Shown here piece by piece: positions 1-64,000 of a stretch of DNA of 64,000 bases. The stretch's first letter is position 1. Every line of letters starts with the position of its first letter. This stretch comes from a virus. The translations under genes were made by a program, and so were the position numbers. The DNA is taken from the IMG/VR virus record IMGVR_UViG_3300042691_008788, positions 1 to 64,000 of that record. One strand, given 5' to 3'. The notes under the pieces are model-generated. The model was not told the DNA's origin and ran no database searches. It worked only from the letters and a program-made list of their open reading frames with translations.

Positions 1-2
1 AG

Positions 3-209
3 TTTCCAAATAGATATGGTAGGGTTTGCATAAGAAGATACAAGTATAAAAACATACTTGGAAAGATGTTAAGAATACCACCAGAGCATTGGATGAAAGC
101 GATATATCTCCCAACATATCAATTTGTAGGGGCAAGGCCAAACAAGGTGTGGAACAAGGTGTACAGAATGATGAAGAGAAACGGTATGCCAGAAGCACCA
201 AAGGAATAA
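3..209 (+). CDS. DNA end protector protein (T4 gp2-like), 3' end only
   Basis: Translated by hand: ...CIRRYKYKNILGKMLRIPPEHWMKAIYLPTYQFVGARPNKVW...; matches the gp2 C-terminal pattern (C.RY...IP..W..A..LP...F...VW); sits next to baseplate genes. Confidence 0.75.
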   Translation, partial: FPNRYGRVCIRRYKYKNILGKMLRIPPEHWMKAIYLPTYQFVGARPNKVWNKVYRMMKRNGMPEAPKE

Positions 210-213
210 TAAA

Positions 214-1107
214 ATGCCAGATCCACTACCATTTGTAAGTAGAAACTCAAACTCACCTCAAGATAGTATTGGTCTATTGCAGGGTGGTGCGAATAGAGAT
301 GTTTCAGCACAGGCAACTGATGTCTATCAAAATCAATTGACCTTGACCAACATATACTTAAAGAGAGCAGAAGAACAACTTGAGCAATCTGTTGGTTACA
401 CAAAATACAAGACAGCGGTGCGTAGTAATATAGAACAACAAATGGCCCATATCGTAAATATGGGCGGTTATGCAAGACCCACAAGATTTCATCTTGAGTT
501 CACCGAGTTCAATCCGTATGTAAATGAGAGATTGTCTAGGAACTGCATGTCAACTAATCTGCCAGGTAGAGGACTTCAATCTCAGCCACTGAAGATATAT
601 GGTCCTCCTATGGAATATGTCTACGAAACCAACTACCAAAATGAACTTCAAATGACCTTTAGAGTTGGTTCTGACATGTTTGAACGAGTATTTTTCGAGG
701 ATTGGATGAACACAGCCTATTCGAACATAACGGCTGATGTCGAATATCCAGATGTCTACAGAAGAAGCCTTAAACTATATCAACTAGACATGCTTGATAA
801 AAAAGTTCTGTGTATGAGGCTTGATGATGTTTTCTGCAAGTCTGTTGGAGACATAGAACTAAGCACAGATGCATCTGATCAGATTGAAACAGTTACAGTA
901 ACTATGGGATACACTCAGTATCAGATAATAGGAAAAATGCGCGTTGCTCCAAAGGGAATAGCACCACCAGAACAATCGATACGCAAACCCATTTACCCAG
1001 GATCGATGCCACAGATACTACCACAACTTGGAAAAACAGATCCGACACTCACGGGAGAGCAAGAAGAAGTAATGGATATATTGAAGAATGCACTTAATGG
1101 AATATAA
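214..1107 (+). CDS. Tail tube-like / baseplate-tail tube initiator (gp54/gp19 family)
   Basis: ARPTRF, C.STNLPGR, FFEDWMN, YPDVY, IYQLD-like and final strand motifs of T4-like gp54/gp19; synteny gp2-gp54-gp26. Confidence 0.75.
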   Translation: MPDPLPFVSRNSNSPQDSIGLLQGGANRDVSAQATDVYQNQLTLTNIYLKRAEEQLEQSVGYTKYKTAVRSNIEQQMAHIVNMGGYARPTRFHLEFTEFNPYVNERLSRNCMSTNLPGRGLQSQPLKIYGPPMEYVYETNYQNELQMTFRVGSDMFERVFFEDWMNTAYSNITADVEYPDVYRRSLKLYQLDMLDKKVLCMRLDDVFCKSVGDIELSTDASDQIETVTVTMGYTQYQIIGKMRVAPKGIAPPEQSIRKPIYPGSMPQILPQLGKTDPTLTGEQEEVMDILKNALNGI

Positions 1108-1125
1108 TTGAAATGGAGTTACATT

Positions 1126-1827
1126 ATGGCACTGCCAACACTTAGCGTACCGAAATACCCAATCATAATACCATCAACAAAGAAGAAGACTAGATTCAGA
1201 CCGTTCCTAGTCAAGGAACAGAAATTGCTGTTCATGGCACTTGAAAGTGGAGATGAAACACACATGATAGATGCCATGTGCGATATCGTCTCTATCTGTG
1301 TCGATGGAGTCGATGACCCAAAGAAAATGCCTATATTCGATCTTGAATATCTGTTCGCAAAGATAAGATCGAAATCAGTGGGCGAGACAGTCACTCTCAA
1401 GGCAACATGTCCAGAGTGTGATGCAAAGCAGGATGTGGAGATAAATCTAGAAAATGTGGAGGTGGAATTCCCGTCAGAACACAACAATAAGATAATGTTG
1501 TCTGATGATGTTGGTCTGATTCTGAAATATCCAGCCTTGGGTGATGTAAAGCCAGAGATGAAGGAGATGAATTCTGAAAATATAGTCAACTTCATCTGTG
1601 ATTCTATAGATGTCGTATTTGATAAGGAAACGACATACACCAGAAAAGACTTTACTGATGATGAGATAAAGCAGTTTGTAGATTCAATGAATGCGGCACA
1701 GTTTGAGAAGATATCGGGTTTCTATTTGAACATGCCAAACCTGAAGAAGGAAATAGAATGCAAATGCAAGAGTTGCAGCCATGAGTTCAAAATAGTCTAT
1801 AAGGGTCTTCGCGATTTTTTTATCTAA
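1126..1827 (+). CDS. Baseplate hub assembly protein (T4 gp26-like)
   Basis: MALPTL.VPKY...PST.K...RPFLVKEQK.L, FDLEYLF.KIRSKSVGE, two CxxC pairs, ends GLRDFF; GGAG RBS before 1126. Confidence 0.9.
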   Translation: MALPTLSVPKYPIIIPSTKKKTRFRPFLVKEQKLLFMALESGDETHMIDAMCDIVSICVDGVDDPKKMPIFDLEYLFAKIRSKSVGETVTLKATCPECDAKQDVEINLENVEVEFPSEHNNKIMLSDDVGLILKYPALGDVKPEMKEMNSENIVNFICDSIDVVFDKETTYTRKDFTDDEIKQFVDSMNAAQFEKISGFYLNMPNLKKEIECKCKSCSHEFKIVYKGLRDFFI

Positions 1828-1853
1828 TACTCTGTCATGACAATGTGGGAAAC

Positions 1854-2021
1854 ATGTATCGGTGCAACTTCACCATGATGCAAAATCACCACTACTCGCT
1901 GACAGAGTTGGAAAACATGATTCCGTGGGAGAGGGAAGTATACATGAGTCTTCTCATTCAACACATAAAGGAAGAGAATGACAGACTCAAGCAACAGCAG
2001 GAAAAAATGAGAGCAAGGTAA
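1854..2021 (+). CDS. Baseplate hub assembly catalyst (T4 gp51-like); possibly made as a -1 frameshift extension of gp26
   Basis: Not in ORF track; translates MYRCNFTMMQNHHYSLTELENMIPWEREVYMSLLIQHIKEEN, the gp51 signature (HxYSLTELENMIPWER). Confidence 0.9.
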   Translation: MYRCNFTMMQNHHYSLTELENMIPWEREVYMSLLIQHIKEENDRLKQQQEKMRAR

Positions 2022-2025
2022 ATCA

Positions 2026-3948
2026 ATGGCACTACCATCACTTACACAGCAAAAAATGCAGGAAACTGATGACATAGAACTCATGAAGTATGTGAAGTAT
2101 AGTCTCAAAGAGTCTGTATCTACTTCATTGAAGTCAACGATGCTATCTCTACAGTCCATTCCAGCAAAGTCTCCATTGCTGAGAATGCTTGGTGGTGGAA
2201 TACTGGCTGAAAGAGCCGATATAAAGAAGCGAGAACTATTCGCAAGCCAAGGACGCGATCCAAACACTGGTAGAAAACTTACAAGAGCAGAAGTAGATGA
2301 AATAAACAACAGAAGAAAATCATATGGTGTGATGGGTGAAATACGAGATTCTGTGATAGCAATCTATGATATTCTTGAAAATGAAGGACCAAAAGAAAAA
2401 GACAAAAGCATACTTGCAGCGGAAGAACAAGCCAGTGAACTTGCCACACAGAATGAATTAATCAGGAAATCAGAAAGAAAGTTCTGGGAGGAGTTATTTG
2501 ACAAATACTTCTCTATTGGCGGAAGCGGTTTCGTAAGTCTGAGGTCTGGTATAGAGGCTGGTGGCGGTGGTGGCGGTGGTGGATTACTTTCAAATCTCTT
2601 CGGTGCTGGCATAGTCGCTGGCATAGTTGCTCTTACTGCCAGTGCGGCAGCAGCGGTTCTTCGTAGGCTGGGTATAAAAGTTCCAAAATCTATAAGTGAT
2701 AGGACAGTAGGAGCAAAAATAGGAAAGACTCCTAAAACAGAACCTATTGAAGCAAAACCAAAGTTAACAACGACAGAGCCAGAGGCAACAAGAACAAAAA
2801 CAGCACCAATAATAACAGATGATGAAGCAAGAACATTGCTAAGAAATCAGATTGATGCTCAGAACAAAGTAACCACAATTTCTAAAGAATTGGAGACTGC
2901 AACCAACACGGCAAACGCTAAACCTACAGGTCCAGATGTTCAAGATCAAATAAGAATCAAAAACATTGAAGAAAGACTTGGTTTTGCTAAAAATGAGTTG
3001 ATTGCTGCGGAGAATGCAGCAAAAAACGCTGGTGTGAGTGCAACAGAGGCAAGTCTAAAGGTAAGACAAAAGATAGTCACACCAGAAGGAAATATACCGC
3101 TACAAGGAGCGGCAGAATCATTTGAACAAGCGGGAAAAGCAGCAAAGATGCTGAAATTTCTCGGCAAAGCAGTTCCATTTGTTGGTCCTCTACTGATGGG
3201 TGGTGTTGGTGCTTATCAAGCGTATCAAGTAAGTCAGAGCGATATGACTGATGCTCAAAAAGCAATTGAATATAAGAGAATAGGAATATCAACGGGTAGT
3301 GGAATCGTAGGGGGTGAAATAGGTGCTGTACTAGGTGGATTGGTTGGTGCGCCATTTGGAGGGGTCGGCGCAATACCTGGAGCAATACTTGGTTCATATA
3401 TTGGTGCTGAACTTGGTCTTGCAGGCGGAAATTATTTTGCAGATGTATATGATTCATTATTTGGACCAGATGCATCAGAGTTGACACAAGAACAACTACA
3501 AAGAAGACAAAAACTACTTTTAGATACTGTCGGTACTCCTGGTGGCGGTGGTGGTATTAAGTACATTTACGATGAAGTTCTTCAATCACTTGATGCACAG
3601 AAAGACTTCTTCAAGTCTCTCGGCAATTGGTTTATTGGAAACGGATTTGTTCCAGATGCATCTGCACCCCAAACATTAGGATCAAATGCCTCATTTGGAA
3701 ACAAACCAATGATGGCTGCATCCTTTACATCACAGATGCCATCAAGTCAACAGATGATAGCAATGGACTTCATGCGTAGACAAAGTCAGGGAGTTGGTGG
3801 TGGAGTAAACATAATTGCTCCAACTACCGTAAACAACACCAATGCAACATCTAATGCGGCAATATCTACGAACCCAAGCGTAGAAAGAACGGGAGCAGAT
3901 TTACAGGGACTGATTTTCAGAAATCAATCAGCATATGCATTAGGTTAA
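2026..3948 (+). CDS. Baseplate hub / tail length determinant (gp29, tape-measure-like)
   Basis: Follows gp26-gp51; helical Ala/Gly-rich protein with glycine-zipper segments (GAVLGGLVGAPFGGVGAIPGAILG) and a C-terminal IIAPTTVNN motif. Confidence 0.65.
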   Translation: MALPSLTQQKMQETDDIELMKYVKYSLKESVSTSLKSTMLSLQSIPAKSPLLRMLGGGILAERADIKKRELFASQGRDPNTGRKLTRAEVDEINNRRKSYGVMGEIRDSVIAIYDILENEGPKEKDKSILAAEEQASELATQNELIRKSERKFWEELFDKYFSIGGSGFVSLRSGIEAGGGGGGGGLLSNLFGAGIVAGIVALTASAAAAVLRRLGIKVPKSISDRTVGAKIGKTPKTEPIEAKPKLTTTEPEATRTKTAPIITDDEARTLLRNQIDAQNKVTTISKELETATNTANAKPTGPDVQDQIRIKNIEERLGFAKNELIAAENAAKNAGVSATEASLKVRQKIVTPEGNIPLQGAAESFEQAGKAAKMLKFLGKAVPFVGPLLMGGVGAYQAYQVSQSDMTDAQKAIEYKRIGISTGSGIVGGEIGAVLGGLVGAPFGGVGAIPGAILGSYIGAELGLAGGNYFADVYDSLFGPDASELTQEQLQRRQKLLLDTVGTPGGGGGIKYIYDEVLQSLDAQKDFFKSLGNWFIGNGFVPDASAPQTLGSNASFGNKPMMAASFTSQMPSSQQMIAMDFMRRQSQGVGGGVNIIAPTTVNNTNATSNAAISTNPSVERTGADLQGLIFRNQSAYALG

Positions 3949-4352
3949 GAATAAAGTTCAACCATGCTCATGTCAAACTCATGGATGCCATCATCCATCG
4001 TGTAGTAGATCTTGTCAAAGACCTTTGCACACCATGGGAGACACTTTGGACAGGGACGCGAGATTCGCATCTGCCCAAAACTATTGAACCTGAAGTTCCA
4101 TAGTTCAAGACCTTCCTTCCTGTCGCATTTCAGGAAAGCATCAAGTTCGGAGTGAACCTCTCCAAAGAGATAGCCGTGCTTGACAGCCAGCGGGTGCGTC
4201 TTGAATCTATTGATGCCTACTGCGAGGATCTTGTTCTTGTGCAGGATGACGCTGCAATGCCGCTTCCGACGCGGGATCTCAAGACACTTGGCCTGAGCAA
4301 AGTCGATCAACTTGCGGTGTTTTTCGGGATCTATCATAATAAAGATCTTCAT
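3945..4352 (-). CDS. Cytidine/dCMP deaminase-like zinc protein
   Basis: HSE and SRPCPKC zinc-binding motifs (HxE...PCxxC). Confidence 0.8.
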   Translation of the reverse strand: MKIFIMIDPEKHRKLIDFAQAKCLEIPRRKRHCSVILHKNKILAVGINRFKTHPLAVKHGYLFGEVHSELDAFLKCDRKEGLELWNFRFNSFGQMRISRPCPKCLPWCAKVFDKIYYTMDDGIHEFDMSMVELYS

Positions 4353-4806
4353 TCAATCCCGACACTCTATTTATCGGGGTCGATTACAGACTCATCGAAA
4401 GATTCTTTTCGATTTCAAAAGAATGTTTAGAGCCACCTTGCCATGAGTCCGATCAATAGTAGCGTAAAGGCAGCAATGGCAATCACCCGCGCAATACCTA
4501 ACGCAACTATTTGTGTCTCATCTTCCTTACGCTTTCGTTCCTCAAGCCATCTATCGTAGTCTTCGTTCATTCCCATGAGAATACCTCCGTAAGATATAGG
4601 AGTCAAGCAAGTCACCAAAACAAATCTTTTGATCGTTTGTTTCAGAATCATATGCGTTCACCCTCAAAACATTTTTTCATCGACTTCCTTGACTTCCCTA
4701 AAGTAGACGATACTCTTGTGTCGATGAAGGTCATGGTGGCCTTCGAAGAGAACTTGTTGAGGGAGGGAGTCCTCGACGCATACATAATAGGAAGATTGGT
4801 GGTTTT

Positions 4807-5076
4807 GTGAAGTTGTTTCGCATGACGATAGATACTGATTCCAACCCAGATGACGATGCCCCCATCGTCAAAGGAAAGGATAGTACTGTCATGGAAGAGA
4901 AGGATGACTATGTTGGGCGTGTTTCCAATGAGAGGAAAGATGCTCTTGTGCATGACCTGATCCTTGTGGTCAAGTCTGCAATGACAAAGGTCAGTTCGCG
5001 GGATCAACTTTGGTGCGACATCATCAATAAGACCGAGAAGGACATCCGCCGCGTGGTGGATCAAGCGATCAAGTGA
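4807..5076 (+). CDS. Hypothetical protein
   Basis: ORF with phage-like codon usage in a co-directional cluster. Confidence 0.55.
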   Translation: MKLFRMTIDTDSNPDDDAPIVKGKDSTVMEEKDDYVGRVSNERKDALVHDLILVVKSAMTKVSSRDQLWCDIINKTEKDIRRVVDQAIK

Positions 5077-5088
5077 AGGAGATTCGTA

Positions 5089-5478
5089 ATGAAGATGGAA
5101 CTCGACCACAGGTTCGTGGCTGCATTCAAGACATTCATGGGCAGTCTGAACGAAATCGTAGGCAATGCAACGCAACAGAGAAGCACAGCCACCTATGAGG
5201 AGGGCTACAAGTATGTGCGGATCGTCGTTGCATCCGACAACAACGGAACCCCGTCCAAGACTGCATGGGGATTCATCGACAAGCGTTCGGGAGACATCTT
5301 CCGCGCTGCAAGTTGGAAGGCACCCTGCCTGAACCACATTCGCGGGAATCTTTATGACGAGAGCAATGGCCTCAAGCACTGCCATTGGACTGGTCCTGCG
5401 TACATATGGGAGATCAACGGGAAGGAGAAGGACGAAACCGTGGTTGTAACGACTGGCCCCGCAACGGAGGTTGTCTAA
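5089..5478 (+). CDS. Conserved phage hypothetical protein
   Basis: AAGGAG RBS; KYVRIV...WGFIDKRSGDIFRAASWKAP...RGN pattern seen widely in T4-like phages. Confidence 0.8.
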   Translation: MKMELDHRFVAAFKTFMGSLNEIVGNATQQRSTATYEEGYKYVRIVVASDNNGTPSKTAWGFIDKRSGDIFRAASWKAPCLNHIRGNLYDESNGLKHCHWTGPAYIWEINGKEKDETVVVTTGPATEVV

Positions 5479-5750
5479 TGTTTCGCCTTCATATTGATAT
5501 TCCCATTCCCGCTTCTGAAGAAGAGGCAATCGACAGCAGCAAGAGGATCATGGAACTTTTCCATTACATGATTCGTTCCAAGTCTTTCGGAAACTTTGAC
5601 ATCGAACAGATCAACTATCGTCTTGGTCACGATGAAGATCGTCAGAAGTCAAACTATCTCGACAAGAATGATAATGGACATGTCAGCAACAAGAAGTCAA
5701 AGATTGTTTTGACAAGACCATTGACAGCGGACGAAGCCGAGATAAAGTAG
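5478..5750 (+). CDS. Hypothetical protein
   Basis: TAATG coupling to the upstream gene, GGAGG RBS; MFRLHIDIP... Confidence 0.7.
   Translation: MFRLHIDIPIPASEEEAIDSSKRIMELFHYMIRSKSFGNFDIEQINYRLGHDEDRQKSNYLDKNDNGHVSNKKSKIVLTRPLTADEAEIK
5721..5748 (+). promoter_or_regulatory. Sigma70-like promoter ahead of the tRNA cluster
   Basis: TTGACA-N16-TAAAGT just upstream of tRNA-Ile. Confidence 0.55.
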
Positions 5751-5765
5751 TGGGGTCAAAGAAAC

Positions 5766-5840
5766 GCGCCGTGGGAGGTCTTGGCATCCTCAGTTCGATT
5801 TATAACCGAATAAGAGTTGGTTCGAATCCAACACGGCGTA
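5766..5840 (+). tRNA. tRNA-Ile (UAU)
   Basis: Acceptor GCGCCGT/ACGGCGT, T-arm GTTGG-TTCGAAT-CCAAC, anticodon loop TT-TAT-AA (one stem mismatch). Confidence 0.75.
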
Positions 5841-5909
5841 CTCAACATCATGAGTGAAACGAATCGCCACTCAGGTGTTTCAAACTTTGCGATTCAAAGG
5901 AGCATGTAG

Positions 5910-6239
5910 ATGTTTGGTTTCAATAGCAATAGCGTGTTCAAGTTCGTGGGAGCGGCAAGCGCAGCGGGTTTCCTCTGGTTCACCTTCCTTTCTCCCGAAA
6001 CTGTCAATGCAGAGCAGAAGGCAAACTACTGCCTGATCGCATTCTTCGCGTCACTCGCTGTGTATTACTACTCGCGTTTCTCGCAGGAGTGCAAGCACAT
6101 CGAACAGGACGGAATGTGGCGGCGTTGTGATGACATTGAGCGGGAACAGAGTCAAGAGATCGGTCGCCTTTGGGACAAGATCAACAATCTTGAGTCGCAG
6201 TGTGATGGTGGTGCTTGCCCAAGCAAGCGTGGTCGCTGA
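5910..6239 (+). CDS. Small membrane protein (two TM helices plus coiled coil)
   Basis: AGGAG RBS; two hydrophobic stretches. Confidence 0.7.
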   Translation: MFGFNSNSVFKFVGAASAAGFLWFTFLSPETVNAEQKANYCLIAFFASLAVYYYSRFSQECKHIEQDGMWRRCDDIEREQSQEIGRLWDKINNLESQCDGGACPSKRGR

Positions 6240-6310
6240 CATGTCGGGTGGGGTCTGACCCCCTAGCGTCAGCAGAGGGTGAGCGCATTCTGCAAATAAC
6301 GCTCGTTCAT

Positions 6311-6381
6311 GCGGGTATGATGTAGCGGCAACATGTGAGTTTTCCAAACTTTCCTCACGGGTTCGAATCCCGTTACCCGCT
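6311..6381 (+). tRNA. tRNA-Gly (UCC)
   Basis: Acceptor GCGGGTA/TACCCGC; loop TT-TCC-AA; GGTTCGAATCC. Confidence 0.9.
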
Positions 6382-6384
6382 TCT

Positions 6385-6457
6385 GCGTGTTTCAGTGTGT
6401 GATGCTGACTAGGATTACTGTTGTGATTGAGCATGGGTGCAAGCCCCACGACACGCT
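6385..6457 (+). tRNA. Degenerate tRNA-like element (anticodon unclear)
   Basis: Acceptor GCGTGTT/GACACGC and T-like arm TGGG-TGCAAGC-CCCA; anticodon arm does not give a canonical 7-nt loop. Confidence 0.45.
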
Positions 6458-6462
6458 TTATT

Positions 6463-6549
6463 GGAAGGTTGTCCGAGTGGTTGAAGGAGCAGCATTGGAA
6501 ATGCTGTGTGCGCGTTAGTGTACCGTGGGTTCGAATCCCACATCTTCCG
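6463..6549 (+). tRNA. tRNA-Ser (GGA)
   Basis: CAGCA-TTGGAAA-TGCTG, long variable arm, GGTTCGAATCC. Confidence 0.95.
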
Positions 6550-6556
6550 TTTACAT

Positions 6557-6628
6557 TGGTCTGTAGCACAACGGTTGTGCAATCCGCTGTTAACGGATCG
6601 GTTATAGGTTCGAATCCTATCAGACCAG
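6557..6628 (+). tRNA. tRNA-Asn (GUU)
   Basis: ATCCG-CTGTTAA-CGGAT; acceptor TGGTCTG/CAGACCA. Confidence 0.93.
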
Positions 6629-6631
6629 TTT

Positions 6632-6713
6632 GGTTGTGTACTCAAGCGGCAACGAGGTTTGACTGTAAATCAAATGCCATTCGGCTTCAGGGGTTCGAGT
6701 CCCTTCGCAACCA
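6632..6713 (+). tRNA. tRNA-Tyr (GUA)
   Basis: TTTGA-CTGTAAA-TCAAA, long variable arm. Confidence 0.93.
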
Positions 6714-6716
6714 CTA

Positions 6717-6788
6717 GCCACTTTAGCACAGAGGTAGTGCGTCATATTTGTAATGTGAATGTCGTGAGTTCGAATCTCACAAGTGGCT
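6717..6788 (+). tRNA. tRNA-Thr (UGU)
   Basis: TCATA-TTTGTAA-TGTGA; acceptor GCCACTT/AAGTGGC. Confidence 0.93.
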
Positions 6789-6793
6789 TTCAC

Positions 6794-6865
6794 GGTCCTA
6801 TCGTCTAAGGGTCAGGACAGGACACTTTCAATGTCCCAATCGGGGTTCGAATCCCCGTAGGATCA
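6794..6865 (+). tRNA. tRNA-Glu (UUC)
   Basis: GGACA-CTTTCAA-TGTCC; acceptor GGTCCTA/TAGGATC. Confidence 0.93.
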
Positions 6866-6872
6866 TTCTTCC

Positions 6873-7235
6873 ATGCCATGTTATGCTATCTCAATCCGTG
6901 AAGACAAACAGCACCTATTGAAGGACAATGGAGGTTTTTTGTTTTTCAGGAAGAAAAGCCTTGCAGACGGAGTGTGTGAATCGATGAACATGCTCAGAAA
7001 AAGCATGAAACTTGACCAAGTATATTCCGTCTGCAAGGTTGATGAAAAAGATTGGAAAGGTCTTCCAATAATCTACGATCAGGAGTACGAAAATGACACT
7101 TCCGCAGGAAATGTTTCAGGCTATACGAAACGCGCGGCACTTCATGGTGGCTCTGATGGATCCGACACAGACACCAAAGGTTCCAAAGGCAGTAAGACAA
7201 AGAGCAAGGGATCGACTCAAGCACTTCCCTTCTGA
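6873..7235 (+). CDS. Hypothetical protein
   Basis: ORF immediately after the tRNA cluster; 3' tail overlaps the next gene. Confidence 0.55.
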   Translation: MPCYAISIREDKQHLLKDNGGFLFFRKKSLADGVCESMNMLRKSMKLDQVYSVCKVDEKDWKGLPIIYDQEYENDTSAGNVSGYTKRAALHGGSDGSDTDTKGSKGSKTKSKGSTQALPF

Positions 7236-7416
7236 ATACGAAATCAATGAGTTGGAAAAGATGCACTCTCTGATGGGACGAGATCCAAACATTCTTCTCA
7301 ATGAGTGTATGAAGGGTCTTGACTCCATCCGTGGAGAACTTACCATAGTGAACAAGCGAGTGAATGATGTCGGCAACGGCATCATCGAAACGATCAAGAA
7401 CACAGCAAGGAGTTGA
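7093..7416 (+). CDS. Conserved phage hypothetical protein (MTLP...TPKVP..VR..A...LKHFP family)
   Basis: AGGAG RBS; recognisable conserved motif. Confidence 0.75.
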   Translation: MTLPQEMFQAIRNARHFMVALMDPTQTPKVPKAVRQRARDRLKHFPSEYEINELEKMHSLMGRDPNILLNECMKGLDSIRGELTIVNKRVNDVGNGIIETIKNTARS

Positions 7417-7417
7417 G

Positions 7418-7690
7418 ATGCCAAACAGCAAAGCAAAGAACGCCGCACGAAAGCACCGCAAGTCTCGCAATCGTTGGAAGGCCAAGCACCGCGAGGGTCT
7501 TGCTCTCGCCAAGGACAAGACTCCGAAGCCGAAGAAGAAGGTTTCTGTCTTTGAACGCGCAAAGGCAGCAATGGAAATATCCTCTCTGTCGGGGGCATCC
7601 CCGTCTGCCGTATCTAACCCGACAGAGAGGACTCCACGCCGCACCGCATCGATGATGACATTCGATGAACTCAGAGCCAACAAGGGCTGA
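7418..7690 (+). CDS. Basic hypothetical protein
   Basis: AAGGAG RBS; K/R-rich. Confidence 0.65.
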   Translation: MPNSKAKNAARKHRKSRNRWKAKHREGLALAKDKTPKPKKKVSVFERAKAAMEISSLSGASPSAVSNPTERTPRRTASMMTFDELRANKG

Positions 7691-7796
7691 AATGCAAAGA
7701 ACACTCTACGCTTGGAACAAGAAGCCGACTCATGCATCCGAAGAGAATCGGGGCGTGAAGACCAAGGCATGGAACGGAACAATTGGGAGAACAAAG

Positions 7797-8063
7797 ATGC
7801 TAGACCGTACACAGATCGTTGAATCACTTCATAGCGGAATCTGCGAAGTTGCCTTCACCAAGGCCGATGGCACCGAGCGTGTGATGAAATGCACACTTTC
7901 AAAGTCATACCTTCCACCCGACACTCGACAAGTTCTTACTGAGGATGGACCAAGGAATCCAAACATCGTGAATGTTTGGGATACTGAAGCCAATGGTTGG
8001 AGGTCTTTCGCCATCGACCGCGTGAAGTCCTTCAATCGTGTCGGCTCACTGCTGAACGGATGA
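7797..8063 (+). CDS. WYL_2/SH3-like (DUF2693-type) protein
   Basis: V.FTKADGTER.M.CTL ... VWD.E..GWRSF motif. Confidence 0.8.
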   Translation: MLDRTQIVESLHSGICEVAFTKADGTERVMKCTLSKSYLPPDTRQVLTEDGPRNPNIVNVWDTEANGWRSFAIDRVKSFNRVGSLLNG

Positions 8064-8069
8064 TTTACT

Positions 8070-8142
8070 GCCCCTCTAACTCAATTGGCAGAGTATCGAA
8101 CTTTTAATTCGTCGGTTGTGGGTTCAAGTCCCACGGGGGGCA
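8070..8142 (+). tRNA. tRNA-Lys (UUU)
   Basis: CGAA-CTTTTAA-TTCG; GGTTCAAGTCC. Confidence 0.92.
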
Positions 8143-8144
8143 TT

Positions 8145-8318
8145 ATGCGTAAGATGAAGCAGAAGAAGGCAGAGACAGAGAAGGTCGAAGTTGAGGTGAA
8201 CATCTCAGACGAGACTATGCTTATCATTGCAAGATACGCACACTCGCGAGATATCACAATCAACGAAGCCATCAATGAACTTCTATGGAAACACATAGAG
8301 TCTTTGGAGAAGAAGTGA
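8145..8318 (+). CDS. Small hypothetical, possibly ribbon-helix-helix-like
   Basis: V.V.ISDE...IA..AH.RDITINE pattern. Confidence 0.55.
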   Translation: MRKMKQKKAETEKVEVEVNISDETMLIIARYAHSRDITINEAINELLWKHIESLEKK

Positions 8319-8374
8319 AACAACGGCGCGGTAGACTTTCTCGGATTCATAAATAAGCATGGAGGTTTGAATCC

Positions 8375-8737
8375 ATGCCATATAAAGATCCAGAACAAAA
8401 GAAGAAACATCGAAAAGCATACTATGAACGGACAAAGGCGCAAGCACACGAATACTACCTAGAAAACAAACTCAAGTTTCGTGATAGAAATCGTGTGGCT
8501 AGAAGAAGAAATACCGAATTTGTCAATGAATACAAAGTAAAACACGGGTGTAGTAAATGCGGATACAAAACCCATGCTTGTGGCATAGACTTTCATCACA
8601 CGGAAAAGAAGAAAGAGAATGTAGCAAGGATGGCAAAATCATGCCTTTCGATAGAAAGTCTTTTGGGGGAGATGTCGAAATGTATTTTGCTTTGTGCCAC
8701 TTGTCATAGAGAAGAGCATTACGCCAATAGATCGTAG
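8375..8737 (+). CDS. HNH homing endonuclease
   Basis: CSKC...DFHH...KC.LLCATCHREEH; lies between tRNA genes; CATAAATA late-type promoter at about 8348. Confidence 0.88.
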   Translation: MPYKDPEQKKKHRKAYYERTKAQAHEYYLENKLKFRDRNRVARRRNTEFVNEYKVKHGCSKCGYKTHACGIDFHHTEKKKENVARMAKSCLSIESLLGEMSKCILLCATCHREEHYANRS

Positions 8738-8745
8738 AAAACCTC

Positions 8746-8828
8746 GCCAGCGTGGTGGAATGGCATACACGGTTCACTCAAAATGAACTGATCGATAGAT
8801 CGTGCAGGTTCGAATCCTGTCGCTGGTA
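8746..8828 (+). tRNA. tRNA-Leu (CAA)
   Basis: GTTCA-CTCAAAA-TGAAC, long variable arm. Confidence 0.93.
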
Positions 8829-8830
8829 TT

Positions 8831-10642
8831 ATGAACAAAGAACGCTACATCGAACTCGACCGATCAGGAACAGGACTCACCAAGGAAGAGTGGGAGCAGG
8901 GTTGGCATTGGTGCAACGAATGGGATGGAATGCTTGTCGGTCCCAACACCGATGAAGCACTTGTCTGTTCTTGCAGCCATCCTGCCATCGAAGCATGGAA
9001 GGAATCGGAAGAGGGCAAGAAGTTGCAGAAGAAACTTGACGAGCGATTCGAAAAACTCACCGAGAAAAACTTCTTGATGGAGGACGGCAAGTGATCAAAA
9101 AGAAGGCTAAGACCACCCGCACCACCAAGATGGAGCGTCTGCGTATTGAAGCAGAGAAGAATCGTCCCGTGGGTGTGAGGGTTGTGTCGGAAGGACGATG
9201 CGAGGTGGAGATCACCACGCTTTACAACTCCACGATGCACAAGCGCATGGGAGGAGTTCGTGCTGACTATTTTGATACCTCTGAACCTGCGTCACCGACC
9301 GTCTACATGGACAATCCGCACAACTTGCGAATCCTTGCACAGGCTTTGCTTGCGGCAGCGGATTGGATGGAGGACGGCAAGTGAGCGGAAAGCAATACGA
9401 ACCAACCTACGAAGGTCAACTAGACAAGTGCCAAGACGAACGACACGCACTTCAAATGCAACTTGAGGAGTATCAGGAGTGTTTTGCAAATCTCCACAAG
9501 GAACACCATGAATTGTGGGATGATTTTGAGCGTGTCACGAAGGAACGGGATGAGGCTCGTAGGAGAATCTGCGAAACCACCGACATGACCAATCCCAGCG
9601 ATGATTGCTATGTGCGATTGACTCCGAAGCAGATTGCAGAGCATTATGGTTGGGATTGCTACAAAGAACCATATTGCTTTCGTGTAAACGGCGTTGTCGT
9701 TTCCAAGGGCAAGGCAGTCCCACCGAAGTTTGAACTTGGAGAGGATGACAAATGATTACAGCACTCTGGATCTGCATCTGTGTTTCTCTTGCCATGAATA
9801 TACTCATGGTGTTTTCTTATTACTTCCTCAATAATATTCCAGAGAGGACTGATCTGCTGAATTATGGATATACTCACTGGAAGCAATGGACGCAAACTGA
9901 AGTCGATGAACTCAAACGGGATAGACTATACCATAGTTCACGATTGGGGCATCAGGGCGCGGCAGTCCATCAGCACGATGAAAAGTTTAAGACATTGCAG
10001 CCTCTGATCGACTACATCAACCACAAGAACAATATGCAGAAGAAGGCAGACCTTGATGCAGCAGACAAGGCAAAACTCGCTGAACTCAAGAAGGCAGTAG
10101 GAGAACTACTCAAGTGAACTACGACAATGTGACAAACGACCCTTATCTTGATGAATACTACAAGATTCATAGAGGTTTTGGTCAACCTGAGATCATCGAC
10201 AAGATGATCTATGAACGCCACGATCAGCGCAACTGCTCACCCCGTGTGAGCGATGAGATTTTACATGCGGCAGATCGGATCAGAAACAAATGGGTGGAAG
10301 AAGAGGTTCGTGAGTTCGTGCTGCGTATGTCGTGGCATATCATGCACCTTGAGGAAACGCTCAAGCGAAACAACATTCCCCACGAACCCTACCGAAGTTA
10401 CTACAACATGCCAAAGGAGGAAAATACAGATGTGGCAGGATGATGATCATCTACATATTGACTACCGTCTTCGTGTCGCAACGAAGCGCAGCGATCTTCC
10501 TCCTGATGTTCTGACCCTGATCGGGCTGGCATATGGGAAGATTTGCCAACTTCAAAGGGAACTGAAGAATACGCAAAAAGAACTCAGCAATTACGCCATG
10601 GACAGGATTGCTAAGTTTGATGAGGAAAATGGGCTTATATAA
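8831..10642 (+). CDS. Six translationally coupled small hypothetical genes (8831-9094, 9091-9384, 9381-9755, 9752-10117, 10114-10443, 10430-10642)
   Basis: Mostly GTGA/ATGA stop-start overlaps, with GGAG-type RBSs. Confidence 0.7.
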
Positions 10643-10645
10643 ATA
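10638..10645 (+). promoter_or_regulatory. T4-type late promoter
   Basis: TATAAATA upstream of the 10668 gene. Confidence 0.8.
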
Positions 10646-10667
10646 CCTCCATACAGGAGATATTCAG

Positions 10668-11213
10668 ATGAAGTCATACAGAGAATTCGTAACAGAGGCA
10701 GCATCCCGTTCCCTTTCCCGCCTACACAGCCATATTGAGCGTGGGCATATGGTAGGTTTCATCTCAGCAAGCCGTGGGAATCTTTCTCCCGCCGAGAACA
10801 ACAAGCGGACGAAGGCACTCAAGGCAAGCCTCAAGCAGCATGGATATACTCCTGTTCCTGTAAAGGGCGAGTACATCGAAGACCACAATGGAGAGAAGAA
10901 GAAGGTGAAGGAGAAGTCCTTCATGGTCCATTCAGGACAACCTGTTCAATGGTCAAGCAATCCAAACGCAGGACATGCCATCTTCTTGAAGAATCTCAAG
11001 AAGCACGGAGAGCAGTTTGGTCAAGACACCGTTCTTTCTGTTTCAAAGAAGCATGGTTCTGTGTTCCATGGAACGGGCAAGTCTGATTGGGTTCCCAAGG
11101 GTAAGAGAGCGCGTATTGGCGGGGCTGGTCTGAAGTCTGGTCCTGAGATTGAAAAGGGTGAGTTCAAGTCCCGACTGAAGAAGCGACCCTTCATCGTCGG
11201 TGGAGGTGACTGA
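10668..11213 (+). CDS. Probable internal head protein with capsid-targeting leader; DUF3293-like core
   Basis: MKSYREFVTE|A resembles the T4 IP leader MKTYQEFIAE; core GFISASR...ENN.R...L...GY.PV.G.Y.E...EKSF. Confidence 0.7.
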   Translation: MKSYREFVTEAASRSLSRLHSHIERGHMVGFISASRGNLSPAENNKRTKALKASLKQHGYTPVPVKGEYIEDHNGEKKKVKEKSFMVHSGQPVQWSSNPNAGHAIFLKNLKKHGEQFGQDTVLSVSKKHGSVFHGTGKSDWVPKGKRARIGGAGLKSGPEIEKGEFKSRLKKRPFIVGGGD

Positions 11214-11434
11214 TGAGTTTCTATACAGCATGGATGAATAGTTTTCGTGGAAAGTGCAAGTTTGATGTTTCACTATTCGCACTTTCTGAAGAAGAGCGAA
11301 AGGCAGAGTTCGGAGAAGACGACCCCGTCGATGAACTTCGCAATATGACAGCAAGTGAGAGAATCGCAATGTACGGAACAGACTTTTCTGAATACTTCAA
11401 CAAGTCTGTCATGAACCCCGACCACGGCATTTGA
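11213..11434 (+). CDS. Hypothetical protein
   Basis: TGATG coupling, GGAGGT RBS. Confidence 0.6.
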   Translation: MSFYTAWMNSFRGKCKFDVSLFALSEEERKAEFGEDDPVDELRNMTASERIAMYGTDFSEYFNKSVMNPDHGI

Positions 11435-11490
11435 TTCAGAATCATTAGTCAACGATCCAAAGATTCTTTTCAAAACACGATCCAAGGTAG

Positions 11491-11518
11491 TTGACAGCGA
11501 ACGAATCTGCCATATACT
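11491..11518 (+). promoter_or_regulatory. Sigma70-like early promoter
   Basis: TTGACA-N16-TATACT. Confidence 0.75.
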
Positions 11519-11602
11519 TGTAGCACAACAGTTGAGGAGCGCACGGGACTGCGGTGCGCGGCCTCTTTCAAAGTGAAGCAGTCAATGTAGGAGTGTAAGA
11601 CT

Positions 11603-11896
11603 ATGGCAACCGCCACCAAGACCCGTTCGACCCGTTCGCTCTCCAAGACCCGTCAGGTCATCAACTATCTCTCGTCAGGCAAGACCCTGAGTGCGGCTCA
11701 GGCCAACAGCAAGTTCGGCGTGAAGAACCTCCGCGCGATGATCTCCAGCATCCGTGAGCGTGTTGAGGCGCACGGCAACTGGGAGATCCTCACCGAGTCG
11801 AACAGCCGTGGTGACACGCTCTACCGCATGGTGGACATCCACCCTGGCACCCGCACCTACGGGTTCGACAAGAACGGCAACCGCTACTCGCTGTAA
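11603..11896 (+). CDS. Winged-helix DNA-binding protein
   Basis: V..YL.SGKTLS..QA..KFGVKNLRA.IS.IR wHTH pattern; strongly biased codon usage. Confidence 0.75.
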   Translation: MATATKTRSTRSLSKTRQVINYLSSGKTLSAAQANSKFGVKNLRAMISSIRERVEAHGNWEILTESNSRGDTLYRMVDIHPGTRTYGFDKNGNRYSL

Positions 11897-11988
11897 ACTG
11901 ACAGAATATATTGTTAATGTCCGCGTGGGAACGGCGGTCGGCTTCAGCGGATGAGCCGATACTGAAACTCTAGTACTAGTCTAGAACG

Positions 11989-12024
11989 ACGGCAGGGGCT
12001 AACACCCCCTGCCGTTCCCTTTTT
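11989..12024 (+). terminator. Intrinsic terminator
   Basis: ACGGCAGGGG-CTAACAC-CCCCTGCCGT then CCCTTTTT. Confidence 0.75.
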
Positions 12025-12036
12025 ATGGAGAGACAT

Positions 12037-12180
12037 ATGGAAAACCGAAGACACAGCGCGGGGAAAGGTGATTCCTACAGACCCGTCGATCAGAAGAAGT
12101 GGTCGGACAACTGGGACAGAATCTTTGGCAAGAAGAAGCCGAAGAAAGATTCCAAGACCAAGAAGCCCAAGAAGGCTTGA
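12037..12180 (+). CDS. Small conserved phage protein (GKG..RP....NWDRIF)
   Basis: Not in ORF track; MENRRHSAGKGDSYRPVDQKKWSDNWDRIFGKKK...; GGAGA RBS. Confidence 0.7.
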   Translation: MENRRHSAGKGDSYRPVDQKKWSDNWDRIFGKKKPKKDSKTKKPKKA

Positions 12181-12212
12181 CAGCCCATACCGCCAAAGTA
12201 AAATCACCACAC

Positions 12213-12286
12213 GCACCTGTAACTCAGTTGGATAGAGTAACGGATTTCTAATCCGTCTGTCGCAGGTTCGAATCCTGCCAGGTGTG
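12213..12286 (+). tRNA. tRNA-Arg (UCU)
   Basis: ACGGA-TTTCTAA-TCCGT; own promoter TTGACA-N16-TAAAAT at 12177. Confidence 0.95.
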
Positions 12287-12327
12287 CTTATGACAAACAT
12301 CCACAACATTGTTCAAGGAGCAGACCG

Positions 12328-12830
12328 ATGAAGGATCTCATGTCACGCTACGGACAGGTTCGCAAGGTAACTGACAACGGACACGGCATTTTCACAATCG
12401 AAGGCGAGTCTCGCTATTGGAGAGCGGGAATGTCCGAGGACAACACCAAGGTTGCATATGTCGATCCCGAAGGCGGTCCATTCATTCACATTGATGAGGA
12501 CTACGGATTCGGAAAGATCCGCGAAATCCACATCGATAAGTCCGTGAAGGAGAACTATTTCAAAGTTCGTGTCGAGGTGGATGTCTGATGCAACCGAAGA
12601 AGCCAAAGTATCGCACACATGGTGAAATTCACAAGATCATCCATGACTCTCGCAGAGAAGCAAGCAGTCCACACGGTCCCCCACTAGAACCGACATACAT
12701 TGACTTGCTTGAAGTAGCAGAACAACTACTCAGAGACAACGAATTTTTGCAGTCTTCACTCGCTTTGTATGAGATGGTGGAGGAAGCAAACCACAACACA
12801 GCGGAATTTAGGAAAGCACACAAGTTCTGA
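12328..12830 (+). CDS. Two coupled hypothetical genes (12328-12588, 12588-12830)
   Basis: AAGGAG RBS, TGATG coupling. Confidence 0.7.
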
Positions 12831-13018
12831 TAGACAAATGGTCATCCCGCGACTGAAATGACCAGGAGCCTCTTTTGGAGGCTCTGTCTATTTGTGAACT
12901 TTGAAGTGCAAAAACACACAAATTGGCCTAAAAATCAGAAATGGGGTCAATTTCTGGAAAAATCTGAAAAAAATATCACCTTTTTTGGATTTTTTTCCGT
13001 TTTTGGTGGCTTAGGGTC

Positions 13019-13046
13019 TTGCATTTGGACGATTTACTGTCATACT
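13019..13046 (+). promoter_or_regulatory. Early promoter with upstream phased A/T tracts
   Basis: TTGCAT-N16-CATACT; A/T runs about every 10 bp over 12910-13005. Confidence 0.6.
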
Positions 13047-13053
13047 CATGTGC

Positions 13054-14575
13054 ATGGTGATCAACAAGACCAAGCGTCACGCGACCAACCCAGCAAATTG
13101 CGTGGAGTCATTCGTCTTCTCCTACCGCTGCCACACTGCCAACAGCAGCAAGGCATGGCCCATGGAGGGAAAGACGGGACATTTCCTGTTCCACAACGGG
13201 TACAACGATCAGACGCGCCTTCGTGGGCGTTGGCATGACCAGTGCATCGGCTTCTTCGATCTTGGCAACGGCATGGTGCGCTGCATTGGCGGCATCTTCT
13301 CAGTCGATCCGAAGAGGGGGCAGTGGAACACCTTCTCCACGACGGATCTCCCGAAGGAAGAAGCCCGTGCGCTCTATGCGGCCTCGCGTGATTTCACTTG
13401 GCGCGGTCCCGTGACGGTTTCCCACAACCATCAGTTCATCTGAGGAGACAACTTCATGAGCAAGTACCAAGGCGACCCCGATCTTGAGCGTCTTTGCAAC
13501 GATGCAATGACCGAATGTGAATCGATCAACACCGAAAGGACGAATTGAACATGAGCAAGACCACCGTTGGATCGTCAACTCTCGCCTCGCTGAATCAGAC
13601 TCTCGTCAACATGACTGCGGCCTCTCGCAATGAGGCCAAGAGCAAGCCGCGTCCGTCTGCGATCAAGGACGGCATCACCTACGATGGGCTGATTCGCAGG
13701 AGCGAGAAGAAGGAGACGCAGACGCACACCCTTGAGGACGCGCTCCGCAGCATCTCCGACATCCGCAAGCGCATCGGCAACCTGTACGCGCAGGGCAAGT
13801 TCAACAGCAACAGCCTCGCAAGCATCCTGACTCAGGTTGACAATGCCATCTTCTTCAAGTCCTGCGGCGAATTCGACCGCGCGGTCGCTCAGTGCAATGC
13901 ATGTGCGCTCGACCTCGACAATCGCAACTTCTGAACAAGGAAACACATGAACTTCTACAGCGAAAACGACCTCCCCGACCGCCCGACGATCTCCGCGCAG
14001 GAGAATGTCAATACGCTCGACCTCATCGGCAAGATCCTTGTCGCATATGCGACAAAGGGTGTTCCCATGGACCCCATGACCGCTTCGTCTCTGGCAATCC
14101 TCGCATCGGACTGCCGCGTGTACAGCACGGTGCGCGATCAGGAATCGCTCACGGACGAGAACAGCAAGAGCGTCCTGTCTGTCTTCGCAGCACAGAAGAC
14201 CTATGAGAAGGATCTTTCTGATGCTGCTGACGCGATCATTGCCGATCTTCGCAAGAGCGGCATCAACATCTGAGGAAACTCACAATGACGAACACCGACA
14301 ACATCTCCGATACTCTCAGTCGCCTCAATCTTGTCGCGGATCCTGTCAATCGTGGCTTCACGATGACCTTCAAGAACCGCGTCACCGTGTCCATCCGTTG
14401 GGGAAACTTCAACTACTCTGACCGCAAGACCACGGCAGAGTGCGCGGCGTGGAATGCGGACACCCATGATTGGGTCCGTGTTCCCGATTTCGGTGACTAC
14501 GATTCTGTCATCGGGCATCTGAACACCGATGATGTCGCCAAGTTCATGTACAACGCCTCGACCATGACTCTCTGA
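13054..14575 (+). CDS. Early hypothetical genes (13054-13443, 13551-13934, 13947-14273, 14285-14575)
   Basis: GC-rich, C-ending codon usage; RBSs on all but the first. Confidence 0.7.
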
Positions 14576-14588
14576 GGAAAAACTCACA

Positions 14589-15014
14589 ATGAATTTCACC
14601 AATCTCACTCTCTCGACCATCGTTGTTGCTGTTGCTGCCACCTCTGCGGTCGCTGTTCCCCCGCCGAAGGGTCACGATACTGATAAGATTCTCGACGCGA
14701 TCCGCGTGACGGAGACTGGCGGCGAGAAGGATCCCGCGAATGCAGTCGGTGATGGCGGCAAGGCCATCGGTCCATTCCAAATTCACTACTCGTATTGGAA
14801 GGATGCAGTTGAATTTGATACTTCCATCGGTGGGAAGTACTCAGACTGCAAGGATGAAGCCTACGCGAGGAAGATCATCGTGGCGTATTGGACTCGCTAT
14901 GCACCGAATTGGTCATTCGAAACCCTCTCGCGGACGCACAACGGGGGACCAAAAGGTAGTAAAAAGTCCTCAACTCTGGATTATTGGTCGAAAGTGCGGA
15001 AAAACCTCGACTGA
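14589..15014 (+). CDS. Secreted i-type (destabilase-like) lysozyme
   Basis: N-terminal signal peptide; ETGG...GDGG.AIGPFQI...YWKDA...HNGGP.G motifs. Confidence 0.8.
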   Translation: MNFTNLTLSTIVVAVAATSAVAVPPPKGHDTDKILDAIRVTETGGEKDPANAVGDGGKAIGPFQIHYSYWKDAVEFDTSIGGKYSDCKDEAYARKIIVAYWTRYAPNWSFETLSRTHNGGPKGSKKSSTLDYWSKVRKNLD

Positions 15015-15089
15015 TGGCGTTCGTAAGTCCTTATGGGACTGCGATTTACAGAAAAATGAACTTTTTTCGCCACTTTTCGTCCGACCCCG

Positions 15090-15118
15090 TTGACGGCACG
15101 GCCAAAGTATCAGATACT
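15090..15118 (+). promoter_or_regulatory. Early promoter (probably leaderless) for the AAA gene
   Basis: TTGACG-N17-GATACT, ATG 7 nt downstream. Confidence 0.65.
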
Positions 15119-15124
15119 CATGGC

Positions 15125-16408
15125 ATGTCGATGAAGAACACCAAGACGGCTTCCACCTCCCGCAACACCAACAAGGGCAACAGCATGAGCGCATACAGCA
15201 ACCTTCAGACTCGTCAGCGTCGTTTCGTGGATACCATCGTCAACCTCTTCGCCAACGGCGACGGCGAATACAACTACACTCGTCCGCAAGTGCTTGCCGC
15301 CGCTGAGGCTTGCAGCATGAGCGGTGCGCCAGTGTGGGTCACGAACGACAGCAAGCGTCGTGCGGGTCGCGGCCTGTACAGCATCCCCGAAGCGGCTTCC
15401 GCCAACGGTTCCGCTGCTCCCGCCAAGCCGCAAGTCCGCGCCGCTGCTGTCGCTCAGGTCGATGAGGCGGCACCCGCTCCCGCGTCGGTCGCGGCTCTCG
15501 TCACTCACACCGAATCGTTCGTCCCCGCGATCAATCCGATCTATGTGCCGTGGGGCAACTTCTCGACCCTCCGCAGCATCGTCAAGTCCAAGGTGTTCTT
15601 CCCCGCTTGGATCAACGGCCTGTCGGGCAACGGCAAGACCCTGATGGTCGAGCAGATTTGCGCGAAGGAAGGCCGCGAGTTCTTCCGCGTCAACATCACT
15701 GAGGAGACGGACGAAGACGATCTCCTTGGCGGCTTCCGCCTCATCAACGGCAACACCGTGTGGGTCGATGGCCCCGTGGTCGAAGCCATGAAGCGCGGTG
15801 CGGTGCTGCTGCTTGACGAACTCGACCTTGGCTCGTTCAAGACGATGTGCCTTCAGCCCGTGCTTGAGGGCAAGCCCGTGTTCCTCAAGAAGGTTGGCCG
15901 TCTCATCAAGCCTGAGCGCGGCTTCACCGTGTTCGCCACTGCGAACACGAAGGGCAAGGGTTCGGACGATGGTCGCTTCGTCGGCACCCGCGTTCAGAAT
16001 GAGGCTCTGCTTGAGCGGTTCAAGGTTACGGTCGATCAGCCGTACCCGCCGCTTGCGACCGAGATTTCGATCCTCACGAAGGCGTTCGATGCGCTTGGCG
16101 TGGACGAGAAGGTCTACACTCCGATTGCTGAGAACCTTGCGCGTTGGTCGGATTCGATCCGCAAGGCGGTCGATTCGGGTGCGGACATTGATGAGGTTGT
16201 CTCGACCCGCCGTCTCGTCGCGATTGCCGAAGGTTTCGTGATCTTCGGTGATCTCAAGGTTGCGATGAATCTCGCGCTGTCGCGGTTCGATGAGAACACG
16301 CGCAACACCTTCCACGACTTCTACAACAAGATCGCCGCGACCAACGATCAGGCGAAGGAAGAGCCGAAGGCCGCGAAGGCCGCTGCTGATGCGGCTGTTC
16401 CGTTCTGA
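15125..16408 (+). CDS. MoxR/CobS-like AAA+ ATPase
   Basis: Walker A GLSGNGKT, Walker B LLLDE, ATANTKGKG, NEALLERF, STRRL; typical T4-like 'cobS'. Confidence 0.93.
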   Translation: MSMKNTKTASTSRNTNKGNSMSAYSNLQTRQRRFVDTIVNLFANGDGEYNYTRPQVLAAAEACSMSGAPVWVTNDSKRRAGRGLYSIPEAASANGSAAPAKPQVRAAAVAQVDEAAPAPASVAALVTHTESFVPAINPIYVPWGNFSTLRSIVKSKVFFPAWINGLSGNGKTLMVEQICAKEGREFFRVNITEETDEDDLLGGFRLINGNTVWVDGPVVEAMKRGAVLLLDELDLGSFKTMCLQPVLEGKPVFLKKVGRLIKPERGFTVFATANTKGKGSDDGRFVGTRVQNEALLERFKVTVDQPYPPLATEISILTKAFDALGVDEKVYTPIAENLARWSDSIRKAVDSGADIDEVVSTRRLVAIAEGFVIFGDLKVAMNLALSRFDENTRNTFHDFYNKIAATNDQAKEEPKAAKAAADAAVPF

Positions 16409-16486
16409 TGCGGGACAATCGGGGGGCGATGCGACCGCCCCGTTCGCAAGTTCGACTTTCAGAAAACTCACACAGAGAAACACACA

Positions 16487-17382
16487 ATGAGCAACACCAA
16501 CATTCCATCGTTCAACGACATCTGTGGCACCGTGACTCAGGCTCTCGCTGAAACCATCATTAACCGAGAGGCTCTCATCACGCAACTGCGCGAGGAAAAT
16601 GCCAACCTCAAGTCCGCTCTCAACCGACGCAACAACCGCGCAGACTTCCGCTGCTGCAATGAGCAGAAGTCAGATTCCGATCCCGCGACTGGCGTTCAGT
16701 ACGGTGATCTTCACTAATCGTTTCATCGTTTCACAAGTCTCACTTTCACTTTCTCACTTTTCACACTAGGAGAATCTCACAATGGCCCGTAAGCCCATCA
16801 ACCCGAACATCATTGATTGGAACGCCGTCGAAGCGACCCTCAACAACGGCAAGACGAACTTCAAGACGCTTGGCAAGTTGAACAAGGTGTCCGCGTCCAC
16901 GATCCGTCGCCTGATGCTTGCCCGTTACGGCACCCGCATCACCCTCAAGCGTGGTCGAGCGGTCGGTGGAATCTCTTGGAGCGTCAGCGTTCCCACGGCG
17001 GCAGTGCCGTCGAACCCTCCGACGACTGAGGACAACAGCAACGACAGCAACGCCTGAGTACGAAAACTCAAACACGGAGTCTCAAATGACCGAAACCGAA
17101 AATGAAACTTACAATGGTTGGGCGACCCGTTCCACTTGGAACATTGCCCTGTGGATCAGCAACGATCAGAATCTTTATCGTTCTGCCACCGAAGCGGTTG
17201 ACACTCTCACTCGTCGCGGTACACTTAATGAGTCGCTGACTCCATCATGGGCGAAGGCGTTCGCATCGGTTGCGTTCGACAGGTGCTTCGGGAAGGAAGA
17301 GACTCCCGATGGCTACAGCGTGAACGACAAGAGCATCGACTGGACAGAGATCGCCAAGATGCTTCGTGAGATGGGCAACTAA
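16487..17382 (+). CDS. Three early hypothetical genes (16487-16717; 16782-17057 HTH-like; 17086-17382 YNGW.T..TWN.ALW..ND family)
   Basis: RBSs and codon usage; recognisable conserved motif in the third. Confidence 0.7.
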
Positions 17383-17399
17383 GAGAAAGGAAACACACA

Positions 17400-17711
17400 A
17401 TGACCGACGATAGCAAGTACGACATTCTGTTCAGCAACGACGAAGCCGTTCGCCCGTGGAGCATCACCGCATCCTCCCTTGAGGAGGACTACGACGATGA
17501 TGAGGACTTCGATGATGAGGAGGAGTTCGAAGACGAGGACGAAGACTTCGATGATGAGGAAGAGGAGTTCGAAGAGGACGAGGACGGCGAAGAGTGGGAA
17601 GATGACGAGGGCGAAGAGGAGGAAGAGGACTTCGATGACGAAGACTTCGAAGATGAGGAGTTCGATGACGAAGACTTCGAAGATGATGAGTTCGATGATG
17701 ACGATGAGTGA
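17400..17711 (+). CDS. Highly acidic D/E-rich protein
   Basis: C-terminal part almost entirely D/E, with regularly spaced F; AAAGGA RBS. Confidence 0.75.
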   Translation: MTDDSKYDILFSNDEAVRPWSITASSLEEDYDDDEDFDDEEEFEDEDEDFDDEEEEFEEDEDGEEWEDDEGEEEEEDFDDEDFEDEEFDDEDFEDDEFDDDDE

Positions 17712-17745
17712 AGTTTGAGTTTCGCCACGGCGGCAGAGGCAAAGT

Positions 17746-18779
17746 ATGAATTACGAATATGACTACGAATACACAAACGAAGTCATCAGGGAGCAGAACG
17801 AACTACTCCTAAACTTTTCCTCTGCCGCCAAGAAAGAGTATGAACACAAACTCATTGAAGAACAGCAGAAGTTTGCACACACAATTGAAACATTGAAAAA
17901 ACAAGTTTTGGCGGCGATGGCAGAAGTCGCCAAGGCAAAACAGGAAGCGAACGAGTGGCGCAAGGCTTATGAAGACCTTGCAAAGTGTCTCTGAAAACCA
18001 ACAAAGGAATCTCACAATGAGCAATCTTGACAATGCCCGTTCCGTTGCAGAGGACACCATCAACCGCACCATGAACACGGAGGTCGGTCGCAAGATCATC
18101 ACTTCCAAGTTGATTGCGTTGACGCAGGAGAATGTGCGGCTCAAGCGCAAGGTGGCAGATGATCGCATTGCGGTCTTCACCCTCAATGCACTCTCTCGCA
18201 TTCTCGTCCGCAAGATTGAGAACAACCATCGTCTTCTCAATCAGCACAGCGTTCCGATGGACGATGTTTCCATTCGGCTCTCGCGCGAACTTGAGAACTT
18301 CACTCGCGAGAACTACGGGAACGAGATGATGGATCGCGTCGAGCGCATCCTCAAGGACACCGAAGGAGACGATATTCTTCTCCGCGACCTCATCGGCAAG
18401 GAGGCCGAAATCAACAATGCCTAATATCAAGTTCATGCTCGTTTGTGAGAATCTTGTTTCGTACATCGTCACCACTCCGTTCACCGCGGTAAGCGAACTT
18501 CAAGAATGGCTCGACACGATTGCGGGAAATGCAAAGTTCGTGTGTGATCCAATCGCACATCTTCCACCGCGATCATTCGCAAATCTTCTCATTGCAGAAG
18601 ATGAAGAAGAGGAAATCGGTCCCGTGAAGAACTTCGCAAAGATCGAACACAGCAGCACATGGAAGGATTGCCATGGAACACTACTTGTCGATGACAACGA
18701 TTCTGTGTTCTATTGGGTGCGAGACAAGAATGAGTCTGGCAACTGGACACTTCCCGCGATGCTGAAACAGGGAGTCTAA
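17746..18779 (+). CDS. Three hypothetical genes (17746-17994, 18017-18424, 18417-18779)
   Basis: Co-directional ORFs with RBSs; coiled-coil character in the first two. Confidence 0.65.
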
Positions 18780-18790
18780 AAAATCACACT

Positions 18791-18864
18791 GCCCCCGTAG
18801 CGTAGTTGGATAGCGCGGGTCTTTCCTAAAGACCAGGTCATAGGTTCGAATCCTATCGGGGGCG
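18791..18864 (+). tRNA. tRNA-Arg (CCU)
   Basis: GGTCT-TTCCTAA-AGACC; acceptor GCCCCCG/CGGGGGC. Confidence 0.95.
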
Positions 18865-19011
18865 TTGGAGAACACACAATGCAGAATGATGAAACTGACA
18901 TTTGTGAAAAGACATACTACGAAGTTCGCATTGGCACTGCGATGCTCGTACTCATACTCATCACAAACATTCTGATTCTTTCCATGGGACTTCTAGGCTT
19001 CCTCTATTGGC

Positions 19012-19040
19012 TTGACAATGCCACTCCGACCAAGTAAGAT
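19012..19040 (+). promoter_or_regulatory. Sigma70-like early promoter
   Basis: TTGACA-N17-TAAGAT. Confidence 0.65.
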
Positions 19041-19063
19041 GGTGCCTTCGAAAGGAGCAACCG

Positions 19064-19264
19064 ATGCCGAAGCGAGTTCTAGACAGGTTCGATCTTGAGG
19101 CAGAGCGCGAGGGTGCAGCCGTCAGGCAGCACAGCAAGACCATCTGCAAGCCGTTTGGTCATGGCAAGACCATAACCAAGCAGCGCAAGATGCAGAAGGA
19201 CGGAGAGGCTTTCATCGAACGCAAGACTGTGAAGTTCTCATTCGAAAGGATCGCATATGTGTAA
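19064..19264 (+). CDS. Hypothetical protein
   Basis: AAGGAG RBS. Confidence 0.65.
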   Translation: MPKRVLDRFDLEAEREGAAVRQHSKTICKPFGHGKTITKQRKMQKDGEAFIERKTVKFSFERIAYV

Positions 19265-19469
19265 GTGCATCGACTGCGGAGACACCATCTCACCCGCTCG
19301 TCTTGAGTTCCTTCCCGATACTGAGTGGTGCGTGAAGTGTTCAGACAAGCACACCTTCAAGTACGCTGCGTTCACAATCTATCCGCACAAGACGGGTGGA
19401 GAACTGTTCGTGGCTCGTACCAAGGAAGGTGCGCGTCGGCTTGAGCGTGAAGCGGTTCGTGGGCGGTAA
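19257..19469 (+). CDS. TraR/DksA-type C4 zinc finger protein
   Basis: CIDCGDTISPARLEFLPDTEWCVKC matches the CxxCG..I...RL...P....CxxC pattern. Confidence 0.85.
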   Translation: MCKCIDCGDTISPARLEFLPDTEWCVKCSDKHTFKYAAFTIYPHKTGGELFVARTKEGARRLEREAVRGR

Positions 19470-19489
19470 AGAATCTACGAGAATCGATC

Positions 19490-21633
19490 ATGACCTTCAC
19501 ACACAAGACATTCAAGATCGTTCGCAAGGCTCAGGCTGGTCGAAACTTTGACAGCGTCTTTGTTTTCACCATCTTGTATGGTATGACGGGAACTCCCGTG
19601 TCGGGAACCGTCTATCAGATCATCATCAAGAATGGCATTGTGGAAAATGATGATTGTCCGTTCCAATGGCCGATCTCCGATCACGGTGAGGAACACTTTT
19701 CATCTAGTCACATAAAGAGTATCCATACTCTCCGCAAACTCTGGATGTCAGCAACCAACAACGGGTGTCCATACATTCCCGCAGAGGAGTAAGAACATGC
19801 ACAGTGAAAAGCAGGAAACTCTCGTCTCTCGCTATCCCGAAATCTTCCGCGACTACAACGGCGATCCTCAGCGGACTTGCATGGCATGGGGCATTGAGTG
19901 CGGCGACGGTTGGTTCGATCTCATCGACACCATCTGCAAGGCGATTCAGAATCAGACCGAGCATGTGAATCGTCTGTGGCCGAACCTGAAGTTCGGCGTG
20001 GTCGCTGCTCAGGTCAAGGAGAAGTACGGGACTCTTCGTTTCTACAACGAGTTCATCTATGCCGATGGACTTGAGGAGCATGACAGAGATAGGTTGGAGA
20101 AGTACATCACTCAGGTCAACGGCATGGTTTCGTTCGCAGAGTTCATGTCGGGTCGCATCTGCGAGGTCTGTGGTCAGAAGGGTTCGCTCGACGGCAGTTC
20201 ATTCCCCCGATGCCGCTGCAAGGAATGCGAGAACAAGCAATGACCAAGACCATCAAGGAACACAAGATCATCGGCAACATTGACATCTCCACGAAGGACA
20301 TCAATGCGAATATTGAGAATTCCCAATCGCTCACGATCTACTTCCGCGAGATCTCAAAGGGCATCATCGACATCGTTGTGTATCCAACTTCATTCGACAA
20401 GGCAAACAAGTTCTTCTATGTTCCGACAGATGATACGAAGTGGCTCATCAATGTCGGGATGTCGAACATGAACTGGGTCGGCAGAAACCGAGCGCGTGAC
20501 ATCTACAAGTATCTGGTTCTAAAGCACAAGTTCAAACAGGAGAATTCATAATGATTTCCGAACAAGCACTCTTCATCATCCTCATTGTTTCTTCCTTCAT
20601 GACGGGCTGGTACATGGGACGCATCCACCTCATGGCAAACGATTTCAAGAACCGAAAGTGAGAAATGCAAATGAGCGATTCTGAAAACACCGAAGGCAAG
20701 GAAGCATTGGAATACTTCAAAAACCTCACATTGGAACCTCATGGTGCGATCATGTCTCTTGCAGACATGGAGAAGACCATCAAGTTCCACGAAGACGAAC
20801 TTGCAGCGGAGGACAAGCGAGTTGAGGGAACTGATGAGTATCCAAACTATGGAGATGACTTTGCCGACATGGTGTACATTGCTCGTCGGCTTCTAGATCA
20901 TGTGAAGACTCAGAAGCAAGAGATCGAAAAGGTGGTTCATGATTCATCGGCACTCGCTGCAAACCAATGCCATGCGGGATATGCTGGTGTGATTGGGGTT
21001 CGGAGGCGGCGGTGAGTGATTTCATGGAATGGTTTCTGATCTTCTTCATGCTCTATGTCTTCCTCAGCGTGTGGGTCTTCACGAACATGCTTGAGAAGAT
21101 TCTGAAGTTGCTTTCTGAGATTGTCGAGGAAATGGAGAAAGGAAGGATTCGATGACGAACAGTGCAGACCAACTCATCTATGAACTTGAGAAGAAGGTTC
21201 GTGATCTTGAGAACTATATCCGCTTGCTTGAGAACAACATCGGAGATGCATCGTTCCTGCTGATGGATTGGGACGGCTACTACGATCCGCAGACGGGCAA
21301 GGGCAACACGAAGGAACTGGCATTGTTGGTGGAGGATGCCTACGGCCTGTTGCAGGGTAGGTCATGGAGGGATCCCGATCCTCCGAAGAAGCGAAGGAGC
21401 GGCGAGGTCGAGGGACAGTTGCTGCTGTGGGAGGATGAGGAGTGAAGAGCCGAAGACCGAAGGTGGGGGACCGAGTCCATTGGGATGACGATGAGGAGGG
21501 CTTCAGCGGAGTCTATGAGATCACCGCGATACGGGGAAGGAAGAGGGATGACATCTGGCTCTACTCATCGGAACTAGGAACAGAGGTACAGGTCATGCTC
21601 TGTGAGATTGAGAATCGCATCATTGAGGAATGA
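19490..21633 (+). CDS. Hypothetical genes (19490-19792, 19797-20243, 20240-20551, 20665-21015, 21152-21445, 21442-21633)
   Basis: Coupled ORFs; 19797 carries the widespread GIECGDGW...QVKEKYGTLRFY...CEVCG motif. Confidence 0.7.
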
Positions 21634-22181
21634 GGAGACGAACGATGGACAAGACCATATCCTCGCAAAGGACGGAAGACTTCCGTGGGGGCATCCAACT
21701 TGGTGCAACAGCATATGATGATCTTTCACGGGAAATGAATATCCGCCTAACGCGGATCAAGAAATCTCTTGCAACGGAACTCTCACAGAGCGGCTACTCA
21801 ATGAAGGTTAAAATCAATGAAAACGATCATGCAGTGCTTCACAGGGGGTGTTCCCCAGATGGCGGGATATGGTTCGATGCCACAGGCAAGGCGATTGTTG
21901 CATTTGAATCAAAGAAGCAAGGTGTGCGTGGAAATGCCCATGAGAGATGGTTCAAGAACTTCATGTTCATCTCGCATATCTACAATGGAATCAGATATGT
22001 GACATTTGTATCGGGGAAAGGTTGTGACTCTAACATGGGAGACGACTTTCGGAGTTTTCTCGAAATGCAAGGTAGAAAGACCGACATCCTCTATCCAGAT
22101 GGAGCATCTTTCTTCCTCTCGCAATCGGGGTTTACCGACGATGAGGTTCGGGAAATCATGAGAAAGGCAGTTGTGCAATGA
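21630..22181 (+). CDS. EcoRI-family type II restriction endonuclease-like protein
   Basis: PDGGIW...ESKKQG..GNAHER..KN aligns by eye to EcoRI PDGG...EAKHQG...GNAIER..KN. Confidence 0.75.
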   Translation: MRRRTMDKTISSQRTEDFRGGIQLGATAYDDLSREMNIRLTRIKKSLATELSQSGYSMKVKINENDHAVLHRGCSPDGGIWFDATGKAIVAFESKKQGVRGNAHERWFKNFMFISHIYNGIRYVTFVSGKGCDSNMGDDFRSFLEMQGRKTDILYPDGASFFLSQSGFTDDEVREIMRKAVVQ

Positions 22182-23008
22182 AGCCATTGTTCATGTGGGC
22201 TGGTGGAAAGTCGAAGATGATGAAGCACTATGTGCCTTTCATGAACTTTGGGAAGGTGGACACCTATTCGGAACCATTCTTCGGCGGTGGGGCAATGCTC
22301 ATCAAGGTCATGCGTGACCATGCTCCGAGAAAGGTATACATCAATGACATCAATGCGGACATCATGAACATCTACTCCGCGATCAAGAGCAGTCCGAATC
22401 TCTTCATCGGGGAGATGGATGGCTACTCATCGGTCTACCTACCACTCTCCAAGGAGGATAGGAAGAAGTACTTTTATGATCTTCGTACTACACATGCTTT
22501 CGAATACGAGAAGTACGATTCAGTCCCCCGCGCTGCCTTGCTGTACTTCCTGATGAAGACTGCCTTCAATGGAATCTGGCAGATCAACAAGAACACGAAC
22601 AACAGGTTCGGGACTCCATCGGGACTTCTCAACCAGCGGGATGCGGTCTATGATCGGGATAATGTCCTTGCATGGTCGCACATGCTGAACTCCACAGATA
22701 CGATACTGACATCAACGGATTGGTCGAATGTCCCGATCTCAGACTTCACATTCATGGATCCACCGTACAGGGATTCATTCGCGGACTACAATGAGTCCTT
22801 TCCCGATGCAGAACTTCTGAAACTCATGAAGGTGGTGGAGGATCACAAGGGGGTATGGTTGTGCAATCGGGATTGTGGAGATGGCTTCTTCGATGGCATG
22901 AAGGCAACGGTGCATAGGTTCCCCGTGACCTATACTGCGGGAAGAAGAAAGAGAACCGAGGATGGGTATGAAGCAAAGAAGGCAATGGAGATACTTGCAT
23001 ACAACTGA
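22178..23008 (+). CDS. D12-class (Dam-like) N6-adenine DNA methyltransferase
   Basis: WAGGK, EPFFGGGA, INDIN, FNG, DPPY motifs; ATGA-coupled to the endonuclease. Confidence 0.93.
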   Translation: MKPLFMWAGGKSKMMKHYVPFMNFGKVDTYSEPFFGGGAMLIKVMRDHAPRKVYINDINADIMNIYSAIKSSPNLFIGEMDGYSSVYLPLSKEDRKKYFYDLRTTHAFEYEKYDSVPRAALLYFLMKTAFNGIWQINKNTNNRFGTPSGLLNQRDAVYDRDNVLAWSHMLNSTDTILTSTDWSNVPISDFTFMDPPYRDSFADYNESFPDAELLKLMKVVEDHKGVWLCNRDCGDGFFDGMKATVHRFPVTYTAGRRKRTEDGYEAKKAMEILAYN

Positions 23009-23097
23009 GAGACACATTGCGAAGTTTAGGAAATCGGTTTGGTGAGAAAAAATTGCCAAGCCGATTTTTCATTTTCGGCATAGGGCAAAATAAAAGT

Positions 23098-23183
23098 GGG
23101 GGTAGGGGGTAGGGGGTAGGGGGTCTTGGAGAAGATGAGAGGAGAGGGATGGGAAGAGAGGGATGGGAAGAGAGGGATGGGGA
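23098..23183 (+). repeat. G-rich repeats: (GGGGGTA)3GGGGG and three copies of GAGAGGGATGGGAA
   Basis: Four G5 runs at 23098-23123; 14-nt unit at 23142, 23156 and 23170 (third copy has one change). Confidence 0.95.
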
Positions 23184-23411
23184 GTTTGGGAAATGTGTTT
23201 GGGTGGAAAATGGGGGAGATGGCATTGCCAAAATCTAGCCCCCATGTCAAGCCAGAAATCACTGTTCCCGACAAGATTTCCAAAGATTCTTGCCCTACCC
23301 CATAGGCCGATAATGGCTCCGCAATGCCCCCGAAACCACCCATATTCCGTAAGTCCTGATATTTCCAAGACTTACAATCTAGACATTTTTTTCCCGCATG
23401 GATCAAGTGGC

Positions 23412-23440
23412 TTGCCGCAAGTGCCGATTTACCTTATACT
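23412..23440 (+). promoter_or_regulatory. Early promoter (probably leaderless) for the vWA gene
   Basis: TTGCCG-N17-TATACT, ATG 7 nt downstream, no SD. Confidence 0.7.
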
Positions 23441-23446
23441 TACAGC

Positions 23447-25996
23447 ATGGCTAACAGCACTATGAACACCGCGAACACCTCCCGCAACTCGCTCCTGGCG
23501 CAACTCCTCGCGTCTGAGGGCATCACGGTCGAGCATCGTCCCGATGCCAAGACGGCATGGTTCGAACTCGACTCGCGTCGGCTTGTCCTCCCGCAGTGGG
23601 AGAACAAGAACCAGTCTGTCTATGACTTCCTTGTCGGTCACGAAGTCGGCCATGCCAAGTACACTCCCGCTGATGAGTGGAAGAGCGAGAGCATCCGCAT
23701 CGGTGGCGAGGGCAACAGCATGATCGCGAAGGACTACATCAATGTGGTCGAGGATGCGCGTATTGAGCGCATGATCAAGCGCGAGTTCCCTGGCCTTCGC
23801 TCTGACTTCGTCGCGGGGTACAAGGAACTCGCTTCGATGGATGCCTTCGGTCTTCAGGGTCGCGATGTCGCTTCGCTTCCCCTCGTTGACCGCATCAACC
23901 TCTACTACAAGTTGGGTGTCCACACGGGCATGGTGGTCCCGTTCACCGCTGAGGAGCAGGTCTTCATCGACCGCATCAACGCGGCCAAGACCTTCAAGGA
24001 TGTCACCGACATCTCTGCCGATCTCTATGAGTTCGCGAAGCAGCAGAAGAAGGAACGCGAGGAGCAGCAGGGCAACGACGGCAACAAGGGCGGTGAGGGT
24101 CAGCAGGGCAAGGATCGCAAGAGTGGCAAGGGCGAAGCCTCTGACGGTGGCAAGGAAGAGCGCAAGGAAACCGCCAGTGCCAACGGCGAAGAGGACGGCG
24201 ACAGCGACAAGTCGGAGACTCGCGAAGGCGGCAACGAAGACCAGAGCGGTCGCAGCGAGTCGCAGGAAGATGGCGAAGGTGAAGAGGAGTCGAGCGGTTC
24301 CAAGTCCGACAGCGCGGAAGACGCGAACGATGACGGCTCGACCGCCGACTCGTCCGACGAGACCGATGAGGGTGGCAACATGGAAACCGAAGCCAAGCAG
24401 AATCCCGACTTCGCTCCCGATGCTTCCTCGACCGTGAGCAACCTTGAGAAGTCGATGACCAAGTTCATCAACACCCACACCATCGAACAGACGATCACCG
24501 TCCCGCAGATCGATGCTTCCAAGGTTGTCGTGACCGCGAACGAGTTCGTTGCTCTCATGGACCAGTGCAAGGTCGGTCGCTACCACGGCAACAGCATCGG
24601 CAACGATGTCCTTGCTGCGGGTGGCATGAGCAAGTACATGGACGGCCTTGCTCTTGAGGCTTTCAAGAAGATGACGCAAGAGAACCGCCGCGCGGTCGAT
24701 CTCATGGTCAAGCGGTTCGATACTCGTCGTGCTGCGCGTAACTATGCGCGTCAGTCGAGTGCCAAGACGGGACGCATCTCGACCCGCCACCTCGCCAAGT
24801 ACAAGTTCAGCGAGGACATCTTTGAGCGCATCACGATCAAGAACGATGAGAAGAACCACGGCATCGTGATCCTCCTCGACTGGTCTGGTTCGATGGGTGG
24901 CATGATTCAGGACACCGTGAACCAGTTGGGTGCGCTTCTCAACTTCTGCCGCCGCGTCGGCATCCCCGCCGAAGTCTACTTCTTCAGCAGTGTCCACAGC
25001 AAGATCGCTGACGAATTGTTCACGAAGAACAATCCGAACCTCAACGGCAGGAAGAACAGGGACGGCGAACTCATCAGCCGCCAAAACTGCGCTCGTTGGG
25101 GTGCGGTCGTTGAGGGTGTGAATTGGAATCTGCACGACGAGTGCTTTGCATTTACCGATGCGGTCTGTGGTCTTCCCTCTGGCACTGCGGGAAAGACTGC
25201 TGCGGTCTACAAGGCGTTCAGCCTGATTCAGGTCTACCATGCCAACATGGGCAACAAGGACTTTGCGCGGACCATGGGTCGCCTTCTCGTCCTCTCGCAG
25301 ATGGTTGGCGGTGGCTATGTCTCGCTCACGAACCCGCAAAGCCTTGCTCTTGGCGACACCCCGCTTGATGAGTCGATCCTTGCCATGCGCGACATCGTCA
25401 ACAACTTCCGAAAGTCCAGCAACACCAAGGTGACTTTCATCAGCCTCAGCGATGGCGAGGGCATGAGCATCATCAATGCGGTCAGCAGCAATGCTCTCCG
25501 CGATGCCAACCCGACCCGCAAGGTTGCGCGTGTGATGGTCGATGCTTCGAATGGCCGTCGCTATGCTGCGGACGATGGTGGTGGACACCGCAACACCCAT
25601 GAGATCGTGGTGCAGATGTTCAAGGATGCGACCAATGTGGACATCGTGGGCGTGATGATGGCGGGTCGCCTCTCCTATTGCAGCACCTTCTCTTCGGCTT
25701 GCTATGCCCAGAACAAGAAGATGGACTACCAGGCTCGTCGTGAATTTGAGCAGAAGTTGGTTGAGAAGTTCGAAGATGACAAGTGCATCTCGCTCCCCTA
25801 CGGTGCATACAGCCAGTACTTCTTCGTGCAGATCGTCAGCCGCATGAACACGGAGTACGCACAGCGCAAGGAGCAGAAGAAGTTGGACAACATGAAGAAC
25901 CGCAAGGTTGCCCTGACCCGCGAACTCGTTGCTGCCACCAAGCGTGACAGTGCGAACCGCGTCTTCATCAATCGCCTGATGGACATCGTGGCCTAA
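23447..25996 (+). CDS. CobT-like vWA-domain protein (MoxR AAA partner) with N-terminal HExxH domain
   Basis: HEVGH...NVVEDARIE, acidic linker, MIDAS DWSGSM, TPL, SDGEG. Confidence 0.9.
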   Translation: MANSTMNTANTSRNSLLAQLLASEGITVEHRPDAKTAWFELDSRRLVLPQWENKNQSVYDFLVGHEVGHAKYTPADEWKSESIRIGGEGNSMIAKDYINVVEDARIERMIKREFPGLRSDFVAGYKELASMDAFGLQGRDVASLPLVDRINLYYKLGVHTGMVVPFTAEEQVFIDRINAAKTFKDVTDISADLYEFAKQQKKEREEQQGNDGNKGGEGQQGKDRKSGKGEASDGGKEERKETASANGEEDGDSDKSETREGGNEDQSGRSESQEDGEGEEESSGSKSDSAEDANDDGSTADSSDETDEGGNMETEAKQNPDFAPDASSTVSNLEKSMTKFINTHTIEQTITVPQIDASKVVVTANEFVALMDQCKVGRYHGNSIGNDVLAAGGMSKYMDGLALEAFKKMTQENRRAVDLMVKRFDTRRAARNYARQSSAKTGRISTRHLAKYKFSEDIFERITIKNDEKNHGIVILLDWSGSMGGMIQDTVNQLGALLNFCRRVGIPAEVYFFSSVHSKIADELFTKNNPNLNGRKNRDGELISRQNCARWGAVVEGVNWNLHDECFAFTDAVCGLPSGTAGKTAAVYKAFSLIQVYHANMGNKDFARTMGRLLVLSQMVGGGYVSLTNPQSLALGDTPLDESILAMRDIVNNFRKSSNTKVTFISLSDGEGMSIINAVSSNALRDANPTRKVARVMVDASNGRRYAADDGGGHRNTHEIVVQMFKDATNVDIVGVMMAGRLSYCSTFSSACYAQNKKMDYQARREFEQKLVEKFEDDKCISLPYGAYSQYFFVQIVSRMNTEYAQRKEQKKLDNMKNRKVALTRELVAATKRDSANRVFINRLMDIVA

Positions 25997-26033
25997 GTCA
26001 AAACTCAAACTTCCCAAAGGAGAGAACACCACA

Positions 26034-26360
26034 ATGAACCAGAACAAGACCGCCAACTTCACCACCATCACCACCCACAGGATTCAGGGAGGTCAGTACA
26101 ACAGCCTGATGACCTTTGAGGTGCAGGATGGGAAGGACATTGTGAGGATTCGCAGTTACTTCAATGCCAACGAGAACAGGTATGTGGAGTCGTTCAGCAT
26201 CAATCCCCCCGAAGCCGAAGGTCGCGAAAACGGCTGGGTCATCGATGCCGAAACCTGGTACGACATCAAGATCGGCAGGGCAATCTACAAGTACATGACT
26301 AGGGACGAGAAGAACAATCCCGATTTCATGAACCATATCCCCTTCCTCCCCGTGCCTTAA
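26034..26360 (+). CDS. Hypothetical protein
   Basis: AAGGAG RBS; followed by a terminator. Confidence 0.7.
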   Translation: MNQNKTANFTTITTHRIQGGQYNSLMTFEVQDGKDIVRIRSYFNANENRYVESFSINPPEAEGRENGWVIDAETWYDIKIGRAIYKYMTRDEKNNPDFMNHIPFLPVP

Positions 26361-26376
26361 AAAGCACGGGTTTTTT
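26349..26376 (+). terminator. Intrinsic terminator
   Basis: CCCGTGC...GCACGGG then TTTTTT. Confidence 0.8.
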
Positions 26377-26412
26377 CTAGTCGAAACTCATAGATACCGA
26401 AGGAGGACTCTG

Positions 26413-26871
26413 ATGATTCGTACACTCAGTAGAACATCCCCCGAGGTGAAGGACTTCCTGAAGTTCATAAAGGAAGACCTGAAGAACCACAGAATCCACT
26501 TGAAGTTCTCAAAGAACCGCAATGTAAGGTTCAGCAAGACCACCACCACAGCAGCCTACTTCCATGAACCCGCGTCCAATAGATGGGGTTCTATTCGCAT
26601 TGGTACAGGCAATAGGAAACCCATTACGATACTCACAAACCTAGTCCATGAGTATTGCCATTTCATCCAATGGAAGAACGGTGACAGGGACTGGCTCAAG
26701 GGCAGTGGGGATCACATCGAAGGATCCCGCTATGTGCTTCTTGAGGAGCGTACAGAGAAGGAAATGATTTCCCTCATGCGCTCATGGAATCTTCCATTGA
26801 ACTTCTCAGGAATTCGTAAACGCTCTCGTTCCTACATTGCATGGCTTCGATCAAACGAAATAGATATCTGA
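26413..26871 (+). CDS. HExxH zinc metallopeptidase-like protein
   Basis: LVHEYCHF.Q...E motif. Confidence 0.7.
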   Translation: MIRTLSRTSPEVKDFLKFIKEDLKNHRIHLKFSKNRNVRFSKTTTTAAYFHEPASNRWGSIRIGTGNRKPITILTNLVHEYCHFIQWKNGDRDWLKGSGDHIEGSRYVLLEERTEKEMISLMRSWNLPLNFSGIRKRSRSYIAWLRSNEIDI

Positions 26872-26893
26872 TACCCCTTTAGGAGATTTCATT

Positions 26894-27184
26894 ATGCCAA
26901 CCTATGACTTCAAGTGTGACAAGTGCGAACATCTTTTCGAATCATTCAGAACCATTGCCGACCGCGATGCTCCTTGTTCATCCCCATGCCCCCATTGCAA
27001 GAAATCTGGTGGTGTCCGTCGTGACTTCATCGGATCTCCCGCAGCAGCCGTGGATATGAATCTTACCCCTGGTGCAGATTTCAAAGAGGTCATGAAAAAG
27101 GTATCAAAGGGTGTTCCGAAGCGGTATCGGGAGAACCTCGACCAAGCCGCATCTCGTCGTGGCACCGTATGGGGTAATGGCTGA
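26894..27184 (+). CDS. FmdB-family zinc ribbon protein
   Basis: MPTYDFKCDKC.H.FE...CPHC. Confidence 0.85.
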   Translation: MPTYDFKCDKCEHLFESFRTIADRDAPCSSPCPHCKKSGGVRRDFIGSPAAAVDMNLTPGADFKEVMKKVSKGVPKRYRENLDQAASRRGTVWGNG

Positions 27185-27281
27185 TCACACGGTCAATCCA
27201 TATTTTTTCTACATATAAATGTCTTTCTAAAGGTAGAAATACCACTCAAATACAGAAACTTCAATAAGAAAATGGCATAAA

Positions 27282-27776
27282 ATGAGATACACAGAAGCAA
27301 GAGCAATCCTATCAGAAGCAATCGAACAACTTGATGAGACAAAACTTTTACAGAGACAAATATCTCCAGGACAACAAGGAGGCTCAACAAAGTTTTATCC
27401 GCGAGATGACCCGTCTTCTCCTTATCATTGGTACCCGACGAATGATGAGCCATTTGGACCATCGAAGTGGTTTCCGTTACCAGCCTATCCTGGTGATGCG
27501 CCACCTCCCCCAATAGATCTACGCAAGCCACCACCACCACTAAGGAGTCCAAAGGAACGACTACAGGATGAACAAGATAGAGCAAAGCGCAAAGACTATA
27601 ATGATACGCGACAGAGGGATCGATTAAGAGACTTTCGCAAAAAAATACAGGATGGATTAAACCAGAAACCATATCAAAGACCTTATGTGGCACCTTCTGG
27701 ACCTGGTGCGGGTTGGAATAATCCATATAGCCGCCCTTCTGAGCCTCCTCACCAAACTAGACCAGACTTTGACTAA
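27282..27776 (+). CDS. Pro/Arg-rich protein, paralog 1 with leader MRY..ARAILSEAIEQLDE
   Basis: Leader shared with 27803 and 28522. Confidence 0.8.
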   Translation: MRYTEARAILSEAIEQLDETKLLQRQISPGQQGGSTKFYPRDDPSSPYHWYPTNDEPFGPSKWFPLPAYPGDAPPPPIDLRKPPPPLRSPKERLQDEQDRAKRKDYNDTRQRDRLRDFRKKIQDGLNQKPYQRPYVAPSGPGAGWNNPYSRPSEPPHQTRPDFD

Positions 27777-27802
27777 TCAAACTTCTCAAAGGAAACAGGA
27801 AA

Positions 27803-28486
27803 ATGAGATACGAAACAGCAAGAGCAATCCTATCTGAAGCCATCGAACAGTTGGATGAGAAAGAACTCCTACAAAGACTTGTAGACCCAGGTGATAGCAC
27901 ATTTGAACGCTCGCGTGGAGGATCAAAAAAACCATCTAGCCCAGGCATATGGGGACCGCAGTATCGACCGTTAAGACCAGATCCATCGGAACCAGTTGTA
28001 TACCCTCCAGCCAACCCTCAACAAAAACTTCCACCAGTTTTTAGACCAGATTTTGAGGACAGTCCACAAACTCCAAGACCAAGAGATCCAGATCCAGAGT
28101 ATGGCAATCCTTTTAACCGCAAACCTTGGGGGTGGCAACCAGGCAAGCCTCTTGAAATTCGTCCACCTGTTTATAGCCCCGATGGTGATCTTATAAAACC
28201 TGCAATATTCCCGTGGACAGAACCACATAGACCTCTACCCCCACCTGAGAGCAGACCAGAAAGACCTTCAAGAATTCCCCGCCCACCCATAGGTGGGCAA
28301 CCAAGAGTTCCAGGTGTAAAGTATCCCAATGATGCGGGTGGTCTGCGTGGTCCATTAGATCCTATTGAAATCGAACGAAGACGCAATAATCTACAGCGTG
28401 ATCGTGAAAGGTTGAGAAGATTCCGTGATCAAGTGCGAGATGGATTAAACCAAAGACCATATCAAAGTCAACCGCGATTCAGATAA
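27803..28486 (+). CDS. Pro/Arg-rich protein, paralog 2
   Basis: Same leader; C-terminal RLR.FR....DGLNQ.PYQ shared with paralog 1. Confidence 0.8.
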   Translation: MRYETARAILSEAIEQLDEKELLQRLVDPGDSTFERSRGGSKKPSSPGIWGPQYRPLRPDPSEPVVYPPANPQQKLPPVFRPDFEDSPQTPRPRDPDPEYGNPFNRKPWGWQPGKPLEIRPPVYSPDGDLIKPAIFPWTEPHRPLPPPESRPERPSRIPRPPIGGQPRVPGVKYPNDAGGLRGPLDPIEIERRRNNLQRDRERLRRFRDQVRDGLNQRPYQSQPRFR

Positions 28487-28521
28487 TGTGGATAGCCTAG
28501 CATGATAAGAAAGAAGCAAAA

Positions 28522-28875
28522 ATGAGATACGAAGCAGCAAGAGCAATCCTATCTGAAGCCATCGAACAGTTGGATGAGTACAAATATATGCAGCCAGTGG
28601 ACCCCGTATACCCATTTGATCCTGCAAGAGATAAGTTCAATCCTAAGAAACACATGCATGATGTCTGGATGCCCGTTCCACCCACAGGAGTGGATCCAGG
28701 CTTACCACGCGTTCCACCAATAGACATTGGAAAACCACCACCACCAATGATGACTCCACAAGAAAGAGCGGAGGAAAGAAGGCAGGAAGGTATGAGGCGT
28801 TATCGTGGGGAAAGAATACTCCGTGACCGACTGAGAAAATTCGGTGATACAGTACGAGATGCATTACGCCGTTAG
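28522..28875 (+). CDS. Pro/Arg-rich protein, paralog 3
   Basis: Same leader; PPID..KPPPP...P.ER shared with paralog 1. Confidence 0.8.
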   Translation: MRYEAARAILSEAIEQLDEYKYMQPVDPVYPFDPARDKFNPKKHMHDVWMPVPPTGVDPGLPRVPPIDIGKPPPPMMTPQERAEERRQEGMRRYRGERILRDRLRKFGDTVRDALRR

Positions 28876-28915
28876 AATTAAAAGATAATACAGAAACTTG
28901 ACAAAGAGAGAAAAG

Positions 28916-30235
28916 ATGAACAACCTATTCCTAAACCACCTAAACTCAATCACACCTCAAGGAAAAGCCAAAGATACATGCATCTTTGTTCCTGCAAGTG
29001 ATATTAATGAAGCCCCCAAGTATGTCCAAGATGCCATTCCCGCAGTCCCAAATCTTTACATGCTCACCTACAGTCCTGGTGAGAAGAATGAGACTCAGGG
29101 TGGAAGGAGGAAGTTCGTTGGTAAGATGAAGAAGAATCCTTCTATGGTCTATGAGGGTGCCTACAAGGGTGCCATGGAGGATTGGCTAACTGATCTTCCC
29201 AAGCCAGCGATTGCGGAACTCAAGGCAAAGCACGGGAAGGAACTTGCCCATACGGGTGGAGCGGGATACCGAGACATTGCCACCAAGAAGACCCTTCCAC
29301 TTCACAAGTCCATCGTCGGCATCCTGAAGAAGCACAAGGTCAAGCCATTTGCCCAAAACATCCATGACTCGTCCCATGTCATCCAGATGTCATTCCATAC
29401 CTTCCATGGTGACATGAATGAGGAGAAGCATGTGGATGATGAGGGTGGAATGGCAATGGGTGAACTCAAGTCTATTATTGCAAATGCTAATGACATCATG
29501 TCGATGCTAAAGTCTGATTCTCAACTTGAGGGATGGGTTCAGTCCAAGATTACGAAATCAGCAGATTACATTTCTTCAGTGAAAGACTACCTTTCCAATA
29601 CTCCAAATTCGATATCTGAAGAGGAGAAAAAGAAAGAAGAAAATGAAGAATCAACCAAGAGCATGATTGCTCGTCTTGTTGCTAGGGGTCACAAGAAACT
29701 TGGTAAAAAGATTCCCGATGATGTGATCCGCGATGTCGATCCAAAGTACAAGACCAAGGATGACATGTACGAAGCCGCACAAGAGATAGACAATCTTCCT
29801 CCAAGCGACAATCCATTTTGGCAAGGTAGTAGAACTAGAAAGCCATCTGATGGAAGACCAAATCTTTTTTGGAGAAGGAAAGTAAATCCTGGTAATGAAA
29901 TAGATGCTCTTGAGCCAAGAGGATCAAGAGATATTCGCTATTTTGAAGGACAGAGGCAGTTGAGAGATAGGCTTCCTTCAAATCCTCCTCCAAGTGTAGC
30001 AGAGGCAGCACCCGACATTGGACAGAACCTCAAGGGGATGCCAAAGAGGGCGGGTAGAAAACTTGCATATGCTTCCAAGAGGTGGGGCAAGGGCGAAATC
30101 CCATACAGCGAGTACAAGGTTGCGGATGAAAGACACACCCGCAAGATGGGTGGAAATGCAAGACGAATTGGAAAGAATCTTGACCAAGCCGTGACAGACT
30201 TCATCTCAAGGAAGCCAAGACGAAAGCGAAGATGA
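28916..30235 (+). CDS. Putative head-packaged polyprotein
   Basis: Leader MNN.FL.HL.SITPQGKA shared with 34526; repeated hydrophobic-X-E|(A/G/E/S) junctions; contains the conserved EG.MA...L....LEGWVQSKITK.ADY module. Confidence 0.75.
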   Translation: MNNLFLNHLNSITPQGKAKDTCIFVPASDINEAPKYVQDAIPAVPNLYMLTYSPGEKNETQGGRRKFVGKMKKNPSMVYEGAYKGAMEDWLTDLPKPAIAELKAKHGKELAHTGGAGYRDIATKKTLPLHKSIVGILKKHKVKPFAQNIHDSSHVIQMSFHTFHGDMNEEKHVDDEGGMAMGELKSIIANANDIMSMLKSDSQLEGWVQSKITKSADYISSVKDYLSNTPNSISEEEKKKEENEESTKSMIARLVARGHKKLGKKIPDDVIRDVDPKYKTKDDMYEAAQEIDNLPPSDNPFWQGSRTRKPSDGRPNLFWRRKVNPGNEIDALEPRGSRDIRYFEGQRQLRDRLPSNPPPSVAEAAPDIGQNLKGMPKRAGRKLAYASKRWGKGEIPYSEYKVADERHTRKMGGNARRIGKNLDQAVTDFISRKPRRKRR

Positions 30236-30240
30236 GTTAG

Positions 30241-30549
30241 ATGAAATCATTCAATCAGTTCATTTCCGAAAGTTCAGAAAGACTTGTGAAGATTAAGCAG
30301 TCTGGTCATTCTGCAAACATCCGCAAGATTGATGACAACACATCCATGTTCTCTCATCGTGGTGTGGTCGGTCATGTGACCAAGGCATGGAACCGCATGG
30401 GTGGTTGGGGGTATCAGGCGGGGAACATCCGCGTGAATGGTAAGGATGTCGGTCTTCCCGTGATCCATGGAACACACAAGACCATGAATGATGCCATTCA
30501 CAATGCCTATCAGCACACGATGTGGCACATGTCCAAGGGGAAGAAATGA
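30241..30549 (+). CDS. Internal head protein-like (capsid-targeting leader)
   Basis: MKSFNQFISE|S. Confidence 0.75.
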   Translation: MKSFNQFISESSERLVKIKQSGHSANIRKIDDNTSMFSHRGVVGHVTKAWNRMGGWGYQAGNIRVNGKDVGLPVIHGTHKTMNDAIHNAYQHTMWHMSKGKK

Positions 30550-30914
30550 AGTCCTTCATGCAGTTCATTTCAGAGCAGAATGAGAACACGATCAATGACT
30601 TCGTGCAGTTCGCTGCACAGGAACTTGGCTTGCAGACCACTCCAAGCATCAGGTTGTTGCAGTCGCGTGAGAATGGCATGACCACGGCATCCTATTGCCC
30701 CGAGGACAAGAGCATCAAGGTATTGTGTGGCAACAGAGCCACATTTGACATTTGCAGATCCATTGCACATGAGTTGGTGCATCAGATGCAGGATGAGAAT
30801 GGCGATGAACTCGACGGAGAGACGGGATCACCATGCGAGGATGAAGCCAATGCACTCGCGGGTAGGTTGATTCGCACCTATGGCGGCAACAATGCTGGCT
30901 TCTATGAGGAATAA
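30546..30914 (+). CDS. HExxH metallopeptidase with capsid-targeting leader
   Basis: MKSFMQFISE|Q; RSIAHELVH.MQ...EDEANA. Confidence 0.8.
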   Translation: MKSFMQFISEQNENTINDFVQFAAQELGLQTTPSIRLLQSRENGMTTASYCPEDKSIKVLCGNRATFDICRSIAHELVHQMQDENGDELDGETGSPCEDEANALAGRLIRTYGGNNAGFYEE

Positions 30915-30917
30915 GAG

Positions 30918-31421
30918 ATGAAGACCTACGAACAGTTCATTGCAGAGGCAATGGAAATAAAGAATCTTTCCGAGAATTGGTCATATGCTCATGATTTTGA
31001 TGAGATGCCGAACTCAGAGAAGCAGAAGTATGTCTACCATGTCACAACGGCAGCAAGGGCAGCAAAGATTGTCAAGCATGGTCTGAAGCCACGCAGTCCA
31101 AAGGGTCGCACCAACTACCCAGGCAACAAGGAATACACCCAAGGTCATGCATTCGTGACCAATCATCAAGGTGTGCGCTATTGGAAGGATCAGACGCTTC
31201 ATGCAGTGAATCGACGCAAGCGCGAGGTGGATGAAAGAGACTACGAAAACATCCATGTGGTAAAGTTCCCAATCTCAAATCTCGCAAAGTCCACAAAAAG
31301 AAAGTTCACGACCGATCAACTTGGCACCAAGGATGCAAGGAAACATGATGATGATCCACTCATTGATCCATCAAGTCATGAAGGATCCACCGCATTCAGG
31401 ATTCGAAAGAAAGTCCGCTGA
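30918..31421 (+). CDS. ADP-ribosyltransferase-like (YHxT...GL) protein with capsid-targeting leader
   Basis: MKTYEQFIAE|A, near-identical to the T4 leader; YVYHVT....KIVKHGLKP...AFVT resembles the ART/Tpt1 strand-1 motif. Confidence 0.65.
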   Translation: MKTYEQFIAEAMEIKNLSENWSYAHDFDEMPNSEKQKYVYHVTTAARAAKIVKHGLKPRSPKGRTNYPGNKEYTQGHAFVTNHQGVRYWKDQTLHAVNRRKREVDERDYENIHVVKFPISNLAKSTKRKFTTDQLGTKDARKHDDDPLIDPSSHEGSTAFRIRKKVR

Positions 31422-31523
31422 TACCAAGCCTCACACCATAGATGGATTGATTGGTGGATTTGATGTATCAGAATGGTGGTACATATCCACCATTGATGAT
31501 GAATAACCCAGTCAAGCGCAGAC

Positions 31524-31554
31524 AGGAGAGGCTAACCCCTCTCCTTGTTGTTTT
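31524..31554 (+). terminator. Intrinsic terminator followed by late promoter CCTAAATA
   Basis: AGGAGAGG-CTAACC-CCTCTCCT then TGTTGTTTT. Confidence 0.75.
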
Positions 31555-31568
31555 CCTAAATATCACAT

Positions 31569-33728
31569 ATGAATACCATTACAATAACCAAGATAGAAGA
31601 AGCATCCGCACCCAATAAGGGCAAGGCATTTCTCCTTGCTGGATCGTTCAGTCCATACACGGTTGGACACCATGAGGTTGCACGACAAGCCGCTGAACAT
31701 GCTAAAGGTACAGGTCATACGCACTTCTACCATGGCATCGGTGGTGCGGCAAAGCAGACGCACGACGATCCATTGACACACGCACAGAAGAGATCCATTG
31801 TCCGTGCTGGTCACAGAGAACTCGCAAAGGAACACAAAGGGTTGAAGTTCCGTGCGATGGGATCGGAGCAAAGAGATCCATTCAGGCAACTTGCACACCT
31901 CGCGCAGAGGGGTCACAAGCACATCACGGTTGGTCTTGGCTCCGATCAGATGAAAGGCAAGTTGAAAAGGGAAATAGAGGGCAGCATTGCAAAAAAGGGT
32001 GGCATTGAGGACAAGACGGGAAAGATCCACAAGGTCAGGGTGGACTTCCATCAACTTGGTGGAGAGAGACACGAAGGAGAGATGCCACGACATGAGGTGT
32101 TGAGTAGATTGAGGAAGGGAGACATCAGCGTTGCAAAGGCTGGTCGTCTTCGCAAGGCGGTTGCATCTGGTGATACAGAACTAGCACATGAACTCATGCC
32201 AAAGCACATGAATAAGCCAAAGTACTTCGGCATGATCAAGTCCGCACAATCGAAGATAGCAAAGCCAAAGAAGAAGGTGGTGAAAGAAGGCTACATGTCC
32301 TTCGCTGAGTTTGTTTCGGAGGACATCGAACTGATTCCCGTAACTAGAGATAGAGATGCAGGGAAGCCAAGGAAAGCAGAGGTTGTCCACAAGGACTATG
32401 GAACGAAGACCTACTCATCCGACAAGGTTGTGACTCGAAAGAATCATGGAGAGATTCATCCTGGTTACGAACTTCATCAGCACTCCGTCGAGATGGACAA
32501 CAACAGACCGAGTGGACCACAAAGGATTGTGAAGCACAAGTTCACGATAGTACACAAGGCAAGCGGAGATATCGCTGGAGAAATGCACGCTTGGGGTGGC
32601 AAACTTCATCCGAAGAAGGGCGTTGTGTTTGGGTCAAAAGGCAAGGCACTGAAGGTATCTCATCTTGAGATGCATCCCGAACACGGCAGCAAGAAGGTCG
32701 GAGCATCTTTGCCCGTTGAAATGTACAGACATCTTCATAGAAGAGGACATGCCATTCAATCTGATTCAGTACAGAGCCACGGTGGAGCGCATGTGTGGAA
32801 CACAATGCGTAATGATCGTGAACTCAAGAAGCACATGATGATCCATGATGATGACAAGGTAGACACGAAGCAAAAACATGCATTTCAGACTCGCGCATAT
32901 AGAAGACCAGAGAGACACATTTGGCACCAGTTCAGCAGAAGTTGGAGTGGCGGAAGAGATAATCCATCAAAGGTAGAACCAGAGTATGGAGTTGATCCCG
33001 ACTTCAAGAGGACATTGATTCTTGCTGGTAAGAAGCGCAAGAAGAAGCCCGCTGTTGTATCGGAAGACATTGAGATGGCTGATATTCTTGTAAAGCCGAA
33101 GAGCGGTGGACTGAGTCCACGAAACTTTGAGAAGATGGTCGCACACAAAGGGTTGAAGCCAAAGAGATCTGGTAAGATTGCAAAGGGATACACTCTCTAC
33201 ACATCGGTTGATGCAACACATCCCGAATTTGAAGATCACCATATCGTGCATGATGCAACAGGACATGTTGCGGGTGAAGTTTCGACTCGCACATCTGGCA
33301 ACGACCACACGGTCATTCACACAGATGTTCATGGAGATCACACACAGAAAGTAATAGGAAAATCCCTTGCCGTGCTTGCATATAAGCACCTTGCAAAGAA
33401 GAAGGGAAACCTACACAGCAGCAGTCTACAGAGTCCTGGTGGTGCATCCATATGGAATAGACTTCGCAAGAATCCAAAGATGAAGGGTCAGGTCTTTCAT
33501 AAGATGAGAGGACAGGCAGAGGTTCCTGCACACGATCTACCCGATAAGAAGATATGGGCAACAGATGTCAAAGGTGGAATGTCATCATCCAACAAAGATA
33601 TTCCAAAGCCTCTTCCTCCATCGAAGCATCATGCCGCAGAGCATGAAAATGTGATAGGATCGCGTCTTGTGATCAGACCCATAAAAAAGACTAAATATAA
33701 AAGTACCAAAACAGGAGAAACAAAATGA
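31569..33728 (+). CDS. Multidomain protein: cytidylyltransferase-like (HIGH-type) domain plus two GNAT-like domains
   Basis: GSFSPYTVGH...DPL...GSD; two copies of H.(E/D)...G....Y.HL......S...QS.GG...WN; domains separated by SE|DIE. Confidence 0.65.
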   Translation: MNTITITKIEEASAPNKGKAFLLAGSFSPYTVGHHEVARQAAEHAKGTGHTHFYHGIGGAAKQTHDDPLTHAQKRSIVRAGHRELAKEHKGLKFRAMGSEQRDPFRQLAHLAQRGHKHITVGLGSDQMKGKLKREIEGSIAKKGGIEDKTGKIHKVRVDFHQLGGERHEGEMPRHEVLSRLRKGDISVAKAGRLRKAVASGDTELAHELMPKHMNKPKYFGMIKSAQSKIAKPKKKVVKEGYMSFAEFVSEDIELIPVTRDRDAGKPRKAEVVHKDYGTKTYSSDKVVTRKNHGEIHPGYELHQHSVEMDNNRPSGPQRIVKHKFTIVHKASGDIAGEMHAWGGKLHPKKGVVFGSKGKALKVSHLEMHPEHGSKKVGASLPVEMYRHLHRRGHAIQSDSVQSHGGAHVWNTMRNDRELKKHMMIHDDDKVDTKQKHAFQTRAYRRPERHIWHQFSRSWSGGRDNPSKVEPEYGVDPDFKRTLILAGKKRKKKPAVVSEDIEMADILVKPKSGGLSPRNFEKMVAHKGLKPKRSGKIAKGYTLYTSVDATHPEFEDHHIVHDATGHVAGEVSTRTSGNDHTVIHTDVHGDHTQKVIGKSLAVLAYKHLAKKKGNLHSSSLQSPGGASIWNRLRKNPKMKGQVFHKMRGQAEVPAHDLPDKKIWATDVKGGMSSSNKDIPKPLPPSKHHAAEHENVIGSRLVIRPIKKTKYKSTKTGETK

Positions 33729-34525
33729 GCATTCCAAACATTCAGCAGCAACTTTACCTCAAGAAAGCACTCAATGAGGACACCGATGGGATGTTCGATC
33801 ATCCAACTCTTGATGAAGGTTCCTATGTTCACTCAAAGAAGCAACTCAAGAAAGCCGTCAAGGGTTCAAAGAGAGAGATTGTCAAGGCACTCAAGCGCGG
33901 CAACAAGAAAGATGCTGAGTTTTGGATGCAGAACAAGAAGGACGCAGAGTCACAAATGTCTGAATCCATTGCTGAAGGTTCTTATGTTCACTCAAAGAAC
34001 CAACTAAAGAAGGCTGTCAAAGGTTCAAAGAGAGAGATTGTCAAGGCAATGAAGCGCGGCAACAAGAAGGATGCAGAGTTTTGGATGCAGAACAAAAAGG
34101 ATGCAGAATCACAAATGTCTGAATCCATTACTGAAGGTTTGCTCCGCAGATACAACGAACTCACAGAAGGATCACGCGGTCTTGCTCGTTATCAGCGCAT
34201 CGTAAAGGCATTGACAAAAAAGGCCGCTTCTTTGAAATCCACCCCAAAGCCAACAACAATGGCTGGTGATGAAGCACTTCATAAGAGAACTATGAATAAA
34301 CTAAAACTTTCAAAGGGTCAGCAGTTGCGTGACCGTGTGCAGATTTCTCGCGAACGCATGAGGGCTGGATTGGCTCCAAGCATTCCATCAAAGACCGTGA
34401 GTCCCGCTCAAGGTGATGAGACAGGAACATGGAGAATCAAGTCTGGTGCTGATCGCGCGCCAAAAACAGTTTTAAAGTATCGCGCAGCATCGGCAGCAAA
34501 AGCAGCAAAAGGAAAGGCCAAGTAA
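33725..34525 (+). CDS. Putative head-packaged polyprotein with a 53-aa tandem duplication
   Basis: Four E|G junctions; basic segments between them. Confidence 0.75.
   Translation: MSIPNIQQQLYLKKALNEDTDGMFDHPTLDEGSYVHSKKQLKKAVKGSKREIVKALKRGNKKDAEFWMQNKKDAESQMSESIAEGSYVHSKNQLKKAVKGSKREIVKAMKRGNKKDAEFWMQNKKDAESQMSESITEGLLRRYNELTEGSRGLARYQRIVKALTKKAASLKSTPKPTTMAGDEALHKRTMNKLKLSKGQQLRDRVQISRERMRAGLAPSIPSKTVSPAQGDETGTWRIKSGADRAPKTVLKYRAASAAKAAKGKAK
33814..34131 (+). repeat. Two-copy 159-bp tandem repeat
   Basis: TGAAGGTT at 33814, 33973 and 34132; copies encode GSYVHSK.QLKKAVKGSKREIVKA.KRGNKKDAEFWMQNKKDAESQMSESI.E. Confidence 0.95.
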
Positions 34526-35554
34526 ATGAACAATCAGTTTCTACAACATCTCAAGTCCATCACTCCTCAAGGCAAGGCCGAGGAGAAGAAGATATTCATC
34601 TCAGCAGAACGACTCAAGGAGTTGGAGGCAGAAGAACTTGATGAGGCCACACGCTCCAAGTATCTAAAGGTATATGGTAAGCACAAGGTTGGAACTGATA
34701 CAGGCGCACTTGAACTTGCAAGAAAGAAGCACGATGCTGCCATCATGCGTCGCGGTGGTGCTTCTCCAGAGGCAGTTAAGAGGGGACTAGCCAATGAATA
34801 TGGCATAGACCACGAAGTTGATATGGCAAAGTATAGATTTGCAAACAAGAGGGCTAAACACTTAGATAAAGCGATTGCCAATTATAATAGAAAAGCAAGC
34901 AAGTCAACGAACGAGGCCGTATCAACCAATGACCCAAACAGAGGTCGCATGGGAAGAGCAAAGCCAAAACTACCACCTGGTCTAGATCCTTATGATATGT
35001 ACAGCAAGGGTGAGATTCAACCATATGGTGGCAAACTTCAGAAGAGACTTCGCTCAATGAGTGCAGAAGATCGCAAGAGATACTATCAGCAGATCGGCAT
35101 TCGTTCACGCGCTGCAAGCCGTAGTGGAAAGACTCAGAGATTGTTTCCTATGACTGAAGGCGTTAAGAGGATGCGTAGGCTTCGCTCTGCGCGATTTGGG
35201 CAACAGGGAACCACGAAGGAACTTGATGCTGCCTATGATAAGGAACTCTCCAAGGTGAGCGCAAGCCGTCTTCGTCGTGGCGGTGCGCCAAAGCAGACCG
35301 TTCGTGCGTTCTTCACAGACAAGCCAACCACAAAGGCAGCGGACAAGGCATATTCGAAGTTCTCCAAGGATGCAATGAACAAGGCAAGTGCCAAGGGCAA
35401 GAAGATCTTCGAAGCAACTAAGGTTGGCAAGAAGATCAAGCGCAAGATTGTGAAAGCAAAAAACAGGCTTCGCAACATCGGAAGAAGAGTAGTAGATACA
35501 CTTGGAACTCCCCAAGATAATACAGATTACATGCTCACTGGTAGGAAGTTCTAA
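34526..35554 (+). CDS. Putative head-packaged basic polyprotein
   Basis: Leader shared with 28916; LDE|A, TNE|A, MTE|G and IFE|A junctions. Confidence 0.75.
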   Translation: MNNQFLQHLKSITPQGKAEEKKIFISAERLKELEAEELDEATRSKYLKVYGKHKVGTDTGALELARKKHDAAIMRRGGASPEAVKRGLANEYGIDHEVDMAKYRFANKRAKHLDKAIANYNRKASKSTNEAVSTNDPNRGRMGRAKPKLPPGLDPYDMYSKGEIQPYGGKLQKRLRSMSAEDRKRYYQQIGIRSRAASRSGKTQRLFPMTEGVKRMRRLRSARFGQQGTTKELDAAYDKELSKVSASRLRRGGAPKQTVRAFFTDKPTTKAADKAYSKFSKDAMNKASAKGKKIFEATKVGKKIKRKIVKAKNRLRNIGRRVVDTLGTPQDNTDYMLTGRKF

Positions 35555-35566
35555 AAGGAAATAACA

Positions 35567-37009
35567 ATGAAGACTAGAGATCTTAAATCACTATCAGAAA
35601 CAATCGCATCCGTGGTCGATCCAATCGATAAGGAACGCGCACAGATGCTACAGGAAGGCTTTCTCAACTCGTTGACCGAGAAGGCTCGTCAGATCGCTTC
35701 CAAGGAAATGGAAGATGAAGGCGAAGAGGAAGAAGACGAGGACGAGATGGAGGATGAAGGCGAAGAGGAAGAGAAGCCAACCTCCAAGAAGAAAAAGGCC
35801 AAGATGGATGAGGCTTATCCAACGACTTATGTACCAGAACCAAAGCCAGTAAAGCCAGAACCAAAGCCAGTAAAGCCAAAGAAGAAATTGAGTGATTATA
35901 GATCAAAGCCTTATCCAAAACTCACCAATGAGGACATCGAACTTGCAGAGAAGGCAGCACCTGGCTATGAGGATTGGGCATCCGATCCCAAGGTCAAGGC
36001 ATCCTTCAAGAAGCAATACGGCAAGCGTTGGAAGGAAGTCATGTACGGACACTCATGGAACCTTGCCAAGCAGGAAAACAAGTTGGGTTTGGATGAAGAA
36101 GAACAGTTGGATGAATTGACTGATGCCCTTATTAGCAGGGCAAGGAACAAGGCAATCCTACGAGGTCCAGAGAAGCGTGGTTTTGTTAAGAAAGCAACAA
36201 AGAGACTCCAATCAAGCGGAGCAATGGCTCCACGACCAAGCACTTCGACGGAACGCGATTCACAGTGGAACAAAGCATTCAATGAAGAAACTGATTTGGA
36301 TGAAGCAGTATCCGCCAAGCGTATGCGTATCATCCGCAAGTATGTCAAGGGAAATAAGAGAGTTCCAGAGCATCTGAAGGACTACATGGAGAGATCCTTC
36401 AAGAAGAAGAGGTTCAAGGACAAGCAACTCTCCGATGGTAGAGGAGCAGTCGGTGCATTGGAGACTCGTATGCGTAGGAAGTCTGCTGCACTAAGAGCAA
36501 GAGGCATTGAACCAAAGGGTGTTGCACCAGGATACCTTGAAGAAGGCATCCTCAAGAAACTTCGCAGGGCCAAGGGAGCAGCATATGCTGCCATGCAAAA
36601 GGGAGAGGGAGACAAGTATGCCAAACTCCATGGAGTGGCATCTGGACTTGAGTCAAGGTACAAGGCAAGTATGGCTCGTCGTGGTGAAGCAACACAAGAG
36701 ACAGTAAGGGGTGCGGGAAGCCGCCTTTCCAAGAAGGGCAAGTATACTCTCAAGGCAGGAAAACTAGCCACACAGCATGACAATGCAATCTCCCGTTTCC
36801 GCACGAAGGTTCGCACGGCAGAGTTGTTTGGCAGGGAAACCGATAAGGGAGCAAAGAGAGAGCGTCAACAGGCACAGGCCAAGTTCCGCATGGATGCTCG
36901 TCACGGAGATTTTGGTTATAATGACATAATTACTCCCGAGATCAAGAAGGCTGGCCTGAGAGCGCGTTACAACTACGAAAAGAGATACGGTAGACTAAAG
37001 GGAAAGTAA
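35567..37009 (+). CDS. Putative head-packaged polyprotein
   Basis: LSE|T, LQE|G, MDE|A, LAE|K, LDE|L, LDE|A and LEE|G junctions; acidic and PEPKPVK repeats. Confidence 0.75.
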   Translation: MKTRDLKSLSETIASVVDPIDKERAQMLQEGFLNSLTEKARQIASKEMEDEGEEEEDEDEMEDEGEEEEKPTSKKKKAKMDEAYPTTYVPEPKPVKPEPKPVKPKKKLSDYRSKPYPKLTNEDIELAEKAAPGYEDWASDPKVKASFKKQYGKRWKEVMYGHSWNLAKQENKLGLDEEEQLDELTDALISRARNKAILRGPEKRGFVKKATKRLQSSGAMAPRPSTSTERDSQWNKAFNEETDLDEAVSAKRMRIIRKYVKGNKRVPEHLKDYMERSFKKKRFKDKQLSDGRGAVGALETRMRRKSAALRARGIEPKGVAPGYLEEGILKKLRRAKGAAYAAMQKGEGDKYAKLHGVASGLESRYKASMARRGEATQETVRGAGSRLSKKGKYTLKAGKLATQHDNAISRFRTKVRTAELFGRETDKGAKRERQQAQAKFRMDARHGDFGYNDIITPEIKKAGLRARYNYEKRYGRLKGK

Positions 37010-37025
37010 TAAAAGGAGATAGATC

Positions 37026-37142
37026 ATGGCAAAAGTGAAGACACCCGCAAGACCACGCATTCGGGAACTAAAGCATCAGTTGTACATCAAGGCATTGAAC
37101 CGCAAGAAGAACCTTGATGGGTGCAATGGTAGAAAATACTAA
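37026..37142 (+). CDS. Small basic protein
   Basis: AAGGAG RBS; MAKVKTPARPRIRELKHQLYIKALNRKKNLDGCNGRKY. Confidence 0.6.
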   Translation: MAKVKTPARPRIRELKHQLYIKALNRKKNLDGCNGRKY

Positions 37143-37217
37143 ATATTCAAACACGCACTGATATTCTAGAACCTATCAGCGCACTCACATAGTTTCGAAA
37201 CTACGAAAGGTAAGAAA

Positions 37218-38204
37218 ATGGCAATCAATAGAGACGCATACAAGTCACTCGTAGAGTCAGTCAATGAGGCTGTCTCTGCACCATCAGTGGGTGCATCAAA
37301 GGGTGCAGCCCGTGTAAGAGGCGGAAGAACTTCCTCGACTGCATCATCCAAGCCATCGAATCTCCAATGGGGTTCATCGGCAATCGGTGGAGCAATGAAC
37401 GCAACTGAACTTGCACAATGGCTTGCATCACAGCAAGGAAGTGGAAAGCAAGGCCCATCAGTCGGCGTTGCTGACACAGCAATGGGTGTTGCGAAGGGAT
37501 CGGCAGCAAAGAACCTCTCCAGCGTATCTGGAAGAGGTGGCTCAAACACACAGCGTGCAGCAGCATCATCTTCTGGGTGGGGTGGCTCTGGTGTCTACGG
37601 TGCAAAGAATGCAGAAGATCTTGCCCGTATCCTAAATCAAATGCAGAATGATGGGCCATCTGTTTCGACGGGTGCATCAAAGGGTGGCATGAAGTCACGA
37701 AACAATCCACTCTCAAGTCGCAAGCCAGGATCAACGAGTTCATCTAAGCCAGCAGCAAAGAAGCCAACCGTTTCCGTTGCTGATGTTCAAGAAGCACTTG
37801 ATATCCTTGCAGAGGCTCAACTAAACGAGTGGCCGATCAATATTGGTGGCCGCACTGCAAACAATGCATCTGAACTTGCACAGATCCTAAACTCAATGCA
37901 GAATTCAGGAAAGCCATCGGGTTCAACTCCATCTGTTTCTAAGGGAGTTGCTGGTGCTGCCCCAAGAGGAAACCTCCTATCAAACCGTAGACCAGGTACA
38001 ACTACAACGGCAAAGCCAGCACCAAAGGCTCCAACAGTTGGAGTTGGTGGCATAGGAGCAATGTCTGAAGAATGGGACATCCTTGACGAGATCCTCGCAG
38101 AAGGTCTTGAACTCTACGGGGAAGAAGGACTCGCAGAGATCCTTGCTCACTTCGCAGAGACTGGCGAGATGTCCGAAGAACTCGCTGATCTTCTTGGCGA
38201 ATAA
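37218..38204 (+). CDS. Gly/Ser/Ala-rich protein with three NA.(E/D)LA..L...Q repeats; probable head protein
   Basis: ACTAAATA late promoter at 37138; VNE|A and LNE|W junctions; acidic C-terminus. Confidence 0.75.
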   Translation: MAINRDAYKSLVESVNEAVSAPSVGASKGAARVRGGRTSSTASSKPSNLQWGSSAIGGAMNATELAQWLASQQGSGKQGPSVGVADTAMGVAKGSAAKNLSSVSGRGGSNTQRAAASSSGWGGSGVYGAKNAEDLARILNQMQNDGPSVSTGASKGGMKSRNNPLSSRKPGSTSSSKPAAKKPTVSVADVQEALDILAEAQLNEWPINIGGRTANNASELAQILNSMQNSGKPSGSTPSVSKGVAGAAPRGNLLSNRRPGTTTTAKPAPKAPTVGVGGIGAMSEEWDILDEILAEGLELYGEEGLAEILAHFAETGEMSEELADLLGE

Positions 38205-38226
38205 TCAAACTTAGTTAAACTTAGTC

Positions 38227-38262
38227 ACAAGGGGAGAGGGTAAAACCTCTCCCCTGTTATTT
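38227..38262 (+). terminator. Intrinsic terminator
   Basis: AGGGGAGAGG-GTAAAA-CCTCTCCCCT then GTTATTT. Confidence 0.8.
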
Positions 38263-38274
38263 CATAAATACATC

Positions 38275-39318
38275 ATGGAGGATTATCTTGGAATGGCCGA
38301 TTCTTTAACATCAAGCATCACTAGAGTTCTCATGGAGAGTCATGATACGGACTTGTCTGGCAAGTTCTCATTATTCACTCTTTATTCGGACAACAGTTCA
38401 GTTCTTCACATCTTCGAAGACGAGGAAACCTTTGAAGCCATGAAATACAAGTTTTCATCAGATGACAACATCAAGCGTCTCGGTGCCTCAAGGTTGCCAG
38501 AGAACACTACCTTCAAGAAACTTTCAGAATCAATAGAGCGCAAGTTCGATGTGCCAAGAGAAACAATCTCAGTCCGCACACACGATCCCATGCCCAAGGA
38601 ACAGCCACAGCCCAAGAAGGTTGTGAATGAAATGAGGAAGGCTCCCATGCAGCCCAAGAAGGGTTCCGTGGTAGAGAGCGTCCTCAAGGGCAGAGAAAGA
38701 TTCTCAAACCAACCAAGACAGCAGATGCCTCAGATGGAGGCACCCAAGGAAGAGCCTACAATCAACTCCTTCCGCCCCGCAACGAACCAAAAAATAGATC
38801 TGTCCAAGTTGAACAGCGGCGACAGACCAATGCTAGGATGAACCATGGCCGAAAAGAAAGATAAAGAATCAAAAGAGAAGTCATCATCCAACGAGAAAAC
38901 ATATCTCGTCAAGTACAGGCTCAAGGGCGAGAAGGGAAGGACTCCTCGCAAGATCACTGTACAGGCATTGAACCAAGCCGATGCCAAGAAGACTGCAATA
39001 GCAACCATTCCTGGTGCAGAAGTTGTCGGTGGGGCAAAGGAACTCAGCGAAGGTGTGCTTGACTTTGCGGGTCGATTGGGTAAGTTTGCAAGTAGATGCG
39101 CTGGTAGACTCTGCCATGCCTATTCAAGTAGCCCAATCAGGGACAAGGGAAGCATCTCCACCACAAGAAAGATATTCACAAGAGAACTAGCCCACATGGC
39201 TGGAAACAAACTCATGGATATTGGTGGAGAAGATGCAAGACCAATGTCAAAGATGCGATTCTCAAGTGGCAGAAAGAAGAAAAAGACAACTACTAGAAAA
39301 AAGAAACGATCACCATAA
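38275..39318 (+). CDS. Two late hypothetical genes (38275/38293-38841, 38845-39318)
   Basis: CATAAATA late promoter at 38263; LME|S and LSE|G junctions. Confidence 0.7.
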
Positions 39319-39333
39319 TACTTGAGGTGAGTA

Positions 39334-40485
39334 ATGGCATTTGAATACAAACCAAAAGACTTTGGATTTTCTGGTAAAGAAATCGCATTTGAGCAGTATG
39401 TAAAAACTGTTAAGTCTGTAGTGAATAAACTATCAAGCAAAGATCATCCTGTAAGATACATGATGTCACTTGTTGAACATGCCAATGGCGAGATAAGCAA
39501 TGCAGATCTTAAAAAAGTCTGCGATGCAACTAAACTCAGCACCGCACAAAAAAACAATATACAAAAATACTTTGCTGAAGTTGTTGGTCCTATTTGGTCA
39601 ACGCAGAACAATGTATTTGGTGATACGCCAAATCCCAAGAAATGTTTTGTGTTTCATCCATCTGCGGCAAATACTCCATTGACTGATTATGAAGTTCGTA
39701 TCGTTGGTAGCGATGGTAAAAAAACAGCACATGCTAGACAAAGTACAAAGAAAAAACTAAACGAAGCAAACTCTGCTATGCGTTCGATGAGAATATCGGC
39801 AAAGTCTGGCACCACTACCAACACAGTAAAAGCAAAAGACATACTCAGTGTTCTTCGTGAAAGAAATGGTATAAACGAAAAAAACTGGAAGGGGTCTGTG
39901 GAAGAACAATTACTTGAGGTTATTGCAGACTCAAGCACTTCAGTTGGTCCATTGAGTGGTGCCATATTACTCACTCAGAAGAAAGTAATTACCAACTATA
40001 CTCCTACCACAACTCTACAAAAACTTGTGGATACTTTGTCTTCGGGCGGAACAGCAAAGACATTACTAGGAAAGTCTGTTGATACTGTGCTAAATGACAA
40101 AGAAGTTCAGTCTCTAAAGCCAATAGTAGAGGCAGAAAAATCACTGAATCACTTCATAAACAACAAAGGAAAAGTAGTTACTCATTCAAACAAGGATTCA
40201 TTGATTGTTGGATATATCTGCGTTGCAGTAGAAAGATATCTGCAAAAGATATCACAAAAATCAGATAAACTCGAACTTGATGGGATTTTTTCAGATGCTA
40301 TTGGTGGCATCATAAACTATGTTGAGTTCACCATTGATTCTTCCAATTTTCCAAAATGGAAATATTATGGAATGAAAGAATTGAACAACATAGATGGTTA
40401 CTTGCGTTCAAAGAATAGTCTATCAACTCGTTTGGCAAAGCGAGGAATGGCCGACTCACTTGGATTCCAACCTGTATTCAAATAA
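39334..40485 (+). CDS. PD-(D/E)XK nuclease-like protein
   Basis: FAEV.GP...P..N.PL.DY...ISAKSG pattern; AT-rich. Confidence 0.55.
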   Translation: MAFEYKPKDFGFSGKEIAFEQYVKTVKSVVNKLSSKDHPVRYMMSLVEHANGEISNADLKKVCDATKLSTAQKNNIQKYFAEVVGPIWSTQNNVFGDTPNPKKCFVFHPSAANTPLTDYEVRIVGSDGKKTAHARQSTKKKLNEANSAMRSMRISAKSGTTTNTVKAKDILSVLRERNGINEKNWKGSVEEQLLEVIADSSTSVGPLSGAILLTQKKVITNYTPTTTLQKLVDTLSSGGTAKTLLGKSVDTVLNDKEVQSLKPIVEAEKSLNHFINNKGKVVTHSNKDSLIVGYICVAVERYLQKISQKSDKLELDGIFSDAIGGIINYVEFTIDSSNFPKWKYYGMKELNNIDGYLRSKNSLSTRLAKRGMADSLGFQPVFK

Positions 40486-40498
40486 CCTAAATATTTGC

Positions 40499-41074
40499 AT
40501 GGGTCATGAACTACACATCATCGCGGGAATCGACTACTCGTTGTGTGGTCCTTGCATCTGCGTCTTTGAAGGTGGTGCAAAGTTCTCGTTCGATGACTGC
40601 TGCTTCTACTTCCTGACAGATACCAAGAAGTATGCAAAGGTTTTTCTTGGAAACATCCACGGAGAGTTGTTCTCTGAGTGGGAACAAGACATGGAGCGGT
40701 ATCAGAGCATCGCTGATTGGGCTGTGGATATCCTCAAGAATGTCAAGCAAGTCGCACTTGAGGGATATGCATACTCAGCCACGGGAAAGGTCTTCCACAT
40801 CGCTGAGAACACGGGAGTCCTAAAGTACAAGTTGTTCAGTGAAGGCATTCCCGTGACTATCATACCACCAACAGAAGTGAAGAAGTTCGGTAGTGGCAAG
40901 GGCAATGCTGACAAGACCGCTATGCATGAGGCATTTCTAAAGGAAACGGGAATCGACCTCAAGGCCATCATGACACCCGACAAGAGAGATGTTGCATCCC
41001 CCGTGTCTGATATCGTTGATGCCTACTACATCTGCAAGAAGATGCACGGCGAGTTGATCCTATCGTCTATTTGA
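40499..41074 (+). CDS. RuvC-like (RNase H fold) Holliday junction resolvase
   Basis: GIDYSL, ALEGYAY, AENTG.LK, P..VKKF..GKGNADK, DIVDA. Confidence 0.85.
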   Translation: MGHELHIIAGIDYSLCGPCICVFEGGAKFSFDDCCFYFLTDTKKYAKVFLGNIHGELFSEWEQDMERYQSIADWAVDILKNVKQVALEGYAYSATGKVFHIAENTGVLKYKLFSEGIPVTIIPPTEVKKFGSGKGNADKTAMHEAFLKETGIDLKAIMTPDKRDVASPVSDIVDAYYICKKMHGELILSSI

Positions 41075-41945
41075 CGAGTTTGGATCTAATCTCCTTGACG
41101 ATCTTCTGAGTCGATGCCTTCTGAACCTTACGAGCAATACCATCATCACCGAAGATCTTGTTCTTGACCTCTTCGGGAACCTCGGTCTTGATGCTCTCAA
41201 GCAACTGCACATTGTCGGCAACTGCTTCCTCTGTCTTCTTGGAGCGGAAGATGAGATATCCAACTGAGCCAGCGGATACAAGGAATCCTATGATGAAGAC
41301 CACAAGACCAACGGTTGCGATCTCCTGATAGTAGTATTGATTTGCGGCAGCAAGACCAACAGATACGAATCCAGCGCATAGAATCATACCACCGATTATT
41401 CTGTGGAAGTATGCGACGATCATGCCAGCGACGATCATGGCAAAGCCAACCATCCAGAAGATGCGAACGATCTTCTGAATCTCTGCTGTGGAAGCAGCCA
41501 CAAGATCATCGTATTTCTTCTTCCAATCGCTGTTGGTTTTTTCAAGTTCTTGGATCTGATTAAGCAATGGCTGAGTCTTCTCTGCCACTATCTCTTGCTT
41601 GACCATCTCTGTTTCTTTCTGTATTGAGATGGTTGCATTCTCGACCTTGTTGCTCTCGACAACGATCTTAGATGCCTCTTCGGTTATCTTTGGATCATCC
41701 GTGCTGTCCTTGATGATCGTTGCTGATTCACTTATAGCAACCGCAGATTGCTTGATTTGCTCTGTTTCGGCAGCAATGTTCTCAGTAGCAGTCTCAACCT
41801 TCTCAATGTTTTGATACACGGTTGTTGCAACTGGTGTGGTTGGCTTCTCTATCTTTGGTGTAGATGGTGTAGATGTACACTTGACACCCATCATCATGAC
41901 TCCAAGTGTAAATATCGCGGCCACTCGCATCATCATGTTGTTCAT
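41067..41945 (-). CDS. Lipoprotein-like membrane protein: lipobox, coiled coil, C-terminal TM helices
   Basis: Hydrophobic signal ending GVK-C; long coiled coil; three hydrophobic segments. Confidence 0.7.
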   Translation of the reverse strand: MNNMMMRVAAIFTLGVMMMGVKCTSTPSTPKIEKPTTPVATTVYQNIEKVETATENIAAETEQIKQSAVAISESATIIKDSTDDPKITEEASKIVVESNKVENATISIQKETEMVKQEIVAEKTQPLLNQIQELEKTNSDWKKKYDDLVAASTAEIQKIVRIFWMVGFAMIVAGMIVAYFHRIIGGMILCAGFVSVGLAAANQYYYQEIATVGLVVFIIGFLVSAGSVGYLIFRSKKTEEAVADNVQLLESIKTEVPEEVKNKIFGDDGIARKVQKASTQKIVKEIRSKLVK

Positions 41946-41946
41946 A

Positions 41947-43721
41947 TCATCGCACCATCGACTTTCTTTTCTTCAAAGACTTTGCTCTCTTGCGGTTTGC
42001 TGCTGCTCTCTTCTTCTTGGACTTGCGAGCAGACTTCTTTGCTTGTCTTGACCTCTTGGCTTTCTCAGCCCCACCCATCTTGATGCAAGCCTTGCCACCA
42101 CGCTTTGCCAACTTCTGTCCCTCTGGACACTTGAAGACGATGCGCTTCTTTCCACCACGAATGACGATCTTGCGCTTTGCACCCTCGGCAAGCATCTCAA
42201 GTTCCTCGACGGGAATCAAATCAACTACCTGATCCATGGTGATGTCATCAACGCCATGAATGATGTAGTGTGTCTCCGTGAGCGAGGTGTTCGTGATGTC
42301 GAGTGACAACTTCATCTCATTCACTGGTTCGGACTGCTGTCCCTTGGCGAACCTTGGATTCTCAAAGTTTTTCTTGGGGAATCCCTTCGGACCCTGACGA
42401 ACCAACTTGACCTGTGTGGCATTCTTACCCTTGCCAAGCGTGGATACGAGTCCCTCATGCTCCTCGCCATCATGTGTCTTTATGTCGAACTGATGCTCAT
42501 GCCCACGGAACTCATCAAGCATGTGGTGAGTTGCCTGAGCGATGTGATGGTGTGCCTTGAACAATGCCTTGAAGTGGTGGACATTGTCATCGATGTCCTT
42601 GTGCAGTTCACCGAGTTTCTTTGCCCTACCCTTCTCGCTCTTTGTGGTTCTGTCAACCCACTTCTTTGCATGAGCCTTCAACCCTTCGACGCTGCGGAGT
42701 CCCGTTGTCCTTGCTGCGGTGTTGGAGTAGTTCCTCACCATGTCATGCATCTGCGAGTGAACACCTTCTCCACTTGCAAGCCTACGGGAGAACTCATGCA
42801 CTTCTGGAGTCAGGTGCTTCTGTGCGGCGGCAAGATGCTTGGTGATCTGCCTGTCGCGATTCGCTGCAAGGGACAACTTGATCTTCTTGTTGATGGCAAG
42901 ATCGGGAGCATGGACTCCTTCACCCTGTATCTGACTCACATCTGGATGGCTTGAGACTTTCTTCATGCCTTTGTTCCTGTCTTGGGAAGTTTATACTGCG
43001 AGTGAGCGGCAATGGTCAATGTCGCACCAGGCTTTGTCTTGTAGGTGATCGTATTTGGCTTTGCTGTTTCCGATTTGGTATCGGTATGATGGACGAGATC
43101 AGCCTGAAATGCATGACCAGGCTCGATGTTCATCTTCTTGACATGACGCAGAGCGGGTATGAGGTCACGGACATAGTGTTCCTTGCCTGTCTTATGAATG
43201 TCTTCCTCGCTTGTGAAGGTGGCATCCTCATTGCCGTGCTTGGAGCGGACAAAATGAGTTCCATCATGATGGCGACCTATCACGATGCTGTGACCGCCAT
43301 CGACCTTGAGGGATGGTTGATGTCCCTTGGTGATCTTGCCCTTGAACCTCTGATGCATGGCAGTCATGTGCTTCATGGCAACCGATGGATCACCATGGTA
43401 GAGATAGTCCGCGACATGTTCAAGATGTCCCGTGGTGGCTTTCTTGCTCCTCTTGAGTGCCATCTCCATGAGATCGGACTTTTGCTTTGGCTTCCTGCGC
43501 CAGATGCCTCTACCAAACTCTCTTTGCTTGTACTTGGGGGAGACAGGCTCGCCATCCGAAACCATGGCAAGACCAGGAGCAGAGGCCGTGTTTGCAACCT
43601 CTTCATCAAAGAACATCTCAAGGATATCCATCTTGTCTTGGTCGAGCATTGCCTCTGCAACAAGAAGCCGTGCCTCGGCTTCGATGCTCTCAACAAGGAA
43701 TCTTTCGTAACTCTTGCTCAT
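41947..43721 (-). CDS. DUF6267-type (RNA-ligase-like, KxDG) protein, split by an apparent frameshift at about 42975 into 42963-43721 and 41947-42966
   Basis: HLEH, SLKVDG, QADL, PNTITY, EHEG.V and KLV motifs run in order across the two ORFs. Confidence 0.7.
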
Positions 43722-44095
43722 ATTTTCCTCAGTTCCTCCAGCAGTCCCTGTTCCATGGGAATGGCCGCTAGATCTGCTTCTGGTATCTCAAGGTGAAGAA
43801 CATTCAGAAAATATAGAAATGTCTTCAATCTCGGGTAAAACTTCTCTTCCATTCTGTAGAAGAGTATTCTATTTCCCTCTTCTATTCCAAACACATTCGT
43901 CATTATGATGAGATGATTCAGTATCAACCTGTTTCTCTGTCCAAGATCGCCATCTTCACGATTCATCAGCCTCTTTATGTACTTGATCCTGTCTAAATCC
44001 TCATAGAACTCCTCAAGGGAGCCGCATTGAGGATTGTCATAATGTTGAAGGGCGAAGGACAGGAAGTCCTCATCACAAAGAGGCTTTTCACACAT
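43718..44095 (-). CDS. Conserved T4-like hypothetical protein
   Basis: FA..HYDNPQC...EEFYEDL.R.KYIKRL...RLILNH.I...NVFG. Confidence 0.85.
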   Translation of the reverse strand: MCEKPLCDEDFLSFALQHYDNPQCGSLEEFYEDLDRIKYIKRLMNREDGDLGQRNRLILNHLIIMTNVFGIEEGNRILFYRMEEKFYPRLKTFLYFLNVLHLEIPEADLAAIPMEQGLLEELRKI

Positions 44096-44101
44096 GATGG
44101 A

Positions 44102-44617
44102 TTAGTCGTGCTTGCCTTTTGAAGATGCCATATAAAGTTCGGCATCGATCATGTAGAGTCCACCAGGAACCATCGATGTCTTGATCTTCAACTTGCCGTG
44201 CATACGAGAGCGGAGGAAGATCTCGTCATCGATGTACTGATCACCAGTGACTGGATGATCGCTTGTCTTTCTTCCATACTGATACACATTGTATGTTCCG
44301 TCTCTTCCATTCAACATGAAGTTTTCGTCTCCGTCATCGACATGAAGACCGATTGTCTGCAACTGAAGAAAGAGGCGATTCAATCTGTCGCTTGGATCAA
44401 GATGGGTACCAGATACGAATCTCTTGATGAATGCATTGATGACTTGCATATTCTCTGGCTTCTCGACATAGAACAAGGCGCGGTCATCGATAGCAGACCT
44501 GTGGTTTGTGTTGTATGTGGACTCAAGAAGAGCCTCAATAAGGGTCTGATTGCGACTCTTGTCCAAGGTATTTGATGCTACATCTGCCAACGAGTCTCTG
44601 CGCGTGAATGGGTTCAT
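44102..44617 (-). CDS. Hypothetical late protein
   Basis: GGAGA RBS before MNPFTRR. Confidence 0.65.
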   Translation of the reverse strand: MNPFTRRDSLADVASNTLDKSRNQTLIEALLESTYNTNHRSAIDDRALFYVEKPENMQVINAFIKRFVSGTHLDPSDRLNRLFLQLQTIGLHVDDGDENFMLNGRDGTYNVYQYGRKTSDHPVTGDQYIDDEIFLRSRMHGKLKIKTSMVPGGLYMIDAELYMASSKGKHD

Positions 44618-44708
44618 TTGAATCTCCGTGAATTTATAAAAATATGTATAAAAGAAAACGGTGGCATTGCTGCCACCGTATCCCTGATCCTTGCTTGTGG
44701 TCAGTTGT

Positions 44709-44822
44709 TCACTTGTTCCAAGGAAGTTTGGTCGAAACCCACTTCCAGAGTGGCGCACCGATGAGCGCACCAGCAACGAACATTAGAACACTCCACCAAG
44801 CCGTACCTAGAAAATCTGCCAT
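44709..44822 (-). CDS. 37-aa single-pass membrane protein
   Basis: Not in ORF track; AAGGAG RBS; MADFLGTAWWSVLMFVAGALIGAPLWKWVSTKLPWNK. Confidence 0.7.
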   Translation of the reverse strand: MADFLGTAWWSVLMFVAGALIGAPLWKWVSTKLPWNK

Positions 44823-44926
44823 TTGTTTCTCCTTTGTAAATAGAAACCCTATACATCTATATATGGTTGGATTTCGGGATTTCCTAAATCGACCCCATGC
44901 TAAATATGATTAGGAGGAATCTCTAT

Positions 44927-45151
44927 ATGAATATGCAGTACACAGAATCATTCAATATCCCAACTGGAGGATGGACAGGCGGGGCAAGTGGTATTCTAAA
45001 TGGAACAACCGCTGGCATCACCGCAGACATTCGTCTATGGCGCGACAATTCCGCCACAGCAGCAAGACGAGTCAGCCTTGCACCAGGCGAGATTCTACCA
45101 GTAAAGGTTCGCTATGTCAATCACAACTCGACGGTGACTGGATTCAACTGA
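44927..45151 (+). CDS. Small late (structural-type) protein
   Basis: CTAAATA promoter, AGGAGG RBS; G.ILPVKV..V motif. Confidence 0.65.
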   Translation: MNMQYTESFNIPTGGWTGGASGILNGTTAGITADIRLWRDNSATAARRVSLAPGEILPVKVRYVNHNSTVTGFN

Positions 45152-45798
45152 TACCACTGCTTGTACAACTGAATCGCTCTAAGAAGCCCAGGGACACCCT
45201 CCGTGGGCTTCTTTATAAATTCTTGTAGAGTTCCTGTCTCACAGGCAATCAGGATCACAACCTGTTCGATCTTGCGTCCCGTGAGTTCCTGAAACATCAA
45301 GGAATATGCCGTGGCTTGCTGAAAGTAGTTCTTGATCCCACTCTCGTACTTCTCGCGAGTGGAACCCTTGAAGTCAACCACTGATAGTTTCCCATCGTAG
45401 TCGCAGATGCAGTCCACTCGACCCGCAAGACCCACGCTCTCACTCCACATGTGCTGTTCAAGTGCATAGACATTGTCGATCTTGGATTCAACATGGCTCT
45501 TGAGCATTTCATAGAGTTCATTAACAGCAGAATGTTCGCAAAGAGCAACATCCTCGTTCTTGAGGAGATGTTCCATCATTGAGTGAATGAGGTTTCCGCG
45601 ATCAACAACTCTCTGTGCCTCGCGTGGATTCGATCTTTTCCATATCTCAATTCCGTCCTTGCCTTCGAATCCCGTGACCGTGGTGACGGATGGTAGATGC
45701 TTTCCCGATGGCGTAATGTAGACTCTTCCGTTCTTTGTTTCAAGAACTTTTAGTTCGGGGAGGTTGAGTTGGATTGGTTGGTAGTTATATTGCTTCAA
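45121..45798 (-). CDS. PD-(D/E)XK exonuclease (Cas4/lambda-exo-like)
   Basis: PSVTTV, RG..IH, AGRVDC, VVDFK, YFQQ..AY. Confidence 0.9.
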   Translation of the reverse strand: MKQYNYQPIQLNLPELKVLETKNGRVYITPSGKHLPSVTTVTGFEGKDGIEIWKRSNPREAQRVVDRGNLIHSMMEHLLKNEDVALCEHSAVNELYEMLKSHVESKIDNVYALEQHMWSESVGLAGRVDCICDYDGKLSVVDFKGSTREKYESGIKNYFQQATAYSLMFQELTGRKIEQVVILIACETGTLQEFIKKPTEGVPGLLRAIQLYKQWYQLNPVTVEL

Positions 45799-46270
45799 TC
45801 ATTTGTCCATTTCACATGGAGGAGTAGGAAAGTCTCTGCTCCTCTTTGATATATCCATCATCTGACCTGGTGTACGAACCTTGGTCTTCTTATCTACATC
45901 CTTCTTCTCGGAAAGCACTTCCTTGAAGTGGGCCACAGTCTCACTAACGGACATGTTATTGTAACGCGCTTCTCTTATGATGTCAACATAGTTCTGATTA
46001 GAAACTATTGCTTGCCACGGAAGATTCATTCTATCGGCACAACGACGAGCAAACGAGTAATCAGACTCATGCTTCTCTGTCAGTTTCTTCTTTCGTGCCA
46101 TTTGATTTCTTCCTTTTTGGCATCTTTGGATTTAACAAAGATTTTTTATCTTTCTCCGTCAACCCAAAGAATCCGATATCCATGAGCAACTTGATTCTTT
46201 CTTTCTTCAACTGATCGTCAGAAGCAAGTATGGTCTTCAATGATTCAATGAGTTGCTTGTCTTTCTTCAT
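45799..46270 (-). CDS. Two small hypothetical genes (45799-46101, 46067-46270)
   Basis: RBS AGGAAG; late promoter CCTAAATA upstream of 46270. Confidence 0.6.
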
Positions 46271-46302
46271 GCCAGTATTTAGGGTAAGAGATCTTTGTGG
46301 AT

Positions 46303-46337
46303 AAAAAAACTGCCTCTTGCGTTTAGACAAGAGGCAG
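46303..46337 (-). terminator. Intrinsic terminator downstream of gp32
   Basis: CTGCCTCTTG...CAAGAGGCAG then T7 on the minus strand. Confidence 0.85.
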
Positions 46338-46462
46338 CGGTAGCGAAGTTCCTTGTTCGGGTGAGTTACCTCCCGACGCGCAGTGAATAGCGTAACGACG
46401 CTTGCACTGTCCCCACGCCGACTCAGTGAGAAGACTGGGGCGAACACCAATATGTATAAAAA

Positions 46463-47404
46463 TCACTCGTTTGCGAGTCGCTTGAAGTAGTCAAGAGCAT
46501 CATCATCCTCATCGGAATCCTCTGTCTTGCTCTTTGGCTTTGCTTCCCGACCAGGTGACTTCGCTTCAGCCGCAGGGAACTTCGGGGTGAACTTCTTCTG
46601 AGGAGTTTCCTCTTCATCCTCCGAAAGATCCATGTTCTCTGCCTTTGCAGTAGATGAACCATTGATGACAGATTGGAACTTTGTCTTTAGTTCACCATAC
46701 TGCTTGAACTGATCTGGCTTGACAAAGTCCTGTAGCGGGTACTCCTTGCGCCACAGAGCCTCAAGAGCCTTCTCATCGCCCTCAAGGAGAGGAGATGCAG
46801 CAGAGAACTCGGACTTGTCATAGTTGCGATATCCATCAACATTGCGAATCTTGATCTTGAAATTCGCACCCTGCCAGAAGTCGAATGGATTCACGGGATC
46901 CTCGTCCTTGTACTGCGGATTCATCTTGTCGTTGATCTTATCAAAGATCTTCTTGCCATAGCGATAGAGGAAGATCTTTCCGTTGTTGGACGGATTCACA
47001 GGGTCATCAATGACGAGAATGTTGCTGATGTATGACAACTTCCGCTTGCGGTCACGGGCGATGTTCTTGTCATCATCATTGCCACTGTTCCAAAGTTCGT
47101 TATTGGCTTCGCAGACAGGACACTTCTGTCCGATGGTGGTGGGACAATTCTCAATGTACCAACCCCCCTTTGACTGAAAGCCGTGGCTGAAGACACGAAC
47201 CCAAGGAAGATCTTCGCTTGGGGGAGCAGGAAGGAAGCGGATCACCGCATAGCCATTTCCCGTCTTGTCCACTTCTGGTTGCCACATGCGGTCATCCTTG
47301 TAGGAGTTCTCACCCCCACCCTTCGTGACCTTCTCAAGTTCCTTTGCAAGCAGATTGCTTGCATTCTTGGAATTCTTCTTCATACTTGCGAAATCGTTTG
47401 CCAT
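46463..47404 (-). CDS. 32: Single-stranded DNA-binding protein (T4 gp32)
   Basis: DDR.W.PEVDKTGNGYAVIRFLP, ENCPTT...CPVC, YGKKIFDKI, PFDFWQGANF, NYDKSEF, acidic tail DALDYF..LA. Confidence 0.97.
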   Translation of the reverse strand: MANDFASMKKNSKNASNLLAKELEKVTKGGGENSYKDDRMWQPEVDKTGNGYAVIRFLPAPPSEDLPWVRVFSHGFQSKGGWYIENCPTTIGQKCPVCEANNELWNSGNDDDKNIARDRKRKLSYISNILVIDDPVNPSNNGKIFLYRYGKKIFDKINDKMNPQYKDEDPVNPFDFWQGANFKIKIRNVDGYRNYDKSEFSAASPLLEGDEKALEALWRKEYPLQDFVKPDQFKQYGELKTKFQSVINGSSTAKAENMDLSEDEEETPQKKFTPKFPAAEAKSPGREAKPKSKTEDSDEDDDALDYFKRLANE

Positions 47405-47450
47405 GTATTTCTCCTTGTGCTAGGTGTACTGAGTATCTGACTATGTGCTG

Positions 47451-47478
47451 AGTATACAGCGTGTACGGCGTGTGTCAA
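47451..47478 (-). promoter_or_regulatory. Sigma70-like promoter for gp32
   Basis: Minus strand TTGACA-N16-TATACT. Confidence 0.75.
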
Positions 47479-47690
47479 GCAAAAGGCAATGATTTCTTCC
47501 GCGGTAGAAGATTGATTTGCCTTGCCTCGTTCTCAATGTTTTCGATGATAGGTTTGGAAAGATGCTTTGCAACAAGCGAAGCATCTACCGAATGTTCCTC
47601 ACAGACCTCAAGGACAGCCTCCATATAGGAGATTTTCCTATTAGAAACCATGCGTTCAATGAGAGTGGATATCTGTGTGGGGTCTATCAT
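47475..47690 (-). CDS. 33: Late transcription co-activator (T4 gp33)
   Basis: IE..V....ISYMEAV...CEE..D...VAK..SK.I.E.IE.EA...NLL. Confidence 0.85.
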   Translation of the reverse strand: MIDPTQISTLIERMVSNRKISYMEAVLEVCEEHSVDASLVAKHLSKPIIENIENEARQINLLPRKKSLPFA

Positions 47691-47728
47691 GGTGAAGATT
47701 GTACCTTATGTATGGTGCTGTCAAGGAG

Positions 47729-47736
47729 TATAAATA
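47729..47736 (+). promoter_or_regulatory. T4-type late promoter
   Basis: TATAAATA ahead of the structural operon. Confidence 0.85.
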
Positions 47737-47771
47737 AGAAAGACAAATAGAATCAAAAAGGAACCCAAAAC

Positions 47772-49400
47772 ATGTCCGACATCTACGATGACAACTTGAC
47801 CATCAATCCAGGCACGGGTGGAGCAATTGTAGCCACAGACTATTATGATGATGCACACTTTCAGGTTGTCAAGATTGCATTTGGAAACACTGGAGAAGCC
47901 ATGCGGGTAAACAGCAGCACTGGTCTGCCAGTAAACCTAGTGACTTCTGGTGCAAATGTCAATACATCCATAACATCCATTGGTGCTGGTCTGAAGGTTG
48001 GAATCAATGGAAATGTTGCAGTTTATGGAGTTGCTGGAGCAACGGCAGTTGGGGTGACTGCATCGGATCTTGATATCCGTTCCCTGACTGCGGGTGATCC
48101 AAGCACGGGACTTGCACCTGGCGCAGACTTTGTCCGCGTGGTTGGCCTTTCGGGTGCATGGCCTGTCGGTGTCACTGCAACAAATCTAGGCATCCGTGCA
48201 TTGACCGCTGGCGATCCAACCACAGCGGGTGCTGCGGGACAGGACACAGTTCGCATCGTCGGTTACTCAGGAGGATGGCCCATTGGTGTCACCGCTGTTG
48301 ACCTTGACATCCGCTCATTGACATATGGTTCTGACAGTGTGTCTGTATTGAATACTGTAAATATTGACTATACGGTGGATTCTCCATACTCTGTAAGTAT
48401 AGCAGATGGATTCCCCACCAGATTGCTAAGAGCCACCAAATCAGCAGACCCATCTGGTGATTTTCCAACTCTAAATGCAAATATTTCTATTAGTGGAAAT
48501 GTAGAAGACACAGTCCGCGTCGTTGGTCTATCTGGTGCATGGCCCGTCAATACATTCGCTCATGGCCTCACAAACATCAACAACTATGACACCAAGTTGC
48601 CGATGCTTGTTGATGCCAGCGGTGCCTTGGCTGTTTATCTTGCATCTGGTTCTATTTCTGTAACGGCTGATGTTGGAAGTCTAAGCATCGGTGATGTCAC
48701 CATGAGTGGCATCTCGCTTGCATATCCAACTGGTCTATCCAAGACAATCCCAATCGTAGGATATACAGGATCAGATGCTGTACCAGTTGCGGTAACTGGT
48801 TCGGTGAACATCATGGGCATGGGACTCACTCACCTGAACGACATCAGCGTCAATACAGCGCGTGTGCTTGGCGCAAGCGGTGATTATATTGGAATCACAG
48901 GTGATGTAAGAGACAAGATAAATGATATTGAGTTTACTACTGGTCCTTCTGGCCTAAAATACTTGCAAGTTTTTGATTTGAACTCAAGTGCAATAAACAC
49001 CAGCGCAACCACAGTCGCTGCCGATAGCACCGCCATCAAAAATATCTTTCAAGCGACTTCAGCATCTCCCAATAAACTTGCATCACAGGTAGATGGAGTG
49101 AATGCGGTAAATGTAGATGTCAAGAGGATAGCCCAACCCACAGGTGGAACATCTGGTAGGATTGCAGCACCATCTGGAGGAACACAGATGGGTAGTTTGA
49201 ACCTCGAAAGCGGAATTCATTTCAAGAGTGACTTGAGCAACTCGGGAGTTGTATTCGTAGGTTTCAATAATCAAGTTTCAACACAGATAGGATTCCCACT
49301 CTATGCAGGTGATCAGATATTCATAGAAACCAACAACCTCAATAATATGTATGTGTCATCAACTATAAATGGCGCAACAGTCTACTTCATAGGAACATAA
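47772..49400 (+). CDS. Virion structural protein with internal repeats
   Basis: Repeats of VRVVG.SG.WP.GVTA..L.IR.LT; late promoter. Confidence 0.75.
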   Translation: MSDIYDDNLTINPGTGGAIVATDYYDDAHFQVVKIAFGNTGEAMRVNSSTGLPVNLVTSGANVNTSITSIGAGLKVGINGNVAVYGVAGATAVGVTASDLDIRSLTAGDPSTGLAPGADFVRVVGLSGAWPVGVTATNLGIRALTAGDPTTAGAAGQDTVRIVGYSGGWPIGVTAVDLDIRSLTYGSDSVSVLNTVNIDYTVDSPYSVSIADGFPTRLLRATKSADPSGDFPTLNANISISGNVEDTVRVVGLSGAWPVNTFAHGLTNINNYDTKLPMLVDASGALAVYLASGSISVTADVGSLSIGDVTMSGISLAYPTGLSKTIPIVGYTGSDAVPVAVTGSVNIMGMGLTHLNDISVNTARVLGASGDYIGITGDVRDKINDIEFTTGPSGLKYLQVFDLNSSAINTSATTVAADSTAIKNIFQATSASPNKLASQVDGVNAVNVDVKRIAQPTGGTSGRIAAPSGGTQMGSLNLESGIHFKSDLSNSGVVFVGFNNQVSTQIGFPLYAGDQIFIETNNLNNMYVSSTINGATVYFIGT

Positions 49401-49401
49401 C

Positions 49402-49824
49402 ATGCGTAGTGACTTTATAAACAAGAGAGATTTTCAGAGAAAACGGAATGCTACATCCACTCAGAATTTTGTAGATGGTGAGATTATAATCATTCCCGAG
49501 TTTGACACCATGTTTCTTCACGAACCAAATGTGTTTGGGACACAAACCGTTGAGAGATGGAGCGACATTCAAAATATACCACCAACTCTTAGACCAAATC
49601 CAGATTTCAATACAATGCCAGAAATGGCAATAGGATTGTTGAATCCTTGGGATGATGGTCATCAAAGACCAGACAATGCTCCTGGACAGATTACAACACA
49701 AACCAGGCCAAGAACACCAACTAGGATAGCAATGGCATTCAACCTTGCCAGCCTACCTACAAATGTACAAATTATCGATGCAAATTTAAATCTCACGGTA
49801 ACACAAAAAAGAGATTGGGATTGA
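49402..49824 (+). CDS. Hypothetical structural protein (looks like the N-terminal half of a DNRLRE/CBM96-like domain)
   Basis: DT...R..MAFNL.SLP....I.DA.L.LTV. Confidence 0.55.
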   Translation: MRSDFINKRDFQRKRNATSTQNFVDGEIIIIPEFDTMFLHEPNVFGTQTVERWSDIQNIPPTLRPNPDFNTMPEMAIGLLNPWDDGHQRPDNAPGQITTQTRPRTPTRIAMAFNLASLPTNVQIIDANLNLTVTQKRDWD

Positions 49825-49860
49825 AAAATTGAAAAATATTGAAATAAGTGAGGATCACTA

Positions 49861-52800
49861 ATGCCATTTGAACCAACAATTATTACTCCAAGCGGAGCAA
49901 CAAACGCCTTCACTACACTAGACCAACCATACCCAGTAGTGTTTGGAACTGCTGCTGGTAGTCCTGGTATTTGGAGGGGAGACGCAGAAACATCCATAGC
50001 CGATCAACTAACTGAACAGGGACTGATACCCGATGTGTCAATTGCCGCACAGATACAATCGGAACAGATAGGATCTGACAAGAACGCAGTCTGTAGGTGG
50101 ATTACCCCACCATTTCAAACAGTTGGTGGAAATGGGAATCCAGAGTACATTGATGTTGGTGTTATGGCATTTCATTACAGTGGAATACAAAAAGTTGAGT
50201 TTTTCCTGAATGGACCAAATAATAAGGCTGTTGTTACTGAGGTAACTTACAACCCAGAACAAGATGTCTCGGCATACTGGATACGCATAACTGCGGACAA
50301 TTTGGACGATTCTGGAGATTTGTGGCACACTGGACTTGATGCAGTTTCTGGAGGTGGAGCAAACCTCGGTAGAGCAAATGGCCCAACATACAAAAGACAT
50401 CATGAATTACAGGCGGTCGTTTATCCAAAAAATGGACCGCCAAGAATACTTCATGGAAAACCAAATAACTCATTTGACAATATCCTGTATAACGAGATAC
50501 CATCTCATACAAGATCTGATGGGATCCGCTACGGCTCAAAAGAAAACGGAATACGCTCATTCTACTTTTCTAGCAATCGAAACAACACTCTCTTCAACGG
50601 CTCAGTTTATGTCGATGCAGTAAATGGAGTCGATGATCTTTCAAGAAGCGGAACAGAACAGGAACCAATGTACAGCATAGAGTTCGCATTTAGAAAACTT
50701 ATGCGAATGAAATTCAAGCATTACAATCCAAGCAGTAATCTTGATCTGCAATTGATAACTGAAGGAGATGTTGGTGGTGGAAAAATATACCTCATGGATC
50801 TTGGAGATGGGCCAGCCAGTTTTGCTGGTCATAAAATGGGATATAAGAACCTGGCGGATCAGACAGCACCATCCACCGTAACCATTAAAAATGGAAAATA
50901 TGATACTGGATTTCCATTTAAGTGTTTTGCCCACAGGTGGGTGACGATATCACCAGCACCAGGAGTAACTGATAAAAAGAGAGCGAAGATAAAGGGATTC
51001 CACCCTCAGCAAAATATAGCCTTTTACAAGCAAGCAGCAAACTTCGGAATAGTATGCACACTCGTCAAATACGAAAATTTGTATATGGAATCAGACTATC
51101 CATATACTGAATATCTTTTCGGCATTGGTCCAGTACTTGATCAGAATGAAACAACATCACAACTTCAATATACAGACAAGTGGAGAGTAAAAAGAGGAGT
51201 TGCTTCCGATCCACCAAATCCAACAACTGAAGATCCATCGGATCAACTATGCTGTATGTGGGGATTCAGGCATACTTCATTAGCCACATTTGCTCCAGTT
51301 AACGCTGTTTCCAATATTTCTATTAGAGAAAATGTAAAGTTCATAATGCCTCCTCGGGCATGGTTCCATGAAGTAGATGTGGATGCAGACACAAGAACAC
51401 CAGAAAGGATTTATAAGTGGGCTGATGCATATGGTTTGACATACACCACCACGATGATAACTCCATTCAACCATAATACATTGACAGCAGCAGATCTAAA
51501 GGCTAATACCAAGGGATTCACCTGGCAAAATGCACACATTGGAATACAGCACAAGGACGGCACACTTGCTTTTGGCGGAACATATGGAAATGGATCTTCT
51601 CCAGGTAATCCTCTACAACTCGACAAGGTTCCATCCATATTCGTGAAGACTCTGACTCCAATGGCTGGATTCTGTGCAGATGCTGGATATACCTTCAACT
51701 TCTCATGGGTAAATCCAGTAGGATCACATACAAATGCACAGTTCGATACGGCAGCAACATCTTATATCTTCATGACCAACAGTGTCATTAGAAAGAGTCA
51801 AGAACCAGGTCAATGTCGTTTCGACATGTGCATCAACTCCACCATAGATCAGACTCAAGGAGATATTTTCCTCGGAAACGGTGTTCTATATCAGCCATTC
51901 ATTATAAATGGATATGCAATGTCAAACACCGTAAATGCTGGTAGTGCGGTGTTTGGTAGACCGCACTCAGACATTCTCCAATCCAATGGAGGAGAATTCT
52001 CGTTCTTGGCAAGAGAAGTTGGCATGAACAATGTAATCATGTACAGACTCAACAACCCAAGCCCAAGGAGTCCAAGATACGACAATCCAGAAAAAAGACA
52101 TTTTGTTCCTGGAACTGGAAAGGTCACGAATCCAAATAGACAAGGACAAGCATTGTTCTCTGGTCAGGTCAAAGAAGGAAAAGTCTTCTATGAAGGAGTT
52201 ACATACACCTATACAGGAACCCCATATAACAAAGATATTGTCCTTTGCGATAGTCTAATAAAGACAAGAGACGCCTCTCAACAATGGATATTGTCTTGTA
52301 GGCATGAAAATATTCTTGCATACAACACACAGATGATGTCAAGCAATCCCGACACTCCAATTCCAAACAACACTATGATTGGAATGGCTGGTGGACCAAA
52401 TGGAGCGGTCAGGAGATATCAGGATGCTGTACCATCATATCCATTCCTACATAGACCAAATAGCAATACAGCAGGATTTAAGATACACTCAAGTTTTGAT
52501 CTATTCTTACTCGACAATGTACAGACATATAAGGTAGATCCAAATTTTGAGGATGAACAAAATCAAACATTCAATCAACCAAGAGAAAAATTGCAGTTGT
52601 GGGTCAGTGCAAATCAAACCGCGAATAGTAGTGGAATTGCAAATACAACTAAAGTCGGAATAGATTTAAGACAGACAATAGACAATAAGCCACTACCACC
52701 AATTGATGAAGATGTTGTTATTTCAAATCTTGAATATCCATTTGAATTGAACGGAAAAGTTGGCAATGATCAAGCAAAGATATTCTTCCCCGTAGTCGAT

Positions 52801-54693
52801 TTAGACAAGGATGCCTATCTACTAGAACCAATAATAGATGGTTCACGACCACAACCAACAGCCACGATCAGAGGAACCTGGTGGACAAATACACTACCAA
52901 GCACTGTAAATGGTGCGCCGTATGGTTGGTGGCCGTCTGCCGTGACATATGAAAACTTCAGAAATGGTGACAATGGTGATGGTGCTGCTGGCGATATTAG
53001 GGTGTATTGGAATACTGAAAAACTTGGTACAGGTGGAGATCCAACACTTGGCACAGGAAAATCAAATCCACAGCCAACCGATCCTGGCTACAATCCTAAT
53101 CAAAGAGGATTTAGAAACACAATATTGTATAGGTACACAAATTTTGATTATGATGGAACTAGAGATGATAATGGTGTGGTAAGACAAAGAAGCGAGTTTG
53201 AAGGTGATAGCACACAAGTGGACACTCAACAAGGAAATCCACCAACACCATTGCAAAATCATCCAATAACCATCAGACTTACTACCACGGACATAAAGCA
53301 AAATATGTCTTGGACAATGAAAGACAACATAGATCCTAGTGCTGGAACAACACACGGACCAGATGGAATATATCCTTCAGCGGACATAATACAGATACCA
53401 AATTATCTTGATAGAATAGAGGAAATAACCGATCCAAATAATAGTCCAGAGATAGGACCAAGTGTAAATTCAGAGATAATTGGCAACACATTCGCTTACA
53501 TAAATCAGGGTGGTGTATATGTCAGTGGTGGTGTAGTAGACAATATACAACTCAATACAAATTTTGGTGATACCAATAAAATTGTTATAACAAATCTTGC
53601 AACTACATTCCTAAACAAAGCAAGAAAAAATAACGGCATGACCATGTGTTTAATTATACATGGAAAAAGCAACCCAAGTTCTGAGTTCGGTGAATTTAAA
53701 TACCTGGCTGCCCCACCAGAGGAAATAGATCCAGATACTGGATTGCCAAGACAAGGTGACTTTGATTTTGATGAGGTATTCTATGAAAACTTCTACAAGA
53801 AGTTTGCTTATATTGCGTTCAATAGTAAGGAATCACCTGTAACCCAATCTATAACAAGCAATCAGTTCTCATTTAGAAAATCCGCACACCACACATACAT
53901 CAATTTCAGTAGACCAGAAATGGATGGGTTGTCTCTGTCTAGTGCATTGAACGGAACATCAATCATCGACATGGTAACTCCTTTTGTTAGCACTCCAAAG
54001 TTGGCTAAATTACAAACAGCAACAATAGGTTGCACATGTAACTTCAACTCATATGGAACAGAAAATACTTCAGCGAGCAGAGTTGCTGGTACAAGCCCGA
54101 CTACAATAACTTGCAAAAGTATTAGCCTTGAGTATCTTGGTTTTGATGGAAATCAAATTAGATTTAAGAATAAAGCAGCATCTTCAATGTTCTCAAGCAG
54201 AACTCCAGCATATCAACACAGTGGAGCAATAGGATCTGCCAATCAAACATTTCAATTCAATAGTTCTATAAATGACTATAGATTTGATATACCATTGAAT
54301 GAACCAGATGTACCACCAACACCAGAACAATCGATAAACATCAGATTCTTAAATCCAGTTGGTTCTGGTTCCAAGAATCTATTGGGATATAAAGTTCCCG
54401 CTGCTGGTGTACGCTTGTTTGGCGGAACAAATAATATTGGTATCACCGCTGGCTCTTACATCAGGGTCAGCAACTCACCATCAAATAATGGAATCTATCA
54501 AGTATTGTCTGTAATAGATGGTATTGATGGCGATACACTTTCAAACACGGCTACAAATGGATCTACTGAATATCAGTATCTTGAACTAAGTAGAAGCATA
54601 ACTGCACAAGAACAGGCTGTTGGAAATAGCATAGTGATTGAGAATGTATCACATCTACCGATACTTCATGTGAAATATCGACAACCACTATAA
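49861..54693 (+). CDS. Large virion protein (possible tailspike/glycan-binding, beta-rich)
   Basis: 1610 aa; Ig-like GI.KVEFF.NG; YVDAVNG.D....GT...P motif typical of beta-helix enzymes; AT-rich. Confidence 0.7.
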   Translation: MPFEPTIITPSGATNAFTTLDQPYPVVFGTAAGSPGIWRGDAETSIADQLTEQGLIPDVSIAAQIQSEQIGSDKNAVCRWITPPFQTVGGNGNPEYIDVGVMAFHYSGIQKVEFFLNGPNNKAVVTEVTYNPEQDVSAYWIRITADNLDDSGDLWHTGLDAVSGGGANLGRANGPTYKRHHELQAVVYPKNGPPRILHGKPNNSFDNILYNEIPSHTRSDGIRYGSKENGIRSFYFSSNRNNTLFNGSVYVDAVNGVDDLSRSGTEQEPMYSIEFAFRKLMRMKFKHYNPSSNLDLQLITEGDVGGGKIYLMDLGDGPASFAGHKMGYKNLADQTAPSTVTIKNGKYDTGFPFKCFAHRWVTISPAPGVTDKKRAKIKGFHPQQNIAFYKQAANFGIVCTLVKYENLYMESDYPYTEYLFGIGPVLDQNETTSQLQYTDKWRVKRGVASDPPNPTTEDPSDQLCCMWGFRHTSLATFAPVNAVSNISIRENVKFIMPPRAWFHEVDVDADTRTPERIYKWADAYGLTYTTTMITPFNHNTLTAADLKANTKGFTWQNAHIGIQHKDGTLAFGGTYGNGSSPGNPLQLDKVPSIFVKTLTPMAGFCADAGYTFNFSWVNPVGSHTNAQFDTAATSYIFMTNSVIRKSQEPGQCRFDMCINSTIDQTQGDIFLGNGVLYQPFIINGYAMSNTVNAGSAVFGRPHSDILQSNGGEFSFLAREVGMNNVIMYRLNNPSPRSPRYDNPEKRHFVPGTGKVTNPNRQGQALFSGQVKEGKVFYEGVTYTYTGTPYNKDIVLCDSLIKTRDASQQWILSCRHENILAYNTQMMSSNPDTPIPNNTMIGMAGGPNGAVRRYQDAVPSYPFLHRPNSNTAGFKIHSSFDLFLLDNVQTYKVDPNFEDEQNQTFNQPREKLQLWVSANQTANSSGIANTTKVGIDLRQTIDNKPLPPIDEDVVISNLEYPFELNGKVGNDQAKIFFPVVDLDKDAYLLEPIIDGSRPQPTATIRGTWWTNTLPSTVNGAPYGWWPSAVTYENFRNGDNGDGAAGDIRVYWNTEKLGTGGDPTLGTGKSNPQPTDPGYNPNQRGFRNTILYRYTNFDYDGTRDDNGVVRQRSEFEGDSTQVDTQQGNPPTPLQNHPITIRLTTTDIKQNMSWTMKDNIDPSAGTTHGPDGIYPSADIIQIPNYLDRIEEITDPNNSPEIGPSVNSEIIGNTFAYINQGGVYVSGGVVDNIQLNTNFGDTNKIVITNLATTFLNKARKNNGMTMCLIIHGKSNPSSEFGEFKYLAAPPEEIDPDTGLPRQGDFDFDEVFYENFYKKFAYIAFNSKESPVTQSITSNQFSFRKSAHHTYINFSRPEMDGLSLSSALNGTSIIDMVTPFVSTPKLAKLQTATIGCTCNFNSYGTENTSASRVAGTSPTTITCKSISLEYLGFDGNQIRFKNKAASSMFSSRTPAYQHSGAIGSANQTFQFNSSINDYRFDIPLNEPDVPPTPEQSINIRFLNPVGSGSKNLLGYKVPAAGVRLFGGTNNIGITAGSYIRVSNSPSNNGIYQVLSVIDGIDGDTLSNTATNGSTEYQYLELSRSITAQEQAVGNSIVIENVSHLPILHVKYRQPL

Positions 54694-54696
54694 AAG

Positions 54697-54728
54697 CAAA
54701 ACCCCCCGTGTGAAGAGCGGGGGGTTTG
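54697..54728. terminator. Bidirectional terminator between convergent genes
   Basis: CAAAACCCCCCG...CGGGGGGTTTG; second hairpin AACCCCCA/TGGGGGTT at about 54781. Confidence 0.7.
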
Positions 54729-54840
54729 CACATGTGGGTGTCAAATCATAACCCACTCGCATCTATCTATGAAAAGAAACAACCCCCATTTCTGGGGGTT
54801 GTCGGCCAAGAGATGCTATCTCAAGGGGGGTTGTTACTAT

Positions 54841-55506
54841 TTAGCGGCGACGACGGCCAACAAGACCCGCCATGCCAAGAAGAGCGATTGCTCCTGGTGA
54901 TGGAGCAGAAAGAACAAATGCCCCACCCGCTGTGCTTCCAATCGACGGTGGAAGCGGATGCCAAGAACCCCATCCACCAGGTCCGAATGGACTGGTCTGC
55001 CAGAATCCCGCTGTGTTCTCTCCCTGCGACCATACGAACTGATCCCCAGCAGCATCATTGAGAAGAACACCGATGTTCATGAAATATGAACCCGCTGCAA
55101 TCTCAAATGCAAGAGGAACATAGAACTCATATACAGGTTGACCAAAGAAGTTTTCATCTCCAGTCGGTGTTGCGGTGATATTTGTCATGCTGATCTTGGT
55201 TGAGAAAACCTGATCGCTGAAATCATCATTCCAAACAACGACCTGAAATGCATAGAAGTTTGTGATTCCCTGATCATTGAAACCATTGGACGAACCCCAC
55301 CAACGAAGCGAGGATGTCGTATAGGAATCCTCAAGGGAGAATGCCTGTGCGCCACTTTGTGCATAGGTATATGTTCCCTTTGAATTGAATGCGTCAGAAT
55401 AGAATCCAACCGTGTCTGCCACTGGATTGTTCACAACTACAAATTCTGCCTTTGCTACCGAGCCACACATCACGGCTGCTACCAAACCAACAATAAAATT
55501 CTTCAT
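54841..55506 (-). CDS. PEP-CTERM (PAPG-type) exosortase-sorted surface protein
   Basis: Signal peptide ending AKA; C-terminus APSPGAIALLGMAGLVGRRRR. Confidence 0.9.
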   Translation of the reverse strand: MKNFIVGLVAAVMCGSVAKAEFVVVNNPVADTVGFYSDAFNSKGTYTYAQSGAQAFSLEDSYTTSSLRWWGSSNGFNDQGITNFYAFQVVVWNDDFSDQVFSTKISMTNITATPTGDENFFGQPVYEFYVPLAFEIAAGSYFMNIGVLLNDAAGDQFVWSQGENTAGFWQTSPFGPGGWGSWHPLPPSIGSTAGGAFVLSAPSPGAIALLGMAGLVGRRRR

Positions 55507-55554
55507 TCTATCTCCTTTGTTTTACTGCCACCACCATGGTGGTCAGTTGTTGTC

Positions 55555-55582
55555 ATTATATTCGTTTTTTATTGACTGTCAA
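55555..55582 (-). promoter_or_regulatory. Consensus sigma70 promoter for the PEP-CTERM gene
   Basis: Minus strand TTGACA-N16-TATAAT. Confidence 0.8.
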
Positions 55583-57507
55583 GCAGTAAGATCAACGATT
55601 TCGCACTTATCACCAGAGCAAGCAAATGTCTGTGAACTTGCTGTTGCATCCACCTTCTCATATTGCTTCAACATCGACCAATCGACTCCTACAGGCATCT
55701 TTTCAAGAAGTGCATCGTATTGTGCCTTCGTGCATTCTTGATATGGAGCCTGTCGGTACGAGTGGTCCGAGTGGGGCAGGAACGAGATGCCGCTGATCTC
55801 ATCGAAGTGCTTGTAAACAAATGCACCTACATCCATCCACTCATGATCGCGAACAGTGATGGTGATAGATGGCTTGTGTTCACACCAGTGACGCTGATAT
55901 GCCAACCACAACTCAAGGTGTTCTATTGCCGTGAGGTCATTGCGGGTGACAGAACCCTCTGCCTTCTGCGGGAACGAGAAGACCATGGTGTGGTCGGGCT
56001 TCATGACGCACGGCTCATGGGGGAAGCCAAGATCCACCATCATCTGACAGAGTGGATCTTTGCGATCTGCACGAACGGTGCGGATGTAGTATTCGCTATG
56101 TCGTGGATGGATACCCGACGCAGAATCGGTTAATTGGCTGACAGTTCCAGAAGGTTTGACACATGTGATTGCAGCAGCGGGATTGATTCCAATCTTCTTA
56201 GACCACTCAAGATTTGTCTCAATGGCGTGTTCTTTGAGAGCGATCAGAATATTTGCACTATTTTTCGTATCACTCATCATCTTATTGTCAAGAATACCAG
56301 TCAGCGAAAGGCCAAGCAATGCCTCTTCTTCACAGTTCTTGTTCCATGATGATGAAAGATAAGGGAAGTGTGTTAGAGATGCTTGCCATGTGCCTAGAAT
56401 AGATGCTAGACGAACCTTGCGCTTCAGGGATTCTGCCGTGTCATCTGCTCTTACAACGACCTCGGTGAGATTACAGAACTCACAGTCGCGAAGAATGATC
56501 TCTGAACATGGATTCGTTCCAAAGTCATAGTTTGGATCGCGACGATCACCCAACTTTGCCACAGTCTTCTTTGCTGCATCGCGGTTGAATATTCCACGCT
56601 CACCGCTCTTGGACTTGTAAAGTGAAACCCACTCGTCCATGAACACACCGATCTCGGGCTTTTCCTTGTATGCAACAGAGTTGTTCGCTAGTGCGCGTTG
56701 TGCATTGTCATTCCACCATGCACCCGTCTTGGCATCGCGCATTCTTTCGTCTGTCAGGTTTGAAAGCGAAATGAGAGCAGAGCGTCGTACTCCTCCGACG
56801 ACGACAATCTCCGCAACCTTACAGACGATATCATGGCATTCGATGGATGTAAGTTTTCGTCCTGCGGCTCGTCTAAAGGTGTCAACGGTGAATCTAAAGA
56901 GATCCTCCAATGGCTTTGGTCCACTCGCGCGACCTCCAAATGTCTTAAGTCTTGCTCCCGCAGGACGAATCTTTGATAGATCCCATTGGGGTACTTGACC
57001 TCCAATAAGAAGAGAGATGAGTTCGCGGAACGCCTTAGCCCAACCAGCCTTTGAATCCTGCACAACAATCGTCGTATCGGAATCAGTGAACACTTCAGCG
57101 ATTGTAGGAAGTTTCTCGACATATTGCCTTTCCACGGAGAAGCCTACACCTGTACCGCACATCAATATGTAGAGGATCTCATCAAATGCGCGGACACGAT
57201 TGACTGCAACATAGGAGCAGTTATAACCAGCCGTATTGTCGCGCTTGAGGGCTTCTCCTGCGGTCATGAGCGAACGCATGGAAGGCATGATCTCAAGGTT
57301 CAGAATGGCTGTCTTCAGTTCCTGTCGAAGTGCGGGATCGACATTGTAGTTCTTGTTGTTGGCAAGATGATCGTCAAAGAACCTGAAGTAACGCTCAACA
57401 GTCTCTTCCCAAGTCTCCCGTCTACCCTCCTTCTCAAGCCATCTGGCGTATCTGGAAATGAAGATGAAGTGCTGATAAGGTGTTGGAAGACTCTGAAATG
57501 AACTCAT
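55579..57507 (-). CDS. nrdJ: Class II (B12-dependent) ribonucleotide reductase, RTPR type
   Basis: RRETW.ETV.R, MPSMR, YNC, GTGVG, GGVRRSA, TNPCSE, CNLTE, TCVKPSGT, C-terminal ACSGDKCE. Confidence 0.95.
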   Translation of the reverse strand: MSSFQSLPTPYQHFIFISRYARWLEKEGRRETWEETVERYFRFFDDHLANNKNYNVDPALRQELKTAILNLEIMPSMRSLMTAGEALKRDNTAGYNCSYVAVNRVRAFDEILYILMCGTGVGFSVERQYVEKLPTIAEVFTDSDTTIVVQDSKAGWAKAFRELISLLIGGQVPQWDLSKIRPAGARLKTFGGRASGPKPLEDLFRFTVDTFRRAAGRKLTSIECHDIVCKVAEIVVVGGVRRSALISLSNLTDERMRDAKTGAWWNDNAQRALANNSVAYKEKPEIGVFMDEWVSLYKSKSGERGIFNRDAAKKTVAKLGDRRDPNYDFGTNPCSEIILRDCEFCNLTEVVVRADDTAESLKRKVRLASILGTWQASLTHFPYLSSSWNKNCEEEALLGLSLTGILDNKMMSDTKNSANILIALKEHAIETNLEWSKKIGINPAAAITCVKPSGTVSQLTDSASGIHPRHSEYYIRTVRADRKDPLCQMMVDLGFPHEPCVMKPDHTMVFSFPQKAEGSVTRNDLTAIEHLELWLAYQRHWCEHKPSITITVRDHEWMDVGAFVYKHFDEISGISFLPHSDHSYRQAPYQECTKAQYDALLEKMPVGVDWSMLKQYEKVDATASSQTFACSGDKCEIVDLTA

Positions 57508-57625
57508 GTGAAACTGTACTCCTGTTTTTGTTGTTGAGTCGAATATGTAGACTGTAGTATAGCACAAAATTTGGCTTTGGAAGACCAAAGTATTTGGATT
57601 AACATTTGATTTTTATTGAGTTGTG

Positions 57626-59131
57626 TTACTCAAAATATCCATCAAAAGAAACGCTTCCACGCAACACTAATGTGTTGCCCGTTACGGTTCCAAATGGACG
57701 CACTATCAAATTAATGAAGTGACCCGCAGGAATAACAAGTGGAGATGTAAATTCCATGTTAAATCCTGGTTTATGGGCACCAGCCGCATCAGTTGCCAAA
57801 AACCCATGACCGCCGATTACAATGGATTTACCAGATACAGTTGTTGCCGAATCTGATGTATTGGTTGCGGAGGCACTTGAGCCAACAGTGACAATATATG
57901 ATATAAAAATAGGGTTGGTTGAGGCTCCTACCGATGGAACAGTATCTCCAATGCGAACACCTGTGATGTATAGGGTTTTGCCTGGTCGTGCAGCAGTTCC
58001 TATCGGATTCTGAAATGCAAACACTGGATAATCTGCATCGGATGTCAGAGTAGAAATAGCAGGAGATGTCCACAGACCACCAAGGTTATTGAGAGCAGGA
58101 GCAGATGTTGCCGTCCATGTACCCGCAGTACGAGCAGTCGCACTTGCTGGATGTCCTGTAGAAGCAGAAGCGCGAGTCACCGTTGGTCCTGGAGTGTTTC
58201 CAACATGTAGATGATATGATCCACCACCACTTCCCACCATTGCATGTGACCAAGGCTTATCTGTGTTCTGATCACCAAATCCAACATTCACACATCCAAC
58301 ATTGATTTGTCTGATAGTAGATGGGACTGCGGTATTTACCGTTCTGAATCCGACAGGCAAAGCCGATGCGTTAGAAAACTGTGACTGCGATGATGGACAC
58401 CTAATGCTTCCTACGAGTACATCATTGATCCAAAATTTCACAATATTGTTGTCAACAACAATGAGGTAGTGATTTATTTCCTCCTCTTTAAATAAACCGT
58501 AACCATCTCGGGAAGGAACATTTCTTGTATCTAATGTTATTTCTGTAATATCAATTTGGTTGCTTGTAATGATACCTTTCAGTTGACCACCTGAAATGCA
58601 TCTGAAAAAGATTCCATCAATGGGTTGTTGTGTGGCTTGATTCAAGAGGTACAACAATCCCCATTCACTGATGGCATTCACCGCCAGAGGACCACCTATG
58701 GAAATCCACATGTCCACATAGATGGGATAAGTTCCGAATGTAGGAAAAGTTCTCCATGTCCTCACATATGCAGCAGCACCGCTTGTAATCATCGCAGCAA
58801 TCGCAGCAGAATTGACCGTGAGAACTCCGTTAGCCTGTACAGAACCAGTGGTTGTTGCAAAAGAATAGAAATGTGTAGTGAGTATTACGCTTCCTTCAAA
58901 TGTCGCATTGAAGACAGTTTGGTCCGATCCCACGCGAACGCGATAGTCATCAGAGGACTCAATGGCTTTTAAATCACGGGAGCCAAGAATGCTTCCCGCA
59001 TCTATTTCTGTACTCAAACTAGCAAATCCAGCACTTATTTCAGTCTGTGGTGTCACCACCTTGAGTTGGTGATATGCATCTATATCCACCAAGTCATTTG
59101 AACGGTTTCCATTCGTAATCTTCACACTCAT
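57626..59131 (-). CDS. Tail-fibre-associated structural protein, paralog B
   Basis: Full-length similarity to 59433-60929; lectin/ConA-like HYL.V.....V.FWINDVLV. Confidence 0.75.
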   Translation of the reverse strand: MSVKITNGNRSNDLVDIDAYHQLKVVTPQTEISAGFASLSTEIDAGSILGSRDLKAIESSDDYRVRVGSDQTVFNATFEGSVILTTHFYSFATTTGSVQANGVLTVNSAAIAAMITSGAAAYVRTWRTFPTFGTYPIYVDMWISIGGPLAVNAISEWGLLYLLNQATQQPIDGIFFRCISGGQLKGIITSNQIDITEITLDTRNVPSRDGYGLFKEEEINHYLIVVDNNIVKFWINDVLVGSIRCPSSQSQFSNASALPVGFRTVNTAVPSTIRQINVGCVNVGFGDQNTDKPWSHAMVGSGGGSYHLHVGNTPGPTVTRASASTGHPASATARTAGTWTATSAPALNNLGGLWTSPAISTLTSDADYPVFAFQNPIGTAARPGKTLYITGVRIGDTVPSVGASTNPIFISYIVTVGSSASATNTSDSATTVSGKSIVIGGHGFLATDAAGAHKPGFNMEFTSPLVIPAGHFINLIVRPFGTVTGNTLVLRGSVSFDGYFE

Positions 59132-59897
59132 CTTATAGTCCTCTCCATTCAGATTGCATCAATAGTAGCAAAAGAAAACTCAACTTGAGTCTTTACATAC
59201 GCATATGCATCAGCAACGGTAAATCCCGATGGGAAAACTGTTGGCATATCTGTGGGTTGAACTGTGTATGTAATCTGTCGTAACACTTCACACTCCCGTC
59301 CACGGGCAGTTTCATCATAATATCCATCTAGTCTTATGGTGCAAGACCCGTTTATATTAAAAGTAACCGCAGCAATTTTCCAGTACAAAGCGGGAACACC
59401 GTGTGGAGTTTGTACAATTTGTATAAGTGCCATTATTCAAAATATCCGTTTACTGCAAGGCTACTTGTAACTACAAGAGTATTGCTTGCTACTGTTCCAA
59501 ATGGACGCACAACGAAGTGAAAATAGTGTCCTGCGGGAACCATTAAAGGAGAATCAAACCGCACTTCAAATCCAGGTTTATAGTTTCCCACGACTTCAGT
59601 TGCCAAAAACCCATGTCCACCCACCGTGATGGATTTTCCCGATACAGTTGTTGCGGAATCTGCTGTGCTTGTGGCAACCGCACTGTTGCCAACCATAACA
59701 ATGTATGATAGAAAAATAGCGTTGGTTGAAGCCACAGTGGAAACATATGCTTCTCCAACACGAATACCTGTGATGTATAAAGTCTTTCCTGGAAGTGTCT
59801 GAGTTCCTGTCGGATTCTGAAATGCAAACACTGGATAATCTGCATCGGATGTCAGAGTAGAAATAGCAGGAGATGTCCACAGACCACCAAGGTTATT
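58003..59897. repeat. Direct repeat: 58003-58090 identical to 59810-59897
   Basis: 88 bp identical by eye within the paralogs; near-identity continues beyond it. Confidence 0.85.
59149..59433 (-). CDS. Small tail fibre assembly/chaperone-like protein
   Basis: MAL....TPHGV.A.YWKI...GY.DE.AR...AY.Y.KT..EF..A.D pattern. Confidence 0.65.
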   Translation of the reverse strand: MALIQIVQTPHGVPALYWKIAAVTFNINGSCTIRLDGYYDETARGRECEVLRQITYTVQPTDMPTVFPSGFTVADAYAYVKTQVEFSFATIDAI

Positions 59898-60929
59898 TAA
59901 TGCTGGTGCAGATGTTGCCGTCCATGTACCCGCAGTACGACCAGTCGCACTTGCTGGATGTCCAAATGTTGCACCAGCGCGAGTCACCGTTGGTCCTGGA
60001 GTGTTTCCATTTGCAAACTGATATGCTCCGTTACCCAAACCACACAGAACATGCGTCCAAGGCTTGTTTGTATTCTGATCACCAAATCCAACATTCACAT
60101 AACCAATGGAAAGTTGACGAGCAGAAGATGCTGCACCCGTATTTACTACACGGAATCCAACAGGATTACCAGATGATGCGGAGAACTGTGCCTGTGCAGC
60201 AGGACATGGAATTTCGGCAACAAGCACATCATTAATCCAAAAGCGGACTATGTCATTGTGGAATACAAGCAGATAGTGATTGGATTCAGTTGGATCAAAT
60301 GTGCCAACACCGTCTCGCGCAGGAACATTTGTCGTGGTGATGGTGACATCAGCAACATCTACAGAGTTATTAGTAACGATTGCCTTCAAAGTACCACCAG
60401 AAGTACGACGGAAGAAAATACCGTCAATGGGTTGTTGTGTGGCTTGTGCCGTGAGGTACAACAATCCCCATTCGCTTATTGCATTTGTGGCAGTGACATT
60501 GGCTTCACGAATCCACATGTCCACATAGGTGGGATAGGTTCCAAATGTTGAGAAATGCCTGTGTGAACGAACATAAGCAGCGTGACCTGTTGTGGTCGAT
60601 GTTCCATTGTTTAGCACCATGAATCCTGTGGCTTGTGCAGTTGTCATCGATGTGAGCAACTGACTCCATGTGGTTGTGAGGATGGTGGTACCTTCAAAGG
60701 TTGTATTGAACATTGTCTGGTCAATACCGACACGAAGACGATAGTCATCAGAGCATTCGGGGGGAATGACAGTACGAGTTCCCAATACATCACCACTATC
60801 CACTTCCGTACTCAACTGTACAAATCCTGCATTCTCCTCGGTCTGAGGAGTTACCACTTGCAATTCGTATGTTGCACTCACATTTGCAAGCCCTGCTGAA
60901 TTGTTTCCGCCCTTAATATTCACAGCCAT
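59433..60929 (-). CDS. Tail-fibre-associated structural protein, paralog A
   Basis: Full-length similarity to 57626-59131; both end GYFE. Confidence 0.75.
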   Translation of the reverse strand: MAVNIKGGNNSAGLANVSATYELQVVTPQTEENAGFVQLSTEVDSGDVLGTRTVIPPECSDDYRLRVGIDQTMFNTTFEGTTILTTTWSQLLTSMTTAQATGFMVLNNGTSTTTGHAAYVRSHRHFSTFGTYPTYVDMWIREANVTATNAISEWGLLYLTAQATQQPIDGIFFRRTSGGTLKAIVTNNSVDVADVTITTTNVPARDGVGTFDPTESNHYLLVFHNDIVRFWINDVLVAEIPCPAAQAQFSASSGNPVGFRVVNTGAASSARQLSIGYVNVGFGDQNTNKPWTHVLCGLGNGAYQFANGNTPGPTVTRAGATFGHPASATGRTAGTWTATSAPALNNLGGLWTSPAISTLTSDADYPVFAFQNPTGTQTLPGKTLYITGIRVGEAYVSTVASTNAIFLSYIVMVGNSAVATSTADSATTVSGKSITVGGHGFLATEVVGNYKPGFEVRFDSPLMVPAGHYFHFVVRPFGTVASNTLVVTSSLAVNGYFE

Positions 60930-60941
60930 CTTTTATCTCCT

Positions 60942-64000
<3,059 letters not shown>

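Follow-up and report, generated by a model that had tools for sequence, protein, structure and literature searches.

An uncultured, 156.6-kb T4-like phage carries a 12-kb block of genes whose products are nearly all orphans in Pfam and PHROG profile searches. A sequence-only reading of the 64,000-nucleotide stretch of DNA that we analyzed (hereafter, the window) had proposed that these genes encode polyprotein precursors that are loaded into the prohead, cut there, and injected with the DNA as a peptide cocktail. In T4, the prohead protease gp21 cuts after L/I-X-E, a 10-aa capsid-targeting sequence (CTS) is enough for packaging, and the internal proteins are diverse and basic (PMC9026906, PMC3012670). 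We compared the locus with four related metagenomic phages (relatives are labeled, e.g., L004, L015, and L016) and approximately 130 homologues. No cultured phage with these modules was found in GenBank, and we found no published description of such polyproteins in T4-like phages.

We confirmed 14 consecutive open reading frames on the + strand between positions 27282 and 39318, in a neighborhood of replication and recombination genes (gp32, RuvC-like); the head module lies elsewhere. Their earlier description as late genes held only in part, as late-promoter-like boxes are few: boxes resembling NATAAATA precede only genes 10668, 33725, 38293, and 31569. A terminator-like hairpin (31525..31568, +; stem GGAGAGG/CCTCTCC, T-run) and a CTAAATA box stand directly before the 31569 gene, and the stem repeats at 38233-38252 (0 copies expected by chance), where the second hairpin copy is followed by the late-promoter-like box CATAAATA (38233..38270, +). 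The same phage encodes a gp21-type protease (PF03420, Peptidase_S77; 130.9 bits; record positions 111875-112522), an adjoining gp22-type scaffold (374 aa, acidic, net charge -80), and a Gp23 capsid protein (E = 1e-136). Both the scaffold, with seven sites, and the capsid-protein propeptide, with LRE/A (slashes mark predicted cuts), share the motif seen in the block, although the E-site of the capsid protein and the T4 Glu65 site fall in different alignment columns.

The three recurring leader types that had been described were found in 8 of the 14 genes: MRY-type leaders in 27282, 27803, and 28522, MNN-type leaders in 28916 and 34526, and CTS-type leaders in 30241, 30546, and 30918. The remaining six genes have their own N-termini, which are kept in relatives. 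Genes 30241, 30546, and 30918, together with 10668 outside the block, begin with a T4-like CTS of approximately 10 aa ending in L/I-x-E, and the leader of 30918 is identical to the T4 IPII/IPIII CTS at 8/10 residues. The MRY, MNN, and other leaders likewise end in the motif, but they have no sequence similarity to the CTS. A site falls within residues 8-45 in 12/14 cluster genes versus 14/149 genes elsewhere (P = 1.5e-9), and gp21 and the two remaining CTS genes make up three of those 14 outside genes. Leaders are acidic or neutral, whereas cargo is basic: predicted mature parts have pI values of 9.3-11.5 (exceptions are 30546, at pI 4.4, 37218, and 38293), and most modules are strongly basic (pI 10-11.5, net charge +11 to +25).

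The description of the genes as polyprotein precursors fits approximately five multi-module chains; the rest include three Pro-rich single bodies, three single-domain cargo genes, and the non-basic 37218. At the start of the block, MRY-leader gene 1 (27282..27776, +; 164 aa) combines a 12-aa leader (ILSE/A) with a Pro/Arg-rich basic body, and it is followed by gene 2 (27803..28486, +; 227 aa), which is Pro-rich with a pI of ~10, and gene 3 (28522..28875, +; 117 aa). The CTS gene at 30241..30549 (+; 102 aa) has a 10-aa leader (FISE/S) and a basic 92-aa body. In L016 this shared cargo body carries an MRY/MKY-type leader in place of the CTS (MKY-type, 2939-3265), and the switch falls exactly at the Glu. 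The product of the next CTS gene (30546..30914, +; 122 aa) is acidic and has a metallopeptidase motif (HExxH) of the M78/IrrE-like type, with a PF06114 match that stays below the cut-off (E = 8e-4); its P0098 counterpart follows the ART-like core in a fusion whose internal joint is CTS-like. That core corresponds to the CTS gene at 30918..31421 (+; 167 aa), whose body may adopt an ADP-ribosyltransferase (ART)-like fold, which we treat as a lead only. Its PARP match is weak (E = 0.02, below the cut-off), its structural-atlas neighbors are ARTs, Foldseek returned nothing at E <= 0.001 with the top rows all ARTs, and the model (mean pLDDT only 66) aligned in VIA-align to the Tpt1/KptA NAD lobe with Z 6.9 and an rmsd of 2.3-2.4 A over 79-80 residues.

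The longer products have a more elaborate layout. The MNN-leader polyprotein at 28916..30235 (+; 439 aa) has predicted cuts after aa 32, 80, 286, and 363 (nt 29011, 29155, 29773, and 30004) and a last module with net charge +15; in L004 its modules appear in a different order (6014 gene), and in L016 the C-terminal module is found by itself after a leader (3302). The 719-aa fusion protein at 31569..33728 (+) consists of an 11-aa leader (IEE/A), a cytidylyltransferase-like domain (phrog_395, E = 4.6e-6), an internal CTS-like joint (predicted cuts after aa 240 and 251), and two GNAT-like copies split at aa 499 (VSE/D). The RibT/GNAT match is weak (E = 0.043), and the repeat is supported by domain alignment. 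In L004 and L016, a domain of this fusion follows leaders of the MRY and MKTY types, and the L016 counterpart reaches 1304 aa. At 33725..34525 (+; 266 aa), a 31-aa acidic leader is followed by two 53-aa basic repeats, an 11-aa piece, and a 118-aa module of net charge +22 (predicted cuts after aa 31, 84, 137, and 148), and this leader precedes many different module sets in 56 homologues.

The MNN-leader polyprotein at 34526..35554 (+; 342 aa) comprises a leader (1-40) and modules 41-130, 131-211, 212-296, and 297-342, each with net charge +11 to +15, with predicted cuts at nt 34645, 34915, 35158, and 35413. These modules occur in many orders and copy numbers across 75 representative homologues, and the AF2 model resembles beads on a string (pTM 0.26), with 3/4 joints in linkers with pLDDT <50. 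The 480-aa polyprotein at 35567..37009 (+) carries a 30-aa leader (LQE/G), an acidic spacer, and basic modules. Its predicted cuts after aa 30, 128, and 246 are supported, the one predicted after aa 326 is without context-change support, and in the L016 10001 gene its modules are interleaved with those of 34526. An uncalled basic ORF of 38 aa follows (37026..37142, +; kept in L015 at 12933-13052). The long ORFs had been described as alternating K/R-rich segments with short acidic junctions, but the Ser/Gly/Ala-rich protein at 37218..38204 (+; 328 aa) is non-basic, with 9% K+R and net charge 0; its N-terminus (LVE/S, VNE/A) and its acidic C-terminal tail after LAE/G are conserved. The last two genes encode a conserved 182-aa protein with an N-terminal VLME/S (38293..38841, +), called at 38275 although its real start is probably Met7 at 38293, and a basic 157-aa protein (38845..39318, +) whose LSE/G at aa 69 is conserved and whose tail has a net charge of +17.

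All of the junctions quoted in the sequence-only reading are present, and each of the three computational checks it had set (motif frequency, segment shuffling, and conservation of segment boundaries) turned out in favor of it. Relative to non-head proteins, motif density was approximately 3-fold higher in the cluster (8.6 versus 2.8 per 1000 aa in the rest of the genome). Against per-protein shuffles, [LIVM]xE[AGS] occurred 33 times in the cluster versus 10.8-11.2 expected (z 6.6-7.1), while the rest of the genome had no excess (124 observed versus 117 expected); the phage's own scaffold and protease are among the proteins with the highest motif density. The cluster had no excess of control motifs in which P1 was D, P1' was K/R or hydrophobic, or P3 was K/R, although the reverse motif and [LIVM]xK[AGS] were mildly enriched (z 3.2-3.5).

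We regard the comparison with relatives as the decisive evidence. Segments shuffle between genes and phages: motif-delimited segments reappear in other orders, copy numbers, and genes and behind other leaders in L004, L015, L016, and the approximately 130 homologues, and homologue alignments begin at module residue 1. The boundaries also keep the motif, with E at P1 in 152/160 unique internal module starts (background 6.6%) and L/I/V/M at P3 in 145/160, counts that are not fully independent because modules were first defined by motif cutting and homologues share ancestry. The junction logo has a variable P2 and acidic P4-P5; P1' is D, Q, K, T, or Y at some joints, whereas T4 sites most often have other residues there. 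Unbiased BLAST breakpoints fell within 3 aa of the motif in 31% of cases versus 14% in the null, and decoy motifs had no excess of such breakpoints nearby. One module carries an x-T/S-E ending only where a further module comes after it, not where it closes the chain, and internal joints of fused genes retain a CTS-like or MNN leader. Judged by sequence, the junction rule at module starts is the published T4 gp21 rule. What we observed directly comprises the leaders, the motif enrichment, the shuffling of motif-bounded modules, the exchange of leaders, and a protease and scaffold encoded in the same genome.

Similar genes lie elsewhere in the window. At 10638..11213 (+), a TATAAATA box precedes gene 10668, which has a CTS leader (FVTE/A) and, by its Pfam score, is an S-adenosylmethionine (SAM) lyase family member (PF23780; E = 2.6e-14, 53.7 bits, above the cut-off of 28). 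On the opposite strand (41947..43721, -), two coupled ORFs (252 and 339 aa) with a CTS-like leader (FLVE/S) and a DUF6267 match have a tail of net charge +32 after LAE/G; the L016 homologue is fused, behind a CTS, to the nucleotidyltransferase polyprotein.

Given that the modules of the chains meet at the motif recognized by the phage's own head protease, the products are probably packaged in the head and broken there into many pieces. The reading that we favor, at a probability of approximately 65%, is that of an expanded, combinatorial T4 internal-protein system: precursors addressed to the capsid, from which the prohead protease releases acidic leaders, basic peptides, and a small number of enzymes. 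We infer packaging, docking, cleavage, retention, injection, and the functions of the pieces as follows. Each gene would begin with a short acidic or neutral leader (T4-type CTS, MRY, MNN, or one of several others) that docks the precursor, during prohead assembly, on the gp22 scaffold core, which is very acidic. Once activated, the gp21-type serine protease would cut after [LIVM]-x-Glu, taking off leaders and splitting the approximately five long precursors into basic modules (45-120 aa, pI 10-11.5) and a small number of enzyme domains. The head would lose the acidic leaders and the scaffold fragments, while basic pieces would be retained as shields or counter-ions of the packaged DNA and depart with it at infection, accompanied by the SAM lyase, the ART-like protein, the HExxH peptidase-like protein, and the nucleotidyltransferase- and GNAT-like domains. 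With the cut motif acting as a universal joint, modules and leaders could therefore be swapped, duplicated, and fused without loss of function. A more ambitious version, which we advance tentatively, is that in this uncultured T4-like clade any leader, basic module, and enzyme may be combined through such joints in a manner resembling exon shuffling, loaded by means of a single address tag, cut in the capsid, and injected. The result would be a rapidly evolving arsenal delivered by the virion, with peptides that have specific roles at DNA entry (e.g., inhibiting restriction, CRISPR, or other nucleases or shielding the DNA from them) beyond charge neutralization.

Several other explanations have to be weighed against this reading. 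The products might be auxiliary core or scaffold proteins that are loaded and cut, with the pieces cleared before or during DNA packaging like those of gp22, gp67, and gp68 and nothing functional delivered. Such clearance needs several sites per chain, T4 core proteins are cut to many fragments that mostly leave the head (PMC9026906), and 37218 and 38293 are non-basic, have acidic conserved ends, and are conserved in more distant relatives (L013). These two proteins may have another role, and 37218 may be a core or scaffold accessory. For the block as a whole, however, we consider this explanation unlikely: most modules are strongly basic, as are the T4 internal proteins retained with DNA, CTS-led enzymes (SAM lyase, ART-like) are sensible only if delivered, and rapid module shuffling and turnover fit conflict genes better than assembly parts. 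It is quite improbable that the chains are uncut, multidomain DNA-binding proteins acting whole in the head or infected cell, their motif being a generic acidic linker that tolerates recombination. Shuffling often takes place at domain linkers, there is a mild excess of the reverse motif as well, and the AF2 model shows helical modules and flexible linkers irrespective of cutting. Yet a generic linker fails to explain an exact Glu in 152/160 joints with L/I/V/M two residues upstream, the match to the published specificity of the encoded protease family (PMC9026906), the motif at every leader end, or the absence of the x-T/S-E tail from a module in C-terminal position.

Cutting might also be performed by another peptidase, either the upstream vWA/HExxH "peptidase" (23447-25996) or the CTS-led HExxH protein (30546), as by the embedded zincin peptidases thought to release polyvalent proteins (PMC5512222). 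The upstream 849-aa protein (phrog_459, E = 1.4e-152) keeps its synteny with the cluster in every relative, but it is also found in cyanophages without the cluster, and cutting at Glu with a hydrophobic P3 is the documented gp21 rule, shared by the phage's own scaffold and capsid propeptide; we regard this alternative as very unlikely. We give equally little credence to a region with no relation to the virion, in which fast-evolving intracellular host-takeover genes owe their conserved N-termini to recent duplication. Nearly all products are orphans, most genes are without evident late promoters, and the locus sits among replication and recombination genes rather than in the head module, but T4 ip genes likewise lie outside it. 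Furthermore, leaders are conserved while bodies are exchanged, the leader shares 8/10 residues with an experimentally defined T4 CTS, and the motif statistics and junction logo hold up.

If capsid-targeted, protease-cut precursors are indeed encoded here, they would account for a large orphan-gene block in uncultured T4-like phages that are abundant, provide new leaders and cleavable linkers with which T4-type capsid cargo could be engineered, and suggest that injected basic peptides and enzymes (e.g., the capsid-addressed SAM lyase) could be counter-defense factors of the first minute. The sequence rule of a leader plus [LIVM]xE joints could also be used to find virion cargo in metagenomes.

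Among known systems, the polyvalent proteins of phages and conjugative elements (Iyer, Burroughs, Anand, de Souza and Aravind 2017, PMC5512222) similarly combine many effector domains per polypeptide, predicted co-travel with DNA, proteolytic release, and extensive mosaicism. They are mostly enzymes with an embedded zincin-type peptidase, whereas the joints here fit the prohead serine protease and the products are mostly short basic peptides. Pfam and PHROG searches placed neither a peptidase nor a typical polyvalent domain inside the long chains, and the HExxH protein is a separate gene here, fused only in P0098. T4-like myophages, the carriers here, have no genuine polyvalent proteins according to PMC5512222. 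Giant phiKZ-like phages (phiKZ, 201phi2-1, and SPN3US) also have many head proteins cut after Glu by a diverged gp21 homologue, with paralogous inner-body or ejection proteins that have identical N-termini and multi-site propeptides acting like a CTS, but they use an S/A-x-E motif and long discarded propeptides, have no described module shuffling, and belong to another lineage (PMC5694885). We rejected assignment to this inner-body class, as P3 is L/I/V/M in 145/160 joints and the protease matches S77, not S80. Adenovirus pVII and pX/mu are basic, DNA-condensing precursors trimmed inside the capsid by a viral protease; they are single bodies rather than modular chains, and virus, protease, and sequences are unrelated to the phage locus.

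The closest parallel is T4 itself, and the earlier claim of an undescribed system was overstated because the locus elaborates the T4 CTS/internal-protein system, as an extension rather than something wholly new. IPI, IPII, IPIII, and Alt share the leader of approximately 10 aa (8-9/10 residues identical) ending in I-A-E/A, differing bodies with basic mature parts follow a conserved leader in the internal proteins as they do here, and a gp21-family protease and a gp22 scaffold are encoded in both. T4 core gp22, gp67, and gp68 also have several L/I-x-E sites per chain and are cut inside the prohead, but they are acidic and mostly expelled, in contrast to the strongly basic modules of this locus, whose evolution proceeds by shuffling. 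The candidate ART-like cargo would parallel Alt, although its fold appears Tpt1/DarT-like, outside the Alt R-S-E clade. Compared to the T4 internal proteins, with their one body, the locus has at least three further leader classes (MRY, 12 aa; MNN, 32-40 aa; and others of ~30 aa) and long precursors with four to six motif-bounded modules, and its modules and leaders, known from sequence alone, recombine across genes and phages. Where the T4 CTS is the textbook case of single-protein head loading, this locus suggests a modular delivery platform, with interchangeable address tags, cargo chains joined by protease sites, and modules that evolve by shuffling at those sites.

The record whose first 64 kb form the window is an IMG/VR entry of 156,618 bp, estimated to be 86% complete. 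It carries a prohead protease of T4 type (Peptidase_S77 in Pfam, 130.9 bits; 111875-112522 of the record, minus strand) and a match to the Gp23 major capsid protein (E = 1e-136). Between the protease and capsid genes lies a scaffold protein of 374 aa with a net charge of -80, and the genes for the portal and a gp67/68-like protein adjoin this group. The head genes are of T4 type, and the capsid protein reaches no more than about 56% identity with its counterparts in cyanomyoviruses, Pelagibacter phage Mosig, and Methylophilales phage Melnitz; from these comparisons we conclude that the phage is an uncultured, distant T4-like myovirus. In its capsid propeptide, LRE|A stands at residue 48 (the bar marks a predicted cut), about 17 residues upstream of the column aligned with the Glu65 site of T4 gp23. 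LRE48|A is also the last [LIVM]xE site in the propeptide encoded by the major capsid gene (109216-110688, minus strand). Given that the alignment to T4 gp23 has no E-site at the Glu65 column, LRE48|A is only a predicted maturation site, and the propeptide may be shorter than that of T4.

In the window, 14 consecutive plus-strand ORFs occupy 27282-39318, and nearly all of their products were without assignment in Pfam and PHROGs. We found the three leader types that the sequence-only reading had described (genes are named by start coordinate): the MRY class on 27282, 27803, and 28522, the MNN class on 28916 and 34526, and the T4-type capsid-targeting leader (CTS) on 30241, 30546, and 30918. T4 IPII and IPIII, read from T4 itself, begin with MKTYQEFIAE and then Ala; gene 30918 begins with MKTYEQFIAE and then Ala. 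Scanning the whole genome for leaders turned up one further CTS gene (10668), and the minus-strand gene 42963-43721 has a start that is CTS-like. The MNN leader co-occurs with a conserved C-terminal module ending TGR-K/N-F, the two bookending variable inserts in the window (34526-35554), in the related metagenomic loci L004 (12308-12556) and L016 (9104-9958), and in many homologous proteins of the P00xx series. This arrangement suggests a role for each end in loading or anchoring. Between 35567 and 37218 lies a 38-aa basic ORF (37026-37142, plus strand), conserved in the related locus L015 (12933-13052), one part of which resembles the leader of gene 33725.

For gp21, the published cleavage motif is the short sequence L/I-X-E, with the cut following Glu (PMC9026906). 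In the 14 cluster proteins we counted 33 occurrences of [LIVM]xE[AGS], where shuffling each protein predicts 10.8-11.2 (z 6.6-7.1). As the sequence-only reading would have it, the motif is commoner here than outside the cluster, at 8.6 per 1000 aa versus 2.8 in the remaining 149 predicted proteins, whose count equals the expectation. In the cluster, we saw no enrichment of variants that have Asp at P1 (the residue before the cut), Lys/Arg or hydrophobic residues at P1', or Lys/Arg at P3. The reverse motif and [LIVM]xK[AGS] were mildly enriched (z 3.2-3.5). The phage's own scaffold and protease, our positive controls for motif density, are among the densest proteins of the genome, the scaffold having 7 sites (18.7 per 1000). 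A site at residues 8-45 is present in 12 of 14 cluster proteins and in 14 of 149 elsewhere (Fisher p = 1.5e-9), three of the latter being gp21 and the two further CTS genes. Cuts at the motif would yield leaders that are acidic or neutral (net charge -4 to 0), and the other pieces would mostly be strongly basic (pI 10-11.5, net +11 to +25).

Related clusters came from IMG/VR (L004/L005 and L013) and from ENA assemblies (L015, a 159-kb contig, and L016). The flanks of L004, L015, and L016 are as in the window, with a vWA/HExxH peptidase upstream, and gp32 lies downstream of the cluster in L015 and L016. The proposal that segments shuffle between genes and phages held up, in that their order differs from that in the window and blocks break at Glu joints. 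One MNN-leader gene of L004 has the leader followed immediately by the last 28916 module, next the middle 34526 module, and after it the first 28916 modules; in the L004 homologue of 33725, a single 33725 repeat is accompanied by one 34526 module and by a second 34526 module present twice; and a short L004 gene consists of the MNN leader and the last 34526 module, with nothing else. Searching 1.84 billion representatives with the 34526 protein (phmmer) returned 75 proteins, 57 of them at E <= 1e-10, and those that were looked up were all metagenomic and either unnamed or called "hypothetical protein." We divided the query at its four predicted joints and mapped the five pieces on the 75 homologues, where they occur in many orders, combinations, and copy numbers, with alignments that nearly always start at residue 1 of the piece. 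The 33725 protein had 56 homologues with the same shuffling, including one chain in which the MNN leader is internal.

A junction logo built from 160 unique internal start contexts, with all modules pooled, showed that the motif is retained at the segment boundaries of homologues, as had been predicted. P1 is Glu in 152 of 160 contexts (background Glu, 6.6%), P3 is L/I/V/M in 145, and P1' is Gly or Ala in 145, with P2 variable and P4-P5 acidic; the background of [LIVMFT]xE is 2.2% per position. We also used a breakpoint-offset test independent of the predicted cuts, taking the ends of whole-protein BLAST alignments as marks of lost collinearity. Breakpoints fell within 3 aa of the motif for 31% of starts and 25% of ends, compared with 14% of random positions, and decoy motifs were not in excess near them. 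A decoy-controlled segment test based on ungapped upstream identity did not separate the true motif from decoys; it is non-discriminating because such identity says little about context and the E-x-L decoy falls within acidic linkers. One module carries an x-T/S-E ending only where it precedes another module; in C-terminal position, it lacks this ending. We regard this comparative evidence, drawn from aligned homologues, as the decisive part of the case.

Leaders, too, change partners. The 30241 body is CTS-led in the window, L004, and L015; in L016 its leader is of the MKY type (MRY class), and the exchange falls at the leader's Glu. The last 28916 module is a separate gene with its own leader in L016. 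A GNAT-like domain occurs twice in the 719-aa 31569 protein, behind MRY and MKTY leaders in L004 and L016, and three times in a 1304-aa CTS-led L016 chain that includes a homologue of the window's minus-strand genes 41947-43721. Where neighbors are fused, the downstream gene's leader is kept as an internal joint (the 31569 protein and the homologous proteins P0098 and P0110). On these sequence comparisons, we judge that the leaders are interchangeable.

Some of the candidate cargo lies outside the cluster. A CTS-led protein of the S-adenosylmethionine (SAM) lyase family (10638-11213, plus strand; PF23780, E = 2.6e-14, above the Pfam cut-off) has a TATAAATA box 22 nt upstream of the start of its gene, 10668, which lies 17 kb away from the cluster. 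SAM lyase has an anti-restriction function in phage T3, and gene 10668 is a candidate capsid-delivered, SAM-degrading anti-restriction enzyme. Two translationally coupled minus-strand ORFs with a CTS-like leader (41947-43721; DUF6267, E = 9.5e-8) end, beyond LAE|G, in a tail with a net charge of +32, and their L016 homologue has a KxDG motif like ligases or capping enzymes. Within the cluster, the 30918 protein has a weak PARP match (E = 0.02), Atlas neighbors Arr, DarT, and Tox-ART, and a middling VIA-align Z of 6.9 between its model (mean pLDDT 66) and the Tpt1/KptA NAD lobe. Foldseek with this model returned nothing at E <= 0.001, and PDB sequence searches with the 30918 and 31569 proteins gave no match. 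These weak but concordant signals point to an ADP-ribosyltransferase-like protein, a reading we keep as a lead because it rests on middling Z-scores. The HExxH M78-like motif of 30546, the cytidylyltransferase-like N-terminus of 31569, and the weak match of its repeated domain to the GNAT protein RibT (E = 0.043) are likewise leads. AF2 gave the 34526 chain no global or confident fold (pLDDT 61.6, pTM 0.26), and the model is useful only for its layout of helical pieces as beads-on-a-string, with three of four joints in low-confidence linkers.

Two hairpins with the identical stem GGAGAGG/CCTCTCC, none being expected by chance, stand before 31569 (31525-31544) and 38275 (38233-38252) on the plus strand. 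Downstream of each come a T-run and a late-promoter-like box, CTAAATA or CATAAATA, directly before the gene start, and these pairs divide the cluster into three units. A further CTAAATA box precedes 33725, consensus TATAAATA occurs only twice in the window (10638 and 47729), and WATACATA is at chance level there. The terminator- and promoter-like boxes are compatible with late expression, without proving timing. The hairpin and box cassettes resemble PeSLs, reportedly linked to modular shuffling in T4-like phages. Upstream, the 849-aa vWA/HExxH "peptidase" (23447-25996, plus strand; phrog_459) has an acidic Gly/Glu/Asp-rich insert, and the 881-aa antisense ORF that shadows it (23429-26074, minus strand) is almost certainly spurious. 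Directly after the cluster comes a RuvC-like Holliday junction resolvase (40394-41074, plus strand; phrog_159, E = 5.7e-28), the true start of which is likely an internal Met, judging from a 191-aa homologue in L013.

In the simplest account, cluster products are capsid-targeted precursors, processed by a gp21-type protease, and injected as pieces, and we put a probability of 0.65 on this whole chain of steps; that they are head-targeted and cut at the joints is more likely than that they are injected with specific functions. Leaders would dock on the acidic core, and the protease would take them off and separate the modules. Acidic pieces would exit the head, and basic pieces and enzymes would remain with the DNA and go into the host alongside it. 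The motif at which the protease cuts would also serve as a joint that tolerates recombination, and this would account for the mosaicism.

Alternatively, and less probably, the products may be core proteins cleared from the head, a reading against which the basic charge of most predicted pieces speaks. They may also be uncut multidomain proteins; the Glu retained at internal module starts counts against this account. Cutting by another peptidase would have a candidate in the upstream vWA/HExxH protein; against it, the junction logo has the Glu of the gp21 motif. Finally, the genes may be unrelated to the virion, for which the scarcity of Pfam and PHROGs assignments speaks and against which the T4-like leader of 30918 does.

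Among 50,697 phage records, neither megablast with the 12-kb cluster nor tblastn with the 34526 and 38293 proteins gave a match, so no cultured relative or virion proteome was usable. The cluster as a general cyanomyovirus feature is ruled out by cyanophage S-RSM4, in which cobS and g45, without a cargo cluster, lie beside the homologous peptidase. No paper that we found describes, for T4-like phages, either several classes of leader or chains of shuffled basic modules linked through prohead-protease sites. Established knowledge includes the CTS, the specificity of gp21, and the diversity of internal proteins (PMC3012670, PMC9026906), and giant phages have multi-site cutting and paralogues with common N-termini (PMC5694885). 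Polyvalent proteins have been described as injected, multidomain, and freed by embedded peptidases, and T4-like phages had no genuine ones in that study (PMC5512222). The locus stands out for its size, for the diversity of its leaders, and for a cargo rich in peptides.

Follow-up and report, generated by a model that had tools for sequence, protein, structure and literature searches.

Three neighbouring genes of a T4-like phage begin with almost the same DNA and then part into dissimilar, proline-rich proteins, which raises the question of what such a constant start and such variable bodies could be for. The genes lie in the window analysed here, the first 64 kb of a single 156,618-nt contig (phage genome of 156.6 kb), and all positions below are those of this window. 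On balance, with confidence little better than even, we read them from their sequences as internal head proteins held in a hypervariable cassette slot, which would be injected as counter-defence cargo in the manner of T4 Ip1-3. Injected head proteins are a phage's first move against host defences, and all three T4 internal proteins are now known to be defence inhibitors.

Three paralogous genes with near-identical starts

The genome encodes a T4-type terminase, portal, prohead protease, scaffold and major capsid protein (gp20-23 are present, with Pfam matches to Gp23, T4_CASP, Peptidase_S77 and Portal_T4), as well as gp33. Its major capsid protein is about 55% identical to the capsid proteins of Pelagibacter, Methylophilales and Synechococcus myoviruses. 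The gp21 head protease is intact: His73, Ser126 and Asp152 of the gene product (genome 111875-112522) align with T4 gp21 H85, S140 and D168, the catalytic triad of that enzyme.

That three genes share near-identical starts, as the original prediction held, was borne out: the ORFs were confirmed, 17 of the first 19 residues are identical across the three paralogs (Table 1), and a DNA repeat, D1, starts at 27279, 27800 and 28519. The mosaic blocks described there likewise correspond to repeats, D2 being shared by paralogs 1 and 2 and D3 by paralogs 1 and 3, and every motif quoted is present. A leader HMM run over the 156.6-kb genome detected exactly three copies, at 42-46 bits, the next best match scoring 6 bits. 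Since this region recurs in seven other assemblies, 99.9-100% identical wherever they cover it, the repeated arrangement is no assembly artefact. A population variant of paralog 2 (P0011) lacks four residues just before the C-terminus.

An antisense ORF of 177 aa (27193-27726, -) overlaps paralog 1, is often chosen over it by gene callers, and is open in the relative L001 too. We rejected this ORF as a shadow; the differences between the paralogs fall mostly at third positions of the + frame, and the + strand gene is therefore real.

Upstream of paralog 1 we noted a late-promoter-like element, whose function we infer from motif and position. Of 56 occurrences of the hexamer TAAATA, 20 stand 8-80 nt 5' of an ORF, as compared with 4 of 77 for the control TAAATG, and relatives keep the position of the site upstream of paralog 1, with this motif or the consensus one (ATAAATA in L002, CTACATA in L005 and L006).

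The three paralogs come first in a series of genes on the + strand, and T4-type capsid-targeting 10-mers stand at the start of three genes in this series; the gene starting at 30918 carries the T4 IpII/IpIII 10-mer at 8 of 10 positions. In the cargo cluster, the genes 30546-30914, 30918-31421 and 31569-33728 (all +) gave weak matches to a metallopeptidase (PF06114, E 8e-4), an ART-like domain (PF00644, E 0.02) and a cytidyltransferase (phrog_395), and their products are candidate packaged enzymes. A separate gene at 10668-11213 (+) has a T4-type capsid-targeting start and a weak match to an 'internal head protein' PHROG (E 1e-3).

Table 1. Features of the three-paralog locus, with the basis on which each was assigned.
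Feature	Position	Strand	Description	Basis
Paralog 1	27282-27776	+	164 aa; leader, disordered Pro-rich segment, long helix, Pro-rich tail	ORF, alignment, AF2
Paralog 2	27803-28486	+	227 aa; longest Pro-rich segment of the three	ORF, alignment, AF2
Paralog 3	28522-28875	+	117 aa; terminates at the helix	ORF, alignment
Leader 1	27282-27338	+	19 aa, predicted helical, net acidic; L-x-E sites E12 and E19	Motif scan, AF2
Leader 2	27803-27859	+		Its DNA differs from leader 3 at 1 nt and from leader 1 at 9 nt
Leader 3	28522-28578	+		Motif scan, DNA comparison
Paralog 1 charged helix	27549-27662	+	Residues 90-127, ending in conserved amphipathic segment 114-127	AF2 (pLDDT ~90), hydrophobic moment
Paralog 2 helix	28361-28450	+	Residues 187-216	AF2; hydrophobic moment 0.63-0.73
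Paralog 3 helix	28756-28872	+	Residues 79-117	Alignment to paralog 1; hydrophobic moment 0.77-0.89
Late-promoter-like site	27209-27221	+	CTACATA and overlapping TATAAAT, ~70 nt 5' of paralog 1	Motif, position in relatives
Downstream modular protein	28916-30235	+	Different N-terminus	Same body found in relatives behind a 19-aa or 12-aa leader (L001:1237, P0027)
Three genes with canonical T4 capsid-targeting 10-mer starts	30241-31421	+		N-terminal comparison

One leader heads many unrelated cargos

A leader search had been suggested by the original prediction as a gauge of copy number and core diversity. The leader profile (query 40 aa) found 34 proteins, which together with those of fetched loci made up 39 analysed proteins, some of them near-duplicates. 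The same leader heads all 39, in this genome and its relatives, at the same locus and in 1-4 copies per genome as counted on contigs that show the locus, some of which are incomplete; wherever the contig shows it, the leader genes lie just downstream of an FmdB-like Zn-ribbon gene. Scans of viral and metagenome contigs with the proteins or with leader DNA patterns yielded nothing that could be confirmed.

Most of the cargos are unrelated to one another. Pro-rich cargos (at least 15% Pro) occur in 6 of the 39 proteins, and the remainder are unrelated Lys/Arg-rich modules that recur in varied combinations; between modules stand copies of the leader tail, a putative L-x-E cleavage junction, as a polyprotein released by a protease would require. 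More than 12 distinct modules were found, none with a convincing family match. In the L001 orthologue of the downstream modular protein (28916), a short form of the leader, ending at E12, replaces the different N-terminus.

A second leader type of ~32-40 aa, ending in I/L-x-E, heads the genes at 28916 and 34526 (+) and, in L006:17645, precedes another cargo. In the 28916 ORF, residues 287-363 (29774-30004, +) form a Pro-richer module between protease-type junctions; this module is absent from the L001 and P0027 orthologues, and its brief RLRDRL-type resemblance to paralog 3 was of borderline strength when compared with shuffled sequences (5/300). In a close relative, a GIY-YIG endonuclease-like gene (L036:3146-3724, -) separates the Zn-ribbon gene from the first of the leader genes, and could assist movement of the slot between phages.

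Distances at the leader, at the cargo and at the adjacent FmdB gene do not tell the same history. At the DNA level, a single nucleotide separates leader 1 from its counterpart on a gene with an unrelated cargo (L002:6001), as against 8-9 nt for the neighbouring leaders 2 and 3, which are themselves 1 nt apart. Three phages that stand well apart at the adjacent FmdB gene (pS 0.54-0.79) share one basic module almost unchanged (pS 0-0.03), and the nearest relatives of the present phage (FmdB pS 0.09-0.12) carry wholly different cargos, with none of the three cores in the stretch covered. Because these distances are discordant, leader and cargo have separate histories and, judging by the sequences compared, leaders and cargos are swapped between phages. 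Recombination within near-identical leader and junction DNA is most likely the simplest cause of cargo duplication, fusion and swapping; in T4-type phages, recombination between conserved cassettes is documented (PMC2839356).

Composition and evolution of the cores

Downstream of the leaders, the cores measure 145, 208 and 98 aa and contain 19, 22 and 17% Pro, respectively, as compared with a median of 4% among the ORFs of the genome. Their net charges of +7, +12 and +7 come mostly from the helix. The original prediction had described cores rich in both Pro and Arg; the richness in Pro held, but the two residues turned out to lie largely in separate segments. The Pro-rich segments (25-28% Pro, 3-10% Arg) are near-neutral, with net charges of +1 to +5, and Arg is concentrated in the C-terminal helix, largely apart from them. 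For paralogs 1 and 2, AF2 predicted disorder throughout the Pro-rich segment, then a single helix modelled with confidence, and no globular fold (pTM 0.27 and 0.23, respectively).

The cores are homologous to one another above shuffled sequences (z 4.9-12.9, 0/300), and the conserved parts are the helix, amphipathic over its final 14 residues, and a short run of Pro. In paralog 1 the hydrophobic moment of this conserved amphipathic segment (0.57-0.66) is the highest in the protein. Homology beyond shuffles was not detected between the other Pro-rich cargos (P0018, P0032, P0034 and the insert of 28916) and the cores. The three proteins had no family or defence-model match in PHROGs (one match at E=0.03), Pfam or PADLOC, and comparison with GenBank phages and the ESM Atlas found nothing.

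A profile search of 1.84 billion representatives returned one outside homologue of the cores, P0004 (L001:260-703), an orthologue of paralog 1; another candidate, P0007, was rejected as a repeat artefact. Comparison of core 1 with P0004 over 86 codons gave pN 0.21 and pS 0.16, as against pN 0.01-0.03 and pS 0.19-0.33 for the flanking genes of the same genome pair, so that the amino-acid sequence of core 1 evolves ~12-fold faster than its flanks (pN 0.21 vs 0.02; p = 1e-18, Fisher). The dN/dS of the whole core 1 was ~1.3, which is not significantly above 1 (p = 0.21), and a 38-codon block reached ~3 (p = 0.014), the block having been chosen post hoc. Diversifying selection on core 1 is thus suggested, and relaxed constraint fits these values equally well.

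Cores that diverge in this way might be packaged and trimmed and nevertheless be generic, i.e., cationic disordered polymers that neutralise or space DNA or ease assembly or ejection, with composition mattering and sequence hardly. We regard this as unlikely, if the best-surviving of the alternatives. It is in line with the net positive charge of all 39 cargos despite their unrelated sequences, with a whole-core dN/dS near 1, and with Pro-rich segments that have no homology to each other detectable by shuffle comparison; in addition, the T4 internal proteins bind DNA, and IPIII helps head assembly (PMC9026906, PMC3012670). However, the net charge of the Pro-rich cargos is near the bottom of the family's range (4-7 per 100 aa, as compared with 10-18 for most other cargos), and all four homologues retain the helix motif, with a dN/dS between paralogs of ~0.35. 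The recent spread of a module over divergent phages also suggests selection for particular cargos, and T4 IpII and IpIII, long without a known role, turned out to be specific inhibitors (PMC12373910).

The leader as a probable head-protease-type propeptide

The T4 gp21 protease cleaves after L/I-X-E, and the T4 internal proteins carry propeptides of 10-19 aa that target them to the prohead core (PMC9026906). Each of the three paralogs contains exactly two gp21-type L-x-E sites, at E12 and E19, both within the leader. Among the 24 leaders compared, E19 is invariant, L/I17 nearly invariant and residue 18 variable, a conservation that is partly ascertained, the relatives having been gathered with the leader profile. 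The leader is predicted by AF2 to be helical in paralogs 1 and 2.

The 451 residues of the three cores contain no gp21-type site, as compared with 3.7 expected under a broad motif (P = 0.014) or 1.9 under the strict L/I-x-E motif (P = 0.13). The scaffold gp22 has 33 such sites (8.8 per 100 aa). The lack of further sites speaks tentatively against degradation of the cores in the manner of scaffold, which the original prediction had named among the outcomes that would refute it, and does so more clearly under the broad motif than under the strict one; the cores are basic, unlike the acidic, multiply cut scaffold and core proteins (gp22, gp67, gp68).

These features make it very probable that the leader works as a capsid-targeting propeptide, though one unrelated in sequence to that of T4. 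Searched against T4 IpI-III, gp22, gp23, gp24 and gp68, the leader HMM found nothing above noise. Because it has no HMM similarity to the T4 10-mer, we file the leader as a variant that, as read from its sequence, acts like the T4 capsid-targeting sequence (CTS) and lies outside that family. Derivation of the leader from T4 gp67 was unsupported (2.9 bits, E 15), and a structure prediction for a complex of the leader with gp22 scored 0.00, which gives no answer either way. The reading put forward originally, that of a processed leader before variable cargos that are packaged and probably injected, draws support by inference from the gp21-type sites, from the canonical capsid-targeting starts nearby and from the unrelated cargos in relatives.

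Alternatively, the leader could be a translation-start cassette or some other processing signal (a RiPP leader or an export signal), with the proteins acting in the cell that produces them. Repeated 5' ends could spread simply by giving good expression, and a leader with no match to the T4 capsid-targeting sequence is compatible with such a role. Nevertheless, constraint on the leader is at the protein level (dN/dS 0.15-0.28), its L-x-E tail recurs inside polyproteins, where a translation start is needless, and it is acidic and lacks a hydrophobic stretch. The neighbouring genes matched only a Zn-ribbon regulator and, weakly, an M78 peptidase and the ART and cytidyltransferase profiles; no match was to a RiPP-type enzyme or an exporter. 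We consider a leader without a packaging role very unlikely.

Proposed route into the next host and possible modes of action

As a capsid-targeting propeptide, the leader would act in the following sequence of events. The proteins would be synthesised late, and in all probability the helical leader would bind the prohead core and carry its protein into the head. With the same high confidence, gp21 would then cut after E12 and E19, and the intact cationic cores would stay with the DNA. Ejection of the largely disordered cores into the next host along with the genome is likely, if less firmly so. Whether they then serve in counter-defence or host interaction, as T4 Ip1-3 do, is about an even bet for the route as a whole. 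The conserved amphipathic helix would most plausibly bind a host protein, and the Pro-rich segments may be extended spacers or surfaces for short motifs. In T4, the leader is the only thing common to Ip1-3, each of which blocks a different GmrSD nuclease (PMC12373910), a pattern that by analogy matches the architecture and turnover of the three paralogs.

A bolder version, in which a second, sequence-unrelated capsid-targeting tag would be the recombination hinge by which the phage lineage builds and exchanges a library of disordered injected peptides, strikes us as quite doubtful. The cores, Pro-rich with a helix, would there be diversifying disordered inhibitors of a host machine and, at the extreme of translation or chaperones, the first phage counterpart of proline-rich antimicrobial peptides (PrAMPs).

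The helix could also be taken as the active part in itself, an amphipathic cationic element that acts on membranes or LPS at DNA entry or lysis, with the Pro-rich part as a stalk. In each of the three paralogs the hydrophobic moment of the conserved 14-mer, which has a net charge of +3, indeed ranks at or near the top, and the best PDB match of the three proteins is a helical peptide, CAP18 (E 1.1). This match, however, is non-significant and reflects helix periodicity; hydrophobic residues are scarce in the helix, which also contains no membrane-spanning segment. Furthermore, the element is confined to four known proteins, and therefore does not serve a core entry function. We hold an action on membranes to be slightly less probable still than a leader without a packaging role.

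Least probable of all is a PrAMP-like action, proposed by the original prediction, in which the cores would enter the ribosome exit tunnel or bind DnaK. PrAMPs are defined as cationic peptides of at least 25% Pro with an intracellular target (PMC7736402), and those of class I share the consensus (R/K)xx(R/Y)LPRPR (PMC11484942). The cores resemble oncocin, Bac7, apidaecin and drosocin in their high Pro content, net positive charge and constant-pro-region architecture; Pro content rises to 25-28% when the Pro-rich segments are taken by themselves, some 19-residue windows of paralog 2 combine 5 or more Pro with a net charge of at least +3, the same protein contains two PRP motifs, and its C-terminus, PRFR, loosely resembles the ends of class II peptides (PMC7736402). 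Unlike these peptides, the whole cores are 3-10 times longer and hold less than 25% Pro (17-22%), their Arg lies in the helix, which is the only conserved element, the class I consensus is absent from all three and PRP from paralogs 1 and 3, and no protease site would free a peptide of 15-40 aa, so that release of the Pro-rich sub-segments is not predicted. Neither the new N-termini of the cores nor their C-termini are Pro-Arg-like or conserved, a PDB search up to E 10 returned no peptide of this kind, 33 of the 39 leader cargos are not Pro-rich, and we found no phage precedent. An early block of ribosomes would also presumably harm a phage that depends on host ribosomes and carries 11 tRNA genes in the window.

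Relation to known systems

The counter-defence reading has its closest parallel in the T4 internal proteins IpI-III and their CTS, where a short N-terminal propeptide of 10-19 aa, ending in L/I-X-E, likewise precedes unrelated basic proteins (PMC9026906, PMC12373910), and where, as in the ip loci of T-even phages, a gp21-type protease is encoded in the genome and a variable gene set occupies a fixed locus. Unlike the T4 CTS, the leader described here is unrelated in sequence to the 10-mer, coexists with canonical 10-mers in one cluster, and has its tail reused as an internal polyprotein junction. The cores differ as well: T4 IpI is a compact folded domain, whereas those described here are predicted to be mostly disordered, Pro-rich and with one helix.

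Two other phage systems share part of this architecture. The SPN3US gp53/gp54 and phiKZ gp93 families consist of paralogous head proteins that begin with the same residues and whose propeptides are cleaved at two or more Glu sites (PMC5694885), but they are large and conserved (PF12699) and have long propeptides, whereas the cargos here are small, unrelated and exchanged. Phage polyvalent proteins also combine modules in one chain that are predicted to be packaged, delivered and proteolytically released (PMC5512222); theirs, however, are folded enzyme domains with an embedded peptidase, in contrast to the short basic or Pro-rich modules and head-protease-type junctions found here.

The principle of tag-loaded head cargo is already known from T4. 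To this the leader would add, as a candidate, a second tag by which proteins could be brought into T4-type heads; as a packaging tag it would also serve as a query for finding the unannotated cargos that an uncultivated lineage carries.

Two further features of the window lie away from the locus. ARAGORN predicted a tRNA-Ile with a TAT anticodon, unusual for bacteria and phages, at 5766-5841 (+). The product of 54841-55506 (-) had no family or genome match, and a host search with the gene found nothing; the protein has a signal-peptide-like start and a PEP-CTERM-like C-terminal anchor, which presumably hints at a Planctomycetota-type host.
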